From the NCBI RefSeq assembly GCF_025526975.1, contig NW_026515672.1, positions 124,001 to 188,000 of the forward strand: a stretch of 64,000 nucleotides of DNA, written 5' to 3'. The number at the start of each line of letters is the position of its first letter. Within the stretch, counting starts at the first letter, position 1. The notes beneath the pieces were generated by a model. The model worked only from the letters and a program-made list of their open reading frames with translations, was not told the DNA's origin and ran no database searches. Both the position numbers and the translations under genes were made by a program. The stretch comes from Fimicolochytrium jonesii (taxonomy: Eukaryota). This document shows, in pieces, positions 1 to 64,000 of the stretch.

Positions 1-2900
1 GCAGACTTCTACGTCCCAACCCTCCCAAACATGGAGCCCAACGTTACAGAAGTCTTCAAAATGCACGCTGGGTAAGCATGCTACCGGCGATGATCTTGGA
101 ATTATTGCAACCGCGTTCTGAAGATACTTCATAGGAATTTGCCTGTCACGGAGGCTGAGGATCAGCAGTTGTTCTTCTGGCTTGTGCAGGCGAGGAATAA
201 CTTGCCGAGGGATAAGTTGGTGAGCAGGGCGCGGTTGGAGGGAGGGGTGTCTGCTGAAGGAGTGGGGTTCTGAAATGTTGTGTGATTAGGTTATATGGAT
301 GAATGGGGGCCCAGGATGGTAAGAACGGGGAGCACGGAGTTTGGTGGCTACCATCTCGATAAAAACGCTGAGGCACTCTACGGTCTCATGTCGCAACCGG
401 ACGTGTAGTTCAAGGTAGGAGCTAACGATTGGTGAGGGTACGACAAACGTTTGATCTGACTCCCCCATCCCAAATATAGCATGGACGGAATGCTCCTAGA
501 AAATGGCCCCTTCAAAATCTCCTCTTCCGGCACCGTGCATGTGAACCCATACAGCTGGGTGCACAACGCGAACATGATCTACGGCAAGTGGCATGCCTAA
601 TGACCGCTAGCGCATGATAGGGACCCGAGGATAACCGTTGTGAACACAGTCGACCAGCCTGTAGGCACGGGGTTCTCCATAAGCAACGGCAAATTCGACG
701 GGAGCTTGCCTGAGGTACGTTCCTGTGAATTCAAGGGGCACCGAGGGTGGTTGAGCTCAAGTCATCTTTCGATCCAGGCAGCATCACATTTCGTAAACTT
801 CCTAGAGAACTTCTTCATAGCTTTTCCGGAGTACCAAAACAGCGAGGTACTCCAACGTGATCCCGCGTCCCCAAAACCGCCGGGCATCTATCTTATGATC
901 CATTCCAGCTGTATCTTGCGGGAGAAAGCTATGCAGGGCAGTACATCCCATACACCGCGCAGGAGATCTTGAACCGGAATAAAGCGGGGCAGAAGGTGAT
1001 GGAAGGTGATTTGAGAAGCGGAGACGGGATGGGCATTGACACAGTGTATCGCCCCGCAGCCCAAGTTGGATCTTAAGGGCCTGATGATTGGGAATGGATG
1101 GATAGATCCATTACGGCAGGTGAGTGCATACACCCACGCTTTGAAACATAGACGAGGGTGATAGATAAATGGAAATTTGCGTTTAGTATGGGTCATACAT
1201 CAAGTTCGCCGAGCTTCACAATCTTCTCAAGATTCCAGAATATAAGGTACCGTCTTCGATCGATCCGACATTTTCGAGGCAACGTGATCGATCTGCTGAT
1301 GCGTTTGGGCATAGCAAGCAGCGGATGCGGACTGGGAGCTGTGCAAGAAGGCCTACGAAAAGGAGGATCGGCTCAAGACGCGTGTGTGTGAACGGATCAT
1401 GGACCATATTTTGGCCGAGTCGAGAGAAGGGTGAGGATAACCAGGACGGGACTCTGTTGGACCGGGGAGAATCTTTGAATTTGACTGTTTGAACAACCTC
1501 CAGCGGCCAAGTCTGTCTGAACATGTACGACATCCGCTACCGCGACGGGAACAGGTGCGGGCTCGGGTGGCCCAGCGATTTGGGTTTCGTTACCAACTAC
1601 CTTGCGGTACGCCCCCCTTCTCCCCACCCCCGCTTCCAAATCGGAAAGTTTCACTTACCTACTGGGTTATGTGTCCGCAGAAACCAGAACTCCGAAAAGC
1701 CCTCCATGCGGACCACGGAACCGGATGGCATGAATGCGATGGAAGCGTGTATGACGGATTTGACAATGATAAGAGTCCGCCTTCGTATACGGTGTGTTGC
1801 CGCCAATCAAGTTTGGGAAGGAGGATGACATGGTGGTCGCTTACCCCTCTTTTCCCTCTGGTTAGCTGCTTCCGGATCTGTTGAATGAAGTCCCAATCAC
1901 GTTGTTCAAGTAAGCGACCTGCGAAACCATGCCCACCCAAAAACACGATTGAGCTGCTCCCCCGAAACTCAAAACTCCCCACTCTCCCTTAGCGGCGACA
2001 AAGACCTAATCTGCAACTGGATCGGCACCCACACCATGCTCGAAGGCCTCGAATGGGGCGGGCGTACCGGTTTCGAAGTACGCTTTCCCTCCCCTCCCCT
2101 CCCTCCCTTCCCACCCAACTAACCTCTGCCCTTCCCCACCCGACAGGACTCCAAAAACTACAAATGGCTCATCTCAGGCACCCCAAAGGGCACCTACGAG
2201 ATCGTCAACAACCTGACCTACGTCATCATGCACGACGCGAGCCACATGGTTGCGGTGGACCAGCCCGTGGCGAGTTTGGATATGTTCAATCGGGCGTTGA
2301 GGGTTGTGGAGGGCGGGATCGAGTCTGAGCTGGTTGGGGAGGTATGAGGCCGGTTTTTGGAGGTGTTTTTTTCTTTGTTTGTGGGGAGGGATGCGGGAGC
2401 TATTTGGTGGGTGATTGCTCCCCTTGACAATCTCCGCGATGGGTTTTCTAGAATGTGTTGACACCCGCACCTGGTGAGAAACCGACCAAACCGCCATCGT
2501 CGACGCCGTTGCCGGATACGGACGCCGGGGAAGGCGAGCCTGTTGCGGGGCACTATTACGCGTACGTACTGTACATCCCATCCATCCCCCTCCTTTCCCT
2601 GCTATCCGATCCACCCCTCTCACACCACTTTCGCACCCCCCCCCCCCCCCCCCCCCCCCCCACCCAAACAGCGGCGCAATCCTCCTAATCCTCATGCTCC
2701 TCGCCCTCGCCCTCTGCGGCGCCTACCGCATGCGGCACAAGTTACCCGGGCTACGCGGTATACTGCGTAACTTTATGCAAACGGGTGGAGGCGCCGTGGG
2801 GCCGAGGAACGGGAGCAATTGGCATGAGGTGCATGGCGATGAGGAGGCGTTGTTTGTGGCGGAGGATTTGGATGGGGTGGGGATGGAGAACATGAGGTAG
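1..2900 (+). CDS. KEX1: Serine carboxypeptidase S10, Kex1-like, membrane-anchored; multi-exon, 5' end outside window
   Basis: Spliced exons give [35 protein letters not shown] (catalytic Ser), [16 protein letters not shown] and HDASHMV (catalytic His), then a hydrophobic TM segment ([16 protein letters not shown]) and an acidic tail ending at TAG 2898-2900. Confidence 0.85.
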
Positions 2901-3350
2901 ACACGTGGGGGTTGGTAGGTGGGGGGGGGGGGGGGGGGGGAGGGGGAGGATGAGGGGTGTTTATGGTGTCGGGAGGGATAGATAACCTACCCGCATTTCT
3001 GTCGCCTGAGGCAAGAAAGCAGGGAGTGTGTTGTACTCTCATTTTGTATACTGTACATGTAAAGACTTAGACGGATATAGCGTGCCAATTCCAACTCGCG
3101 GTCTCCCCAAACCCCGCCAACCACTGAAAAAGACGAACAAGATGGGGTATCTCAGCAACAGCCATAGATCATTCTTATATGTACAGATTCTCGCTCGTTG
3201 CCTTGCGAAAAGGCGTTGCGAGGTGGGGCCCGCTAGTGATTCGCCCTCCCCGGTTAGCTATAGCTTCCTAACTGACACTACACCCACACGCATTTCAAAA
3301 AATCACGCCGCCTCGCATTCGGGGGAAAAAGGGGCGGGGGCCCTCCTCGC

Positions 3351-6034
<2,684 letters not shown>

Positions 6035-6802
6035 GTCGGTGGCTGAATGGCTATCATGCGGCGGCTGGGTGGGAATCTACGACCTTCTATGGCTTTTCGA
6101 TTTTGTGTGACAGCAGCAACCCGTTCTGCTCTCAGTGGAGTTGACCGTCTGAGCGTGGCTTCTGGATGTAGTTGGGAAGGTTAGCAGGGAAAGGCCTCGT
6201 AGGGTTTGAGGGTAAGACTTTTTACCTCGATTGTCGAGTCGACACTAGCGGGTGTTGCGCGCGCTTGCTTGGGACGGAACAGACAAACGTTCGAGGTTGT
6301 TGGCGGAGCAATGTACGCAAGACCAGGGGGGTATCGACGAGTTGTAAGGCACGGTAGGTGCAGTATGTGAGAGAGTAGGTGGTGGGAATTGGCTGAGACT
6401 TTGGCGAGTGTTGGTCGAAGGGTGGACGCCTCTTTGCGGTTGCTGCTCCCTTCCCATGTGTTCCTTGTTCCCCTTGTTCCCTCGCAGAGTAGATGATGAT
6501 GACATCAAAGGCGTGGGACCGCACTGGAGAACACGCCCCACGCAACTGTTGACAGGGGGGCCCCTCGGAGAAGAGGCTTCGACAGCGCGTCACCCCCCTC
6601 CGTCCCGCTCGCTCCCGCTTGGGGGGGACACTCAGCGTTCACTGAGAATACGCCCGCATCTTGGTTGCACAATACAGCAAGGACTCGCTTCGCTCAACGG
6701 GCCCGCAAACTCAGAGAAAAGCCTTCTTGCCCCAAGGAGCTTGCTATTCCCAGGCGGAATCGCATAGCACCTCGCGATTCACTCCGACGCGGCCTGAATC
6801 GA

Positions 6803-9800
6803 ATGGCAGGGCCGGAAAGCACGGGAGCGCCAAGCAGATCCGCCGTCGCTCCACTCCCCGCATTTGACGGCATTCAGCAACTCCCACTATTCATCGATCG
6901 AATCCCTCTATTCGAAGACGATGCCTCCGATGAATATGATTTCCTCAGTCGTCGGAAACCACTGGTCGCCGGCGAGTCGCCAATGCGGAGCGCAAGTCCC
7001 ACCAGGGGTGGCAGAAGTCGACCAGGCTCTGCCAAATCCCGCCGTCAATCCACCGCTGTAGCACACCCTCCCAACAACCGAGGAGTGATCGGCCATCGAG
7101 CCCCGAATCCCGACTACACGAACGCTCGCTCGCTCGGGACATGGGCCGAGGTGCGGAAGGACATCGAAGCGATACTCGATGCCCCTGGTGGGGGACGAGG
7201 CGGCGGATCAAGTGGTGGTGCGGGTGCCGAAGGCAGATCAGACTCGGCATCCTCCTCGCGCGCATCAACACCTACCCCAACTTCCACTACCCCCGCCGGA
7301 CACTCATCGACCATCTCGTTTGGGCTGTCGCACCAACAAACGATCCCGACATCGAACGCCCTGGTGCGGAACATCTTACACGTGCCCGCCGGACTGGCGC
7401 CGTATACATTCACCCCGACTCCAGAAGTCTGGGCCATCTGCGATGAGATGGGGGTTGGGATATGGTCAAGAGGCAGGGGGAGACGAGTGAATGGGGCTTG
7501 GATGGCCAAGGGCATTGTGGGTTGGAAGGCTGTTGCTGGATGGGCGGTGGTTGCAGGGGGCGACATGTGCTTGCGGGTAGGTGCGTGCTGGATATACCCA
7601 TGCGTTTCTTCTTCGATATTGGAACGCACTCATGCATAATATCTCTCGATAGGTCTTGGACTCGCGCTTTGAGGAAGTCTCGTGCTTGAGCGTCGGCAGG
7701 CCTATACTATTGTGAGAGCCATTACTATCCTTCTGCCGATTTCGTTACAACTACTGACCATGTCTGTGGCAGCATCGACTGGGTTCCCGAGCGGAATGAG
7801 ATTGTTACTGGCGAAGTCGGGTTCATCACAGTACGTGTGCATACCTTCCCGAGCCCAGTCGCTACCAGAAAACCATAACATGCTAATGCGCCTGGAACTC
7901 AGTTTTGGAGATTAGAGACCAAAGCGTGAGTATCCGGAGCGGCGTAACATGCGGCCTGATGATAATCTCTCACACTTCGAACGTCTTCGACACAGCATAG
8001 ATCATCGAGACGTCCCAATCCCAACAGCACTCCGGAGCATCACCGACCTCGAAGAAGACGAATGGGTTTCGTTCGTACTATACGACCACGGCACCGAGCG
8101 ATGTTACGCCGCCGTCGACTCCAGTATATATGCAAGTACACTGGGAGTCTTACCCGCAGTTCCCCTGCTTCAAGTACTGACTTCTGCGGGGTAGATTTTC
8201 GATTGGGTTACGGGATACAGAGTGGAATCCCTACGAAACGTGCACGAGATGAGCGTCGCCTGCTTGGCGTACCATCCCCGGCTAGAATACCTCTGCTCCG
8301 GCTCCAAAGATGGCGAAAGTAAGTTCACCCCCTCCTCCCTTCCATTACCCACCCACCTCCCTTCTAACGACCCATCCTCCCACCCACGCAGTAAAAATCT
8401 GGTCCCCCCAGTTCCTCCCCCTCTACACCTTCAAGCTCCCCAACAGCGTCACCTCCCTCCTCCTCATCGCTCCCACCTCCCCCTTACTGATGAGCGGCAG
8501 TCTAGACGGGAGCGTGCGGATCTGGGATCTCGAGCGTGGGAAGCAGACGTACAAACGGAACGTGCGCGCGGATGTGAAGGGGTTGGTGTGGGTTGGCGGG
8601 GAGAGTGTGGGCGTGTGGGGGAAGAGGGATGTGGAGGTGTGGGGGGTTGGGAGGGTTGGCGGGTGTTTTGTGGGGACCAAGTGAGTATTTCTCTCTTGAT
8701 GCCGCTTTTGGCAGAGTTGTTCCCTTGATGTGTCGGAGTGGGCCACCAGAACGAACCGACGAACCCCACTCACTATCACCCCACCAGCGCAACCCCCCAG
8801 ACCCTCTCCATCCTCCGCCACCCCACCCACCCCCCGCGCCTGCTCACCTCCCTCTCCGACAACTCCATCAAGCTCTTCTCCCCGACCACCGGCGCAACCC
8901 TCACAACCTGTTTCCCCGTCCACAAAGACGTCTCGATCCTCTCCGCCGCCGCCGACCTACACCATGGCTTCATCTACGGCCTGCTGTCCTCGGGCGAAGT
9001 CGCGGTGTGGGAAACGGGCAGGAGCAACCCGGCCGTGTTGAAGGGGGTGTGGGAGGAGATACAGCCGAGGGATCGGTGTGCGGCGATTTGCGAGGTGGAT
9101 ATTTATAATTGGAGGGGGTTGGGGAGGAGGTTTGGGAGGATGTTTTATCTGGGGGTCGGGTTTGAGAGTGGGGGGGTGGGATGGGTTGGGGAGGGGGGGA
9201 GGTTGGAGGGGTGTGTGCAGGTGGGTGCTGACATCTTCCGAACGGAAACCCACAGTGATGTCTGATCCCTGATGCTCTTTTGCCAGGCGCACACAGCACC
9301 CGTTTTGTTCGTCAAGTTCGATCCACAGAGATTATGGATGATATCCGGTGGACAAGGTACTGTGAGACCTCCGAAACCTGTTGCTGATAGCTCACCCTGT
9401 TTTCCAACCATCTCGCCCTCAGACAACACCATCAAAACCTGGCTCTTCGCCCCCGGCACGCCCACCCCGCACCAGCCCCACGCACGCCCCACCCTAACCC
9501 ACCTCCACACCCTCACCACCACCTTCACCCTCCCGCCCACCCTCGCCGTCTCCCCATCGCGGTGCATCATCGGTCTTCCCGGTCCTGGTATCATCAAACA
9601 AGCGCGGTACGACGCCGATGGGGTTGTGGAGGGGCAGAGTCTGAGTGCCGATTTCGATGAACGGTTGGAGGTTGTGCAGAGTGTCGGGGATGTGGATTGG
9701 GGGGAGGGGTGGGGGCTGTGGGTCGGGGCGGTAGGATGCGCGGTGAGGGTTTGGGATGAGGGGGGGTTGATACGGTACGAGGCGTTTCATTGGCCAAAGG

Positions 9801-12800
9801 AGCGTGGTGTTCGATAGATTTGATAGATGTTTGTTTTTTTTTTGGGCAGAGAGATCCAATTCAACGAACCGATCCGCTCCGTCTGTTTCGCCAACACTCG
9901 CGGGGATATCTTTGTCGGGCTCCCGGATCAGATCTCTGTTATTCGGATGCAGGATTGTATGTCCTCCCCATTCCACACCCCTCCCCGCCCCCACATACCA
10001 CTCAACCCCCATTCCGTTCTCTATTTATCCGTAGACCTCCCCTACGACCTCCTCAAGCTCGCCCTCACGCGCCACTTCCCGGACCCGATGAAAGAGGACC
10101 CACCGCCGTTCGACCCGACGATTGATTTCTGGGAGGGCGTTTATGAGCGAAATTTGAGGGAGAGGGGGACTGTAGGGTACTGGCATGTGAGGAGGTGTGT
10201 TGAACATTCGCTTTTCATGAGCGGAGATGGGGTGGAGTTCCGAGTGGGTGCTGATGGGTGGGGGTTTTTTTTTTCGCAGAGAGCCTGATCCGAGCGAACT
10301 GCAGAAACCGCAGGTCAGGAGTAAGGAGGAGACGAGGGAAAAGGATAGGCACAGTCGGGATGTCCATCGGGTAACGTCCCCCTCTTCATTGAGATATCCG
10401 CCCGTCGCATACCCCCTTCGTCTAACACCCATCGAACAGCGGCGCAACCGCCGCCTCTACCTCGAACTAGAACACCGCGCGTTCCTCAAGGCTCGCAAAT
10501 TCGAAACAACCGCCTCCCCACATAAAAAACAAGTCTCTCCCATCCACACAGAAATGGAATCCGACGGCGAACACGATCTCGTCATCCTCAACCGACAGTC
10601 CAGCGAGGACGTCCTCGTCGAGCTGCTCCGAACAGAATCGCCGTCCGATCTGGTGGTGGAGGAAATGGTCCCACTCCCGCCTGAAGTGATCCACATCCCC
10701 CTCATGCCGCCCAAACCCAAAGGCCGGCTCTACATCAAGCCCACCTCCCGACGGCGGTCCGAGCGGTCCATCACACGTCCGACCCGGCCCGTATCCGAGA
10801 AGGAGACGATGAGTAAAGAAGAGGTGGATGCGAGGAGGCAGATGGTGAGAAAGACGTTGGAGAACCAAGGGGTCGTCATGCCGAATTCCAGTGTCACGCA
10901 GACGGTGACCCCGGCTAAGAAAAGCGAGGCGTTCCGACGACGCTCGATCGCCCCTCAACGCCCGCCATCGGCTGCGACGACGCCCGCGCCACCGGGGGAA
11001 GAGACGTCCGTGCCGCCGGTGAAGTATATTGCGCCGAAGAGGCAGCGGGTGCAGCGACCACCTGTCTTGGAACCGCCGGTCGAGGAACAGGAACCGGGGA
11101 AACCGTTACCGGTGGTGGTCGAGCCGCCCAAACCACCCACCCCCCCGCCGCCGCCGCCGCTCGTACAGCAAGGGGAAGACGACCTCCTCCTCCTCCCGCC
11201 ACCGTCCCCACCCATGTTTGCCGAGATCGAGGTCGAGCGCCCGCCACGGCCGCCAAGACCGAAGAAAGTGCGGAAACATAAACCGAAAAAGCCGCCGCCG
11301 CAGGCAACGAAACCGCCGTTCGCGTTACCGCCGCCCCCGGTCATACCCCCCGCTCAGCCGAAGCGCCCACCCCCGGCGCCGAAACCCCCCGCGGTAGTCA
11401 AACCCATCATCGCGCCTCCACCGCCCGCACCCAAACCGGCAGTCGTCGCCCCCCCACCCGCACCTTCCAAACCCAAACCTAAACCCAAACCCAAACCAAA
11501 CCCCATCATCGCCGTCCACCTCCCGCCCAAACCGCCCCCACCGCCGCCCGCACCATCGTCGCCCCCCGCGGAACAGGCGGAGAGCACCCCCCCAACCCCG
11601 CCATCGGAACCTGATTTCGTCCTGGAAGAAGTCACCGAGGAAGCCGCGGCCGCCTTCGCATGGAACCTGATCCGTGCGCGCGAGTTCAAGCGCGAGGAGG
11701 ATATCCCACAGGAGCTGCGGAAAATGATGGGGATGTTCTGGTTTCCTCATCTTCAGGTAACGTATAACCCCCCCCCCCCCCTCATCTTCCTATTCACCCA
11801 CCTCACCTCACCCGGGAAATCTAATAAACGGATGTATGAAAAAAAAAATAATAGGGCCAGAAACCGACGCTCCAAAACATCGTCCAGTCACTTCTACACC
11901 TCCTCCGCACGGGGCTCTGGCTCGAAAAGGTCGAGGCAGCAAAGGCTCTGTTGCTCCTTTTCCGCACGTTCCGGAGCGATTTCATTGATCCGCTGTCGAC
12001 GTTGGTGCGGCCGCAGCTCGAGTTTATGGACGATCCGAGTTGGCAGGTCAGGGCGCAGCTGTGTTGTAATGTCGGGCAGTATGGTGTTGCCGGGGACGGG
12101 ATGGAGGAGGTGATTGCGGCGCTGATGGGGAGGTTGGGGGATCGGGTGGAGTATGTTAGGTGAGTGGGTGCCGAATATCACTGATGGATGGGTTGGCTGT
12201 GGTGGGGGATCTGATGTGTTGTGGTTTTGTAGACAGGTAGCTCTGAGATCCCTCGCAACGTTCGGTATCAACAACAAGATGGATTTACACGCCGCCATGG
12301 TGCGGTGTGGGTTGCTGCCGGCCACAGTTCCCCCAGCAGATGATATTATGCTCAATGTAAGTTGGGTCAACATGATCATCGTGTTATTATTCGTTGAAGC
12401 ATAGATTGATTTGAATTACTCCCCCCCCCCCCCCCCCCAATTAAAAAACAACCCAGATGATGCTGCTCATCCAACTGCAAAAACGCAACGACACCTATCA
12501 GGACATCACACAAGGGGTCGTCGCCTGGCTATCCTCCGTCGCACACTCAACAGGCTACGGCAACCGACAAAGACGCGACAGTTATTGCGAGCATCTCGCG
12601 GGCCCCTTCTTCCCACCGGACGCGCGGAAGAATGGGGATGGACCAAGGGGATCTCGACAGGCGTGGGAGGACGCGGCTGATGTTACGGGATGGGGGGACG
12701 ATTCGGGGAAGAGCGCGTTGATGGCGGCGGAGGGGGATAGATGGGCAAAGAGTTTCCCGGGACGTACGACCGAGACGGGGTGGGAAAAATACATCGCCGC

Positions 12801-13200
12801 GCAGAAAAAGTTGGCGAGCGCTAGAGCCGCTGAGCCGTTATTCTCAGAGAGAACGGAGAAGCCGCAAGCCCGTCGGTCCATCACAGAGCGGGCCAAGACA
12901 GCCGCACCAGTGAGGCCGGTTTCGTTCCGGGACGCGATGCAGCGGGTGAGACCCATGACAGCTGGGACGAATTACGCAAAGGGGGGTCCGAAAGCTTTGA
13001 CGGGGTTGGTGCAGCCGCCGATGGATTACAAGAAACGGCCGACAACCGCACCGAGTCTGGTTTCTAGGGGTACGACGGCTACGATAAGGGGCTCGGCAAG
13101 GAAAAGGCTGAAGGAGTGGCAGTCTTCACTACGGACTTCGTTTCCAGACGTTGTTGAGGGGTTGCATGATCGACCATTCAGGAGTGGCGGGCATAGGTAG
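6803..13200 (+). CDS. Large WD40-repeat protein with Pro-rich linker and HEAT-like C-terminal region, WDR97/WDR87-like
   Basis: WD repeats (LCSGSKDG..KIW, SGSLDGSVRIWD, AHTAPV...IKTW); REIQFNEPIRSVCFANTRGDIFVG...YLP...PPPFDP segment resembles the WDR97/87 family; long PPPP/KP region; HEAT-like DDPSWQVRAQLC. Many introns; full exon structure not resolved. Confidence 0.65.
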
Positions 13201-13333
13201 AAATGCATTGGTGACGTCTCGAAAGTGTGTATATATCTGCAACATGGGACCCTTGGGGATAGCCGAGAACAACGAAATCATATATTCCCTCCCGGTGTAT
13301 TCGCTCGTGACCTCTCCCTGCTCGACTGTTCTC

Positions 13334-14347
13334 TCACGGGTTTTGATGGACCGCTTGTGCTGCCGCCGGGCCCATGTTCGCAGTGTTCGCCCTTCCGTTT
13401 CTGGGTTGGATGATACTGTCGCGTAGTTCCAGTGCTTCAGAGAGTGGGAGCATGGGTGGTATCACATCTTGCAAGAAATTGAGGTCCACGTTGTCTGCCA
13501 CCGCTTTTGCTGCAATTTGTGAGGTGCGTGAGAAGGTGAGGTTGGGCAATGCATCAACCCATCAACAACCATCCACAACCATCAACCCATCCAACCTTCA
13601 ACCACTAACCACTCATCAGGAAACGATATCCTGCTCGCTCCGCTCGCGACGACGATGGGTTGCGGTGAGTGGAGCATAGCTCGCTAAAAGGTCTGACGTG
13701 CGCAAAGGCGCTCGCTATCAGTCGAGCTCCCATCGCAAATCAGAAGGCGTTCGCTCTGGTCGGCCCATCGGTCTCCCAGACCGACCCCAACCCTGCACCT
13801 CGCTTCGCTCGTTGCAGACAGGCCACCATCGCTCGCTTCACGCGCGGCTCGCATGGCTCGCGAACCTCAAGCACTCTCCTCGCTATCGCTCGGAACCCAC
13901 AAGCAATTCTGCTCGCTATCGCTCGGCCCCTCTGGTCGTACTCAAACACCCACCAATATCCCTGTAAGCGATAACCTTCCTTCCGTCGGTCCTAGCGGTA
14001 GCAAAGCTCCTTTCCACAATATATTCCAGAAACATTTCCGTCGCAAGTGTCGTGGCGAAAACCGCGTCGTGTCCCACTCCACCCACGCCTCTGTCTTCTC
14101 TCATGATCGACTTGACGCGTGCTTGTGGGAACGCAGCTTTAATAGTTGTATTTGTGGAGCTGGATGTTGCGGAGGTGGTGGGCATTGTCGAGGAGGATGG
14201 CGGTTCGAGGGCAGGGGTAGAAGAGGCGGAGAGTGGGGAGGAGGACGAGGGTTGTGTGTTGTAGAAGTCGATGGTTGCGCCCGACTGGGAGGGGGACTGG
14301 GAGTGGGACTGGGAGTGGGATTGAGAGTGGGGCTGGGAGACCGGCAT
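13334..14347 (-). CDS. Histone-fold protein of the CBF/NF-YC class (Dpb3/Dls1/CHRAC1-like)
   Basis: FPQARVKSIMRED...AVFATTLATEMFLEYIVERSF...RKVIAYRDI|AKAVADNVDLNFLQDVIP; one 444-nt intron at 13510-13953. Confidence 0.85.
13622..13930 (-). repeat. Intronic GCGAAGC/GCGATAGC-rich repeat family, copy A
   Basis: Reverse complement shares a 29-bp block (28/29) and a 27-bp block (26/27) with the intron at 14859-15220, and shorter motifs with the intron at 56203-56451. Confidence 0.8.
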
Positions 14348-14609
14348 TGTCGGGTGAGGTTGTATTTGGTGGGGAAGATAGCTGTGAAGGCGAGTGCGAG
14401 GGAAAGAGGAAAGAGAAAGAGCGCCCTCTCTGACGGGAGGCGGGTGGCGCAGTCAACTGTCAATTGCGATCCCCTCCTGCGTCTTCTGCCCCGCCAACCG
14501 GCACCGTCAAGTGTCCCTTCAGCGTTGGAACACTCGGCCGGGAGCCCATCCCTGCGCAACTTCGAAACTACCTGAACCACCGCACCTTCCCACCACCAAG
14601 TCTATCGCC

Positions 14610-15868
14610 ATGGCAGCAGTGTGTATGTACTCACCTCCTTGGCTTCCTGCCTTTCGTCATACGCGACTGACCCTGAATGTCCAACCCTCAGCCGAACCAG
14701 AGCCAGCAGTGATCGAGGACACCCACGGCTCACGCAGCTACAGGCCTTTCAACAGAGGAAATAAGCTCAAGAGAACGATAGAGGAGGCTGAAGGCGCAGC
14801 AACGCTTTCTGGAAGGCCGACAATTTGGACTGTGAGACCGATTGACGAGGAGTTGGAGGTACGAAGCGAGAGCGGAGCGAGCCAAGGCGGATCGTTTAGG
14901 TTTCCGAGGGAAACGAGAGTGCGAGCGAGAGCAGCCTCAACGCGAGCGAAGCGAGGCCCAGGGATGCTTGAGGGTTCCGAGCGATAGCGAGCATACTGCG
15001 CCTAAAGCGCAGGAATGCTTGAGTGCGGCGAGGCCGAGCCTACTGGGCCGGAGACCCAGGGTTGACGATCACACACCGGCCCGACCTCCTTGTCGCGAGC
15101 GGAGCGAGCAGGGTATCGTTCGACCGGCCGCTCCATGTTAATGTTGTTGATGGCTTGATGACTTCATGGTTGATCTTTGATCGTTGATGGTTAACGAACG
15201 GACATGTTTTCTTTATTTAGTACGCCCAAATCGGAAAACGCCGCGCCATCCTCCGCCGCGGCAAAGACCGCTCCACCGAAGACGACCCCTACACAAACGT
15301 CGACATCGAAAGTTAGTACGTCCCCCAAACTCCCCATCCTCCCTCCTCCACATACTCACACCCATTTCCCCTTTCCCCAAACAGAACTCTGGTCCTTCCC
15401 CACCCACATAACCACCGCCGCCGCCACCGCCTCCTTCTCACACACCCTAACCAACCGCGCCTTGAAAGTCCTCTCCCACACCGCGATGGAGATGATGGAA
15501 GCCGAGGCAGATTTCGGGCGGAGTCTGGCGGGGGTTGCGAATGTGTTGCAGGGGGATGATCCGCTTTTCCAGGATGGGGAGATTGAGAAGGTCGTGGGGG
15601 AGGATTTGTTGGCGGAGGTTCGGGGGGATTTGCAGGTATGTGTGTGTCGAGTGCTGCCATTTTCAGGCCCCACACCTATCCGAGGCCATCTCGCTCACGT
15701 CTTGTGTGTTTGAAGGAATTGATGAGCTGCAGCGAAGAGTACATAAAACGGATGAGCGACATGCGGGACAGGCTCTTGTTGGCGTACACGCAGAAAAAGT
15801 CGTTGGCGAAGGAATTGATGCCCGCGAAGAAACCGTTGATTCCGCCACTGCCCGATCTCGACGATTAG
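14610..15868 (+). CDS. RXT2: Rxt2-like subunit of the Rpd3L histone deacetylase complex
   Basis: Spliced product has NRGNKLKR, KRRAILRRG...DDPYTNVDIEKLW and TLTNRALKVLSHTAMEMMEAE, resembling the RXT2 N-terminal domain. Confidence 0.65.
14861..15120 (+). repeat. Intronic GCGAAGC/GCGATAGC-rich repeat family, copy B
   Basis: GAGCGAAGCGAGG, GGGATGCTTGAGGGTTCCGAGCGATAGCGAG and GTCGCGAGCGGAGCGAGCAGGGTATCGTT lie inside intron 14859-15220. Confidence 0.8.
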
Positions 15869-16304
15869 ATTGGGGTGAGGGCGAGGGGTTATCCGACGGG
15901 TCCGAGATGTGACCCCGTGCCCTGTTTACTTTTTGTACATAGTTCGTAATATTGACCCAAGAGCAGGGGTGGTACCTTACTGGGAAAGAACCCAAGAAAG
16001 CGAAGCCTGCGAAATGGCCTGTTTCTTCGTCTCGTCTCAGATTCCGTCCTGGCCGCGGCACTCTTTTTCTACGCCGTTGGACATTGTACTGTATTTACAG
16101 CTCACGTATCAGAAGGATGCACCTTTGGACTATTTGGGAAACTGTGGCTATCTACATGACTATGTGGTACCCAGCACATTCCAAAGACATTTTGATGCCG
16201 CAGGGGAAAATCGGCTAGCTGCTATAACACCCTCTCTCCTATTGCAGACTACGGATTCGTAGACGACGTCGGCGCCGACGACGCCCCAGCATCCACCCCG
16301 CCCT

Positions 16305-17785
16305 CTATTCCCCTACTGACACCGCCTGCTCCCGAATGCCTGGGCACCCCCCCCTGGCCCCCTGCGCGTCCCCTACATGCCTGAAAACACTCATAACCTG
16401 CGTCACCATACTACTGACATCACTCACACTCGCCGGCACGACGACAGTGGTTCCCTCCTTTGCAAGATTTCCAAAGGCGTCAATGTACTTTTCGGCGACG
16501 GAGAGGGAGACGGCGTCTTGCCCTGCGTGGGATTCGGCGGCGATGGCCTGTGCGATGCGGGAGATGGAGGCGGCGTTGGCCTGGGCGCGGAGGAGGATTG
16601 CTTCGGATTCACCTGTGGAGAAGCATAAAAAAAATTGAGTGATGGTTTTGGACATGCCCAGTTCTTTGGGGGTGTGAGGAGGGGGAGGGTTTAGTACGTT
16701 ACCCTGTGCGTGGTTAATCTGACGCAGCTTGACAGCCTCAGACTCCAGAATCGCAGATTGTTTGCGTCCTTCGGCTACATTGATAGACGCTTGTCTGCAA
16801 CCCCAACACATGAACCGTCAGTCATTTCCCCCCAAATGACCCTTCCAATCCACCTCCCACATCCCCAATCCCCTACCTCGCACCCTCCGACTCCAAAATC
16901 TCCGCCCGCTTCCTCCTCTCCGCCCCGACCTGCTGATGCATCGCGGCAACGACGTTATCCGGCGGGTGGATATCGCGGATCTCGTAACGCAAGCATTTGA
17001 TACCCCAGTCGGCGGCGGCGGAGTTGATGGCGTTGACGATGTTGAAGTTGAGCTGCGTGCGTTCTGCGAGGGTGCGATCTAGGGTCATTTGGCCGATTTC
17101 GGCGCGCTGTGTGGGGGTGATGGGGTGAGCATGTGGGTGTACCTTCGAATATGTGGGGCAATATTCGCCTAAAGGCGTCGACCCGCACCCACCATGGTCG
17201 TTTGAGCGAGCTGAGTGATGGCAAACTCTGCGTTTTCGACACCGTACGATGCTTTATATGGATCCACCACCCGGAAGTATAAGACACCATCCAACTCCAG
17301 GGTCACGTTATCTATAGGCAATTCCAAGCAAATTCAGTTCCCGTATCCCCCAGCACGCTCCACGTCAATCACCGACCTTGGGTGATAGCACTCTGCGACG
17401 GGATCTCCACCGCAATCTCCTTCAAGCTCTTCACATAACGAACGCGATCCAGCACCGGCACCAATATCGCCAACCCCGGCTCCAGGATCCGATCGAACCG
17501 GCCCATCCGCTCCACAATCCATGCTTCCTGCTGCGGGACGAACTTGATGATGGTGTTGGCGGGTAGCGCTTTTGATCTGCGCGCGGCGGTGCCGAATGCG
17601 TCGCCGTCACTGTTGTCGGGGAAGCCGAAGGGGTTGGAGTTGTAGGAGCGTGCGGGGATGGGGGTGGTGGTGAAGGGGCGGAGGGTGGAGAGGGAGGGGA
17701 AGAGGCGGGTGCGGGTGGATGGGTTGGCGGTTCGTAGGCACCTTGCCATGTTGCGCGAGGATGTGGAGGCTGTGGTGACAGACAT
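16305..17785 (-). CDS. Stomatin-like protein 2 (SPFH/band 7), probably mitochondrial
   Basis: FVPQQEAWIVERMGRFDRILEPGL, EIPSQSAIT, WGIKCLRYEIRDIHPP, QVGAERRKRAEILESEG, AEKYIDAFGNLAKEG; Arg/Ser/Thr-rich presequence-like N-terminus (start may be ATG 17749). Confidence 0.9.
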
Positions 17786-18426
17786 TGTTGAAGTTATATG
17801 TGATGTTCGATAGGTGTTTTCGTTACTGCCGGTGTCGGCTGTCTCGATTCAGATAAGCCCTTTTTATGGTGCAAGTGCGGAGTATGCTGGCTGTACGTCC
17901 TGTATCTCACGGTTGTCTCGGCATCACCGAAATGGGCAAGGTGATGTTGAAGAGTGTTGAAGGGCCTGCTTCAAAAAGTTCCGACGCGCATTCCCGACAA
18001 ACTGCGACCCTCCACGTACAGTACAGTACAGGAAGTAGCTCCACGTCTCATCCGGACGGCATCGACCTCATATTAATCAGACACCGCCAGCCAAGTGGGT
18101 GGGAGCCTCACCTGATGTAGTCAGGTCGCTTGGCGTGGAAACCATATCACCACTGATCAATGCCCAATGCCCAATGCCCAATGCCCAATGCCTGACCAAC
18201 GCTGACCCGTCGCTCGTTAGTCGCGCTTCGTTGGCGACCCATGAATGCCATCGCTGCATACAATCTCTTTACGCGCAGCCGTTCGACGCCAGATATCGTC
18301 ATGAAGCAATTGCACACTTTTCGTTCTGGAAAATTTGGCAAGATTATGTGTACACTTGATATTGATGTTGGCTAACGAAGCCTCTCGCCAATCCCCCGGG
18401 CCTCTCAGCGCTCTTCGTATTCACGT

Positions 18427-20118
18427 TCAGACCACCTTCTCCCCACTCCCATCTCCTACCCCATCCCCCGGCGTCACCGCGCCCCCATCCGTCTTCCCAA
18501 CCGTCGGAGCAGCATCCTGTGCATCAACACACCTAACCCCAAACTCCTCACAGACATCCGCCACAACCGTCTCCACAATCCTCCGTTTCTGATGGCGGCC
18601 CCATTTGCGCGTTAAACCACCCCCATCAGTGCTCCCAGTGGCTTCATCTGCTACACTCTGCGATATCGCCGATGCTTCCGTTGTTGATGGTGATGGGGAT
18701 GATGATGGTGACGATTCGGCGCCGATGGCTTGCGGCGAGGACATGGTGACGTAGTATTGGATCTGTTTCGTGGGCAGGGCCGGTGCGAAAGGCTGGATGG
18801 CAAGGAAGACGTGGGCGTGGTGGGGGCTGGGTGGGGTGGCGGAGGTGGCGGAGAGCTGGTGGAGGTGGGCCATTGTTTCCTGGTGAAGGGTGATGTGATG
18901 TGAGACACGAAATAGCTAAAATGAATATGAGAAGGAAAAGGATGGGGGACATACCTTGACCTGCCCCACAGCCTCCCCCAATCCTGTACACACTCTCCCT
19001 CCCTCGACTCCCTCCAGCGCCACGCGATCACACACGCGTCCAATCCACATCTCCCGTAGCGTCGCTAGGATGAAATCGCGGAGATCGCCAACGTCCGGGT
19101 CGGCGGGGGCGGAGAAGTAGAGGGATACAACAGGTGCGAGTGGCGAGGAGGCGGTGGATTCAGAGTCGGGGATGGGCGGGGCGATGGTGTCGACCAGGGT
19201 GTGGGTGAGGTGGGATAGGTTTGTGCCTGTTGAGGAGTGACGATGATAGTGAGTGCTTCACACCTCGCGCTCGAAGAGGAAGGCATGCATTGTTTTGAAT
19301 TACCCAGCTTAGCCATCTGCTCCCTGTTGATGATCCCCTTTACGTTCTCGTTCGCAGCGACGCTCTTCGCGGTTTCCTCTGCAATCGCTTTGGCTGATTC
19401 CAGGCCTTTCGTTAATGATGTAGTCGCTGTTGCACCGACTTTAGCGGCCTGACTCCAGATGCTTGACCAGCCGCCTGCGAGGGCGCCCCCTGCAAACGAC
19501 AGAGATCAATTGGTCAGTTCCAAAGGCTCCGCCGGGGCCCCACAAATAACACGTTTCCTACGAATTCCCCAAACTTACAGCTATCACTCTGCGGTGAGGT
19601 CTCACTCTGTGCCGGTCTCTCATTCCCTCCTTGAGCAGAGCCAAATCCCTGTCCCTGCCCCTTCCCTTCCAACCCCGGCGTCGCATTTCGACTCCCACCC
19701 GCACTCCGCCCGATACTCCCACTTCCAACGCTAGCAGCGGTAGTCGGCGTCTGCACCCTTCCAGGCACAGTGACCCCGCCCACCCCCGGAACAGTCGTCA
19801 TCACCGCGGGCGAACCCGTCCCCTCCTTCACCACCTTCGGCAACGGAGCGGGCTCCACAGGGGCATCCAATTCGTTGAGGAAGCTGAGCACATCTTGGGA
19901 TGAGTGTGTGTCGGTCGTGGCGGCGGTTCCGGTGGTTGTGGCTAGGTCCCCGGCGGTGGGGAGGGCGGGGTCATCTGTGGGGACGATGTTGTCGAGGTCT
20001 TGCAGAAACCTGGTAGGATGGAGATGGTTAACGCGTGAGGTTTCTGGGTTGGAGATCGCCTGGTTTGACCAGGTTGGACTTACTGTAGGACCTCTTGATT
20101 CGTTTTAGACTGGGCCAT
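18427..20118 (-). CDS. MTC1: Maintenance of telomere capping protein 1 (Mtc1)-like
   Basis: Spliced exons read MAQSKTNQEVL|FLQDLDN...DVLSFLNELD...GGWSSIWSQAAK...DTIAPPI...VFLAIQPF...ISQSV, the motif order I recall for fungal Mtc1. Confidence 0.5.
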
Positions 20119-20742
20119 TGTGTGTATTGCTATTAGTTTTCGTGTGTGCTATGAGACGTTTTTCCGGGGGGATATGCTTCGGCTGGGGACTGGGCTTTGA
20201 CCTTGAAGCCGCAATTGTGGAATGTGACGGCGACGTGGAACACTCGCGCTCCCACTCAGGCCCACCCTGGCTGCGCCACCCATAATTGGACTATGTGCAA
20301 AATTGCCGCGCCAACCCCGGACGCCATTTTTGGCCTCTCTTCCTTACCCACCATTGCCAACATCATGGCCATCTCTGCGACAGACATACACATACAGAAC
20401 CTCCGCTAGCAATATTCGGGTTCAGCACCTCCTAGGCTTGAGGTTCACAATAAACAACACTCAATTTGAATTACAGGGTTCTGAGAAATATGGGTGAAAG
20501 TGATGGAGGTCCGTACATCCATATCATCTCTGCGGCCAGCCGGATCACCTTGAGCGATTATAATTTTTTGTTCCTTGTACTCTAGTTTCTGAGAGCGTAA
20601 TGCCTCATGACGGTACGGAAGTTGTGTGGTGCACGACGGCACTCCTCCCAAAATCTGGAAGGACCTGACAAAACCTGCCGTAACTCACCCAGTTCAGAAC
20701 TTTTTTCGGGTATTTTTGCTGATTCTGATAGCCCTGCCAATT

Positions 20743-21015
20743 CCGCTGAAGTCCCGCACCAACGGAATGCTACGCCCGTCATCGACGTCGTTGACGAGAA
20801 AAAGACCGCTGCGCCCGTTGTGGAGGCCCGTGAAGTCGAAGCCAAGCAGGCCACTGCAGAATCTAAGAAGGAGCTCCCCAAGGGCGAGAAGGAACCCCCC
20901 AATGCTGGGTTCGCCCCGACAAGGGCACCTCTCGCAAGTTTGGCGGGGATAGCAGCACCTGTCATCGCCAACCTCGGGGGGGGCCTGAAGTCCCGCTGAA
21001 GTCCCGCACCAACGG
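20743..21015 (+). repeat. 23-bp perfect direct repeat (20743-20765 and 20993-21015) flanking a coding-like fragment
   Basis: CCGCTGAAGTCCCGCACCAACGG occurs twice, 250 bp apart. Confidence 0.8.
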
Positions 21016-21262
21016 CGCTCATGCGTTGCCCTTGCCTGTCCAGCGGTCGGCATTGAAAATGAGGGAGCTCCTTTTTTTCTGGAGCGGAAAACGGCGAGAC
21101 GCGTTATAGTGTCAGTTGCTGTCAAAGTGAGGGTGGGCCTGAGCGCTCCCAGCGACTACTCAAAACATTTCGACAACGGACACTTTCTCACCGGAACTTC
21201 GCTGCATATAGCCTGCACTCACCCTCGTCACAAACCTCCATAACCCCACTTCCAGACCGAAA

Positions 21263-21964
21263 ATGGCTTCACTACCAACCGGCCTCAACCTGGATGAGAA
21301 GAGCAAAGCCGAACTCATGACATTCGTCGAGAACGAGCAGGTACGGGGAACGCTTGAGGCGACAACGGAGAAAGACGTTGGGGGTTGGATAAGTCGATTC
21401 GTAGAGGGAGACCGGAAGTGGTGGGAGCAGTTGGGACAACCGCCTTTTGAGGAAATACCAGGACTGCAGCATTAATACAGAGGGAGAACCGACGCTCACT
21501 GGTGTTTTTTCCTATTTTCCTTCTGTCTCTTTTTCGAATAGCGCCGGGCAAACTTCCAAGCAACAGGTACGGGCCTCTCTTTCGGATTGTTGCAATCGGA
21601 TAAGAAAGCTAACACACCTATTTGACCTCCGCTTTCCGCCAACAGTACACCAATACACGGGTAAGAAGTGAACTATGCCTGACTTTGCGACTCCATACCA
21701 CCAAGACTAAAAACCTTTCTTCTCGCCTCCGAGACACATGCTGGGACAAATGCATCACGAAAGTGAAGGCCACAACGGATAAGTCTGATGAAGGTACCTA
21801 CCCGACTATCTTTTGCGCACGGTTCTCATAACGGTCAAAGGACGAAAAGCGGACGCTAACAACACATTACTCCAACTGTAGTATGCTTAACGAACTGCGT
21901 CGACCGATTCTTAGATAGCACCATCTTGCTCCTCAACTCGCTGGGAGCCCAGCAGCAGCGTTGA
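21263..21964 (+). CDS. TIM8: Mitochondrial intermembrane small Tim chaperone Tim8
   Basis: Five exons give MASLPTGLNLDEKSKAELMTFVENEQRRANFQATVHQYTDTCWDKC...CLTNCVDRFLDST, with twin CX3C motifs. Confidence 0.9.
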
Positions 21965-22721
21965 TAGAGCTTGTTAGTCTAGAAGATAGACGTAGAATTC
22001 TGGCGTCGCTAAGTCGTGCCATATCGGCTCTTCGGCACTGCCATCAGTCTGCGGAGCGGCCAGGTCTTTTGGCTTGGACGACCAGAAACACGTCCGAGTT
22101 GGTGCAAAAGACTTTCCACCACTCCGCGTCCCCGTCCGACCTATTCCCAGCCTGGCATCACACAAAGTGGTGACATTCTTGGTAATGGTATCGCCGTGAA
22201 GTTCCGTGCCAGCGCTTTTGTCGCAGGCCGTGTCTTGTGAAGGTTGTGTTAAGACAAAATCGTTTTCTTTGAATGCTCAGGTAGATTTCCAAAAAGAAGG
22301 TTGAGGACTCTGAAGGGTCCTTGGATGTGCCTTTGACATCGTTGGTAACCCTTGCGATATCGTGGTATACGGCTGCTGTCGCTGGAAATGGTAAATGCGT
22401 CTTGCAAGTGGAGTGCATTGCAGACGGAAGTGGAACGCAGCAGTCGTCCAGGAAAACTGACCGCGCGTCCGCTGTTGAAATTGGCGTAAGCGTAAGTGAA
22501 AGGAAACTCCGCTCAGACAGGGCCAACTCACTACTATGGACGGCCGCGATATTACTTCAGGAGAAACGGCCGGCTGCGGACTATAAGTACCAAGGTTTGG
22601 GTTTAGCGCCTATTTTTTCGGTGACGATCGAAAAGGAGCTCTCCCCGCAGAACGAGACGACGAGTTTTTGAACTTCTCTAGAACCGAACTTGTTTGCAGT
22701 CATTTCAGCCACTGAACAGGC

Positions 22722-24780
22722 ATGACGAAGGTATAGTACGCTCCCACTTCAGCCACATCACAAAGTCATCCCTTTAACATTCCATTCGCTGCAGTCTACA
22801 CTCCACCCACCGCCCCTACAAGAAACCTCCCAACGCTCCTCAGCCTCAATGTCCAACGCCATCTACCCCTCCGCAATCCCCCCTCCACCTCGCCACGACC
22901 CACCCCCACCACCCCCAGGCCGCTCAGGCCGTTCCTCCTTCCAAGACACCCCCACAAATCCACACCACCACCGAGACTCCCAGCCGGATCGCGCCCTCCA
23001 AGAACGCCAACCCCCCTCCTCACAACCCCCCACCTCAGATCCCACCGCTCCACCACCGTCAGCCCCGACCCACGGCCACACCCCGCACCTCTCCCTCGGC
23101 AGCCTCGTCGCCTTCGACTTCCCGCTCGACCCCGCGGAACACCCGCTGACCTCCCACCAATCCTCCCAATCCCTGCACCGCAAGAAGGCGTCGCGGGTGT
23201 CGTTGGAGAACATGTTGCCGACCGCGTTCCGGCGGTCGATGTCTGCGACGACGTTGAAGAAGTTGGTGGTGACGGATCCGATTGTGGAGTTGAGGAATAT
23301 ACATAAAACGTATCTGTTGGGGTTGGAGGGGGTTGCTGCTTTGCGGTGAGTGTGGGGGAAGGGGCGGAGAGTCCTGTTGGTTGCGTTGAAAGTAAGGCAC
23401 TGAAGTGGGGATGTGTGTTGTGGTTTAGGGGCGTGAGTCTGAGCATCCAGCGCGGCGAATGGGTAGCCGTATATGGAACCTCGGGTGGGGGCAAGACGAG
23501 TCTGCTGAACATCATTGGCACGATCGATAAACCGACGAAGGGGGATCTGACGATCTGTGATACCGGTATAAGTCCGCAACATCGATTGCCAACCATCGTG
23601 GGACGGGGATGATGAGTTTCTCACTCTTGTGGCGATTCTGTACAGTCATCACGCCAAATACGAAGGACGAAGTTCTGGCGGATCTGAGGCTGAGCAAGCT
23701 GTACGTACGTACTCCCACCCCCATCCATCCATCGTCGGGGATTCCTACCTCTTCCCATACATGTTACACTCAGTCCCCCACACTATCAACGTCCCACACA
23801 ACACAGCGGCTTCGTCTTCCAGTCCTTCAACCTCCTCTCCTCCATGACAGCCCTCGAAAACGTCGAGCTGCCCATGGTCCTCAAAGGCACCCAAACCGCC
23901 TCGGAACGGCGCACCCGGGCCGTGTCCAGCCTCGAGCGGGTCGGCCTGGCGCATAGATTGCATCACTTCCCGCATAAATTGTCGGGCGGTGAGCAGCAGC
24001 GGGTGACGATTGCGAGGGCGATTGCGAATTTGCCTGAGCTGTTGTTGTTGGATGAGCCGACGTATGTTGTGTGTGTTCCCCAGCCGTTTGCGGGGTTGGA
24101 TATGTGCTCACATCCATTCTACATGTACAGAGGCGACCTAGACACCCAAAACACGCTCAAGATCCTACACCTCCTGCACACCCTCAACCTGACCGAACAC
24201 ATGACCTTCATCATGGTCACGCACGACGTGTACCTCAAGAACTTTGCGCATCGGGTGATCTACATGCGCGACGGGAAGATCTCGAAGGTCAAGATGACGA
24301 GGAGTGAGAGGCGGGAGGTTGCGTTGAGGGAGTTGGAGGTGAAGATTGAGGAGGTGAGGAATCATTGTGCGGGGTGTTCTGATAAAGATGAAGGGATATT
24401 GATTTTTGAGATGTGCTTGGATAGCTGGAACGGAAGATCCAAGCGAAAGCAGACCAACCCTCCACACAACCCACACCCTTCACCCCTTCCCTCCCGTCAA
24501 CCCACATAGGCCGCGTCGCCGGCGAATCCGACCACACCCCCGGGACATTCGTCTCGCGAACCACCGAGATACGCGAGCCGGGGGACTACGCGACGTATTC
24601 GGCGTCGTCGGGGGTGGCTGCGCGGATAAGTGGGGATGCGGTGAATGGGAATGCAGCTGGGAATGCTGGTGGGGCTTTTGGGAAGGGGGGGATGCCGAGT
24701 AGCAAGTCGCATCAGCGGCTTGGGGGGGAGGAGAGGAGGGAGGGGGGAAAGATATTGAAAAGTGCGAGGGATTTGGATGA
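22722..24780 (+). CDS. Stand-alone ABC ATPase of LolD/FtsE/MacB-ATPase type (AbcH-like)
   Basis: Walker [29 protein letters not shown], signature [14 protein letters not shown], Walker [17 protein letters not shown] switch; no TM domain; C-terminal TEIREPGDY; several spliceosomal introns. Confidence 0.9.
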
Positions 24781-25085
24781 TATTGTTTGAAATGGTGTTG
24801 ATGGGGGATGACGTTTCTCAGTGAGTGTGGTGCTGGTGGAGGATGCTGGCAGGGATCTGTGCGTTGGCACCATTGCATGATTGCGATAATCACCCTTTCC
24901 CGCCTCTCAATCCATCATGACCGCAATCTTCAATTTCGCTTGCATAAACATGTATTGGAGCCCGCCATCGTAAAAAGTCGTCATCCGTATATATATCTAA
25001 AGAAGAGGGTAAAGAAAAACTATCGCCGCGACGCCTGCGTGGTGTGAAGAAAATGGGTGCGGGAGACTGTTGTGTTGTATTGTGT

Positions 25086-26741
<1,656 letters not shown>

Positions 26742-27557
26742 TGTAGCAGGCTCTTCCTATGGGATGGTTGGTTCTGTTGGGATACTGGAGGTGTCCTCTC
26801 ACTTTTGCCCCAAGTTGCAACTTGCCAGTCCAGCGCCGGAGTGTTCTCTCGCTCGACGTGGCCGGGGGGGGGGATCTGCAAGCGCCTGCAACCAACACGA
26901 GCAGCGTGACTCACAACCACGCGTCTGCACTTTCTTTTCCTTTCGGAGCCCTTGCCTCTCCGCCCTCCACGCTCTCTCCCACAACTCACTGGAAGGGCAC
27001 CCCAAGCAGGGCAGACGAGGCCACCGCCTTATTAGGTTTCTTCTCGTTCGCTTTGGATTTTGGAACATGCATGATACACGGCTGCGTCATTAGGTGGTCG
27101 TCAAGCTTTCTCCGGCTCTCGTGATCCTATGGCTGTTTGCTTTGTCCATTTGTCGATTGTCCAACTGGGATGAATTGCGAAACGACAAAACAATTTTTTG
27201 TCCCCAACGCGACCTCGACAGATCCCGTCCGTCCGTCGTTGGTGCCCCGGTCGACGCCCAATGCTCGTGAACGATGCGGGGAGAGGTGACCGATCCTACG
27301 CCCGCTTCCCCAAGTTGCCCCTACCAACTGGCGTCAAATTTGCTATTGTTCCTCCCCGGGCCACCGGCCCCACATCGGTAAGATTTTCTGGTGTGGGGAA
27401 CATACCCGCTGTCGCTGCCGTTGCACCATGGTGAAATTTCAAGAAACCGGAGGCAGCGAAGGTCGAGCATGAAAGTGCTATATAAGGGCGGAGAGCGTCG
27501 ATCAGGACCTTCCTTCGTCTGTATGCCCCTAAAGCCCTTCCTTCTTCATCCTTCAAC

Positions 27558-28380
27558 ATGCGTTTCGATTTCCTCATCGCTGGTCTGGCATTGGCCTCGT
27601 CTGCATCTGCAGCTGCTGCCCCAAAACCTACCTCTTACGTCTTGACGGGTGATTCGACAACCGGTAAGTTTTACACAACATCACATCCTTCGAGAAGTCT
27701 TTTCAGGGTAGTAACATCGAGTCACACTGATAGCTCCCGTTATCGGATGGGGCGACCAATTCTGCAAGCTCACCGCCCGCTGCTACAACATCGCCGCCTC
27801 CGGCAGGACTACGGCCACGTTCCGATCAGACGGTTACTTCCAAAAGGCGCTCGATAGGGTTAAAGCGGATGTAGCTGCCGGATTCGCCCCGCGCGTAACG
27901 ATCCAGTTCGGACATAATGATCAGAAAGTCATGGACACCACCACCTTCAAGAAGAACATGGCTGGTCTTATCGCCGACATCAAGAAGGCCGGTGGAAAAC
28001 CCATCGTCGTTACATCGCTCTGCCGTCGTACATTCAACAGCAAGGGCGTGTTGACGGACAAGCTGGAGGACTGGGCCGTCGCTGCGGAACAGCAGGCGGA
28101 CACATCCTCGGTCCCGTACGTTGATCTCCACGGCAAATGTATCAAGTACATCTCCGCCATCGGCAAGGACAGCGCCATGAAGTTGAACGCAAAGACTGGC
28201 AAGACACCCGGGGATGTGTTTGACCCCAAGACGGCTGATACGACACATCTGAACACGGAGGGCGGGATCATATTCAGCAGAGTGGTTGGTGATCTCATCA
28301 CTGCCCGCATTGCGAACGCTGGTATCAAGGCGAACCCGGCGTTGTCGGCGAAGATTAACGCTGGCAAGGCTGTTTACTGA
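27558..28380 (+). CDS. Secreted SGNH hydrolase, rhamnogalacturonan acetylesterase (CE12)-like
   Basis: Signal peptide; GDSTT, GWG, SGRTTATF, IQFGHNDQK, VTSLCRRTF, DTTHLN; one intron near 27663-27733. Confidence 0.85.
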
Positions 28381-28891
28381 ACACGGCGTACCCGTCTGCC
28401 TTGTGACCTTCACTTCTTCTTTCAATGGCGTATTCCTTATAGACATAGACTTCGGGTAGACACTCTGCCTATGTAAATCCACTCATCTCGAGCGTTCACA
28501 ATCTAGACTACCCTTTTGGAACAACGGCGTATATACAGTACATATAGACACTCCTATATACCATTTTGAACAACGGCGGACTACAGCTGGAGACCTGAAT
28601 CAATGGCCCCGGTGGTTGTCGGGAATGAAAAGAACGGAGCCCGGAGTAGCGCAGGAAGAGCGTGGATTGCACGGATTTCCATGTTGGGAAGACGTGAAGA
28701 GTCGAGAGTCGATGACACACGGCGACGGATTGCATGACACGAGCGTGTTTGGGCCATCGCTTTCTGGCCATATTCACACCTCTCAGGCGTAGATCACTAG
28801 GCTTTGCTTTCCCAGGCACACAAGATACCCCTCTTCACACACTCAGAGCGGCAGCCAGACCACTCTGCATGGGGCCGCACAACCAGTCTCT

Positions 28892-31800
28892 ATGAGCCTC
28901 CGTTCCAAACCCTCCACCTCCTCCCTGCAGTCCAGTAACGAGCTAAGTCTAGAGTCCTTCTACCTCGAGCCCGGCGCTCCAGAAGGCAACAAAGCCGGTG
29001 GCTTCCTCACCAGTCTATGGAGAGCCGCGGTCGGCAGGGCGACGAACGAGGCTGCCGCTCGAACACTTCAGAATGCTTCCACGACGGGGCATAATGCCGT
29101 GGGCACACCGCAACGACGGAAGGTCGAGGAATGGCAGGCGGGGACGAGCGTGGTTCGGTATGAGTCGCCCGGACGGGACGAGCTTCTCGAGAAAGGCAGC
29201 TTTGTAGACTCGGTTGATAACGCCGACAGCGAGCTCAGTGCGTCTGAGACGGCCAGTCAGGCGTCGACTCCGAACATTGACACGACCATGTCGGAGGTGT
29301 TGTCGGATGACGTGGAGAAGAACAAGTCGTCGTTGAAGCTTATTCGGAGGATGCGGAATATCGGGTCGACGGGGATTACGAAGGATTTTTGGATGCGGGA
29401 TGATAAGGTGAAGGAATGCTATGAGTGTAAGCAGGTCTTCACTACGTTCCGCCGGAAACATCACTGCCGCATCTGTGGTCAGATCTTTTGTCACAAATGT
29501 GCTTCCTCCATCGTCCCTGGAGAAAGATTTGGATACCCAGGAGAAATGCGTGTGTGCAACTTTTGCCTGAAGATCATGATCGACTACAAAAACAACGACT
29601 CGATGGGATCCAAGGAGCATTCGCCTCTATCCCAGAGTGCAGTCAGTCGGAAAGCATCTTGGAAGCCGATACAAACGTCACCTACCGCTACGGAACCCAG
29701 GATCGCCATTGCCTCTCCGGGATCGCACAACCCGCCGTCATCCACCAAGCCATGGCCGGGTTCACCATCGCCCGATGGATCGTTGGAAGGCTTCAGGAAG
29801 ATGCTGGGATCCTCGTTGTTCCAGAACAAGCGGGTGACGATCACAGAGGATGCAATGCTGGAGACTCCAGGCTCCTCGTCAGATCCATTCCGCGGGAAGC
29901 TCCCGCAGAAAGAGCGAACCTCTGAGGATCCCAGCTCTGAGAACTTGATTGATCCCGAAGCCATAGTGGAGTACGTGACGGACGATGAGAGCGAGGTGGG
30001 ACTTGCCGATCTGTGGGCCACCAGCCCCTTCTTAAACTTTCCCTCCAACACGGGAATCAGCACCGTATCGGTAGTCGCGACACCGCTGAAAAACATCCGT
30101 TCACTCAACGGCGTGGCGGATTCACCCATCATCGACAGCGATACGTGGGACTATGGGGAGGCCAACCAGCGGAAACGCAGGACACACCGCCGCGTTTCCC
30201 GGAACGACGAGCTCCGCCAGGAGTTTTCAAAGGACAAGGCCAAGCGGCGGAATGTCTCCAGCGGACATCCCCGACCGTCTCGATACTCTGCAAGAGCGAT
30301 CAGCAAGCAGCTGAGCAAATCCACGCTTGTCAGTCAAGCAGGGACGCTGGTGGCGCCGTCGACCGAGGACTTGTCTATGGTGTCGAACGGGTCGCTGTCA
30401 CGTCATCGCCGGACGGACTCGGGCTTGCCTACGGTTGAGCTCAATGCATCGTCTCTCGAACATTTGCGGCGGCTGCTGGGGCAAGTCTTATCTGAGTCGG
30501 ATATCTCTCCCATCGAAGGATGGGAGAGCGTTCTTATGAAGATCATGCTACGGGTATGCGACAGCATCCAACCCGATGTCCGTGGCGGGGACTTTATCGA
30601 TATTCGGCACTACGTGAAGATCAAAAAGATCCCCGGGGGTCTCCCCGCAGATAGCGAGTACGTATGCGGGGTAGTCTGTTCGAAGAACGTCGCGCACAAG
30701 AAGATGATACGGCCCATAGCGAACCCAAAGATCATGCTTCTGACATTCGCGCTCGAATACCAACGCGTGGAGAATCAGTTTCTATCACTGGAACCGCTGT
30801 TGGCGCAGGAACGGGAGCACTTAAAGAATCTCGTTTCCCGCGTCGTCGCCCTTCGCCCCGACGTTGTTCTGGTGGAAAAGACAGTCTCGCGGATAGCACT
30901 GGAATATTTCCTCGAAGCCAACGTCGCCATTGCGTACAACGTCAAAGGCTCCGTCATTGAAGCCCTTGCCCGATGCACGAAGGGGGATATCATCGCTTCC
31001 ATGGACAAGCTTGCGTTAGAACCTAAGCTGGGAACATGCGAGTCATTCAATATCAAGACGTTTATGAACTCGTCGATTCCTGGATATCGTAAGACGTTCC
31101 TGTACTTTGCTGGGTGTCCCAAGGAACTCGGATGCACCATCGTGTTGCGCGGGGGAACCCAGGCCGAGTTGGCAAAGATCAAGCAGATTGCGGATCTGAT
31201 GGCGTTTGTTGTTTACAACCTCAAATTGGAGACGTTTTTGTTTAGGGATCAGTTTGCGATGGAGCCGCCTACCGACTCTGAGCCGGTGGATAAGTTCTTG
31301 TTGGAGGGATTGCCCGACAGCGCGGGAGCTGTCCCGGCAGTCAAGAAGACCGCCGACGCAACGCCGCTGTCGAAGGCGATTCGGCCTTATGAGGAGATTA
31401 TCCTCTCAGCGTCACCTCACGTCAAGTTTCCACTGCCGTACCTATTGATGAGGTTGAAAGAAGAAGAACAACGCATGCTGCTCTCGAACAAGAAGCAGGT
31501 GGCGGACAAAGCCAAGCAAGAGCTCGCAAAGGAAGGCGATGCAGACAACGAAGTCCGGGAATACATCAGGACCATCCTCGATCAGTCCAGCGGATGGCTC
31601 TCCTCCATCGAGACCCGCGCAGGAATCAACAACCTTCTCGAGAACTCAAGCAGCCTGAGCCCGTTCGGTCATCAGTCCATCACGGTACTCTACTCGAACG
31701 TCTGCGCGGCTACCAGCGTACCCTGTCAAGCCCCTGAACAGCACCTCATCGAGTACTATCGCGGGACAGACATGACATTGGGGCAGTACCTCGAGGAACT

Positions 31801-34800
31801 CTGCTGCAATGCAGAATACCTATGCCCCGCTAAACTATGCGATCGGAAAATGCTCATGCACTTCCGATCGTACGCTCACGGCCAAGGACGCGTCAACGTG
31901 GTGATTGAGGAGTTCGCGAGCCCTATGCAGGGGATGGAAGACGTCATCCTCATGTGGAGTTTCTGCAAACTGTGCAACCAAGTCACGCCTGTCGTGCCCA
32001 TGTCCGAAGAGGCGTGGAAGTACTCGTTTGGGAAATACCTGGAGCTGGCGTATTACCATGCGAAACTGGGGTGTCGGGCGGATATGTGTCCTCATGATAT
32101 CTTCCGCGACCATATCCGGTACTTTGCGCTTAAGAATTTGGCGGTGAGGTTTGAATATGAGATGATCGACTTGCTGGAAGTCGTCGTTCCGCCGAAACGG
32201 CTGCGCTTTGTTCCTGAGATCCCGGCGCGATTGCGGCAGCAGGATTATGAACTGCTGAATGAGCAGATTGTGAATTACTACGACTCGTTGTCGGAGCGCA
32301 TCAAGACGTTTACGTTCGATCTTGTGCCGCAAGCAAAGGCGCAGAGTGCGAAAGATGCCATCTCGGATATGGGAAAGAAAGCGAGCTCTGAGAAGAAATA
32401 CATCTTGCAGCTGTTGCAACAAACGCTGATCACCAGTGCGGCCACAGATACCTTGGCATTCAACGGAACGCTACGGGTGCTTCAGGAGAAGGTTGTCCAG
32501 TGGGACCTAGATTTCGCTGCGTTTGTGAGGCGATTCTTGCAAACCGATACCAAAGAGATTCGAAGATCAACGGCCGCGCAGCTGAAACGTATGTTCGTGG
32601 ACGGGACAGGGGTGCAAAGGAGCGGCTTGGCAGGCCTACCTGAAGATACTGGGGCTCTGGCTATCGAGATGGGGCTCAACCCGTCTTCGCTCGTATTGTC
32701 TTTCCCCGAGCTCGGCAAATCACCGTCGCAGTCAACTACTCCATCATTTGGAAGAATGATGCAGACTCGGTTCCCCGATACGTCACCCGGATCACCGCAA
32801 TCCCGAATCAATAGGCGAATGTCGATGAAGTTGATGAAGGATTTGAGGGTCAAGCGCGCACCCCTGGAAATCGTACCAAGTTTGAGACCGTTATCGTCCA
32901 CCCCGGATTATTTCCCCGGTACGAATTATTTCGAGAATGCAGACGGTTCAGCGAACCGGACGAAGCCAGGCAGCCAGGCAGTCCTGGAGAGTCCCTTTGA
33001 CGACGACGTACCCGACATCACGATCGAGTCAATCGGCGGACCATCGATGTGTCGGTATGCGTCCGATGAAGATGAGGACGATCTCGCGATCGGGAACAAC
33101 GTGGACCAGTGGTCGGAGAACGATTCCGACATGCCGCCACTGAACAACGTCCTGGCAGAATCCATAGAAGACGTGCTCACCGCTGACATCCAAACTATCT
33201 CCCTGACGCCAGCAAAGCAGCGCCCGGCCTCCATCTCATCGCACAACACCTCCACGAATCAGAACATCAAGGATGATGAGGAGGATATGCCGTTAGAATG
33301 GAACATCATCTCTGGCGTCGCTGGCGAAACCTCCGAGCATCTCCAGTCCTCCACAGACCAACTCGATCTCAACAAGGAACTTTCGCCCAGCGCCGCAACC
33401 AGTGGTGAACGCACCTCTATCATGAAAACCCTGACGAGCCTCTGGACCGGGAACGCCGCCAACCTCGCCCCATTGCAGTGCCCGTTAGCACCCACCGAGC
33501 ATATCTTCCCCGACTCGAATGTCGTGGTGAGGGAAGAAGAGCCAAGTTCGATCATTGCGTTTACGTTGGATTCGAAGCATTACAAGGAGAAGCTGCAAGG
33601 ATTGGGTAGAGGTGGGGAAAGCGATGGGAGTGCGGGCGTGAACGGGAATGCCGGTGTTGAGGATATGACGGCGAACCCGAGGGTGTCGGTGGAGTTTGAC
33701 GATGCGCAAGGTGCGGCGGTGGGGATGGAGGAGACGTTGCTGCGAGGGACGGGGACGCATATCCGATATCGTAAGTTGAAAAACCGTACGCCGTGCCCGA
33801 CTCCTCTCATCACCTGCTGACGGGTGGGTGAAACAGAATTCTGGGATGGGCCGACGCGTATGAACTGCAAGATCTTCTTCGCGGAGCAATTTGAAGCGTT
33901 GCGGAGGAACTGCGGTGTTGACGACAAGTTCGCGCAGAGCCTTGCGCGTTGCATGCGTTGGGATGCTTTGGGGGGCAAATCTGGATCAACGTTTCTGAAG
34001 ACGAAAGGTGTGTACCATGTTGGTATCCATGAGACGCGTGAGATACCTGACACCGACCCTGCAACCCTTCCGCAGACGATCGCTTGATCATCAAGCAACT
34101 GTCACGACTGGAACTTGATGCCCTGTATAAGTTTGCGCCGGCTTACTTTGAGTATATGTCGCAGGCCATCTTTCATGAGGTTAGCGCATCTGATAGGTTA
34201 CAAGCTCGCAAACTCATCCATTCATCCATCAACTAATACGCATTCAATCGGAACAGCTCCCAACGGTCCTAGCCAAGATTTTCGGCTTCTATCGCATCTC
34301 CTACAAAAATCCAACAACCGGCCGATCCATGCGGTTTGATTGTTTTGTGATGGAGAACTTGTTTTACGAGCGCACTATCTCACGGGTATGTGTCACCGTC
34401 ACTCCGAGTTGATGGGCTTTTCCTCGAACTTAAAGCAGCGATACTGACTCCCCTTCTGTTTTGCAGATATTCGATCTCAAGGGCTCCATGCGTAACCGGC
34501 ACGTCCAATCAACTGGCCGTCAGAACGAAGTGCTTTTGGACGAGAATTTGGTGGAATGTAAGTTTCGCACGCGTCTTACTTCTGTGCTCCCATCACGAAA
34601 CGACTCCTGACCCCTATTTCTTTTCTGCCATCTAGTCATCTACGAATCACCGCTCTTCATCCGTGAACACTCCAAAAAGCTACTGCGTGCATCCGTATGG
34701 AACGACACGCTTTTTCTGTCGAAACTGAACGTGATGGACTACTCGTTACTTGTGGGCATCGATGCGGAGCGGAACGAGCTTGTTGTCGGGATTGTTGGTG

Positions 34801-35132
34801 AGTTTTACTATCTTTCTTTGGCCGGAGTGCGCTTGCAGATGTGTTGATGGCGTTCAAATTCAATAGACTTCATCCGGACTTTCACATGGGATAAGAAGTT
34901 GGAAAGCTGGGTGAAAGAGACCGCGTTTTTGGGTGGTGGTGGCAAAGAGCCCACGATCGTCTCGCCAAGGCAGTACAAGAACAGGTTTAGGGAGGCTATG
35001 GAGAGGTACTTCCTCATGGTAAGGATCGTTTGAATATTGGTGCATCTATCGCACCGAACACTGATCAAAATTTCGCCGGGACGCCGACAGGTTCCAGATA
35101 AGAACATCTCCAAAACCGCTCAAGACTCATGA
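28892..35132 (+). CDS. FAB1: 1-phosphatidylinositol-3-phosphate 5-kinase Fab1/PIKfyve
   Basis: FYVE ([24 protein letters not shown]), Cpn60/CCT-like domain ([10 protein letters not shown]), Cys-rich region, PIPK domain ([36 protein letters not shown]). Confidence 0.97.
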
Positions 35133-35307
35133 TGGATTGTGCAGATCCTGGTTGTACATAGATATTCATTTTTTTGGAGGTGTTTACGAGCTTTCTGATT
35201 TCCCCCACATTAAAAATTCACGGCGTCTGTCTGTCTCCCGCACCATAAACATGCCCTCTTCTTATGCAGCAAAAGGGTCTAGATGTCACTAGTGTCGTAG
35301 AAGTAGC

Positions 35308-36355
35308 TTATGCGCATCCGGCGGTTGGGTCGGCCTTTGTGTTCAGAATCAGGGCGACTGAAAACAAGGTTCATGTCAATGAAAAGAGCGGATAGTAACG
35401 CGTATAGATGAATATTGCCCTTACCGATAAGTCCGTAAAGACCCAAAACTTCAGCGAAAATGAGAATCAAAATCATCCCGACGAAGAGACGTGGCTGTTG
35501 CGCGGTACCCCTGACTCCTGCGTCGCCAACGACACCGATGGTGAAACCAGCAGCGAGACCGCTCAATCCGACACTCAATCCCGCGGCAAACTGTATGAAA
35601 CCGGCGAAAAGGGACATTTTTTGTTGCACTGCGGAAACAAAATGTGAGGACGGGACTATCCTTGTATCTCCCTGCCAGGTCGGGAACAAGTTCAATACTT
35701 ACATCCACCGCTAACCAGCACGGACACGACCAGACCGTAGATGGCAATGATACCAGCCTAATCCCATTTGGAGCGCATGTCAGACGTCTGTTGTGCCTCA
35801 GAATCGCATTCCACACGATTGGAAGAACTGAACGTACCATGACGACTGGCACAATGTTCTTCATGATCAACTCTGGCCTCATCACACCCATAATCGAGAT
35901 TCCAACTCCAGACTTTGCCTGTATTCAGCGTACATTAGCGCCGAGAACGGAGAAATTGTGATGTTTGATGCGTTCAGGTGCTTTACCGTTCCATATGCAG
36001 CGCCAAAGCCTGTGCGAAGGAACACATGTAAGTGATTATATTCTTTGACGCTAGAACACCCCATGTGGACATCAATCACTCACAAGTGAAGACGATAGCT
36101 GCAAAGTTCGTAAAGGAATCGAAAGAATTGTTAGCCGCGTGTATCTCGGGTAAATACTGTCGGCTGTCGTGCAAGACAAGACGGCAAAATGATAAAGAGC
36201 GGCGTACCTGCAGTGCAGCCCATAGCACCAAAAAATGGGCTGATAGAAAGCGGTCAAGGTATTAGTTTTGAACGTTCCCACGGATTTCCAATTCGAAGAT
36301 GAGAAAGGGCTACCTACCTGTATACGGGACAAGCTTCTGTGAATGTGACCGACAT
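35308..36355 (-). CDS. VMA3: V-type ATPase proteolipid subunit c
   Basis: Eight short exons give [35 protein letters not shown]...[25 protein letters not shown]...[34 protein letters not shown]. Confidence 0.95.
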
Positions 36356-36833
36356 GACTGAAAGCTGGCTGTCTTTTGACTGTTTGGAGCGTGTAGGAGG
36401 GTTGACGAGAGTGGGCTCGCAGCTGTGTTTTCGAGGGCTTCAGGAGGCGGGTGCCGATGAGGATGCAGATGACCGTAAAAGGACCGAGGCAAGGGGTTGG
36501 TTTGTGCTTGTCATCGGGATTGAGGCGGGCGGGTCATGTGACCTGTCAACGCGTTGAAAGTCCTATGCTCAGCACCACGACTTATTCGGCGGACTCCTGG
36601 CCACTCGTCAAGTACTGTATATATACATACAGTGCGCTATGATGAATGCGGAGCAAATGCTTATACTTAGTGTATTTGATAGCGAAGTGTTGGTGCAGAT
36701 ATATTGCGCAAATTAATGGTATGTTTATGCTCCAATCACAATGGACTTTCATTGGCCTGCAAAGCGATAATAGCTGGGGTGAAACCCCTGCTATCCTCCA
36801 CCTAACTGCGTCAAGACGACGGGCTGCGCAACC

Positions 36834-38366
36834 CTACGGATGCGTCAATCGACTCTCGTCCCCCCGGTCCTGCCCAAGTTCACCACCTCCTCTCTGCGGT
36901 GAAGACCCGGCGGCCAGGAACTGTTCCTCACTCTCCTGCACGGGCCTGACCCCACCGCCAGCCGTAGCCATCTTCGCCGCCGCAGAAGCCAGGGCAGCTG
37001 TCAAGGCAGCCTGTGCTTGACCGTTAGCTGCGAGTGCTGCCGATAGTGCCGGATTCGCCGCCGCAGCTGCAGCGGCCGCTGCCGCGGCTGCTCCTGGCAT
37101 TCCATTGAGGGCTTGTGCACCTGCAGTGGCTGAAAGGATGCTGGAGAGCAGCGTATCCATAAAGGTTGCCGCTGGACTGGCAAGAAGATGCTGTTGCTGA
37201 TGTCCCGAAATAGGTGAGAGGGCGGGTATAGGTATTGTGTTCGGTGGTGGTGCTGGAGCGATGCGTGGATGCGTTGCAATATGTGGTGATGCCCTTGCAA
37301 GAGCGGACTGCTGCTGCTGTTCTGCCGTTTGTTGTTCGTGCCGTTGCTGCTGTGATTGTTGTTCATTCGAGGCACTCGCACCGCCGTCTGCCTCCGTCTG
37401 GGTGCTCAACCCCGGTATCGGCGGGAATGTCATACTCCGGTAGAGCGCTTCCCTCTCCCCATCCCAATGGTTGATCCGATTTTTCAAATCTACCAGCAAA
37501 GCATCGGAGAGACTCGAAGTAATGTTCGACGGGACTTCCGGATTCGTTGCTCGCTCGATCAACTTTGCGAAGGCGATGCTGCCAAGGGATGTTGGTGCTG
37601 ATGTCGATGGTTGCTCATTCACAGCCGCGCTTTCTTCTGGTAAGCCGGGCTGACCACCCAAGTCCGTGGTTTCAGCCGGCGCTGTTGTTTGTTTCGGCTC
37701 TGTTTCCCCTCCGTCTGGGCGCACAACCTCCATGGCATCCGCGGATGTTCCCGCCTCGAGATCTCTCGATTCCTGCCATAACCCGAAGACGATCTCCTTC
37801 AATCGCTCGTTTTCCGCATGCAGTGTGTCCAAGTCTTTCCTCAGCGCATCTACGACCCTAAAAACCTCCTCGCGCTCTCTCCACCACAGCTCTCTTTCCT
37901 TGATCCGCACATCCCGCTCCCTCGTCAATCTTTCCACTGTGGACCGGAGCTCGCGATGTTTCGCCTCTGATTCGTTCAATTGATGATTTCGATGATCCAT
38001 CAGAGCGGCTTTGTTTTCCAACTCTTTTATGTATCGTTGCTTCCGTTCCCGAAAAGACCGCTGTGCTTGTCTATTCTGCTCGGCACGTTTGACTGAGGAT
38101 GTTCCGGGACAGAGTGCATTCAGCTTGAGGTCATATATCGAAACGCTCTGCACCGACGCTAACCCACCTGCTGCAGAAGGGCTCGCGCTGTCTGGCGTTG
38201 TCGGCGTTGTGGGCATTCCCATTCCTTGGCCTGCTGCTGGCTCCTCCGCAGGTACAGCCGAAGGCGGCTCAGGAGCATTTAAAGCATCTTGAGGGTCTGG
38301 AGAAAAGAAGAGTCAGCTTGGGAGGCTTGCAATACTGACGGTAAGAGGTCAGGACTTACTCATCAT
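36834..38366 (-). CDS. bZIP transcription factor, AP-1/Yap-like
   Basis: KRAEQNRQAQRSFRERKQRYIKELENK plus leucine-zipper/coiled coil; tiny first exon ATGATGA|GTAAG at 38366-38360 spliced in frame to the long ORF. Confidence 0.85.
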
Positions 38367-38899
38367 TAGCGCACGTACAATATGGCGGCTGGACGGGCAA
38401 AGGGATGTGATGTTGAAGACAGGGGTTTTTCAAATCGCAGCAAGATGGCCAAAGTCGGACGGATATGCGTGTGGGAGGGAAGGCAGGGTAAACGCGGATG
38501 TGACAAAAGTCAAGCCAGCTGGCATTAAACTGCATTAAACCTCCTTACTATTCACATGCTTTTGCACAGCATCTCAACCCAGATCTCAACCGGCCGGCGG
38601 TCTGGAGTAGATGTCGAGTTTGGGAAGAACTTCACCGGAGTCCTAGGTGTCGCACAAAGTGAAAAGGCGGGAGGGAACGACGTTACAACATTGAGCTATA
38701 CATGCAGTTGAGAATGCGGCTGGGAAGGGGCTTGAGACTACCATATGCAGTCCTACGAGCGCCTTGGAGGTGTGAGATGCGGGTGGGACGGTGTGGTGAA
38801 CGATAAGGAAAATACTTTGAGAGGTCCAGCCCCTTGTTCAGTCGTACCGGTTATGTACACTCTGAAAACTCTGAATCTTCGATATGCTATGATTTTCAT

Positions 38900-41250
38900 T
38901 CATCCAAATACGTTGAAAAAATCTACTTTTAACTGAGGCACAACTACTACCTTTGTTGGCTCGATGCCTCGATGATGCATCAATCGAGAACGGCCAAATC
39001 GTAAGAGAACGGCTCGTGGGTTGGATGACAAGGCGGCCTCCTGTATCACCGGAGGTAAATGCATAAATGCGCTAATGATGTCGGGATATTGCCGCGGGAC
39101 ATTGTCGGCCCCCCCCCCCCCCACGTCGCTCCAAAATGAGATTTCGATGTCTCGCAGCTCGTCTCCTTCCAGAATAACCTCTACCGCGCGTACAGTGCCT
39201 TATCATCGAGCTGACTTTTCCACCACAGCTCGACGATAGGGGACGGTAGGTCGGCATCCCCGATATCCCAAAAAAAAATCCACCAGATGCACTATGGCGG
39301 CTGTCGATGTCGATGCCGTCGTGGGTCCGCCAGGCTTCTGCGCCCAGAAGCCCACGTCTGACCTGGATCCCCGGGGAGGCAGAACCAGGCCAGCCGAACG
39401 ATTCTGTGCGCGAAGCCAGATCCCGGCGATTCCAAATGTCGTGCCACACCGCCACCTATGGCCAGGCGAAAAATTCAGGGCTCAGATGCTTGCGAACACG
39501 TACAACTGACGGTTCTGCGCCAGGTCGCAGAGAATTCTGTAGTCTTCAGATTGACGACAGGAGTTGGCGGGGTAGCTTTCGGTTCCTCAATTCCGGTGAG
39601 GTCTTAAGTCGTCGATTAGGGAAGGAATCAGTCGGCCGGTCCTTGCACTCACCGCTAAATTCGACAAGCCCCATCTTGTCAGGCGTTTTGGAAGATCTCC
39701 TGAATCGGCAGATGACACCAATACGGTCTTCACAGCCACACCTGAAAGCGGTGGCTGGCCATACCGCCTACGATGTACCCTGCTTCCGGAGACTTCCGGG
39801 CTCGTAGGCTCGGTCGGTTTCAGTGCCGCTCTCCCTCTCCTCCTCGGATTCAGACCCGCTAACCTCCATGGAAATGATTGATGAGTTCATTCTCTCGAGA
39901 GGCGGTTACTGGCCATTTTTCGCCATCGTAAGATCGTAAGAAAAATATCTGCCCTGCTCATCCTGGTATGATGTCAGCGAAGTCATTGAGGAAACCCTTC
40001 ATGAAACCGTTCACCCATACCCATGTTGGAAGCCACAACCGACAGTCCTCATCTATCATCATCTCTCCGTGTCCGTTGTCTTTTGCAGAATTGAAGGGCA
40101 CGATGTGTTCGGCATAGAACTTGGAGACCCACACTCAGCGTCGCTGGGGACGGTGCTCGGGGGCACGGCGTCAGAGCAGTGCACGTCGGGCAGCGCACTT
40201 GCGCCCTCCGGTTGCTGTCGACGACAAACACTCCATTCTCGCCGACGTCTCGCCATATAGGTTGCATGTGAATAGGCGCAGGTCTTTCCTCGTCCGAAAT
40301 CTTGATATCGGGTTCGGCCTTGACGATCCAACGTTGGTAAGCGACGTGATAGGTTCGTTCTCTTGACAATGAACAAAGAACAGGCGGCATCCGTGTACAG
40401 CGCGTGGAAACCTTTCTGCCGGTGATAGTTTTTTACGTCGACGATGTGGAGGTTCATGTATCTGGCTCGAGTTGGTGTCACATGTTGGCGGGCGGGTTCC
40501 GCCATGTGTCCGATACTACCCCTGTTGCAAGTATTGACGCCAGTGAAAACAACGAGTTTACGCTCCTCACCAATTACACCGTCCGTGGTCGAGCAGCAGG
40601 TGGTGTGCGATCGGATTTGAAGAGGCGGAGCGCGGTTCGGAGAGTGTGAGCGCGGTAAGGGCTTATGATTTGGCAGTCGGGGTCGGCGTCGTCGGTTTCA
40701 ATTGCTTCGGTGTTCATTTCGGCGAACAGTTGACAGAGAAGATCCACTTCGAAAGGGTTATAGAGTGAAGTCGGATTTTCGGCGTCGAAGAATTCTCGGT
40801 TATCCCCATAAACTCCGAGGACGGCAAAGCCTCAAAGCCACGCGTCGTTAATGTCTCCAATACTTCCGCCCAAACTGATTCGTACCGACCGTGCTCGATG
40901 GGGTCCGGGTGCGCCATTCTTCTTGCAGAGCTGGTGTCGCCTTCATTCGTGTTTTGAAGATTTCGTAGTTGTCCGTTCAGGAAGAGGTAAATGATCCTGT
41001 TGGGCACACTCGCGGCCCAACCGACGGGGCCGCCACTGAAGCTGTCAATCCCACCAGCTTTGCGGCTTCCTCAGGGCCCCCAACTTGTTCTGCCAATAGT
41101 TCTTTGGGCAGCCCGAGAGATATCCCCTTCGACTCCATTGCCCTAAGCCTTTCAGAAGCAAGGATGTCGGAGGTCGCTGCACTCCTCATGGCACCCATGA
41201 CTAACACTAAATATTGGTGTTCTATGTTCCATGTGAAGAGGGAAGGGGGA
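38900..41250 (-). pseudogene. Decayed coding-like fragments within the accessory island
   Basis: Several protein-like minus-strand stretches broken by stops and frameshifts; no recognisable family. Confidence 0.35.
39977..40180. repeat. ~200-bp imperfect direct repeat, copy 1 (copy 2 at 42841-43041)
   Basis: Shared blocks such as CCCATGTTGGAAGCCACAACCGACAGTCCTCA.CTATCATCATCTCTCCGTGTCCGTTGTC and GGGGGCACGGCGTCAGAGCAGT. Confidence 0.9.
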
Positions 41251-41259
41251 AGGGGGAAC

Positions 41260-42825
41260 TCATGTTTTCCTCTTCTTGGCTGCCCTTCCCGCGTCAGCCT
41301 GCCTCTTCTTCGCCACACCCTCCGCGATCTTTCTTGCTTGGGCTTCGTCGAAATCGGGAAAGGTGTTTTGCTCCAGAGCGACCTGCTCGAGGCACAAGGC
41401 GATCGCAGAAGTGCACCCGCGTTTGTGACCGCCGAAGCGGTTCCACAAACCCCACTCGGGCTGGCCGTCGATCGAAGATACGTAGAAGGCAACCCTCCCA
41501 GCCTCGGTGGCGCAGGTCAAGTTGCGAGGGACGTACGCCTGAGGATGGTGTTCCCCGGCAGGCGCGATCTCGACCCGTACGATGCAGGCCCGCAGGTCCT
41601 CCCAAGCGGATTCCGAAAGCTGCTCCAGCACCTTGTCCTTGAACAGAGTTGCTTTCGTATTCCACAGCGTGTATTGGCGGCTCGCTTTCGTCGGGCCGCT
41701 TTTCGTGAGGACCTCCCGATGGCCGATCTTGTATTGGTCGAGCTTCTTGAGCCGCTCTTCGTGCGCATGAAGCGCGAATCCACGAAGGGCGTTCAGGAAG
41801 CCTTCGGTTGCTTGATCGGGGTGGTCGTGGAACCACGAGGAGAGGCTGTCCAGGCCGAGATCGCTGAGTTCTCGGTGGGTCCTTTGGGAGGACAGTCCCC
41901 GCCTCGCTTGATGCTCCGGCAAACTCGACCAAGCCGCCATTGCCAGGGAGTCATTGAGCCCAAGGTAGGGGCCATCGGAGAGGTCGAGTCCGGCGGCGGC
42001 AGCAGCAGCATCGACCGCTGCGCTCCGGTAAAAGCGGCCGATGACTTGGACGGCCGTTTCGAGGACGAGGACCTCGCCGTCGGAGAGCGACTTGGCAGGG
42101 AACGCGGCGACTCTCTTGACGGTCATCCTTTCCACGTCGACCTCGTGGCATCTTCGGTACGTGGCCTGGTCCTTGCGCTTACGGTACGCGGGGCTCAGAT
42201 GCTCGTTGGCGCGGTGGACGAGGCCGCGCTTGCCGGTAGCAGAACCAGCGTAACCGTGGTTGCCTCGAGGCACAAAGACGTAGAGACCCCACCCCTTGTG
42301 CTCCCACGAGACGGCTGGCAGGCCGGCGCCGTTGGTCGGGCAGCCGGCGGCAAAAAACGAACGACCCGCATCGTCGAGGAAGGCGTCCAGCTTGGTGGCG
42401 ATGGCGTTGGAGACGACATCGTCGTCGGTCTCTTGGATGGTCGCACCGCCGGTCAAGACGGCGACGACGGCGGGCTCGTGCGGGGATTGTTCTGCACGGA
42501 CAAGGGCTCGCAAGGTCTTGATGGCCTTGGCGGCACAAAGACGTAGACACCCCACCCCTTGTGCTCCCACGAGGGGCGGCAGGCCGGCGCCGTTGGTCGG
42601 GCAGCCGGCGGCAGAAAACGCACGACCGGCATCGTCGAGGAGGGAGTCGATCTTGGTAGCGATGGCTTCGGAGACAGCTTCGTCGTCGGTTTCTTGATTG
42701 GTAGCACCGCCGGTCAAGACGGCGACGACGGCGGGCTCGTACGGGGATTGTCCGGCGCGGACAAGGGCCCGCAAGGTCTTGATCGCCGTGGTCAAAACGA
42801 CGAAAGCAGCGGATGGCGCTGACAT
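41260..42825 (-). CDS. Intronless GIY-YIG-like endonuclease with a duplicated N-terminal module
   Basis: WGLYVF (motif I), GYAGSA (II), HRANEH (III), VLE (IV) and YLGLN (V) occur in GIY-YIG order; basic NLS-like C-terminus AKKRKT. Confidence 0.65.
   Translation of the reverse strand: MSAPSAAFVVLTTAIKTLRALVRAGQSPYEPAVVAVLTGGATNQETDDEAVSEAIATKIDSLLDDAGRAFSAAGCPTNGAGLPPLVGAQGVGCLRLCAAKAIKTLRALVRAEQSPHEPAVVAVLTGGATIQETDDDVVSNAIATKLDAFLDDAGRSFFAAGCPTNGAGLPAVSWEHKGWGLYVFVPRGNHGYAGSATGKRGLVHRANEHLSPAYRKRKDQATYRRCHEVDVERMTVKRVAAFPAKSLSDGEVLVLETAVQVIGRFYRSAAVDAAAAAAGLDLSDGPYLGLNDSLAMAAWSSLPEHQARRGLSSQRTHRELSDLGLDSLSSWFHDHPDQATEGFLNALRGFALHAHEERLKKLDQYKIGHREVLTKSGPTKASRQYTLWNTKATLFKDKVLEQLSESAWEDLRACIVRVEIAPAGEHHPQAYVPRNLTCATEAGRVAFYVSSIDGQPEWGLWNRFGGHKRGCTSAIALCLEQVALEQNTFPDFDEAQARKIAEGVAKKRQADAGRAAKKRKT
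42269..42792. repeat. Two-copy tandem duplication (~261-263 bp) inside the GIY-YIG ORF
   Basis: Units begin GGCACAAAGACGTAGA at 42269 and 42532; the protein repeats AIKTLRALVRA.QSP.EPAVVAVLTGGAT.QETDD...LDDAGR.F.AAGCPTNGAGLP. Confidence 0.92.
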
Positions 42826-42840
42826 GTCTGAAGGTTGAAC

Positions 42841-43041
42841 GCGAAGTCAGTAAGGAAACCATTCATGAAACCCGTTCATCCCCATGTTGGAAGCCACAAC
42901 CGACAGTCCTCACCTATCATCATCTCTCCGTGTCCGTTGTCCTTTGCGGAACTGAAGGGCATAATGTGTTTGGCGTTCCACAACCCATCCGCGACACCCA
43001 CACCCCGGCGACGGTGCTGGGGGGCACGGCGTCAGAGCAGT
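42841..43041. repeat. ~200-bp imperfect direct repeat, copy 2
   Basis: Matches 39977-40180; on the minus strand it overlaps an intron-like segment GTGAGG...ACTGAC...CAG (42913-42828) directly before the GIY-YIG ATG. Confidence 0.9.
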
Positions 43042-43204
43042 CCAAGCCCGCGATCTTGGGAGAGAATAGACTGCACTGCAAGGACGCCGGAAAGTAGGAT
43101 CATTCTGCAAATTCTGTTCGTTGGTCATGGTGCCTTATCGCATGGCAGACATGAGGCGTGCGTAGGCAGAGGCTTCCCCAGGAATTGATTTGCGCTCGAA
43201 AATG

Positions 43205-43453
43205 GTGGTCCCATGAGACGGCAGGGAGACCAGCACCGTCGTTAAGGCTTCCTGCAACGAAGGAGGCCCCACCAGTCGCGTCTACATAGTCCATCCAGAC
43301 CCCGTCTTGTTTGCGCTGGGTTTTTCCCTTCCCCATCTGCAGAACTGCGTCAGGACGTCGGGATCTTGGTCAGCGGGATCAGCGCGCGCGAGCTGTACGC
43401 ATGATCTTGACGGCGTGGGTAAGAACAACTGAGGCAGAAGAAGGAGCGGACAT
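43205..43453 (-). pseudogene. Frameshifted paralogous fragment of the GIY-YIG ORF N-terminus
   Basis: MSAPSSASVVLTHAVKIMR vs MSAPSAAFVVLTTAIKTLR; YVDATGGASFVAGSLNDGAGLPAVSWDH vs FLDDAGRSFFAAGCPTNGAGLPAVSWEH. Confidence 0.75.
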
Positions 43454-43843
43454 CGTTGTCATTGTCGTATTCGACGAAATGCCGGATCGCCATCGCTTCT
43501 CGGCAGGGGGCGCGTGTGTGCTGACGGCCATGATGAAGACCGTGAAGACGAAAACAGAGATGAGGTGATGGCGTCCAGGTCAAGGCGTCGACGATGGTGG
43601 AGAAGTAGGTAGGCTGCTGATGAGACGACGGCACAGCTGGACATCCATCTGTGACAAGAAATCGATTATTGATGGTGACTCCATGTGGTGTAACTCATTC
43701 CTCATTGGAATGAACTTGCGGGGGGAAGAGCGAGAGGGGCACACATGTGGGTGGTACGGCATGCGGGTTTGGATGTCGTAAGAATTAATTAATTCACAAT
43801 CCAACGTTGCAGCATTCCTGGAGACAACTAGCCGAGAACGATA

Positions 43844-43945
43844 GCAGCGATGGCCGAGTGGTTTAAGGCGTTTGACTTAAGTGGCACTTAACTTAAGTAT
43901 TCAAATACACGCAAGTGTGCGTGGGTTCGAACCCCACTCGCTGCA
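43844..43945 (+). tRNA. tRNA-Leu (anticodon TAA) with an ~18-nt intron
   Basis: Acceptor stem GCAGCGA/TCGCTGC, A box TGGCCGAGTGG, anticodon stem TTTGA/TCAAA with CT-TAA-G then the intron, long variable arm ACACGCAAGTGT, T arm GTGGG-TTCGAAC-CCCAC, T-run Pol III terminator at about 43960-43965. Confidence 0.93.
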
Positions 43946-44913
43946 TTCCGTAGAAGATGTTTTTTGCCTTTTCCTGGCTCATTTTTGGCAGGCCTGACCC
44001 ATCCTGCCGACAACCAACCCGTCTTCTACATATATAAACCTTCATGCTCTCGGAATACTCAAGTCAAGTGCCACTTTTCGTCACACGCCTTAACCACTCG
44101 GCCATCGCTGCTATCGTTCTCGTCTAGTCGTCCGAGGGCTGGCGCGGCAGCCTTCGCCAACGGGATTTCTGGTGACAGCGTTGCCAACGCCGCTGTCGCC
44201 CCGCCGTTCCCGAAGAAACAGTCCACGCCGTCCGCTTATGGACAGAAGTCGAAGCCGATACGCTTGTGAACACAGCGAGCGCATTCCTGTCTGTACGTAG
44301 TGTTGAGGACGTTCTTATCCACCTTGCTTTCACGGTGGCTATTGCGGCATGTTGCATATCGCCTCCGTCTCGAAGCGACATGTTTGAACTACTGTCAGGC
44401 GCTGTTGAAACTTGAGAGCGAGTGAAGCAATTAATTAACCCACTTATAATGGGGGCGGGCGAATGCGTCTCTCATCAAACCCCACTCCCATGTCGTCTCT
44501 CTCGCTCTCGCTCACAAACACCACACAACCTTCGCCGCAAACCTCGATTTCCCACGCTCTCAGACCACCCTCAGTTCTCTCCCGCACCGACTCACAGCCT
44601 ACGGTAAGTGCCATACTACGGGCTCAAGCTAGTCCCTCTCCTGTTTGTCCCTTCCCAGTTTCCCTCCTGACTGTTGTTGTCCCCCGAACACATGTTTCCT
44701 CCCACTACTTGCAAACCCCCCCAACTCGCAATCCCTCCCGTTACACCCTCCATCCTTCACCACCCTACCACCTACCCACTCTCGTCCCCTTATGTGAACC
44801 AATCAACCCTCCCGCTACAAAATCTCTCCCACAACCATGTCCTTTTATCCCCAAAAGTCAGCGATAAAGCCTAACCGATAAACCACAACCCCCCCCTTCC
44901 TCTTTTGGCCACG

Positions 44914-46302
44914 ATGAGCAAGACCCCTCCAGATGCGCCGTCCCCGGACCGGAAACGCTCCCTGGAAGCCGAAACCTCCTCCGACGAAGACGACGAACGC
45001 GGCGGCCGGTACAAGCGTCAGGCGATCAGTGTAGACGATAAGGCCGGGAACGATGCGGATAAGCCGCAGCCCGTGCCTGTGTCTGCGGACTCGAGGGCCA
45101 GATCTACCGGTGGATCGTTTAGTGTGAAGGAAGAGGAAGATGCGGTTGGAGCCTCCGTTTCTGATGAACTGGCGGGTGGGGCGGATGTCAAGAGAGAGGC
45201 GAACGGAAAGTCGGAACCGATATACCCGACGGCAGGCTCGCAATCGAACGTCCAAGTCGCCGCACCCGCCCCACGCCCCGACAAGGAGTTCCGCATGCGC
45301 GCGCTCATCTCCACCCGCGAAGCCGGGATCATCATCGGCAAGCAGGGCCGCAGCATCAACGACATCCGCAACCAATCCGGCGCAAAAGTCCAGATCTCCG
45401 ACCACATCCCTAACGCGCAAGACCGCATCCTCATGATCACGGGCCTAATGGACCAGATCTCCAAAGCCTTCTCCCTCGTCGCCGGCAAAATGGTCGCTGA
45501 GCTGCAGGACAACAGCGATATCCCCTTATCGCAGCGCTTGACAGAGATCCGCCTCCTCGTTCCGAACCAGATGATGGGCTGGCTCATCGGCCGACAATCA
45601 CAGAACATCAAGGAAATCATGCACAACTCCTCCGCGCAGATCCAGGCCGCTAGCGGGTCCTTGCCCAACTCCACGGAACGCGTCGTCAGCGTCGTGGGTG
45701 TAGTCGACGCCATCCATCTCGCGAGTTACCATATCGGCGTCTCCCTCCAAAACCACCGCGACGAGATCCGTGGATTCGTGCCCTATGTCCCCTTCGCGCC
45801 GATGAACCCGGCCGCGTACATGGGCGGCGCCGACGCACGCGGGATGGGCGGACCGGGCGGACCAGGCGGGTACGGCGCCCCGATGCCCTACGGATTCCCC
45901 GGCGCCCCCTTCATGCAGCAAGGCGGGCACCCCCACCACCCCCACCAACAACACCCTGCCCACATGATGCAACAACAAGCCGCCGCGTACGGGTACCCCC
46001 AAGGCATGCCCGGCGGCCCTCCCCCCGGCGGGCCCCCCAACAACGGCGCTCCAAACGGCCCCTCCCAGATGGTCCAGATGTACATCCCGAACGACATGGT
46101 CGGCGCGGTGATCGGCAAACAGGGCGCGCACATCAACGAGATCCGGCTGGCGAGCGGGTGCAAGATCAAGATCATGAGCGCGGATCGCAATAGCACAGAG
46201 ACGCTGGTTACTGTTACGGGCGCCCCCGAGGCGAACCAGATGGCGCTGTATATGCTTTATACGAGGTTGGAGAGTGAGAGGGCGAGGATGCAGGTTAGGT
46301 GA
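44914..46302 (+). CDS. Triple-KH-domain RNA-binding protein (Pbp2/Hek2/Rnc1, hnRNP K/PCBP-like)
   Basis: Three KH repeats: AGIIIGKQGRSINDIR, MGWLIGRQSQNIKEI, VGAVIGKQGAHINEIR. Confidence 0.92.
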   Translation: MSKTPPDAPSPDRKRSLEAETSSDEDDERGGRYKRQAISVDDKAGNDADKPQPVPVSADSRARSTGGSFSVKEEEDAVGASVSDELAGGADVKREANGKSEPIYPTAGSQSNVQVAAPAPRPDKEFRMRALISTREAGIIIGKQGRSINDIRNQSGAKVQISDHIPNAQDRILMITGLMDQISKAFSLVAGKMVAELQDNSDIPLSQRLTEIRLLVPNQMMGWLIGRQSQNIKEIMHNSSAQIQAASGSLPNSTERVVSVVGVVDAIHLASYHIGVSLQNHRDEIRGFVPYVPFAPMNPAAYMGGADARGMGGPGGPGGYGAPMPYGFPGAPFMQQGGHPHHPHQQHPAHMMQQQAAAYGYPQGMPGGPPPGGPPNNGAPNGPSQMVQMYIPNDMVGAVIGKQGAHINEIRLASGCKIKIMSADRNSTETLVTVTGAPEANQMALYMLYTRLESERARMQVR

Positions 46303-46823
46303 GCGGGTGGGAGGGGGGGTGAGGGAGGAGGTGTTTACGAGCTTAAAAATATGGAGCGAAGGGGGTGGAGTGGAACGTATGGAGTGGGGTTATTGGGGGG
46401 CGTTGCAACGGAGTAGCTTTTGTCGGGTGCGTGTGTGTGATTGTCCTCAGTTTAAACAATTGTTGGGAAAGGGAGAACGTTTTGTGTGTCCTCATCTTGT
46501 CTGCCGTCTTCTATGCTGGATGCTGGTTTCCAATCAAACGGGAAAAAGAAGTCAAATTCATGGTGAAAACATTGCAAGCAGACCCGGTACATATTTACGA
46601 TTTTGCATTGATTAATACCATCGAGACTCAAGAGGATATTGAGCAGAAAACGGTAGTAACAGATTCGTCAGTCAAAAATGTACACTATAAATCATTCTAT
46701 TCTATAGTTTTCGAGATGGGGGGGGGGGGGGGAAAGATGGGGGCCTAAAACGTCTATTCTACCATCCGCAACCACGGCCTCCTCCCTAACGCCCTAACCC
46801 CCCTCCTCATGCCCCCTCTCGCC

Positions 46824-49091
46824 CTATTTCTTCAAAAACCCAAACATGCCCTTCCCCTCCTTAACCACCTGCGGAGCCAACGCCGGCATCCCCGGATTCT
46901 CCTCCCTCAACTCCCTCAACCGTTCCTCGGCCCTCTTCTCCCCCCTCCCGCTTGCAAGCTGATACCACACCACCGCCTTCTCCAAACTCTTTTGGCATCC
47001 GATCCCGGCCTCGCAAAAGAACCCGATGGCGTATTGGGATTCGGCGTGGTTTTGTTTGGCCGCCCGGTACGTCCAGGCGTAGGCTTCGGATTCGTTCTTG
47101 GGGACGAGGGGGGGGAAGCCGTGGAGGTACCAGCCCGCCAGGACGAATTGTGCCTCGGGGTGCCCGTGTTCGGCGGCGCGGCCGTACCAGTACAAGGCTG
47201 CTTGCTGTTGTGTGGAGGGGGGGGGGGGGGGGGGGGTCAGCATGTGCTCAGAACTCCATGGGGTGTCCTTCATAATAACGGTTGACAACTTCAAACGTCC
47301 ACATACCAGATCCTTAGCACACCCCAACCTCCCAAACTCATAACAGCTCGCCAACACATTCTGCGCCGGCGGATACTCCAACTCACTCGCCTCCTTATAC
47401 AGCCCCAACGCATACCCCTCATCCTGCTGAATATGCGGCGGCACGCCCTCCTCATATATCTTCGCCAGCTCATACAGACACTCCGGGTGCTCCGTATCCG
47501 CCACAGCTGCACCGCGCTTGAACCACATGACCGCTTTCCGGACATCGCGTTTGGTGCCAAGGAGACCCTGGTATTCGATCATCCCGAGCCGGTATAGGGC
47601 GGGGCGGTAGCCGGCTTGTGCGGATTTGGTGTAAAAGTCCATGGAGATCTTTGTGGATTTTTTGGTGCCGGCGCCTTTTTCAGAGAGGACGCCGAGGAGG
47701 TACATGGCGCCCGGGTGGGAGCGTTTGGCGGCGGCGAGGAGTTGGGGGTGCGCGAGGGTGTATTGGGTGTCTTCGAAGTAGGCTTGTCCGAGTGTGAACT
47801 GAAAGGAATCATACTGCATCAGCAGTGCTACAATGTCCTCATTTCGCAAAAATGGTCTCACCATGGCATCCGGATTCCCCGCCTTGCTAAGCTCCTTCAG
47901 CAGCGCAAACGCCTCCTCGCTCAGCTTATCCTTCAACGCATTATCCGTCGTCTTCCCACTCTCATCCAACAGATACTTTGCGAAATCAAACCTCAGCCGG
48001 TCATCCCCGCTCTTCAAAGCGTTCATTCTGTACATCTCGAGCGTTTTCTCGAGAGAGACTTTGGAGACTTTCGAGCCTGATTGCTGCTGTTGATTCCCTG
48101 CCGCGTTGGGTTTGGGTGGTGGGCCATTTGGCCGTTTCACGGAGTAGCTTCGAAACGTTGGTTTGGGCCCCTCTGGAGGCGGCCCACTGATTTCCATACT
48201 CGACAGGGCTTCGGAGAGCCGCAGACTGTCCGTTGACTCGCTACCAGAGTCAACTGCTTCTGAGTGCGCATGGGAGGGTATCGACGGGTTAGACGACGGT
48301 CTGGAAAGACGGGCCGAGTTCCCGCTGAGCCTTTGTTGATTGAGATTCTCGGCAGATACTGATGACGGTCTCGATCCACTGACGCCGGGCGATAAGCTCG
48401 AGTTCGAATGCGCAGATCGTGGGCCATCCCGATCCGGATGTAGCGCTTGGTTCGGGGAAAGTCGATGGTTTGCTGGTGGTGGAGGACGGCTCATATGCGC
48501 TGGATGTGGTTGGGCCGGCTGCGGTTGTCCCGGATGTGCTTGTCCCGGATGTGGCTGCCCAGGATGCATAGGCGGCCTCATGTATTGCGCTGGATGCATT
48601 GGAGGAGGCCCGTTAGGATCATAATAACGGTCTGCCAGTGGTGGCGCGCCATAACCTGGCCCTTGCGGCGGTGGAGGTCGAGCATACTGGGGTCGTGGGT
48701 GATATGCTCCATTTGGTGGTGGCGGCCCGTACGGCTGCCCATGTGGTGGACCATGTGGCGGTCCGTAAGGCGGCCCTTGCGGTGGTGGGCCGGGGTAATG
48801 ATGTGGGCGTTGTTGTTGCTGCTGCTGCTGAAACTGCGGTGGTGGTGGGCCGGGTCTGTATTCCATAGGCGGCCTTCCCGGGGCGTGTGGCTATTGAATT
48901 GAACCAGTAAGGAGCTGGAAAAGTGAATGCAGATACGGGTCTGCCAAACTTACCTGCGCATATTGCATTGGTGGGCCATGGTTAGAATACAAAGCAGAAC
49001 TTGCTGATGGCGGAGCCTGCTGGGGGCGGTGGTGTTGGGGTTGAGGAGCCTGAGAAAACCCCCCAGCGGGGTCCCGTTCCTGCTCAGACAT
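46824..49091 (-). CDS. Sel1-repeat protein, chitin synthase activator Chs4/Skt5-like
   Basis: Pro/Gln-rich N-terminus, LEMYRMNALKSGD..RFDFAKYL, multiple SEL1 repeats (AVMWFKRGA, CYEFGRLGC, LAGWYLHG, SQYAIGFFCEAGIG). Confidence 0.8.
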
Positions 49092-49806
49092 TTCGCGTTT
49101 TCAAGCGGGTACTGCCCACAAGCATTGATACTTTTGTGTAGGACAGCGACGGGGTCTCCGTGGCACTCTCGCCCAACAAAATAGACGCTATGAGCAGGAA
49201 GTCGGGGGGGAAGGTCGTGGATGAAAGTGCAGCGTCGACCGCGGAAGTGCTTTGAGTGCTGAGCGCCAGTAGATTCCGGTTGTAAGACAGATATGACCGA
49301 TAGTTCACGCCACTCCTAAGCCGTCCTGGCAACCCTTTTTATGAGGAAAAAAGCGAGGCAGATGGGGAGCGTCCCTTGTACGAAATGTGTGCCAGCGGGA
49401 TACTGTATGCCAGTGTATGGTTTGCCCGCAGCGAGCGAGTTTGTGGTGGCAGCGAACGGTCATGAAGCGGCGATCTTGGAAGCCAAGAAGTTTAATTTTA
49501 AGTCGGTGGATTGGAGACTCTTCTAAACTGCGCCCTAATCAAACGCGGCCGATTGGGTGTTTTTGGGTTTAAGGGGCGGTCTGTTTGCGCGAAGGACTGT
49601 CCCAGTGTCCTGCAAACGTCATGATTGCAAGCCCTCTCTCGGTCGGAGCTTGTAAACAACAACCTCCTGCTCGCCACTCTCAGCAAAGGACTACCTAGAA
49701 TACTTCTACCTCCCACCACCGTGCCGGCTGGTGCAAAGTGCGGTACGGTGCCTTATACATACGCACCTTGCGTGACGTTATTTGCCAGCCTACCGCCCTC
49801 CGGAAA

Positions 49807-51503
49807 ATGACTTCGAAACACGACGCCTTCGACACCAAGGTTCGGCTTCGACGCTACGACCGCAGAATATCTCGCGCAAAAGCACACGCTCGAGAAGGTA
49901 TGTTGTGACTCCAGAGCCAGCTTTCTCAGGGCAACTTCGGAAATAAAGAGGCAGGTCTCACTCAATTCTGCTGGCGATTCACAGAACTCGACTCCTTTGG
50001 CTGGTCCAAGCACAAATATTACAAACTTGACCTGTGGCCACGAGCACCCTATCGCACGGCTCCTAGGATAGACTACGATACTGTCGACGAGGATGACTTC
50101 ATTCGCCACTTTGAAGAGCCAGGGGTCCCTGTTGTCATTATGGGCGCTACAAAAAGCTGGGATGCTGCAAAGAACTGGACTCCGGAGGGACTGCTGAGGG
50201 ATTTTAGGTAGGGATATACGAATGCGGTGGATATTTATGTTTCGCCCAAGATCACTCTCAAACTCACCACGCAAAGGAACGAAAAATACAAAGGTATCGG
50301 GTCGATGTCGAAGATAGATGTCTCACACGTTACTCGAATAGCCATCTAATGTGACCGCTCAACATCAGTGGGAGAAACAAACAAAGGCACAACCGTAAAA
50401 ATCTCCATGAAGTACTTCCTCCACTACGCCCTCACCTCTAAAGAATCCCAGAAGGACGACTCCCCGCTCTACATCTTCGACAGCAGATTCGCTGACAAAA
50501 CTCCCACCTCTTCATCATCATCCTCACATTCCCGGAAGAAGCGGAAACGGTCCCGGTCAACCTCATCTCACCGGCCCCGCAATCTGCGGGATGATTATGA
50601 GATTCCGAAATATTTCAGGGATGATCTGTTTGCTTTGACGGGGGAGAAGAGGAGGCCGCCGTACCGGTGGATTGTGATTGGACCTGCGCGGAGTGGGACG
50701 GGGATTCATCTGGTATGGTATGGCAGAGCATTCCCAGACATATCCAACTCGTAAGCGGAAGACTCAAAACATCCTCCTCACAAACCAGGACCCGCTAGGA
50801 ACCTCAGCATGGAACGCCGTCCTAACCGGGCACAAGCGCTGGGTCCTCTTCCCTCCCACCACACCCCCACATCTCATCGAACCGCGAAATTTACCCGACC
50901 ACGAAGCTTCGTCGTGGTTCGCCCATGTCTTGCCGACCATGTATGTGGTCGATGGAGAAGGGAGGACGCTGGGAGAGAGGTTGGGGATGATTGAGATTGT
51001 GCAGGGGCCTGGGGAGACGGTCTTCGTGCCGGGGGGTTGGTGGCATGTTGTTATCAATCTGGGTGAGTGGCTTAAAGCAATAGAGATGGACGCAAAGTCT
51101 GTTCGAGCATTCAACAATTACATCGCGATAAAATCCCATCGGCACTGACCCCCACCAACCACACACCCCCACCCCAGACTACACAACAGCAATCACCCAA
51201 AACTTCCTCTCCTTCACCAACCTCGACTCCGTCTGGCTGCGCACACGGGACTCGCGCCCGAAACTCGCGCGGCGACTCTTGCAGCGGATCGAGGAGCTCG
51301 CCACTCCACTATCGAGATCCACAAAACCGAAGAAGAGGGGGAAGGAAGGGGAGGAGTTGCATGCCGAGTTTTATGCACGGTGCAGGGATAAGATCCGGGC
51401 GTTGCGGATGGTGCCGAGGGTTCCGCCTTCCTCTTCATCCTCGTCGTCCTCTTCGTCTTCATCGTCTTCATCGGGTTCAGATGAGAGCAGTGGTAGCGAA
51501 TAG
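49807..51503 (+). CDS. JMJD6: JmjC-domain hydroxylase/demethylase JMJD6 (PSR)
   Basis: [29 protein letters not shown]...[55 protein letters not shown], poly-Ser tail. Confidence 0.9.
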
Positions 51504-51873
51504 CGATTACGCTATGCTAGATAATCTATTCTTATCAAACAGGCAGAGCCCGATAGCGGTATGAGGGAAGAGAGAGTGGGGGTTACTAAGCCCTCGGGAT
51601 GCAGGCGCGGGGATGAGGTATCGGTAGCAGAAGACGATATAGCAAACGAGAGAAGTACTTCTATCGTAAGGGAGGAGGGGTAAAAAGACCAAAAGTAAAA
51701 CGCGACCGAAAGAAATAACAAAAAACTAAAAGGCAAGCTAACTGTACAAGAAAAAGAAAGTCGGTTGACGGTGGTCGGGTGGTGTCCAAAGATCGAGCGG
51801 GGTGATTCGGAGTTATGGCGGGCCGGGATATATATGGCTTGCTTGCGTGCGGGATACGACAGGTGATTCCATT

Positions 51874-54800
51874 TCACTTGACATGGAACCCCGCACTCCA
51901 CGTAATCGCCATCATCAGCTTCCGCTCCAACTTCCCTCTTGACGAATACTTATATATCCCAATCTGGTTGAAACATGTATGTGATATCGGTAAATTCTCC
52001 GAGTCCTTAAAAAATCATAGAATCAGCAGTGAGGTCCTGCAATCAATGGATACTCCGATGACGACAGGTTACCTCGCCCATGCAACTGAGTTTGAAGGTC
52101 ATGTTCTGGATCCCGGTGGCGGGGATCCGGTCTGTGCCTGTGGCGAAGAGGAGAAGTTTGCGTTTTTGGTCGGTGGGGAAGGCGTTCACGACGTCCCAGA
52201 ACATGCGGACAGCCGGGTCGGTGGGTTCGAATCTAAAAAAACAGGAAACACATGGTGCGACCAATTCAATCTCGGTAACAGGAAAAAAAAACAATCAGAG
52301 GGCGATCCCACAAACTCACCCCTCATACTCCGTAACCCCCTCCAAATCCCTGATATCCAACTCCGTCGCGCCCCTCACCATCAACTCAATCTCCTGCGGG
52401 CTAAACAAACTCAACGCGTTCCCCCCGCACACATACTTGAACCCCGCCTTGAACGCGCTAAACTGCGTCTCAATACTCTCATTCAGGGCCCAACTCACAT
52501 ACTTCTCCACAAACTCCGTGCGGTTCAGATTCGTCACGGGGGTGTTTTCGCCGTTGGGGATGAGCGGGACACGGATGGTCTGGCCGAACGCTTCGTATTC
52601 TGCGACAAAGTCGCGGCAGAAGGTGGTTTCGACGTCCGGGGAGGTGTACTCGAGGAGGTGTTGGAGGCCGCGGGTGAGGGTGGGGCGGAGGATCTTGAGG
52701 TCCTCGATGTCGGTGGGTTGGTCTAGGAGCTTTTTGTAGCAGGCTAGGGGGAAGTGGATCTGGTAGGGGGGGTTCAAGCATCGCCGTCAGTCGCTATCCA
52801 ACTCCACGTTGACCGATTGAGAAAACATGATTGTACATCAAGAATGTTGGAATTATGTATCGCCAACCCAAGGATAATCCCCACCAATCGAAACTCCTCC
52901 GTATTCTCAAACGACGCCGGGTTGAACCAACACAGGTTGCTGTCCTCCTCGTAGATGAACATCCCATATTGCGGGTCAAAGAGGTCCCGGACCAGCAGCA
53001 AGAACCACTCTTTCGTCAGGCCTCCGGCGTCAACCCCGTCCTCGTCTGCCGAAGGTTGGTCAATGTGATGAGTACCAACACTCTTTCCTACCAGAATATC
53101 GATGGTAAGTCTCAAAGCTTACTCATAAACTCGATCCGAAGCTTCTTCTTCAAATCAAAATGCCGCGACTGGAGCTGATTCAACGAATCTTCGATGAGGT
53201 TGTTTCGTCGGATGTGTAGCGAGAGGAATGGATCGGTGACGAGACCGTGTAGTGCTGTTCGGTAGAAAGCTTCTTTGAACCTATCGGGGTCGGGATGGAT
53301 GTGGTTGGTAATGGGTCGGAAACATCAAGCAAAACGCCTGGCCTACCTTTCCGCCATTTGCCGTTTTGCATCTGCTTCCATTATCTGCGCCTCGGCCTTT
53401 CAGCCCCGTGTTCGCTTTCACAACATCGATGCCTTCAATATATCAAATCTGCATACCTGCATCTTCCCCCCCAACGACACCAAGAACGGATACTGACAAA
53501 ACGAAAACGCCCTAAAAACCCGATGTGAGCATTTCTTTCGCAACGTAAAGCAAACAGAGCGCCGACGTCCTACCCAGTCCGATCTTCCTGCCATATCTTG
53601 AAATCCCGATACAGATCTACGTAATCTACAAGGGTATTGTAAAGCTCGGCCATTGGTAATGGGTCTGCTCTCCGTCCGTTTGTCGCATCTGATAGCAAGC
53701 CATGTCAGAGTCCATAATGTCGGCAACAAGCTGCAATGGTCCTTTGACATACGTAAAAGCGCCATAAACCTCGCCGCCGACCGAATCGGCCAATCCGTCG
53801 GATAATTCTCCCGCATCCCCTCTATCTGCGCCAGACGATAGCTGATAAAGTAATTTACCAGCGTGACGCGTTGTCCAAAGACGGCCGTGGGGACTTTGTT
53901 AAGCCAGACGACGAGGTGGTGATGGAGGTCGTTGGGGAGACAGGAGAGGAGGCCGAGGAGGCGCGAAACGACGGAGTGGACGTAGGACTGTTCGAGGTCT
54001 GGTGGGGGTTTTAGAAAGAGGGGGTTCTGGTGGGAAGAGAGATGATGAGATGGCGAGTATGGTAGAGATACGATACGTCCTTCTCGACTCACCTCTACTA
54101 GTATTATGAGGAATCTGATGTCTTCGGGTTGTTGGAGCTGCCTGCATAGACACCTCAGTCAACCCCGCGCCGCTATAACCGACCAGCTCCCGCCCGCCAT
54201 GTACCTTCCAGGCCGCCTCAGCAATTCATCGATTCCTGCTATCATAGCTCGCTGCGCCGCTACACCCTATTTCCGCCGTCGTGTTCAGATCCATACCGCT
54301 TGAATCCACATAGATGCAGCGAGGGGCAACCACTCACATTCCGCGCAATGAGCTGGTAGACTTCCCGCACGTCATCCAACGCGACTCCCGAATCGTCCAC
54401 ATTCGTCGTTCTCCCCTAGATTCGACACATTTTCAGTCGGTGTGTGGAAAGATGACCAGCATCGTCGTCCCCGATACCCAAACCCGCGCCCATACATTCA
54501 AAAAGCTCTCGTTAAGACTATAATGCCTCGAGAACAGCTGGTATATCGCGTTATCGATCTGCTCCCTCGTCAATTCCGGGTTGGACAACAGATCCCGGAT
54601 CGTCGGGAGGGTGAAGGTTGCGCCGTTTCCTGTCCCTCCAGCTGCTCCAGTGTGGTTGTTAGTTGCGAGTTCGTCTAACGGGGGGGTTAAGGCGTGCTTC
54701 CTTACGTTGTGGAGGAGGCGGTCGTATTGGGACTAGATCTGTGACACCTGTTGAGAGGAGAGTTGGTTGGACAAGTGGAAAGTTAGAGCTGCTACGTTCG

Positions 54801-55120
54801 TTCGCCGTCGTAGCTCTCCACAAAAGCGGAATACTGACAGTCACAAACTGTGCATCCTGAAAGATAGGGTGGAGTATCAGTAACCACAACGTATAACGTA
54901 TTTTTTCAAACCCTGTTGCCGGACGACGGGCATACTCACTAAAACAAGGAACGTTTCCGGGGAACTTGAGAAGATTCGCACAACACATGCATCTGCAATT
55001 CGAGAATGTGTCAGCACATGCCGTGTCCTTTTGTCGATATCCGCGGTTGCAAGACAAGGTAAGTTTCAGATGTAGAGATACGTACGTTGTCCTGCTCTCC
55101 TCCGGGTATTGGTTTATCAT
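51874..55120 (-). CDS. HUL4: HECT E3 ubiquitin ligase, Hul4/HECTD2-like (an upstream exon near 55324 is possible)
   Basis: N-terminal CMCC...FRCTVCD, DWPIRSAARFMALL, FSFCQYPFLVSLGGK, EDGVDAGGLTKEWFLLL, LLFATGTDRIP, HTCFNQ catalytic Cys. Confidence 0.88.
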
Positions 55121-55852
55121 GGCTCTACTCTACTTAAGTCGTTGCTTGTGGGGGGGGTAAGAGAGGGGGCAAGAGCTGCGAAGGTGGCCAGCAAACACCC
55201 GTGCCCAGATCCAAAGCATGCATGACACGCCGCACTTTGGAGAGAGTGGAGTCGTGGACACGGACACGCTTGTGGGTGGTGACTCATCACCCATCGACAA
55301 TTTCGAGATGGAGACGACATCCATATGGGACAAGTGGCAGGAAACCAACGCAATCATATGCTCTCCTTTTTTGGTCCGAGATGGGGAGAGAGCTCTAGTT
55401 GAGAAAACATACGCTCCCAAGCTATCCCTCCCGCGATGCAACTCCCAGCTCAATCGAGACCAGCCGCTATACAATAATAAGGGGAGCATCCATGTCCGGC
55501 GTCTCGAGTAGGTCGGCGGGGCACGTGCCAAAAGCCAAAGCGGTTGTCGCGCCGAGGAGGAGGGAATGATGATTGGCATGTGCTTGCTTGTTCCCTCTCG
55601 CGATCTCGTACAGACGCTCGCTCGCTTGCCGTTTTTAGACCGTCAACCCCCCACGCACGCCGTCGTTTTCACCCCCCCCCCCCCCCCCCCCCCCAACCAA
55701 CCAACTGCCTGCAGCTCTTATCAAAAAGAAACCCCTGTAACTTTCTTCACCCCCCCACGCACGACTATATACGCGCTTATCCCGTTTCGCTGCACTTTCC
55801 CACGCTCAACGACCCACCGCACGCATATCCACAGCCCCATACCTTCCGCACA

Positions 55853-57643
55853 ATGGCCACCCCAGCGCCGCCAACTGGACCCGACCGAGGCGTAGTCTCC
55901 ACCAACGTCGCTTCCACCTCCACCACCACCTCCTCCTCGCAATCAATGACCTCCACAGCCCTCGACAACGTCAGCTCCACTTTCACCAACTTGATCTCCA
56001 GAGGTCGGAAAGCCACCATGCCTTCCGTCGACTGGAGGGAGATACCTCAACCGGTGCCCCTAGTCAAAGTCGTATCGCAACCGAGTGCGCCTGGATCGAA
56101 TTCTATCAAATATGTCGCGACTGGGATCACCCCGCAGGCTGAGCAGATTCTATCGCAGCTGCCTGTTCCGCTTCATATCGTCGCTTTTACTGGGTTTGGA
56201 AGGTGAGTCCGAGCCATGTGAGGCCGAGCGGAGCGAGACCGAGCGAAGCGAGGGGATGCTTGAGGGTTCCGAACCCAACTGGGCCGGTGCGAAGCGAGGC
56301 ACACGAATGCTCTTGAGGATTCCGAGCGATAGCGGAGCGCGAGGTCTGCTCGCTTCATCGGAGGATCGGAGACACTTCGCGCAGAGTGCATGGGACAGTT
56401 TTCGCTCGCTTCAAAATGGATACTTATGTTTACCTCTTTTCCTCTTTTCAGATCAGGGAAGTCGTTTACGGCATCGAAAGTGCGACAACACATGACTGGA
56501 AACGAAGATCACAAATTCACGAGTGCTCCTGGGAACGTTCCGTGCACACACGGCATCGACATGATTGTTTTCGAGAATCCACGAGGACCCGGTACTATCG
56601 TCTTTCTGGATTGCGAAGGAGGAGCGAATCACAATCAATCAGCGTTACCATTCGTTATTGGGTTGGCTGCTCGGTTGTCGACCAGGATGTACGCATTTGA
56701 GCGGGGATGCTTCACGACGGGAGGGTTGGACACGGTCATGCAGGTTATCAATATGGGGCATGCAACCAGCGCGGATGAGGTGGACATAACCCGGCAGCTG
56801 GTGCTCGTGGAGAACATGTCGATAAATGGAGATATCCCAGACCGACGGCTCTTAGATGATCTGCTGTGTGAAGAGGATGGGGACGAACAGACGAATCGCG
56901 TGAGGAAACTCATTCGCGAGAGATTCGACGTGAGCTTTGCGAAGCTACCCTTCACCATGCCCGGCAACCAGCACCTATTCCTCGAATCGGTCGCGACACT
57001 GGCAGACACACTAGGGGACTCGCTGACCCCTTTCGTTGTCGGCGGCGTGCCAGTAGACGGACCCGTAGTAGTCCAGCTCATCAGCGAGCTCCTCGCACAG
57101 ATCCGCGACGGTGGAAACCGGTTCAACATGGTCTCTGCAACCGAAGCCCTCGTCGCAAACATGGCCTCAGAAGCCGCCAACTCCGTCTGGACCGATTTCA
57201 TCGCCAAAGTCCGCAAACAGGGCAACCACCCCGTCCAAATCACCGGCCGCAAACACCTCCGCACCATCCTCCGCGAAGTCGAAGGCGCCGCCAACCTCTG
57301 TCTCAACGAACTCGAATCTTTCACCTCCAAACTCGTCCCGAACGAACCCGCCGCCATCGCGAAATCCACCTGGGACAGGAACTACCGCAACTTTGAGATG
57401 GACATCCGCGCGGCACATAAACGTAAAGCGGACGATCTGGCGAAATATACCCAGTGGGCGGACCGCGTTAACCGCATTGTAAGCGAGATTGTGGCACAGG
57501 TGGTGGAGGCGATCCGACAGTTTATTCGATTTGCACGGTTTTCGACGAGTTTGGTGCTGATGAGCAATTACTACTTTTGGAGGAGCTCGTTCAATATCGC
57601 GACGGGGATTGCGCAGGGGGTCATTACCGGTGTCACGTCTTGA
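55853..57643 (+). CDS. GBP/atlastin-type (GB1/RHD3) large GTPase
   Basis: G1 IVAFTGFGR|SGKS split by intron 56203-56451; G2 PCTHGI; G3 FLDCEG; helical C-terminal region. Confidence 0.8.
56209..56412 (+). repeat. Intronic GCGAAGC/GCGATAGC-rich repeat family, copy C
   Basis: GAGCGAAGCGAGGGGATGCTTGAGGGTTCCGA (56241-56272) and CTTGAGGATTCCGAGCGATAGCG (56312-56334) match the blocks in copies A and B. Confidence 0.8.
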
Positions 57644-58022
57644 ATGCACTCTTCGGCGTGTTGGCGATCTCGTGAAATGGCGCAGGCAATACCCCCTTTC
57701 ATTCTGTGCTCCCGAACGTAGTCATCCATTCTCAACCGTTTTTGAGTAGCATGCAACATCAGTCTGCGACTCTGCGAATATATCCTTGCCGGCTGGAAGA
57801 TGTTCTCCAGCGCGACATCGGCGAACCGCCTCCTCTTTCTCCGTGTGGGGCTTTTGTTTAGACAGCACGCTTAATTGTAATTTCTTCATAATATCAAATC
57901 ATCACATTCATTTTTCTTGAAGATCAGTGTCTCGTCGTCCTCTACCTTCAAAGGCCACCTAAGAGAATCTAACCCTGCTACAACTATCCCCTATCCCCTA
58001 CTCCCTAACAAACCCCCCGCTC

Positions 58023-60317
58023 TCACCTCCCGCTCCCAACCCCATTCAAAGCCCCCCTACTCCCCCTCGCGCTCCCCGCCCCCCCACCGCCGATCTCCGG
58101 CAACTTATTATACCGCTGCTTCAACGGGATCCTCCCCCCCGTCACCGCGATCCGCGACGACGTGGACGATGAGGACGATGTGGTGCTTGTAGTGTAAGCG
58201 GAGTCTTTGAGCTTGAGTTTCAGGTCGAGGGCCTTATCCAGCAGCTGGATTTTCCGATCGAGGTGGAGGGTTGATGAGAGGGCGTGGAGGAGAAACGGGG
58301 GAGAGCAGAGGGAATGGAGAGAATAGAGAACGGTACCTGGAGTTTCTGGGCACGTAACGCCTCGTTCTCGTGCTGGAGTTTGGCGCACCGCTCTTCGGCG
58401 TGCCGGAGGGCGTCGTTGGATGCCTATGGGGTGGGGGGGGGGGGGGGGGGGGGAGTGGTGCGTAGATGTTGGTGATGTTGCTCGCCCTCGCAGGAAGGAC
58501 AACCCCCATTGCGAACGGCAGGTCCCTTTGCTACATCATCATTTTTCGTCCATCTATTTGTCCTCTGCCATCCTCTCGCACAGCCCCCCCTCTCACCATC
58601 CCTCCCCGTCCCCAAAACGAATCCGCAAACTTCCCAGAAAAACGTCCCTTACCAACTTCGCTTCCGCCTCCTCCAGCTTGTTCCTCAGATACCCCAACGT
58701 AGTCGTCAGATCCTGCACCTCCTTGAACAGCGCCCGTTTCTCCAGCGTCGCGGTCTCGTAGTCTTGCGTGAGTCGGGCGTTGGCGGCGGTTAGGTGGTCG
58801 ATCTGGGCGGCTTGCTGCGTTTGGAGGGTTAGGCGAGATTGGAGCTGCCGGGGGGAGGGAACATCAGTTTTTATTTTGTCATTTGCGGGCAGAAGCTATG
58901 GGAACTGGTTATGTATGCTTTTATGTATGGGGGAGACTGCACACACCTCTGCGTTTTCCCGATTGAGTGCGTCCAATCTGACTTCCAGCGCCCGTAAGAT
59001 ATCCAATGTGGGGTCGGTCCCGTCCGCTGATGTCGCGCCGCCGCGGGTGTACATCAGCGTATGCGGTTGCGTTCTTTCGTCGGGGTTTGTGGCTGAGAGG
59101 GCGTCCATGGAGGTTGAGGATGTGCTGGTTAGGAGGTCAGCGGAGGGGAGGGATCCGGTAAGATGCGGTGTCTGCTCATGGTGGTCGAAATTAGATGCGA
59201 GGTTGGGATTCTCGGGGCCGGTACTCGATTCTATCTGCTGTGATATCTCAATCGGCGGTGGGTCCAATAGCGCAGAAATGTCTGGGCAGCTCGGGGCGTA
59301 CTCCAAAGCCCGTTGTGATATGAGCTTCGGCGCATCTGCACCTTGTAAGGCCTCTGGAGCTCGGGCGTCTCCTCCATGTTCCAATGCCTCATAAGAGGTG
59401 TCCTCATATCCAGGTACGGGTGCACTCTCGGTCGCTTCTATTCCTGTCACATGAGGAATGGCTTCAACATCCTCAGAAGCCAGCGCCTCGATCCCGTTTG
59501 GGTGCACTGGCTCATCGATCTCCACCGCTTGCGCTCCATCTCCCGCCGCCGGCTGCTCCCCCGCCTCATTCACAGCTGATGGTTCAGCCAGGTCTGAAGA
59601 GCTCTGTGGTGCGTTTTGCGGTGCTTCGGCTTTGTTTGGCTCCAGCCCCTCTTTTGTGGCCTTTTCCTGAGATTCAGAAGGAGCCTCCCCTGCCCTATCC
59701 TCATCCCGGCTTTTCCCATCAACATTTACGTTCTCCGCATTTGCGGTTGCTCCCCCACTCTCCACTGTGGGCCTCTCCGCAGTTTCCGCCGCCGTTGCTT
59801 CCGCCTCTCCAGCATCAGAATAGACCCCGGTACCATCCTCCCCATCGTCATCATTTATCAGATCCGATGATGCCTGGTCCTCATCTCGATCCACGACATC
59901 CAGACCTGCAGACGACTCACTCGATCCTGCTTCCTGTAACGGGACCTCCCCGGAGACAATCGCCTGTGCATCTTCTGTATTCTCATTCGACCCCTCAACC
60001 GGAAATTCATCGTGCCTTGTCGGGAGACCAGCAGGATCTCGTTCCGCACCGGATCGCTGTTCCACCAGAGCGTCTGATTCCCGTGCATCGCCGCTATCCA
60101 GACCACCCGTCTCCCCACCCTCCTGGCTCTGATCATTCAGCACCGGCGGCTGCAAATGTCCTCCAGACCCATCTTCCTCAGCGCGGCCAGGCGTGTGAAG
60201 ACGACTCGAGTCTGCATCCGTCGGGTCGCCGTCCGCGTCTGCGCCTGCTTTGTCGTCGTTCGCGGCGTAGTCGTCGTCAAGCGGTTGCGACGGTGCTGCC
60301 GAATGGGTATCCGTCAT
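58023..60317 (-). CDS. Uncharacterised protein: long acidic disordered N-terminus plus C-terminal coiled coil
   Basis: Long Asp/Glu-rich ORF followed by spliced heptad-rich exons (ILRALEVRLDALNRENAE, LLDKALDLKLKLKD). Confidence 0.6.
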
Positions 60318-60838
60318 GTCTTTCTGTAACAATTCGGTTGCAGTCGGCTGGTGGTTTGGGGCGTGGGGTGGTAAGAGGGGTGTGCCCAAGCGACGGTCGG
60401 TATTTGTAGGTTTTTGGACGTTGCGGCGTGAACGGCCGTTTGAGGGTTTGAACCCTTGCTCCTACCTGTCGATTGTACGTAAGCGGGGTTTGAGTGACAT
60501 CAGCGACGCGTTTCCTGCGCGCGCGGAGGTCCTGCCAGAACCCGATCAAACTAGCAGACGGGCAGGCAGCACCGTACCCGTCTCGCGCTTTCCTTCGGAT
60601 CACAGGGAATGGCTCTCGATAATGGTCCCTGGCAACATGTTCTCATCGGAAGATGTCTCGATAGAAGTTACGCAAAGAGCAACAGGTTTCACCTCCTATA
60701 ATATGGTGATATAAGAAAGCGCTGCATAAAGAAGATCCACTACTCGCCCCTCTAAGAAGATTGCAAAAGTTCCTGCTAGTGCTGTCCAGTCCAAAGTCCC
60801 CCCAAAAACTACGACTACCTTCTGCTAGCCTTGCCCGC

Positions 60839-62848
60839 TCACTTCAGCTGGAAGCCTTGAAACTTCTTCCCACCCCACGGGTCCCCAACCCTATGACTTC
60901 CCCCAAATCCACGCTCCCTCACATTGCCAAACCACTCCCTCAACTCATATCGGTGCATGTAGCCCAGAACGGCGGCGGCGATTGCCGTGAAGATGAAGAT
61001 CACAATCACGGCGACGCCGCCTGAGGAAACTCCGCCGTGGCCGCCGTCGCTCGAGTCGCCAATCTTGGCGGTCGCGCAGTCGGGGAAACCAGTTGGTGAT
61101 GTGAAAGTACGGTCGTAGACGTAGGCGGCGCAGTCGTCGGCTGTCAGATGCACTGCGTTTCCTGGAGAGGGTAGAGACAGTGAGTTGATACATTGACTAT
61201 TCACTGCATTTCAGCAAGTCTGTGAACGTACCCTCCAGCGGAATATGGCGGAAGTATAGATTATCTTCGATAATTTTGTCCGGGGATTTGTATGTGCCTC
61301 CAAGGACCTGGATGAGGTTCCTCAGCACGACCTCCGGGATGGCCGGGGCATTGTAGCGCGTGTCTGGAAAAGAGACGAGAGGAGATCCATTGAATACCAC
61401 GTACGAAACAAAAGCCAGTTTGCGAACATGTAAATTCAGAACTCACAGCTCAGGCCTCCAGGTAGTCTCAAATTATCGGGCTTGAAGATTTGCGCTGTGG
61501 CGGTCCCTCTCCACCAAGGAAAATTCACTCCTTGACTTGCATCAAAGCCATAGAAGCCCATAATAGCTCCCCATTTCAGTTCTTGCTTGCCCGTATCGGT
61601 GTCATCAATGAACGTATTAGCGTTCGGGAATATGCTAAGTGTTGCATCCTTAGTACTACCGGCCGGTACCAACACGCGGGTCGCGCCAGCGTCCGTTATG
61701 AGTTCTGTTTCGTATTTCCCGTCCCCTGAGAAAGATGAAGCTGGCGTCTCGGCTTTGTCCGCAGCCACCCAGAGAACTGTTTTCTGAGTCTTCGCGGCGG
61801 ACTTTGCGTATGAGGCCATGCACTGATATGGCGCCAGAATCTGGTTCTCGAAAATAGATGTTGCCTTGCTTTCCAGATTGAAGAAAAGGGAGTAGAATTT
61901 GATCCACTCGGCGCGAGCCAAGGGGGTCTGTTCAGCCAGCATCGCTTCGGCGACAGACACTACCGGTACGCCGTCGGGGCCGGCGCTTCCAAACACCACA
62001 GAGGTGTTCGATGGGATCCCAGGTTCGCTATAGGGTATCGTCTGGCCCGCATTGACCTGACCGAGAAGACACGGCGACGAGACGTCGGGCACGTCGAATT
62101 GGATGTAAGCAATCTTGGATAGCTGTTCCAAGCGCTGCAAGAACCCCACAGCGTACACCTCCTTCAGGCCCAATGCGCTTTTGTCAATTGGAATTCCAAC
62201 ATCCGTAGGGACCGCTGTGGCCGAATTGCACAAATGCAGTTTATATGCCTTCTGCTTTCCATCGGGAAACGTAACGGTGGCTAATTTGTAGTTTTTGTTG
62301 TATGTGACCTGGAAGTTCTTTGCATGCTCTGTCAAGAGAAATCGGTTTAAGTTCCCGGCTTTGTGTCCATACATCTTCACGCTTCTGCCTTCGTTGGGTG
62401 CGCTCCCTCCTAATACTTCGGCACTGCGTCGTCATGGCCGTGGACGACTACCATATAACTTGGACGCCTCTCTACATGCGACTCGCGCGCGCCTTCCTAC
62501 AATTGACGACATCAAAGCCTTCCTACAATTGACGACCCTTCCCAACCAACCCTGCCACATCTCACAAGCAGCTGCCACATATTGCTCCTACAACTCCCAA
62601 TTCTTCTTGCGTCTCCGCCAGAGCCCAACAGACCCCAGCGTCTCCACCTGTTCCACTAGCAGTGAACGACACTCACTAATTTCAACTCGGTTTGCCGCAT
62701 CGGCGAAGTAATCCTTATTCGCATCAAACTTGTTCGGTGATTCAATTGGCCCACCGGTGCAAATCGGCGTTGTGGTTTGCGCATTCACGAAAGCCGAAAC
62801 GCTCGCAAGTGCCAACAGGCACAGAGACTTGAGATGGAGTCGTAACAT
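60839..62848 (-). CDS. CBA1: CBA1-like cobalamin/periplasmic-binding-fold protein with signal peptide and C-terminal TM anchor
   Basis: Signal peptide MLRLHLKSLCLLALASVSAFVNAQ; DYF, FQVTYNKNYK, SSPCL, EQTPLARAEWIKFYSLFFNLESKA..IF, YQC, PEVVLRNLI, YFRHI; TM GVAVIVIFIFTAIAAAVLGY; introns including 62329-62676. Confidence 0.7.
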
Positions 62849-63645
62849 GGTGACCGTATTGGTTGGCGACGGTTGTCTCCTGCGAGGATTGTCCATGCAC
62901 AGGTGCGGAAACGGAGGAACGGAAAAGACAAGCGCAAGAAGCGCAAAGCTCGCAAAGCGGGAGACGACTCGTCACGTGATTCAACAAGTCGCCTCCTCCC
63001 TCTCTTCCACCCTTCCACCACAGCTTCCACCACGCTCAGCACAACCATCTAACCGTCTGATGCCCACCGGCGCCACGGATGCTATCAGTTGGTGCTCAGA
63101 GCCTTAGGAAGAATACTCACTACAGGGTCGACTGACGCGCAAGTCCGTCTCTGAAGATGCTCTCGGGATTACCTACATGTGCTTTCCAGCTGGAGGCAGT
63201 CACCATGGCGATGCGCTAAGATTCGGTCGGAGCGTTGGCGATGAGGCATCGACGAGGGCGCTGAAGGGTTCAGGCCTGAACAAGAAGTGTGGAAGGAAAC
63301 CGTCCCCCACCCAGAGATATTGAAGGTGGGGACAACGTCTTCCTCCACGAAAACCTCGTACAGTTCTTTCGCTCTCCACACCAGTTGCAAAAGAACAAGT
63401 CATCCTTCAAAAAGGTCCACCTCGTCTCAAAACTCGCTCTCGACTTCTTGAGCGTGGTACGATATAAAGAAACAACAGCTGAATAGACCATGGCAATAGC
63501 TCACCTTTCTGACCTCACAAAGGCACGAAAAAAAGAGCACTTCGTGAATCCAAATGTGAGTGAAAGTCGGTTGCGTTATCTTTGCGTTTTCACACCTTGC
63601 TTGTATTGCTTCTAGCGTGAAACTGATCCGTCTAGGACTCGTCCA

Positions 63646-64000
63646 ATGGAGCAGATGCAAAAGCTCCGAATTAGTCTAGTATCGCTGGATTGGCTGAGAC
63701 CGAAGGATCCGCGGATTGCGCTTGGACATGCGTCGATCAAAGCTAAACTGACACAAAGCCAATTCGCCGAGCGCTTGGACGTCAAGGATCACTCCTTCAA
63801 CGTCAATCCAAGCCAATCGCTTCCGGCAGACTTGCTGAGCACGGCTGAAGAAGCAGCTGATGAGATCTTGGCGAGCAAGCCGGATCTTGTGGCATTTGGT
63901 GGATATGTTTGGAACGAATCTTATGTACAAAATATTCACAAGATCTTGGCGACTTCAAACCCGCGAAACACCTTCAACATACTAATGGGTCCGCAGACTT
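63646..64000 (+). CDS. B12-binding-domain protein, probably the N-terminus of a cobalamin-dependent radical SAM enzyme; runs off the window
   Basis: Open frame from ATG 63646: LRISLVSLDWLRPKDPRIALGHASIKA...EILASKPDLVAFGGYVWNESYVQNI...ILMGPQ. A possible in-frame upstream exon at 63490-63555 with intron 63556-63615. Absent from the ORF track because no stop codon falls inside the window. Confidence 0.7.
   Translation, partial: MEQMQKLRISLVSLDWLRPKDPRIALGHASIKAKLTQSQFAERLDVKDHSFNVNPSQSLPADLLSTAEEAADEILASKPDLVAFGGYVWNESYVQNIHKILATSNPRNTFNILMGPQT

Follow-up and report, generated by a model that had tools for sequence, protein, structure and literature searches.

The island at positions 38900–43945 of the 64-kb window (the whole stretch of Fimicolochytrium jonesii DNA that was analysed, 64,000 nucleotides) is, with a probability that we place slightly above one half (about 0.55), best understood as the site of a lineage-restricted nuclear gene for a GIY-YIG nuclease, the surrounding repeats being likely remnants of local partial duplication and not the ends of a mobile element. 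The island contains a single nuclear gene, likely of low copy number, that has already been catalogued. Its open reading frame (ORF) of 521 amino acids (41260–42825, reverse strand), described as intact by the original prediction and indeed uninterrupted, is 100% identical to the NCBI "uncharacterized protein" EV422DRAFT_353275 of F. jonesii, which maps to a contig of 1.22 Mb. The equally early description of the gene as intronless holds for the 521-amino-acid ORF and fails for the public gene model of 538 amino acids, which adds a coding exon of 49 nt and an intron of 86 nt to this ORF. The components of the gene are:

41260–42827, reverse strand: main exon, with the ATG at 42825 and the stop codon 41260–41262 included (translation and comparison with the NCBI protein)
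42828–42913, reverse strand: intron of the public model, 86 nt, GT..AG (reconstructed splice, the translation being P0001)
42914–42962, reverse strand: coding part of exon 1 in the public model, 49 nt, MPFSSAKDNGHGEMMI plus the first base of D
42269–42791, reverse strand: internal tandem duplication of approximately 261 nt (87 codons), units 42532–42791 and 42269–42530, 89% identical
41926–42294, reverse strand: predicted GIY-YIG catalytic core, approximately amino acids 178–300, GLY..YAG..R..H..E..GLN (family columns, AF2 models, I-TevI match)
41263–41868, reverse strand: C-terminal helix/strand region, approximately amino acids 320–521, conserved in the family and ending in a basic KKR...KKRK tail (alignment and secondary structure)

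Codon usage and composition of the gene are host-like, with a GC3 of 0.74 as compared to 0.50–0.79 in host ORFs and a codon score of 0.173 as compared to 0.076–0.305 in host genes, while the other ORFs of the island do not exceed 0.009. At its end the upstream unit of the internal duplication repeats the beginning of the GIY motif out of frame, and the frame-shifted SWEHKGWGVYVFVP, present in the ORF 42453–42707, also appeared as a weak match in the run of the family HMM.

The protein is predicted to be a GIY-YIG-type nuclease on the basis of motif conservation and matches of the predicted fold. The GIY-YIG motifs noted at the outset are conserved in relatives; the paired GIY/YIG motifs are separated by approximately 10 residues and lie on two neighbouring strands (GLYVFVPRGNHGYAG in the ORF; strands 41–47 and 53–57 of the model), the columns G, Y, Y, G, G, R, H, Y and GL are invariant in all eight family sequences of the alignment, as are R66 and H70, and Glu (LVLETA) and Asn (GLND), as read by eye from the alignment rows, occur in seven of the eight, P0004 being without both. 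The conserved Arg, His, Glu and Asn columns we take to be the catalytic positions of the GIY-YIG superfamily. In line with the anticipated fold, the AF2 models, which are of modest confidence (pLDDT 60 and 67), match the beta-beta-alpha-beta-alpha fold of solved GIY-YIG domains. In the fold search with the domain model (VIA) only 15 of 48,161 chains reached Z>=2, and the first nine were all of GIY-YIG fold, led by the catalytic domain of I-TevI (1ln0_A; Z 7.5, rmsd 3.0, 89 of 92 residues aligned), the N-domain of AtGRXS16 (Z 6.3), UvrC (Z 6.2) and T4 EndoII (Z 5.2), with Eco29kI, PD-T4-3, HIGLE (Z 3.3) and two Slx1 entries (Z 2.5–2.6) making up the remainder. With the full model, I-TevI and EndoII were the only non-helical matches. 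Equally, the top ten of Foldseek were all UvrC or I-TevI GIY-YIG domains, at E 0.2–1.4. No match to the ORF was significant in Pfam, PDB sequences or Foldseek; the sole Pfam match was DUF123 (E 0.012–0.017, 16–17 bits, cutoff 25), and the public protein record bears PF27238.1.

An N-terminal helical module precedes the core, and no match to the C-terminal region was found in fold and family searches. The basic C-terminal tail might permit nuclear entry of the protein, and the C-terminal domain may bind nucleic acid with the GIY-YIG core performing the cut, a modular plan of the I-TevI type. A predicted core with Tyr, Tyr, Arg, His, Glu and Asn, as well as a modular layout in which a separate domain follows downstream, would be shared with I-TevI and the Seg proteins of phage T4, the catalytic domain of I-TevI being the best structural match. 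In contrast to these enzymes, with which it has no significant sequence similarity, the chytrid protein has the extra N-terminal helical module and a C-terminal domain that matches nothing detectable, and its setting is a fungal nuclear chromosome, not a phage or an organelle intron. On the other hand, the predicted fold and the residence in a chromosomal, host-like gene are features in common with the UvrC N-domain, Slx1, At-HIGLE and the AtGRXS16 N-domain. Slx1 carries a RING/zinc finger and UvrC a C-terminal half, whereas Pfam detected neither of these in the chytrid protein, and cellular GIY-YIG nucleases are universally conserved, whereas the chytrid family occurs in few chytrids.

HMMER, run exhaustively over 1.84 billion representatives, returned seven proteins at E<=0.001, all from Chytridiomycetes, namely the own protein and six others from Phlyctochytrium arcticum (two), Geranomyces variabilis (two representatives, with one further cluster member beside them), G. 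michiganensis (one) and Blyttiomyces sp. (one). None of these matches is a further protein of F. jonesii, a copy number that refers to annotated proteins, repeat-masked or unannotated genomic copies being invisible to such a search. A word-based search of 90% clusters, a method that is weak here in that one such run recovered only two of the eight alignment members, returned the own protein alone, and blast and the six-frame family HMM detected no other copy of the gene in the 64-kb window beyond the pieces in the island. Judged from these sequences, the family is small, restricted to chytrids and prone to partial tandem copies, of which there are three in P0002, with extra partial cores in P0003 and P0008. 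Decay is seen in the missing Glu and Asn positions of P0004 and in truncated cores of P0002 and P0003. A family this tiny, patchy across Chytridiomycetes and affected by decay would be compatible with repeated invasion and loss.

The remnants around the gene and the neighbouring tRNA sequences are:

42841–43044, reverse strand: gene-adjoining direct repeat, which spans upstream sequence, the first exon and most of the intron
39977–40183, reverse strand: distal direct repeat, 1076 bp past the stop codon, in which exon 1 and intron are copied in decayed form
43160–43453, reverse strand: pseudogene stub, a copy of the N-terminal module with its own ATG, MSAPSSASVVLTHAVK...AGLPAVSW, and two in-frame stops
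43844–43945, forward strand, opposite to the ORF: tRNA with intron and long variable arm (Rfam RF00005, 53.9 bits; none by ARAGORN)
44053–44132, reverse strand: inverted partial tRNA copy that comprises 21 nt of the 5' flank and approximately the first 59 nt of the tRNA, 89% identical, truncated in the intron region and uncalled by Rfam

The direct repeats of approximately 205 bp, 2861–2864 bp apart, are real and far beyond chance (blastn, 81% identity over 214 columns, E 1e-50; ungapped blocks 91–92%). They bracket the ORF geometrically, as the original prediction held, but they are not element ends, because one is exon 1 and most of the intron of the gene itself and the other a decayed copy thereof. 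The distal repeat has lost the start codon (ATG to GTG) and the splice donor (GT to AT), and nothing gene-like follows it, no family match having been found downstream by tblastn, family HMM or DNA alignment. Nowhere else in the 64-kb window does the repeat recur, its ends are not terminal inverted repeats (TIR) and its flanks show no shared duplication (TSD) in the alignment as read by eye. A DNA transposon or LTR-like element was considered and is not supported, the repeats being copies of exon 1 and intron with neither inverted ends nor TSD. The decayed fragments described earlier come down to the one stub upstream of the gene, which copies approximately the first 300 nt of the ORF and was detected by tblastn (E 1e-4 and 0.021) and by DNA alignment (score 21 versus a shuffle maximum of 16), and the family HMM run against the six-frame window revealed no further fragment.

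The locus lies 390–800 bp upstream of the tRNA gene, the nearer repeat at 800 bp. This tRNA, located as foreseen on the strand opposite to the ORF, appears from our own reading of the anticodon loop to be Leu(UAA), and its intron of approximately 21 nt is probably the reason for the ARAGORN miss. With the tRNA and its flanks as query against the window, blastn-short found no tRNA fragment within 38900–43800, the only match, at 44053–44128, being the inverted copy outside the island. The interval (38223–44904) is flanked by genes for bZIP and KH proteins, and the neighbours (bZIP, KH, Sel1) are ordinary fungal genes. As originally noted, reverse transcriptase (RT), transposase and recombinase are missing: Pfam recognised no RT, integrase or transposase family in the 521-amino-acid ORF, and no family at all at E<=0.01 in the 18 other island ORFs. 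A GIY-YIG nuclease domain also serves the Penelope-like retroelements of eukaryotic nuclear genomes. In these elements an RT is fused to the nuclease, whereas neither the chytrid ORF nor the 18 other ORFs contain one, and a Penelope-like element was rejected accordingly.

Birth and death of gene copies at the locus may have proceeded by unequal recombination or replication slippage, which the neighbouring tRNA gene perhaps favoured; equally, the adjacency of the tRNA may be incidental. The modular plan, the patchy family and the proximity of a tRNA with an odd inverted copy count against reading the locus as a plain gene.

GIY-YIG enzymes that pair a catalytic domain with a distinct binding domain are as a rule selfish homing endonucleases. 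A free-standing gene of this kind, in the manner of phage Seg genes or the WHO elements of yeasts, is the alternative that survives best, and we regard it as rather unlikely. In such a scenario empty alleles would be cut at or near the tRNA-Leu gene and the occupied allele copied in by repair, repeated homing leaving an array of partial copies. The predicted GIY-YIG fold combined with a separate C-terminal domain speaks for it, as do the very small and patchy family with its decayed and partial copies, a pair of P. arcticum members that share a 381,795-bp contig and whose accession numbers differ by 5, and the position of an intact gene among remnants of itself, next to a conserved gene. According to the published account, the WHO elements of Torulaspora and Lachancea demonstrate that clusters of genes and pseudogenes can arise next to a target gene through nuclear homing genes, and like the chytrid gene they are nuclear free-standing endonuclease genes next to a conserved host gene amid such remnants (PMC7282813). 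The same account describes WHO proteins as intein-like LAGLIDADG-zinc finger proteins, in contrast to GIY-YIG here, and WHO clusters as holding displaced fragments of the target gene, whereas no tRNA fragment lies inside the chytrid island (PMC7282813). The sole fragment lies beyond the tRNA in inverted orientation, so that the displaced target fragments of a WHO-like element were looked for and not found among the gene copies. Furthermore, the remnant closest to the tRNA is the most decayed and not the newest, and codon usage is host-like, both of which argue against homing. That the locus represents a nuclear free-standing GIY-YIG homing gene of chytrids, which cuts empty alleles specifically beside tRNA-Leu and has built the array by repeated homing, seems to us unlikely.

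An endogenised viral gene, whether its source was a giant virus or some other virus infecting zoosporic fungi, is considerably less credible. GIY-YIG endonucleases of viruses, giant ones included, dominate the weak BFVD matches, and a published report states that a contig of host character in F. jonesii JEL569 bears a solitary giant-virus capsid gene (PMC13533422). Yet BFVD gave no match at E<=0.001, the PHROG search was empty, none of the seven HMMER proteins is viral, and composition, codon usage and neighbouring genes are those of the host.

Least probable of all, and very much so, is the originally proposed nuclease-only element that is bounded by the approximately 205-bp repeats and reinserts at tRNA 5' flanks, since the direct repeats around the ORF with their 2861-bp spacing, the tRNA gene 800 bp off and remnants suggestive of more than one insertion or duplication are opposed by the origin of the repeats as gene pieces, their missing TIR and flank duplication, their absence elsewhere in the window, host-like codons, the location of the other tRNA piece outside the island, the single annotated family protein in F. 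jonesii and the failure to find integrase, transposase or RT in ORF or island, and we know of no strand-transfer chemistry of a GIY-YIG nuclease alone.

For the gene itself, then, none of the findings demonstrates mobility, and a selfish or homing nature is a rather unlikely reading. As a lineage-restricted nuclear nuclease gene, it adds a small, uncharacterised and chytrid-restricted branch to the GIY-YIG nuclease superfamily, and the locus illustrates that local partial duplications can mimic element termini. To our knowledge, eukaryotic nuclei very rarely carry free-standing homing genes. If the gene were selfish, it would be the first equivalent of the yeast WHO elements built on GIY-YIG and would represent a new class of selfish genes in eukaryotic nuclei, and, if selfish next to the tRNA, it would provide a new natural site-specific nuclease and a gene-drive model in early-diverging fungi.

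The window comes from the nuclear genome of the chytrid fungus Fimicolochytrium jonesii, placed by the NCBI taxonomy in the Spizellomycetales, Powellomycetaceae, and the genes on either side of the island, the gap at 38900-43945 between a bZIP and a KH gene, are ordinary fungal genes (bZIP, KH, Sel1). The features on which the following analysis rests are:

36834-38222, minus strand: bZIP factor (Pfam)
39977-40183, minus strand: direct repeat, far copy (blastn)
41260-42825, minus strand: main open reading frame, 521 aa (ORF call)
42532-42791 and 42269-42530, minus strand: tandem 87-codon units inside the frame, 89% identical
42841-43044, minus strand: direct repeat, copy adjoining the gene (blastn)
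42913-42828, minus strand: intron, 86 nt, GT..AG, joining exon 1 to the frame
42962-42914, minus strand: exon 1, source of the 17 extra residues in the public model (splice reconstruction)
43453-43160, minus strand: stub copying the first ~300 nt of the frame from its own ATG, with two in-frame stops
43844-43945, plus strand: tRNA gene, the sole tRNA found (Rfam, 53.9 bits)
44053-44132, minus strand: inverted partial tRNA copy matching 43823-43902 (plus strand), made up of 21 nt of 5' flank and ~59 nt from the start of the gene
44905-46302, plus strand: three-KH-domain protein (Pfam)
46824-48866, minus strand: Sel1-repeat protein (Pfam)

For Fimicolochytrium jonesii, NCBI lists an 'uncharacterized protein EV422DRAFT_353275' of 538 aa encoded on a 1.22-Mb contig; the 521-aa frame matches it with 100% identity, and the coordinates of exon 1 and the intron give a translation exactly equal to this public protein. 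The original description of an intronless frame holds for the 521-aa stretch; the public model adds the upstream exon and the 86-nt intron. Codon usage of the frame is host-like, with a GC3 of 0.74 (host range 0.50-0.79) and a codon score of 0.173 amid eight host genes scoring 0.076-0.305; the other open frames of the island score at most 0.009, a non-coding-like value, and all 18 were without a Pfam family at E<=0.01. An antisense open frame of 525 aa (40969-42546, plus strand) was rejected as a gene because its codon score is 0.033 versus 0.173 for the sense frame, whose GC richness most likely explains why the antisense strand is open.

That the product has a GIY-YIG fold, as had been proposed, is well supported at the level of prediction, by conserved motifs and modelled structure. 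In the family alignment the G-x-Y, Y-x-G, G, R, H, Y and G-L columns are invariant in all eight sequences, while seven, as we read them, retain the Glu as well as the Asn of GLN; P0004, one of two Phlyctochytrium arcticum members, has lost both. Pfam, NCBIfam and PHROGs gave no significant family for the frame, the best profile match being the GIY-YIG-clan family DUF123 below cutoff (E 0.017); equally, Pfam assigned no significant family to any of the eight members, and PDB sequence searches with the single sequence and with a profile returned no match. AlphaFold2, given a shallow alignment, produced models whose confidence is modest (pLDDT 67 for residues 140-521, 60 for residues 160-305); in the longer one, strands and helices follow one another as a GIY-YIG domain would require, beta-beta-alpha-beta-alpha. 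With this 382-residue model, Foldseek gave no row at E<=0.001 and long-helix matches dominated the VIA comparison, for which reason the domain was folded alone. Only 15 of 48,161 PDB representatives then reached Z>=2 in VIA, and the first nine rows for this domain model of modest confidence were all GIY-YIG-fold proteins: the I-TevI catalytic domain (Z 7.5, rmsd 3.0, 89 aligned), the AtGRXS16 N-domain (Z 6.3), a plant Grx domain which we take to be of GIY-YIG fold, the UvrC N-domain (Z 6.2), T4 EndoII (Z 5.2), R.Eco29kI (Z 4.5), PD-T4-3 (Z 4.4), At-HIGLE (Z 3.3) and two Slx1 entries (Z 2.6 and 2.5). The best ten Foldseek rows for the domain model were UvrC and I-TevI domains (E 0.2-1.4), and a BFVD search gave no row at E<=0.001. 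ESM Atlas, queried with residues 170-521, provided leads only, namely Ascomycota hypotheticals (0.91) and a bacterial GIY-YIG cluster (0.87), and yielded no usable lead for the C-terminal part. The last ~200 residues, where helices and strands are mixed, are family-conserved and found no match in fold or family searches; the protein ends in KKRQADAGRAAKKRKT, which may act as a nuclear import signal.

The family is small. When 1.84 billion representative proteins were scanned exhaustively with HMMER (E<=0.001), seven proteins only were matched, all from Chytridiomycetes: the query's own and, besides it, two in Phlyctochytrium arcticum, both on one 381,795-bp contig, two in Geranomyces variabilis, one of G. 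michiganensis and one of Blyttiomyces sp. JEL0837, with one further cluster member in G. variabilis. No second F. jonesii protein was found among these representatives. A word-based protein search retrieved nothing beyond the query protein itself; run with the family alignment it recovered two of the eight members and was not used to count relatives. A single-protein scan of metagenome contigs showed no relative. Partial tandem duplication recurs among the relatives, as at the F. jonesii locus: P0002 of P. arcticum carries three N-module plus GIY cores within one 922-aa model, its contig neighbour P0004 lies five accession numbers away, and P0003 and P0008 of G. variabilis have an extra partial core. 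In its public record the F. jonesii protein is assigned the precomputed Pfam accession PF27238.1. The Pfam copy searched here lacks PF27238 and the papers searched do not mention it, and part of the protein may already be covered by this curated family.

The ~200-bp direct repeats around the frame are real (81% identity over 214 columns, E 1e-50 by blastn, with ungapped blocks 91-92% identical and a spacing of 2861-2864 bp), and neither was found elsewhere in the 64-kb window. Alignment of both copies on the gene strand, combined with the splice reconstruction, showed the near copy to be the gene's own 5' end: it begins ~80 nt before the ATG of exon 1, takes in that exon and stops 13 nt short of the intron 3' end. 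The far copy, 1076 bp past the stop codon, is a decayed duplicate of that 5' end, with the ATG changed to GTG and the splice donor GT to AT; neither gene-related sequence nor a second full gene copy follows it. As we read the aligned copies, they do not terminate in inverted repeats, and no short duplication is common to their flanks. Within the 521-aa frame, the beginning of the GIY motif is copied in a shifted frame at the end of the first tandem unit. The stub, translating as MSAPSS...AGLPAVSW, has no repeat copy upstream and represents the 'decayed fragments' noticed before, a family HMM against the six-frame window having detected no further one. Short repeats, 32-58 nt long and 81-94% identical, occur at scattered points of the window (2632-2670, 2911-2947, 55669-55705 and 58429-58462; pairs 13871-13925 / 14943-14999 and 14946-14989 / 56289-56334); these could be low-complexity sequence or small dispersed repeats.

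The tRNA gene lies near the island end on the strand opposite to the frame, as described before, and we read it from anticodon loop and long variable arm as tRNA-Leu(UAA); ARAGORN missed it, probably due to its ~21-nt intron. Its inverted copy, 89% identical and 107 nt downstream of the intact gene, outside the island, ends abruptly in the intron / 3' anticodon-stem region, has an altered anticodon region and received no Rfam call.

We favour, at a probability of roughly 55%, a lineage-restricted nuclear GIY-YIG nuclease gene whose locus has been remodelled by local partial duplications, the adjacent tRNA being incidental. Against mobility stand the direct repeats, which are gene pieces and not termini, the nuclease without an accompanying mobility enzyme, as already noted from the sequence, the one annotated family member in F. 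jonesii with very few anywhere, and the host-like codon usage. The main rival, a free-standing homing gene, is a distinctly less probable option: the architecture is as in homing GIY-YIG enzymes, the tiny, patchy family shows decay, partial tandem copies have arisen repeatedly in several species (P0002, P0003/P0008), and an intact gene sits between its own remnants adjoining a conserved gene. However, the test for a homing signature like that of WHO elements, nuclear homing genes of Torulaspora and Lachancea yeasts, came out negative. According to PMC7282813, each WHO homing event replaces the 3' end of the FBA1 target gene and repeated homing creates WHO clusters, whereas here the only tRNA-derived fragment (44053-44132) is an inverted copy that lies beyond the tRNA and outside the island. 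Literature searches on GIY-YIG proteins in chytrids and in fungal transposable elements turned up, among titles and abstract openings, no report of such a nuclear element from a chytrid. A viral origin of the gene, suggested by weak hints, is improbable. Although the anatomy originally described for the island is largely correct, because repeats and tRNA were found as described, a repeat-bounded, tRNA-targeting transposon is unlikely, with gene 5' end and decayed duplicate in place of element boundaries.

Genes for tRNAs are known to be fragile sites, prone to recombination. At the nuclease locus, such fragility could account for both the local duplications and the inverted tRNA fragment. The gene itself would be a new, uncharacterised member of the known GIY-YIG superfamily.

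Follow-up and report, generated by a model that had tools for sequence, protein, structure and literature searches.

Divergent gene pair in the F. jonesii window

The window that we have analysed, a 64,000-nucleotide stretch of Fimicolochytrium jonesii DNA, contains a head-to-head gene pair, with gene A on the minus strand and gene B on the plus strand (Table 1). The original prediction had described two divergent genes about 0.6-0.8 kb apart, and their orientation and position were borne out, with the two start codons being separated by 797 bp.

Gene A comprises four exons (60839-62848) encoding a product of 502 aa. The public protein P0001 (502 aa, 100% identity) could be placed letter for letter on these exons. 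The acceptor of intron 1 lies at 62329 in the public model, which is consistent with the homologues, and PLARAEWIKFYSLFFNLE is located in the large exon. Gene B starts with an ATG at 63646 and its frame remains open to 63999. The 118 codons within the window are identical to residues 1-118 of P0010, the public 491-aa protein that represents the full gene B product. P0001 and P0010, both 100% matches, are encoded on one 1.22-Mb contig.

Judged from sequence conservation, genes A and B are genuine genes and not chance ORFs, because every one of 87 aligned family sequences keeps the E-W-x-K-F core of the gene A motif unchanged (as does a 9-sequence set), and an alignment of gene B with 19 relatives has 68 invariant columns. 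An Rfam scan of positions 60000-64000 gave no match at E ≤ 1.

Table 1. Coordinates of the gene A exons, the intergenic region and the gene B portion within the window
Feature	Positions	Strand	Content
Gene A exon 1	62677..62848	-	Residues 1-57 of P0001; start codon and predicted signal peptide; GTGAGT donor at 62676
Gene A exon 2	61447..62328	-	P0001 residues 58-352; bulk of the periplasmic-binding-type domain; E198-W-I-K-F...F206-F-N-L-E210 helix motif
Gene A exon 3	61232..61363	-	C-lobe portion; T-R-Y in place of the family W-F-E motif
Gene A exon 4	60839..61161	-	Stalk, one predicted transmembrane helix, ~40-residue tail, stop codon
Intergenic region	62849..63645	.	797 bp from start codon to start codon; possible shared promoter
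Gene B 5' part	63646..64000	+	Opening 118 codons; beginning of the predicted Rossmann-type cobalamin-binding domain, W89 in GYVWNE; continues past the window

Gene A and the CBA1 family

Residues 1-24 of gene A resemble a signal peptide, as read from the P0001 sequence, and an N-terminal helix was modelled at 2-22. AlphaFold rendered the C-terminal hydrophobic stretch as a helix spanning 442-478 (best block pLDDT of 82), in a model based on 9 sequences whose overall pLDDT was only 44.2. The resulting topology, with a signal peptide, a binding-protein domain and no more than a single transmembrane helix near the C-terminus, is that of the algal B12-uptake protein CBA1 (cobalamin acquisition protein 1; Chlamydomonas Cre02.g081050 and Phaeodactylum Phatr3_J48322; PMC10828217), with which gene A also shares the E...FFN.E helix motif. 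Gene A is best explained as a type I membrane protein, whose two-lobed binding domain would face the cell exterior or the endomembrane lumen.

The relatives of gene A comprised Gigasporaceae, diatom-type sequences and bacterial PF01497 proteins. They were about 25-31% identical, with the best non-self match reaching 31%. The Atlas neighbours were fungal, plant and green-algal clusters together with bacterial ABC substrate-binding proteins. Gene A itself gave no Pfam and no NCBIfam hit. Its likeness to BtuF and the class III family (PF01497) is one of fold, with Atlas structural matches at a TM of 0.60-0.74 and a PF01497 match in the Gigaspora relative (E 3.7e-4). Unlike BtuF, gene A is eukaryotic and membrane-anchored, and it has neither an adjoining ABC permease nor a Pfam hit of its own. 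The family motif, the topology and the relatives agree with the earlier claim of a membrane-anchored CBA1-like protein with a solute-binding fold. Gene A is a member of the CBA1/class III periplasmic-binding family. CBA1-like genes have already been published for B12-using early fungi, including Spizellomyces punctatus, which belongs to the same order (PMC10828217).

The residues conserved in CBA1 (PMC10828217) were assigned to gene A via motif spacing and not by alignment against CrCBA1 itself; on this basis, 11 of 16 are retained. The helix-end cluster is complete (7/7), with K78, P118, L136, F214, F215, N216 and E218 corresponding to K72, P104, L124, F206, F207, N208 and E210 in gene A, and E206 is likewise kept as E198. 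Around the modelled B12, one of the four residues W255, W394, F395 and E396 is found in gene A, where W244 is the W255 equivalent and T353, R354 and Y355 stand at the positions expected for the other three. P251 and D408 of CBA1 are also replaced. This four-residue cluster was proposed by Sayer et al. 2023 on the basis of a model superposed on BtuF (PMC10828217). Among the bacterial loci of the family, a cobalamin riboswitch was present in 10 of 18 long loci, 8 of these having it upstream on the same strand, and class III members sharing the gene A helix motif sit behind such riboswitches. Since three of the four proposed B12-contact residues are changed, a corrinoid ligand is predicted for gene A only with reserve.

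It is conceivable, if somewhat unlikely, that gene A does not bind B12 and is either a diverged paralogue serving another chelate or tetrapyrrole, or a non-binding receptor. The altered pocket is compatible with such a divergence, as is the C-lobe, where changes affect 13 of the 24 conserved columns from the P251-equivalent column onward, compared with 2 of 27 before it. The modest identity of the closest non-self match, and the occurrence of streptophyte CBA1-like proteins in plants without B12 enzymes (PMC10828217), point the same way. However, the signature helix of the CBA1 family is intact and cobalamin riboswitches precede the bacterial relatives, while the pocket residues themselves come from model superposition and not from experiment.

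Gene B, a probable B12-binding-type radical SAM gene

The original prediction placed at the start of gene B a Rossmann-like domain marked by LG.AS, PDLVAFGGYVWN and GPQ, and all three motifs were found, the first of them as LGHAS. The CxxxCxxC motif that it sought past position 64000 is present in P0010 as C206, C210 and C213. Radical_SAM (PF04055) was detected in P0010 with an E of 2.3e-10 and 41.3 bits (cut-off 29.5). PF02310 gave 26.1 bits with the whole protein (E 8e-6), under the Pfam cut-off of 32.1, and an E of 0.031 with the window piece; no NCBIfam model reached its cut-off. The structure model of gene B had a pLDDT of 83.7 and its fold matched TokK and CysS across both domains, the closest solved structures in Foldseek being CysS (E 3.6e-24, TM 0.69) and TokK (E 9.4e-24). 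The gene B family profile also matched TokK (E 3.4e-33), and W89 aligned with TokK W76, the lower-axial Trp. The cysteine motif, the Radical_SAM domain and the B12-type Rossmann fold support the assignment of gene B to the radical SAM genes of the B12-binding type, and its fold and motif similarity lead us to predict that it uses cobalamin.

Gene B resembles the cobalamin-dependent radical SAM C-methylases TokK, ThnK and CysS in combining a predicted cobalamin Rossmann domain with a radical SAM barrel (TM 0.68-0.70) and in having YVWN around the lower-axial Trp. It differs from them in its low identity (~19-20%), in a length of 491 aa versus 645-681 aa, without the ~200-residue C-terminal domain of TokK/CysS, and in the His of an invariant CQH motif found where TokK has W215. 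By analogy with CysS and TokK, SAM would be cleaved at a [4Fe-4S] cluster whose ligands are C206, C210 and C213, the methyl group would be carried on base-off cobalamin seated over W89, and an unactivated carbon would be methylated.

Gene B matched the profile of PDC-M51A, a phage-defence candidate in PADLOC, end to end (E 1.3e-107, residues 6-450 on profile positions 4-416 of 420). In two quick trees it was placed in an apparently fungal clade of chytrids, Allomyces and Glomeromycota (SH-aLRT 99 and 98), the nearest prokaryotic relatives being Legionellales, Coxiellaceae and Rickettsiaceae. Beyond this clade the family is patchy, with eukaryotes interleaved with amoeba-associated bacteria. 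By profile match and tree placement, gene B represents the fungal lineage within PDC-M51A, a family of cobalamin-type radical SAM enzymes. The identity of the closest prokaryotic relatives might suggest a bacterial contaminant or a recently transferred, dead gene, an explanation that is close to refuted: gene B shares the 1.22-Mb contig with intron-bearing fungal genes, its frame is open with the 68 family-invariant residues retained, and it clusters with other fungi rather than with bacteria.

PDC-M51 is composed of the rSAM protein M51A and the kinase M51B. A dTMP-kinase-like gene came after the rSAM gene at 22 of 80 bacterial loci, matching PDC-M51B (E 5.5e-56) and also the PADLOC model VakA (E 6.6e-16 to 1.1e-20). 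This neighbour was confined to the Myxococcota-type half of the tree and absent from the Legionellales-type relatives nearest the fungal clade, for which no recurring partner was seen among 24 neighbouring genes in 12 loci. A search of the window, which ends within gene B, gave no M51B kinase homologue at E ≤ 1 over the 63.6 kb that precede the gene. A fused kinase domain was present in none of the eight longer gene B homologues. Gene B is thus set apart from PDC-M51 by being eukaryotic, by belonging to its own fungal clade, by its CBA1-like neighbour and by the lack of an M51B kinase in the window.

Because a dTMP-kinase-like gene comes after the gene of the bacterial relatives, our best guess for the gene B substrate is a nucleotide; with this neighbour confined to the Myxococcota-type half, the guess is a distant one where the fungal enzyme is concerned. 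A radical SAM protein is also paired with the thymidylate kinase family in the case of viperin (RSAD2) and its partners, CMPK2 or viperin-associated kinases, a trait shared by the bacterial relatives of gene B only. Viperin is not of the cobalamin type and is homologous to gene B only in the radical SAM core, the analogy between the two being one that we infer.

Adjacency of the two genes and B12 use in fungi

The gene identities of the original prediction were supported; the co-regulation and the larger B12 cluster that it had envisaged found no support here, nor did a conserved adjacency. The CBA1-like/rSAM pairing occurred at none of 80 bacterial rSAM loci and at none of 80 metagenomic CBA1-like loci, the latter being a weak count given that many contigs are only 1-4 kb. 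The one fungal genome used for the synteny comparison was that of Gigaspora margarita, in which the CBA1-like and rSAM genes lie on separate contigs, and its rSAM belongs to the other, non-fungal branch of the tree. As for the putative edge of a B12 cluster, none of the 22 longest upstream reading frames scanned in the window was related to B12.

The most likely reading, to which we give about an even chance, is that two real genes of B12-linked families stand head-to-head through a lineage-specific adjacency and not as a conserved module. Co-expression of the two through their 797-bp shared upstream region is possible. We regard as somewhat unlikely a reading in which the pair is a true B12 module, with a bidirectional, B12-responsive promoter yielding a corrinoid receptor together with the enzyme that consumes the cofactor. 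The close head-to-head arrangement and the B12 link of both families are compatible with it, and the accessible part of PMC10828217 reports that B12 deprivation strongly induces CrCBA1. By a rough estimate, the chance that two among perhaps a dozen B12-linked genes adjoin in one genome is ~0.2-2%; such an adjacency being improbable in a single genome, there is room for a functional link between genes A and B. Across many scanned fungal genomes, however, a few chance adjacencies would be expected, and the pair was absent from the bacterial and metagenomic loci and from G. margarita, so that it was not seen in a second genome. The replacement of W394, F395 and E396 in gene A and the lack of a further B12 gene among the 22 long window ORFs also argue against a module.

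Membership of gene B in the PDC-M51A family makes room for a reading in which B12 is only the cofactor of gene B and gene A an unrelated neighbour. Gene B would then be a viperin-analogous immune-type enzyme of eukaryotes, producing a modified, possibly C-methylated, antiviral nucleotide. We consider this unlikely. It is in keeping with the full-length PDC-M51A match, with the bacterial operons in which the kinase also matches VakA, and with the interleaving of eukaryotes and amoeba-associated bacteria outside the fungal clade. According to the accessible text of bioRxiv 10.1101/2024.01.29.577857, PDC systems were predicted from their embedding within known defence systems. Yet PDC-M51 is a predicted candidate system only, of which a literature search restricted to papers outside paywalls found no description. 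The kinase was found neither upstream of gene B nor fused to its longer homologues, and the apparently vertical inheritance of the fungal clade is equally compatible with a housekeeping role.

The broadest reading, which we consider improbable, would give early-diverging fungi and some amoebae and diatoms an overlooked fourth family of B12-dependent enzymes. Its members would be viperin-like, cobalamin-dependent radical SAM proteins shared with PDC-M51 and making a C-methylated nucleotide, and in F. jonesii a bidirectional promoter would couple the enzyme to a dedicated corrinoid receptor. In the accessible part of PMC2667541, surveys of eukaryotic B12 use confine their count to MetH, methylmalonyl-CoA mutase and class II RNR, and the words "radical SAM" are absent from the fungal survey PMC8085122. 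Our literature search, limited to papers outside paywalls, found no B12 radical SAM enzyme described from fungi or other eukaryotes.

The families of genes A and B are both already catalogued, and if their pairing is coincidental, the finding shrinks to these two families. If a cobalamin-type radical SAM enzyme is indeed conserved across a fungal clade, the fungi in question would have a further reason to acquire B12, and the membership of the enzyme in a bacterial defence-candidate family would tie their use of the vitamin to nucleotide chemistry or to immunity.

Gene structures and intergenic region

In this window of the chytrid Fimicolochytrium jonesii, the minus-strand gene (gene A, CBA1-like) was matched to the public protein P0001 ("uncharacterized protein EV422DRAFT_611469", 502 aa, 1.22-Mb contig), which showed 100% identity with the minus-strand ORF 61436-62380 and mapped exactly onto four exons whose introns have GT...AG boundaries. 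On the plus strand, the frame 63646-63999 corresponded to residues 1-118 of P0010, the 491-aa public protein of gene B, whose contig is also 1.22 Mb long. The two start codons are separated by 797 bp, and an Rfam scan of 60000-64000 gave no match at E ≤ 1. All the motifs quoted for both genes in the original prediction were found in the sequence.

Inspection by eye suggested that gene B may have an additional upstream 5' exon, in which 22 codons would be followed by a GTGAGT donor (63556) and, after a TAG acceptor at 63615, by 10 in-frame codons reaching the annotated ATG. N-terminal extensions resembling organelle presequences were observed in the relatives from Acaulospora, Diversispora, Allomyces, Attheya and Gigaspora. 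At the other end, the P0010 tail (residues ~450-491, past the window) was aligned by no relative and had pLDDT < 50; the annotated 3' end may reflect intron read-through or a mis-call.

Features of the window and of homologous loci (rSAM, radical SAM)
Feature	Position or loci	Strand	Basis or remark
Gene A exon 1	62848-62677	minus	exact mapping of P0001
Gene A exon 2	62328-61447	minus	exact mapping of P0001
Gene A exon 3	61363-61232	minus	exact mapping of P0001
Gene A exon 4	61161-60839	minus	exact mapping of P0001
Gene B, annotated start	63646	plus	P0010; leaves the window
Gene B, possible 5' exon	63490-63555 + 63616-63645	plus	by-eye reading; ATG 63490
Open frame, 1675 codons	28793-33817	plus	FYVE + Cpn60_TCP1 domains, a Fab1/PIKfyve-type lipid kinase pattern
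Open frame, 521 codons	58899-60461	minus	directly downstream of gene A; very acidic, low complexity, no Pfam family
rSAM + dTMP-kinase-like operon	L023, L025, L029, L030, L033, L035, L037-L039, L048, L050, L051, L054, L062-L066, L068, L073, L079, L080		bacterial loci
RF00174, upstream	L084, L088, L098, L103, L108, L114, L115, L116	same as CBA1-like gene	8 loci
RF00174	L123, L127	opposite	2 loci

The radical SAM enzyme and its fungal clade

The original prediction had expected a radical SAM domain beyond the window edge, and P0010 indeed matched Radical_SAM (E 2.3e-10), with the CxxxCxxC motif at C206, C210 and C213. Its B12-binding domain scored 26.1 bits, under the Pfam cut-off of 32.1. No NCBIfam equivalog came near its cut-off, the best models being KedN5-type and other B12 radical SAM families (50-55 bits, for cut-offs of 251-750). 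The AlphaFold model, built from a 20-sequence alignment, was good (pLDDT 83.7, pTM 0.81), and its top Foldseek matches were CysS (9n1d, E 3.6e-24, TM 0.69) and TokK (7kdy, E 9.4e-24), followed by TsrM, MgmA, AprD4 and OxsB. The family profile gave the same two enzymes (TokK, E 3.4e-33; CysS, E 8.1e-32).

In pairwise alignment, W89 of the P0010 GYVWNE motif stood opposite TokK W76, a residue that, in the available text of bioRxiv 10.1101/2021.07.10.451909, lies beneath the cobalt and is common, among known methylases, only to ThnK and CysS. The active-site W215 of TokK is replaced in gene B by a His within an invariant CQH, and gene B lacks the C-terminal domain that TokK and CysS possess. Based on the likeness to cobalamin methylases in fold and profile, combined with these two differences, we assign gene B to a putative separate subfamily of class B type radical SAM enzymes; use of cobalamin is predicted.

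Searching with P0010 retrieved 971 proteins at E ≤ 1e-10 (7997 scored candidates). Named sources among the 120 matches listed (40-51% identity) were Nowakowskiella, six Glomeromycota, Allomyces, two dictyostelids, the diatom Attheya, a Panagrolaimus record and one Rickettsiaceae MAG. A relative was encoded in 147 stretches of prokaryote genomes; the 80 loci kept came from Legionellales, Coxiellaceae, Rickettsiaceae, many Myxococcota, Planctomycetota, Pseudomonas and marine archaea. For a quick maximum-likelihood tree of 109 rows, we combined 14 named proteins with 22 unnamed ones, chosen from the head of the match list, and with 73 of these loci, the other 7 having no full ORF. The tree contained an 18-row clade (SH-aLRT 99) formed by F. 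jonesii, Nowakowskiella, Allomyces, five Glomeromycota and 10 unnamed metagenome proteins, with no prokaryote-labelled row; the clade was recovered at 98 in a 54-row subset tree rooted on Myxococcota-type rows. Together with Legionellales-type bacteria and other eukaryotes it made up a 51-row set (SH-aLRT 100), in which those other eukaryotes were interleaved with gammaproteobacterial MAGs whose contigs carried ordinary bacterial genes.

Outside the fungal clade, short distances joined eukaryote-labelled radical SAM sequences to bacterial ones: Polysphondylium to L011, Tieghemostelium and Gigaspora margarita to L012, and Panagrolaimus to L021, with Attheya near L013; each partner is a single gammaproteobacterial MAG sequence. 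Such pairs could stem from assembly contamination or from genes passed between hosts and intracellular bacteria.

In 22 of the 80 loci, all in that half of the tree which holds Myxococcota, Pseudomonas and Planctomycetota, a same-strand gene came next after the radical SAM gene, at a spacing of -195 to +201 nt; it encodes a ~200-aa protein matching Thymidylate_kin (E 4.5e-14) and, under the cut-off of 83.25 bits, dTMP kinase (56.7 bits). The PADLOC models for the two halves of the phage-defence candidate PDC-M51 recognised both partners: PDC-M51A matched P0010 (E 1.3e-107) and the bacterial members (E 1e-134), and PDC-M51B matched the kinase (E 5.5e-56), which also matches the model VakA. PDC systems are candidates predicted by "guilt by embedding" (bioRxiv 10.1101/2024.01.29.577857), and a figure legend in that paper gives as an example a radical SAM protein together with a deoxynucleoside kinase; the term PDC-M51 itself was not found in the literature searched. 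No kinase homologue occurs in the window, nor is a kinase fused in eight longer gene B homologues. We regard the kinase neighbour as a possible clue to gene B function. Close to these operons, a Ser/Thr protein kinase gene was noted within 4 kb in 12 loci and an ECF sigma factor gene in 6.

The CBA1-like protein and its proposed pocket residues

Neither Pfam nor NCBIfam gave a match for the gene A protein. A word-indexed search (1260 candidates) returned nine proteins at E ≤ 0.001: itself, three from Gigasporaceae (31-32% identity), four unnamed diatom-type metagenome proteins and one bacterial lipoprotein with PF01497. In the ESM Atlas, P0001 adjoins eukaryotic "periplasmic binding protein" clusters of Zoopagomycota and Mucoromycota; its structural neighbours there are bacterial PF01497 proteins and clusters from streptophytes and chlorophytes. 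According to the available text of Sayer et al. 2023 (PMC10828217), Chlamydomonas and Phaeodactylum depend on CBA1 to take up B12, and the protein has a signal peptide and a C-terminal transmembrane helix, a topology also predicted for gene A. The same text reports CBA1-like sequences in five METH-containing fungi, including Spizellomyces punctatus, so that such a gene was already known in a chytrid of the order of F. jonesii.

The 16 conserved CBA1 residues described there were placed on gene A by motif spacing, with alignments of 9 and 87 sequences, the latter comprising eight search matches and 79 ORFs from 80 metagenome loci (one had no usable ORF). Gene A keeps 11 (all seven of the "helix-end" cluster, E206, V253, W255 and G289) and loses five (P251->K, W394->T, F395->R, E396->Y, D408->N). 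Since W255, W394, F395 and E396 surround B12 in the CrCBA1 model superposed on BtuF (PMC10828217, available text), gene A retains one of these four. Among the 51 columns conserved at ≥ 70% in the 87-row alignment, whose consensus is mostly bacterial, gene A deviates at 15, of which 2 lie among the 27 columns preceding that of P251 and 13 among the 24 that start with it. Departures from the consensus are frequent in eukaryotic relatives too (hand count: 17/51 in a Gigaspora protein, 20/51 in one diatom-type protein), and the identity of the lost residues is more telling than their number.

A riboswitch scan was also made of the metagenomic loci encoding a gene A relative, covering the longest 18 out of 80. 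The cobalamin riboswitch RF00174 was detected in 10 (57.7-97.3 bits) and not in the other eight, lending independent support to corrinoid handling by the wider CBA1-like family. The binding proteins of the riboswitch-bearing bacterial metagenome loci carry the CBA1 helix motif.

Significance of the adjacency

The original prediction read the two genes as a co-regulated B12 acquisition and utilisation pair on a bidirectional promoter, possibly at the edge of a larger cluster. Conservation of the adjacency was not seen: a CBA1-like gene lay within 7 kb in 0/80 bacterial radical SAM loci (tblastn, five queries, E ≤ 0.01), and a radical SAM relative was present in 0/80 metagenomic CBA1-like loci, where many contigs are short. 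Gigaspora margarita encodes the binding protein on a contig of 640 kb and a radical SAM protein, of the non-fungal branch, on another of 739 kb. A larger cluster was not seen on the upstream side within the window, where 22 long ORFs were scanned and none is B12-related; their products include SNF1-type kinase, ABC ATPase, Fab1-like, bZIP, KH, Sel1 and GDSL proteins.

By a rough estimate, two members of a set of some dozen B12-linked genes would seldom adjoin by chance in one genome (0.2-2%). A few such cases are expected when many fungal genomes are scanned. Weighing these two points, we consider a real co-regulated module possible but rather unlikely, and give about an even chance to the reading that gene A and gene B, both linked to B12, adjoin each other in a lineage-specific arrangement that may or may not have functional significance.

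Both families are already catalogued. The fungal clade of this cobalamin-type radical SAM enzyme, which the available portions of surveys on the use of B12 by eukaryotes and by fungi leave out (PMC2667541, PMC8085122, PMC13443276), is new with respect to the searchable literature, as are its membership of PDC-M51A and the head-to-head arrangement of a fungal radical SAM gene with a pocket-altered CBA1-like gene.

What the first reader, a model, noticed from the sequence alone, without database searches (positions are those of the whole stretch)
63490..64000. B12-binding radical-SAM-like gene in a fungus, possibly intron-containing, missed by the ORF track
The frame stays open for 118 codons to the window edge and can be extended by an in-frame GT-AG spliced first exon (63490-63555), which would show it is a native nuclear gene rather than contamination. 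The LVSLDW.RPKDP..LGHAS N-terminus looks like a distinctive subfamily. A eukaryotic cobalamin-dependent radical enzyme, whether from HGT or ancient retention, has no obvious known substrate here. The usual GGP motif appears as MGPQ.
Basis: partly seen in the sequence, partly recalled or inferred. Interest (0 to 1): 0.72.

Follow-up and report, generated by a model that had tools for sequence, protein, structure and literature searches.

The report
B12 radical SAM gene in chytrid
The window ends in the start of an intact chytrid-fungus gene whose protein has the fold and motifs of the vitamin-B12-binding radical SAM enzymes, a type discussed in the literature I searched only for bacteria and archaea; it likely uses B12 to methylate a still unknown target, and it lies head to head with a likely B12-uptake gene.

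Summary
Bases 63646-63999 are codons 1-118 of an uninterrupted 491-codon gene, recovered as protein P0001 from a 1.22 Mb contig. The window is nuclear DNA of a spizellomycete chytrid.

The protein has a CX3CX2C radical SAM core after an N-terminal cobalamin-type Rossmann domain. Its AlphaFold model (pLDDT 87) matches TokK, CysS, TsrM, MgmA and OxsB best. W89 aligns with TokK Trp76, the residue under the cobalt.

No NCBIfam model reaches its cutoff. This is an uncharacterised subfamily found in chytrids, Blastocladiomycota, Glomeromycotina, dictyostelids, a diatom and some Myxococcota. Many members carry mitochondrial-presequence-like N-termini.

The proposed upstream exon (63490-63555) and 60-nt intron are the only in-frame splice solution and have good signals. 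No homologue supports them and no RNA data were available, so they remain unproven.

New here: the divergent neighbour (about 60839-62848, minus strand) is a spliced, signal-peptide-bearing, membrane-anchored CBA1/BtuF-like gene, likely for B12 uptake.

Most likely function: a cobalamin-dependent radical methylase with an unknown substrate. Papers I searched count only MetH, MCM and RNR II as eukaryotic B12 enzymes.

The parts
63646..64000 (+). 5' part (codons 1-118 of 491) of the B12-binding-domain radical SAM gene. It encodes most of the Rossmann-type cobalamin domain, including D15/W16, K20-D21-P22, W89 and M114-G115-P116-Q117.
   Evidence: ORF. 100% identical to the first 118 aa of P0001. 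Pfam domains. Conserved residues. Alignment to TokK and CysS.
63490..63555 (+). Candidate first exon, or an upstream ORF. 22 codons starting at an ATG in strong context (gaccATGg).
   Evidence: GC3 is 0.41 against 0.55 for the main ORF. No homologue has a matching N-terminus.
63556..63615 (+). Candidate 60-nt intron, GTGAGT...TAG, holding the in-frame stop. An alternative acceptor at 63634-63635 follows a CTGAT branch-like site and would put the upstream ATG out of frame, making it a 5'-UTR intron with a uORF.
   Evidence: Verified introns of the same window are 63 nt and about 102 nt (GTGAGA/GTATGT ... CTGAT/CTGAC ... CAG).
62849..63645 (.). Region of about 800 bp between the two divergent start codons; a presumed shared promoter and 5'-UTR region.
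   Evidence: Coordinates. No Rfam family matched at E<=1 in 62300-64000.
60839..62848 (-). Divergent neighbour: a CBA1/BtuF-like (Peripla_BP_2-like) gene. Tentative model: exon 1 62848-62677 (signal peptide); intron 62676-62329; exon 2 62328-61447; intron 61446-61364; exon 3 61363-61232; intron 61231-61162; exon 4 from 61161, with a C-terminal membrane helix.
   Evidence: Sequence and ORFs. Atlas: 22 of 30 nearest clusters carry PF01497. 7 of 9 rows of A3 hit PF01497, best E 7e-12. The ExxxxxxxFFNxE and VxW motifs sit at the spacing of the conserved CrCBA1 residues listed in PMC10828217.

Best explanation
The window ends in the first 118 codons of an intact, native chytrid gene for a 491-residue radical SAM protein with an N-terminal cobalamin-type Rossmann domain, which is predicted to work as a cobalamin-dependent radical methyltransferase on an unknown substrate.

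Shown here:
- The gene is whole and has no intron across the conserved part.
- It has the CX3CX2C cluster motif (C206, C210, C213).
- It has the two-domain fold of class B radical SAM enzymes.
- It has the Trp (W89) that lies under the cobalt in TokK.
- It lies head to head with a CBA1/BtuF-like gene.

Inferred mechanism, by analogy with TokK and CysS:
- The [4Fe-4S] cluster would cleave SAM to a 5'-deoxyadenosyl radical.
- That radical would abstract a hydrogen from the substrate.
- Methylcobalamin in the Rossmann domain would donate the methyl group.
- A second SAM would re-methylate cob(I)alamin.

Also inferred: no conserved neighbourhood was found in nine bacterial loci and the gene is usually present as a single copy, so the substrate is more likely a common cell component (protein, RNA or lipid) than a secondary metabolite.

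Whether translation starts at 63646 or at 63490 through a 60-nt intron is open.
For: - Full product P0001 is 100% identical over the fragment, 491 aa, on a 1,222,081-base contig.
- Pfam Radical_SAM scores 41.3 bits (cutoff 29.5) over residues 201-368. Pfam B12-binding scores 26.1 bits over residues 26-148.
- AlphaFold model: pLDDT 87.1, pTM 0.84.
- Foldseek top hits: TokK E 3e-26 (TMq 0.73), then CysS, TsrM, MgmA, AprD4, OxsB.
- Family profile A2 against PDB: TokK 6.5e-33, CysS 2.5e-32.
- W89 aligns with TokK W76 and M114-G-P-Q with GGPH/GGPQ. TokK Trp76 lies 3.8 A under the cobalt (bioRxiv 10.1101/2021.07.10.451909, passages read).
- The protein keeps 99 of 103 columns that are at least 90% conserved. 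C206, C210, C213, W89 and H215 are at least 97% conserved.
- Native locus: eukaryotic domains in 4 of 15 window ORFs scanned. A named chytrid protein matches the window exactly apart from two in-frame introns.
- The two relatives in the same order that the table lists (Powellomyces, Spizellomyces) carry MetH, CblC and CblD (PMC8085122 Table S1, two rows seen).
- The neighbour gene is CBA1/BtuF-like.
Against: - Pfam B12-binding is below its cutoff for this protein (26.1 against 32.1).
- The first G of the GG(P) motif is M here.
- No NCBIfam family comes near its cutoff; the best is 54.9 against 700.
- TokK's active-site Trp215 is His here, and the large TokK/CysS C-terminal domain is missing.
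- AprD4, which is among the structural hits, has (from my recall, no call) this fold but does not use cobalamin.
- Some class B enzymes are not methylases; OxsB is an example.
- No operon or fusion clue to a substrate was found.
- No expression data.
Confidence: 0.6

Rival explanations
1. It is a cobalamin radical SAM enzyme, but its chemistry is not methylation. It might rearrange, cyclise or contract a ring, as OxsB or BchE do.
For: OxsB is among the structural matches at E 1e-14. The family has its own invariant residues (H215 in place of TokK W215; the D15-W16...K20-D21-P22 block) and a short C-terminal domain unlike the methylases. No NCBIfam methylase model reaches its cutoff.
Against: The nearest relatives by both sequence profile and structure are the methylases TokK and CysS. 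According to the abstracts listed, most characterised class B enzymes are methylases.
Confidence: 0.15
2. The Rossmann domain no longer binds B12. The protein would then be a B12-independent radical SAM enzyme, as I recall AprD4 to be (recall, no call).
For: Pfam B12-binding is below cutoff. G114M lies in the GGP motif. AprD4 is a structural hit with TMt 0.68.
Against: W89, the equivalent of the residue under the cobalt in TokK, is at least 97% conserved. Orthologues reach the Pfam cutoff; Cystobacter scores 41 bits. The named eukaryote hits are of groups reported or generally held to use B12 (for the alga and the nematode this is recalled). The gene sits next to a CBA1/BtuF-like gene.
Confidence: 0.15
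3. Gene-model rival, compatible with any of the functions above. The coding sequence starts at 63490 and a 60-nt intron (63556-63615) is spliced out, adding 32 residues before M1.
For: It is the only in-frame splice solution upstream. The donor is a perfect GTGAGT, and that hexamer is enriched in the window, 43 against 29.9 expected. The 60-nt length fits the verified 63-nt intron and the 70- and 83-nt introns of my tentative neighbour model. The ATG at 63490 has A at -3 and G at +4, whereas 63646 has C at -3.
Against: No homologue has a similar N-terminus. Bacterial members and several fungal ones start within about 10 residues of the LVSLDW strand. The added peptide has 5 acidic residues among 37, unlike the presequence-like extensions of other members. 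GC3 of the exon is 0.41. The best branch-like site (CTGAT) favours an out-of-frame acceptor at 63635.
Confidence: 0.4
4. The gene is a bacterial contaminant, a very recent horizontal transfer, or a decaying pseudogene.
For: GC3 of 0.55 is lower than in several neighbouring genes at 0.65-0.79. No spizellomycete name other than the hidden self-hit appears among the 120 listed hits. Its branch on the tree is long, 1.06 against a median of 0.37.
Against: It sits inside a 1.22 Mb eukaryotic contig next to intron-bearing genes. Its nearest relative is another chytrid, with other early fungi close by, and fungal monophyly is not rejected at p-AU 0.379. The frame is open for 491 codons and 99 of 103 conserved columns are kept. 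The neighbour and the bZIP gene have similar GC3 of 0.59 and 0.55.
Confidence: 0.03

Closest known systems
TokK / ThnK / CysS (cobalamin-dependent radical SAM sequential C-methylases; PDB 7kdx, 9n1b)
   Same: Same two-domain core: a Rossmann cobalamin domain followed by the radical SAM barrel. Shared motifs are YVWN, with the Trp that lies under the cobalt, GGPQ/GGPH, and WET(N/Q)RGCP(Y/F)xCxFC. These are the best hits by profile (E 6.5e-33 and 2.5e-32) and by structure.
   Different: Only 18-19% identity in the structural alignment. About 200 residues shorter, without their large C-terminal substrate domain. TokK Trp215 is an invariant His here. It is not in a biosynthetic cluster. It is eukaryotic. 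The NCBIfam KedN5 model scores 54.9 against a cutoff of 700.
MgmA / MJ0865-type glutamine C-methyltransferase of methyl-coenzyme M reductase (PDB 9ccb)
   Same: A compact class B enzyme of similar size; TM normalised by the target is 0.67. It acts on a protein, which shows that small class B enzymes can modify macromolecules.
   Different: Weak sequence match, E 0.0065. TIGR04014 scores 22 bits against a cutoff of 360. It is an archaeal enzyme of methanogens.
Bacterial B12-binding radical SAM proteins with DUF4080 (function unknown)
   Same: Atlas structural neighbours at TM 0.80-0.81 over residues 7-487. They have the same N-terminal pattern: a strand followed by a P-rich loop and LG..S.
   Different: The window protein and its family give no Pfam DUF4080 hit. 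In the genome scan, the relatives that follow the three orthologue loci (of the kind used as outgroup in the tree) are at most 30% identical.
MetH, methylmalonyl-CoA mutase and class II ribonucleotide reductase: the B12-dependent enzymes counted in eukaryotes
   Same: All would depend on imported cobalamin. Its named eukaryote hits include groups shown to carry MetH (non-Dikarya fungi, Dictyostelium).
   Different: A different fold and different chemistry. This family is absent from those inventories: 'radical SAM' occurs 0 times in PMC2667541 and only in unrelated senses in PMC8085122.
CBA1, cobalamin acquisition protein 1 of algae (for the neighbour gene)
   Same: Signal peptide, a BtuF-like binding-protein core and a single C-terminal membrane helix. 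The conserved ExxxxxxxFFNxE and VxW motifs sit at CrCBA1-like spacing. The paper reports fungal homologues (PMC10828217, passages read).
   Different: The W394-F395-E396 pocket triplet reads WWR here. There is no direct Pfam hit for the window protein itself. The structure model failed at pLDDT 41. The ligand is untested.

Membership tests
Radical SAM superfamily (PF04055) | CX3CX2C motif that binds the [4Fe-4S] cluster | tested here: met
   C206-x3-C210-x2-C213, each at least 97% conserved in 65 sequences.
Radical SAM superfamily (PF04055) | Profile score above the Pfam gathering cutoff | tested here: met
   41.3 bits against 29.5, residues 201-368.
Class B (cobalamin-binding-domain) radical SAM enzymes | N-terminal Rossmann-type B12-binding domain by sequence profile (PF02310) | tested here: inconclusive
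   26.1 bits against a cutoff of 32.1 for the window protein. Myxobacterial orthologues reach 41.0 bits.
Class B (cobalamin-binding-domain) radical SAM enzymes | Two-domain fold superposable on solved cobalamin radical SAM enzymes | tested here: met
   Foldseek: TokK E 3e-26 with TMq 0.73, then CysS, TsrM, MgmA and OxsB. The model has pLDDT 87.
Class B (cobalamin-binding-domain) radical SAM enzymes | Actual binding of cobalamin | not testable with these tools
   Indirect evidence only: W89 is the equivalent of TokK Trp76 under the cobalt. G114M in the GGP motif is a caution.
TokK/ThnK/CysS clade of sequential methylases | Conserved Trp under the cobalamin (TokK W76) in the YVWN context | tested here: met
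   GGYVWNE in the window protein aligns with SCYVWN. The TokK paper says this Trp is not widely conserved in other methylases.
TokK/ThnK/CysS clade of sequential methylases | Active-site Trp215, the large C-terminal domain, and the family model score | tested here: not met
   His215 stands in place of Trp. The protein is about 445 conserved residues long against 645-681. KedN5 scores 54.9 against 700 and ApyD 51.1 against 750.
YgiQ / UPF0313 (the name JGI gives to homologues) | Match to a YgiQ-type family model | tested here: not met
   No YgiQ-type family appears among the Pfam hits or among the 25 NCBIfam hits. The name is only an automatic label.
DUF4080-type B12 radical SAM proteins | C-terminal DUF4080 (PF13311) | tested here: not met
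   No PF13311 hit at E<=0.1 for P0001, P0002 or P0005. There is only structural nearness in the Atlas.
CBA1 (neighbour gene) | BtuF-like periplasmic-binding-protein core | tested here: inconclusive
   The window ORF itself has no Pfam hit. 7 of 9 rows of A3 hit PF01497, best E 7e-12. Atlas: 22 of 30 nearest clusters carry PF01497. Profile against PDB gives IsdE at E 0.019. The AlphaFold model is poor.
CBA1 (neighbour gene) | Conserved residues of CrCBA1 (E206, F214, F215, N216, E218, V253, W255; W394, F395, E396) | tested here: inconclusive
   AEWIKFYSLFFNLE and TVLW fit the first seven in order and spacing. The pocket triplet reads WWR rather than WFE. This was compared by eye with the residue list in the legend of PMC10828217 Fig. 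8; the alignment figure and the supplement could not be read.
CBA1 (neighbour gene) | N-terminal signal peptide and one C-terminal membrane helix | tested here: met
   MLRLHLKSLCLLALASVSAFVNA at the start. VAVIVIFIFTAIAAAVLGY in the last exon. Read from the sequence; no predictor was run.

The most novel reading that the evidence does not exclude
This is one member of a fourth family of vitamin-B12-dependent enzymes in eukaryotes. It would be an old radical SAM methylase, sent to mitochondria in many lineages, kept by B12-using protists and early fungi and lost in animals, plants and Dikarya. In this chytrid it forms a two-gene B12 unit with the uptake gene CBA1, driven from one shared divergent promoter.
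Probability: 0.3. Interest if true: 0.85.

Novelty: new variant of a known kind. Interest (0 to 1): 0.6.

Why it matters
Surveys of B12 use count only MetH, methylmalonyl-CoA mutase and class II ribonucleotide reductase as eukaryotic B12 enzymes (PMC2667541). The study that established B12 use in early fungi examined eight proteins, none of them a radical SAM enzyme (PMC8085122). Two recent reviews of B12-dependent radical SAM enzymes contain no word starting with 'eukaryot' or 'fung'.

An intact, conserved class B radical SAM gene occurs in chytrids, Blastocladiomycota, Glomeromycotina, dictyostelids and a diatom, often with a presequence-like N-terminus. If it truly uses cobalamin, it would add a new B12 requirement to eukaryotic cells, and possibly to mitochondria. 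It would also give radical SAM enzymologists a compact, single-gene target.

The pairing with a CBA1-like gene gives a simple experiment: test whether both genes respond to B12 supply.

The proteins already sit in public databases under generic names. The gain is recognising the family and its context, not finding a new fold.

Tried and rejected
- **Whole genome:** none is held for this window. The 3' part of the gene's DNA, the C-terminal intron question and the organism's other B12 genes could not be examined.
- **RNA:** no RNA holder was listed for 62900-64000.
- **Substrate clues:** none came from context. The Cystobacter locus and eight more bacterial loci share no neighbouring gene. Nine longer homologues have no informative extra domain; the only find was one sub-threshold DUF2325.
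- **Cluster look-up:** a look-up of 10 unnamed homologues gave only one useful name, a partial Alphaproteobacteria MAG protein.
- **Alphaproteobacterial origin:** 0 of 401 genomes sampled from the class of a Rhodospirillaceae MAG matched at E<=1e-40. 18 of 401 Myxococcota matched. An alphaproteobacterial reservoir is therefore not supported in those searched, though that scan had no positive control.
- **Neighbour structure:** the model failed at pLDDT 41.4 and was not used for a fold search.
- **Riboswitch:** no Rfam match in 62300-64000.
- **Earlier scan notes:** nothing on this genome or these sequences.
- **Literature:** searches for a described eukaryotic B12 radical SAM enzyme found none. 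One apparent hit was only a reference-list entry.
- **CBA1 supplement:** the supplement of the CBA1 paper could not be read, so I do not know whether this species or gene is listed there.
- **Ideas rejected:** contamination, and a response-regulator or flavodoxin fold.
Full report
**1. Observation**

One search lists an ATG-started frame at 63646..63999 (+) that stays open for 118 codons to the window edge. An ORF list that ignores frames running off the end would skip it.

Upstream, a 41-codon ORF (63490..63615) lies in the same frame and ends at TAG 63613-63615. GTGAGT at 63556 and a YAG ending at 63615 bracket 60 nt that contain this stop.

I scanned every ATG, GTRNGH donor and YAG acceptor in 62900-63645. 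This was the only combination that joins in frame without a stop, and 63556 was the only strong donor. GTGAGT is modestly enriched in the window: 43 found against 29.9 +/- 4.9 in shuffles.

**2. The whole gene**

The 118-residue fragment finds a 491-residue protein, P0001, at 100% identity and 100% coverage, on a contig of 1,222,081 bases. The conserved part of the gene (residues 1 to about 446) is therefore one uninterrupted exon.

Residues 447-491 are not conserved in 14 aligned homologues. They have pLDDT of about 45-55. They may be a true tail or a read-through into an intron. The DNA past base 64000 could not be obtained because no genome is held.

**3. Host and nativeness**

- Of 15 window ORFs scanned, 4 carry typical eukaryotic domains: FYVE with Cpn60_TCP1 (Fab1-like), bZIP, KH, and Sel1 repeats.
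- The Sel1 ORF's best hit is a protein that NCBI names as from Fimicolochytrium jonesii, on a contig of the same length. Other Spizellomycetales follow at 43-50% identity.
- That protein matches the window exactly except for two in-frame gaps (401 of 457 positions, 55 gaps). The gaps are introns of 63 nt and about 102 nt with GTGAGA/GTATGT donors, CTGAT/CTGAC branch sites and CAG acceptors.
- The window is therefore nuclear DNA of a spizellomycete chytrid, and the radical SAM gene is native whether or not it has an intron of its own.
- Its GC3 (0.55) is lower than that of several neighbours (0.65-0.79), but similar to the adjacent gene (0.59) and the bZIP gene (0.55).

**4. What the protein is**

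Domains:
- Pfam Radical_SAM scores 41.3 bits (cutoff 29.5) over residues 201-368.
- Pfam B12-binding scores 26.1 bits, below its 32.1 cutoff, over residues 26-148.
- The cluster motif is C206-x3-C210-x2-C213.

Family models:
- None of the 25 NCBIfam families listed reaches its cutoff. The best are KedN5 at 54.9 against 700 and TIGR04013 at 53.6 against 251.

Structure:
- An AlphaFold model built from 65 family sequences has pLDDT 87.1 and pTM 0.84.
- Its best PDB matches are TokK (E 3e-26, TMq 0.73), CysS, TsrM, MgmA, AprD4 and OxsB. MiaB and RimO follow well behind.
- The family profile matches TokK at 6.5e-33 and CysS at 2.5e-32.

Key residues, from the direct alignment:
- W89, in GGYVWNE, pairs with TokK W76. 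[quoted passage not shown]
- M114-G-P-Q pairs with GGPH/GGPQ.
- H215 pairs with TokK's active-site W215.

Conservation:
- The window protein keeps 99 of the 103 columns that are at least 90% conserved among the other 64 sequences.
- It deviates at G114M, L187T, L353R and S360T. The median row deviates at 2 columns and the maximum is 9.
- The gene looks functional.

**5. The family and its range**

- The protein collection holds 971 relatives at E<=1e-10 among the 7,997 candidates scored.
- The 50%-identity library holds 184 clusters at E<=1e-30 and 1,808 at E<=1e-10.
- Named hits among the 120 listed:
  - Nowakowskiella (chytrid, 49%)
  - Acaulospora, Diversispora, Rhizophagus, Funneliformis, Glomus and Gigaspora
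  - Allomyces
  - Polysphondylium and Tieghemostelium
  - the diatom Attheya
  - a Panagrolaimus nematode record
  - one Rickettsiaceae MAG
- No other spizellomycete is named among those 120. The gene may therefore be missing from the sequenced relatives. This is an inference from a listing, not a search of their genomes.
The rest were 30% or less.
- 18 of 401 sampled Myxococcota genomes carry it at E<=1e-40. 0 of 401 genomes from the class of a Rhodospirillaceae MAG carry it (no positive control).

Tree and clade test:
- A quick maximum-likelihood tree (70 rows, 474 columns) pairs the window protein with Nowakowskiella (SH-aLRT 81).
- This pair sits in an unresolved basal region with the other fungal sequences, a myxobacterial clade (99*) and an unnamed metagenomic clade of 9 rows (98*).
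- A second clade of 39 rows (95*) holds the dictyostelids, Gigaspora, the diatom, the nematode record and the Rickettsiaceae MAG.
- Holding the seven fungal sequences of the first kind together costs 2.5 log-likelihood units, p-AU 0.379. I chose that group after seeing the tree.
- This is compatible with old vertical descent in fungi. It does not settle the ultimate origin. The outgroup branch is very long, so the root is unsafe.

**6. N-termini**

- Of 153 family proteins that start with M and contain the strand-plus-DW motif, 62 have at least 20 residues before it.
- 37 of those 62 have at least 4 Lys/Arg and at most 1 Asp/Glu. That is the make-up of mitochondrial presequences. No targeting predictor was available.
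- The window protein has only 10 residues before the motif.
That is not presequence-like.

For the spliced exon:
- It is the only in-frame splice solution upstream.
- Its donor is a perfect GTGAGT.
- Its length fits the organism's introns.
- The ATG at 63490 is in a better context (A at -3, G at +4) than the ATG at 63646 (C at -3). The other two starts seen also have A at -3.

Against the spliced exon:
- No homologue supports it.
- GC3 is low.
- The best branch-like site (CTGAT at about 63622) favours an acceptor at 63635. That would make the upstream ATG a short uORF.

I put it at about 0.4.

**7. The neighbour**

The gene on the other strand starts about 800 bp away. Reading the sequence gives this tentative model:
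- Start at ATG 62848, with a signal peptide.
- Three phase-1 introns: 62676-62329, 61446-61364 and 61231-61162, with GTGAGT, GTGAGT and GTACGT donors.
- A last exon with one membrane helix.

Evidence on its family:
- Its main exon has no Pfam or PDB sequence hit of its own.
- In the Atlas, the two nearest clusters are eukaryotic (mostly Streptophyta) hypothetical proteins at 0.95 and 0.93. 22 of the 30 nearest clusters carry PF01497 Peripla_BP_2.
- Eight metagenome relatives at 26-35% identity were found through patterns that include AEWIKFYS, so that motif is shared by construction. 7 of the 9 aligned rows hit PF01497, best E 7e-12.
- The profile touches the heme-binding protein IsdE at E 0.019.

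Comparison with CBA1:
- The paper on algal CBA1 (PMC10828217, passages read) describes a signal peptide, a BtuF-like core and a C-terminal helix.
- It reports homologues in fungi, Amoebozoa and three-quarters of streptophytes.
- It lists the conserved residues E206, F214, F215, N216, E218, V253, W255 and W394-F395-E396.
- The window protein has AEWIKFYSLFFNLE and TVLW in that order and at close to that spacing, but WWR where WFE would be.
- I read it as a likely CBA1-family gene, about 0.75. Its ligand is untested.

Earlier notes of this scan report CBA1-like genes in other early fungi. Those are leads only.

If this is a CBA1-like B12-uptake gene, its place directly beside a B12-type enzyme gene is unlikely to be chance in a genome of thousands of genes. 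This is an estimate; I did not compute it. It is the best indirect support here that the radical SAM protein is tied to cobalamin.

**8. Function**

- No bacterial neighbourhood is conserved in nine loci.
- Nine longer homologues show no informative fusion.
- The closest characterised relatives are radical methylases.
- The two Spizellomycetales listed in PMC8085122 Table S1 (Powellomyces, Spizellomyces) have MetH, CblC and CblD (two rows seen), so a cobalamin supply in this order is plausible.

I therefore commit to a cobalamin-dependent radical methyltransferase acting on a common cellular substrate (0.6 including the identification). The main rivals are non-methylating B12 chemistry (0.15) and loss of B12 binding (0.15).

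**9. Novelty**

- PMC2667541 states that only MetH, MCM and RNR II are known in eukaryotes and never mentions radical SAM.
- PMC8085122 surveyed eight proteins in fungi, with no radical SAM enzyme among them.
- Two reviews of the enzyme class contain no word starting with 'eukaryot' or 'fung'.
- Six further searches found no description of such a eukaryotic enzyme.
- The library lacks most subscription journals, so this is "not found in what I searched".
- The proteins are already deposited under generic names.

Verdict: a real, correctly read finding. It is a distinct and uncharacterised subfamily of a known enzyme class, largely eukaryotic among its named members, here paired with a likely B12-uptake gene.

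Noticed in passing
window 60839-62848 (-): A spliced gene lies head to head with the radical SAM gene. It has a signal peptide, a BtuF/Peripla_BP_2-like core with CBA1-type motifs (FFNxE, VxW), and a C-terminal membrane helix. It is a likely CBA1-family B12-uptake gene, with WWR where CBA1 has its WFE pocket triplet.
   Followed up: partly
window 46827-48197 (-): A Sel1-repeat (Skt5/Chs4-like, 'HCP-like') gene with two in-frame, stop-free introns of 63 nt and about 102 nt. The second intron holds a run of about 20 C. The raw ORF (680 aa) reads straight through both introns.
   Followed up: partly
window 28892-33820 (+): A 1642-codon open frame with FYVE and Cpn60_TCP1 domains, that is a Fab1/PIKfyve-like lipid kinase gene (kinase domain not checked).
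   Followed up: no
window 40969-42546 (+) and 41260-42825 (-): Two overlapping open frames of more than 520 codons lie on opposite strands. Neither has a Pfam hit, so which strand codes is unclear.
   Followed up: no
window 58896-60461 (-): A 500-520-codon open frame rich in Asp, Glu, Ala and Ser, of low complexity, with no Pfam hit. It lies just downstream of the CBA1-like gene.
   Followed up: no
tree; proteins P0129, P0023, P0019: Glomeromycotina sequences fall in two separate clades of the family: Gigaspora with dictyostelids, and Rhizophagus, Glomus, Acaulospora and Diversispora with the other fungi. This suggests two old paralogues or a transfer.
   Followed up: no
L086, L087, L089, L090, L092-L094 (Myxococcota loci): Seven of the twelve best myxobacterial matches are reported with one or two stop codons inside the match. 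This may be an effect of match boundaries or may mean broken copies.
   Followed up: no
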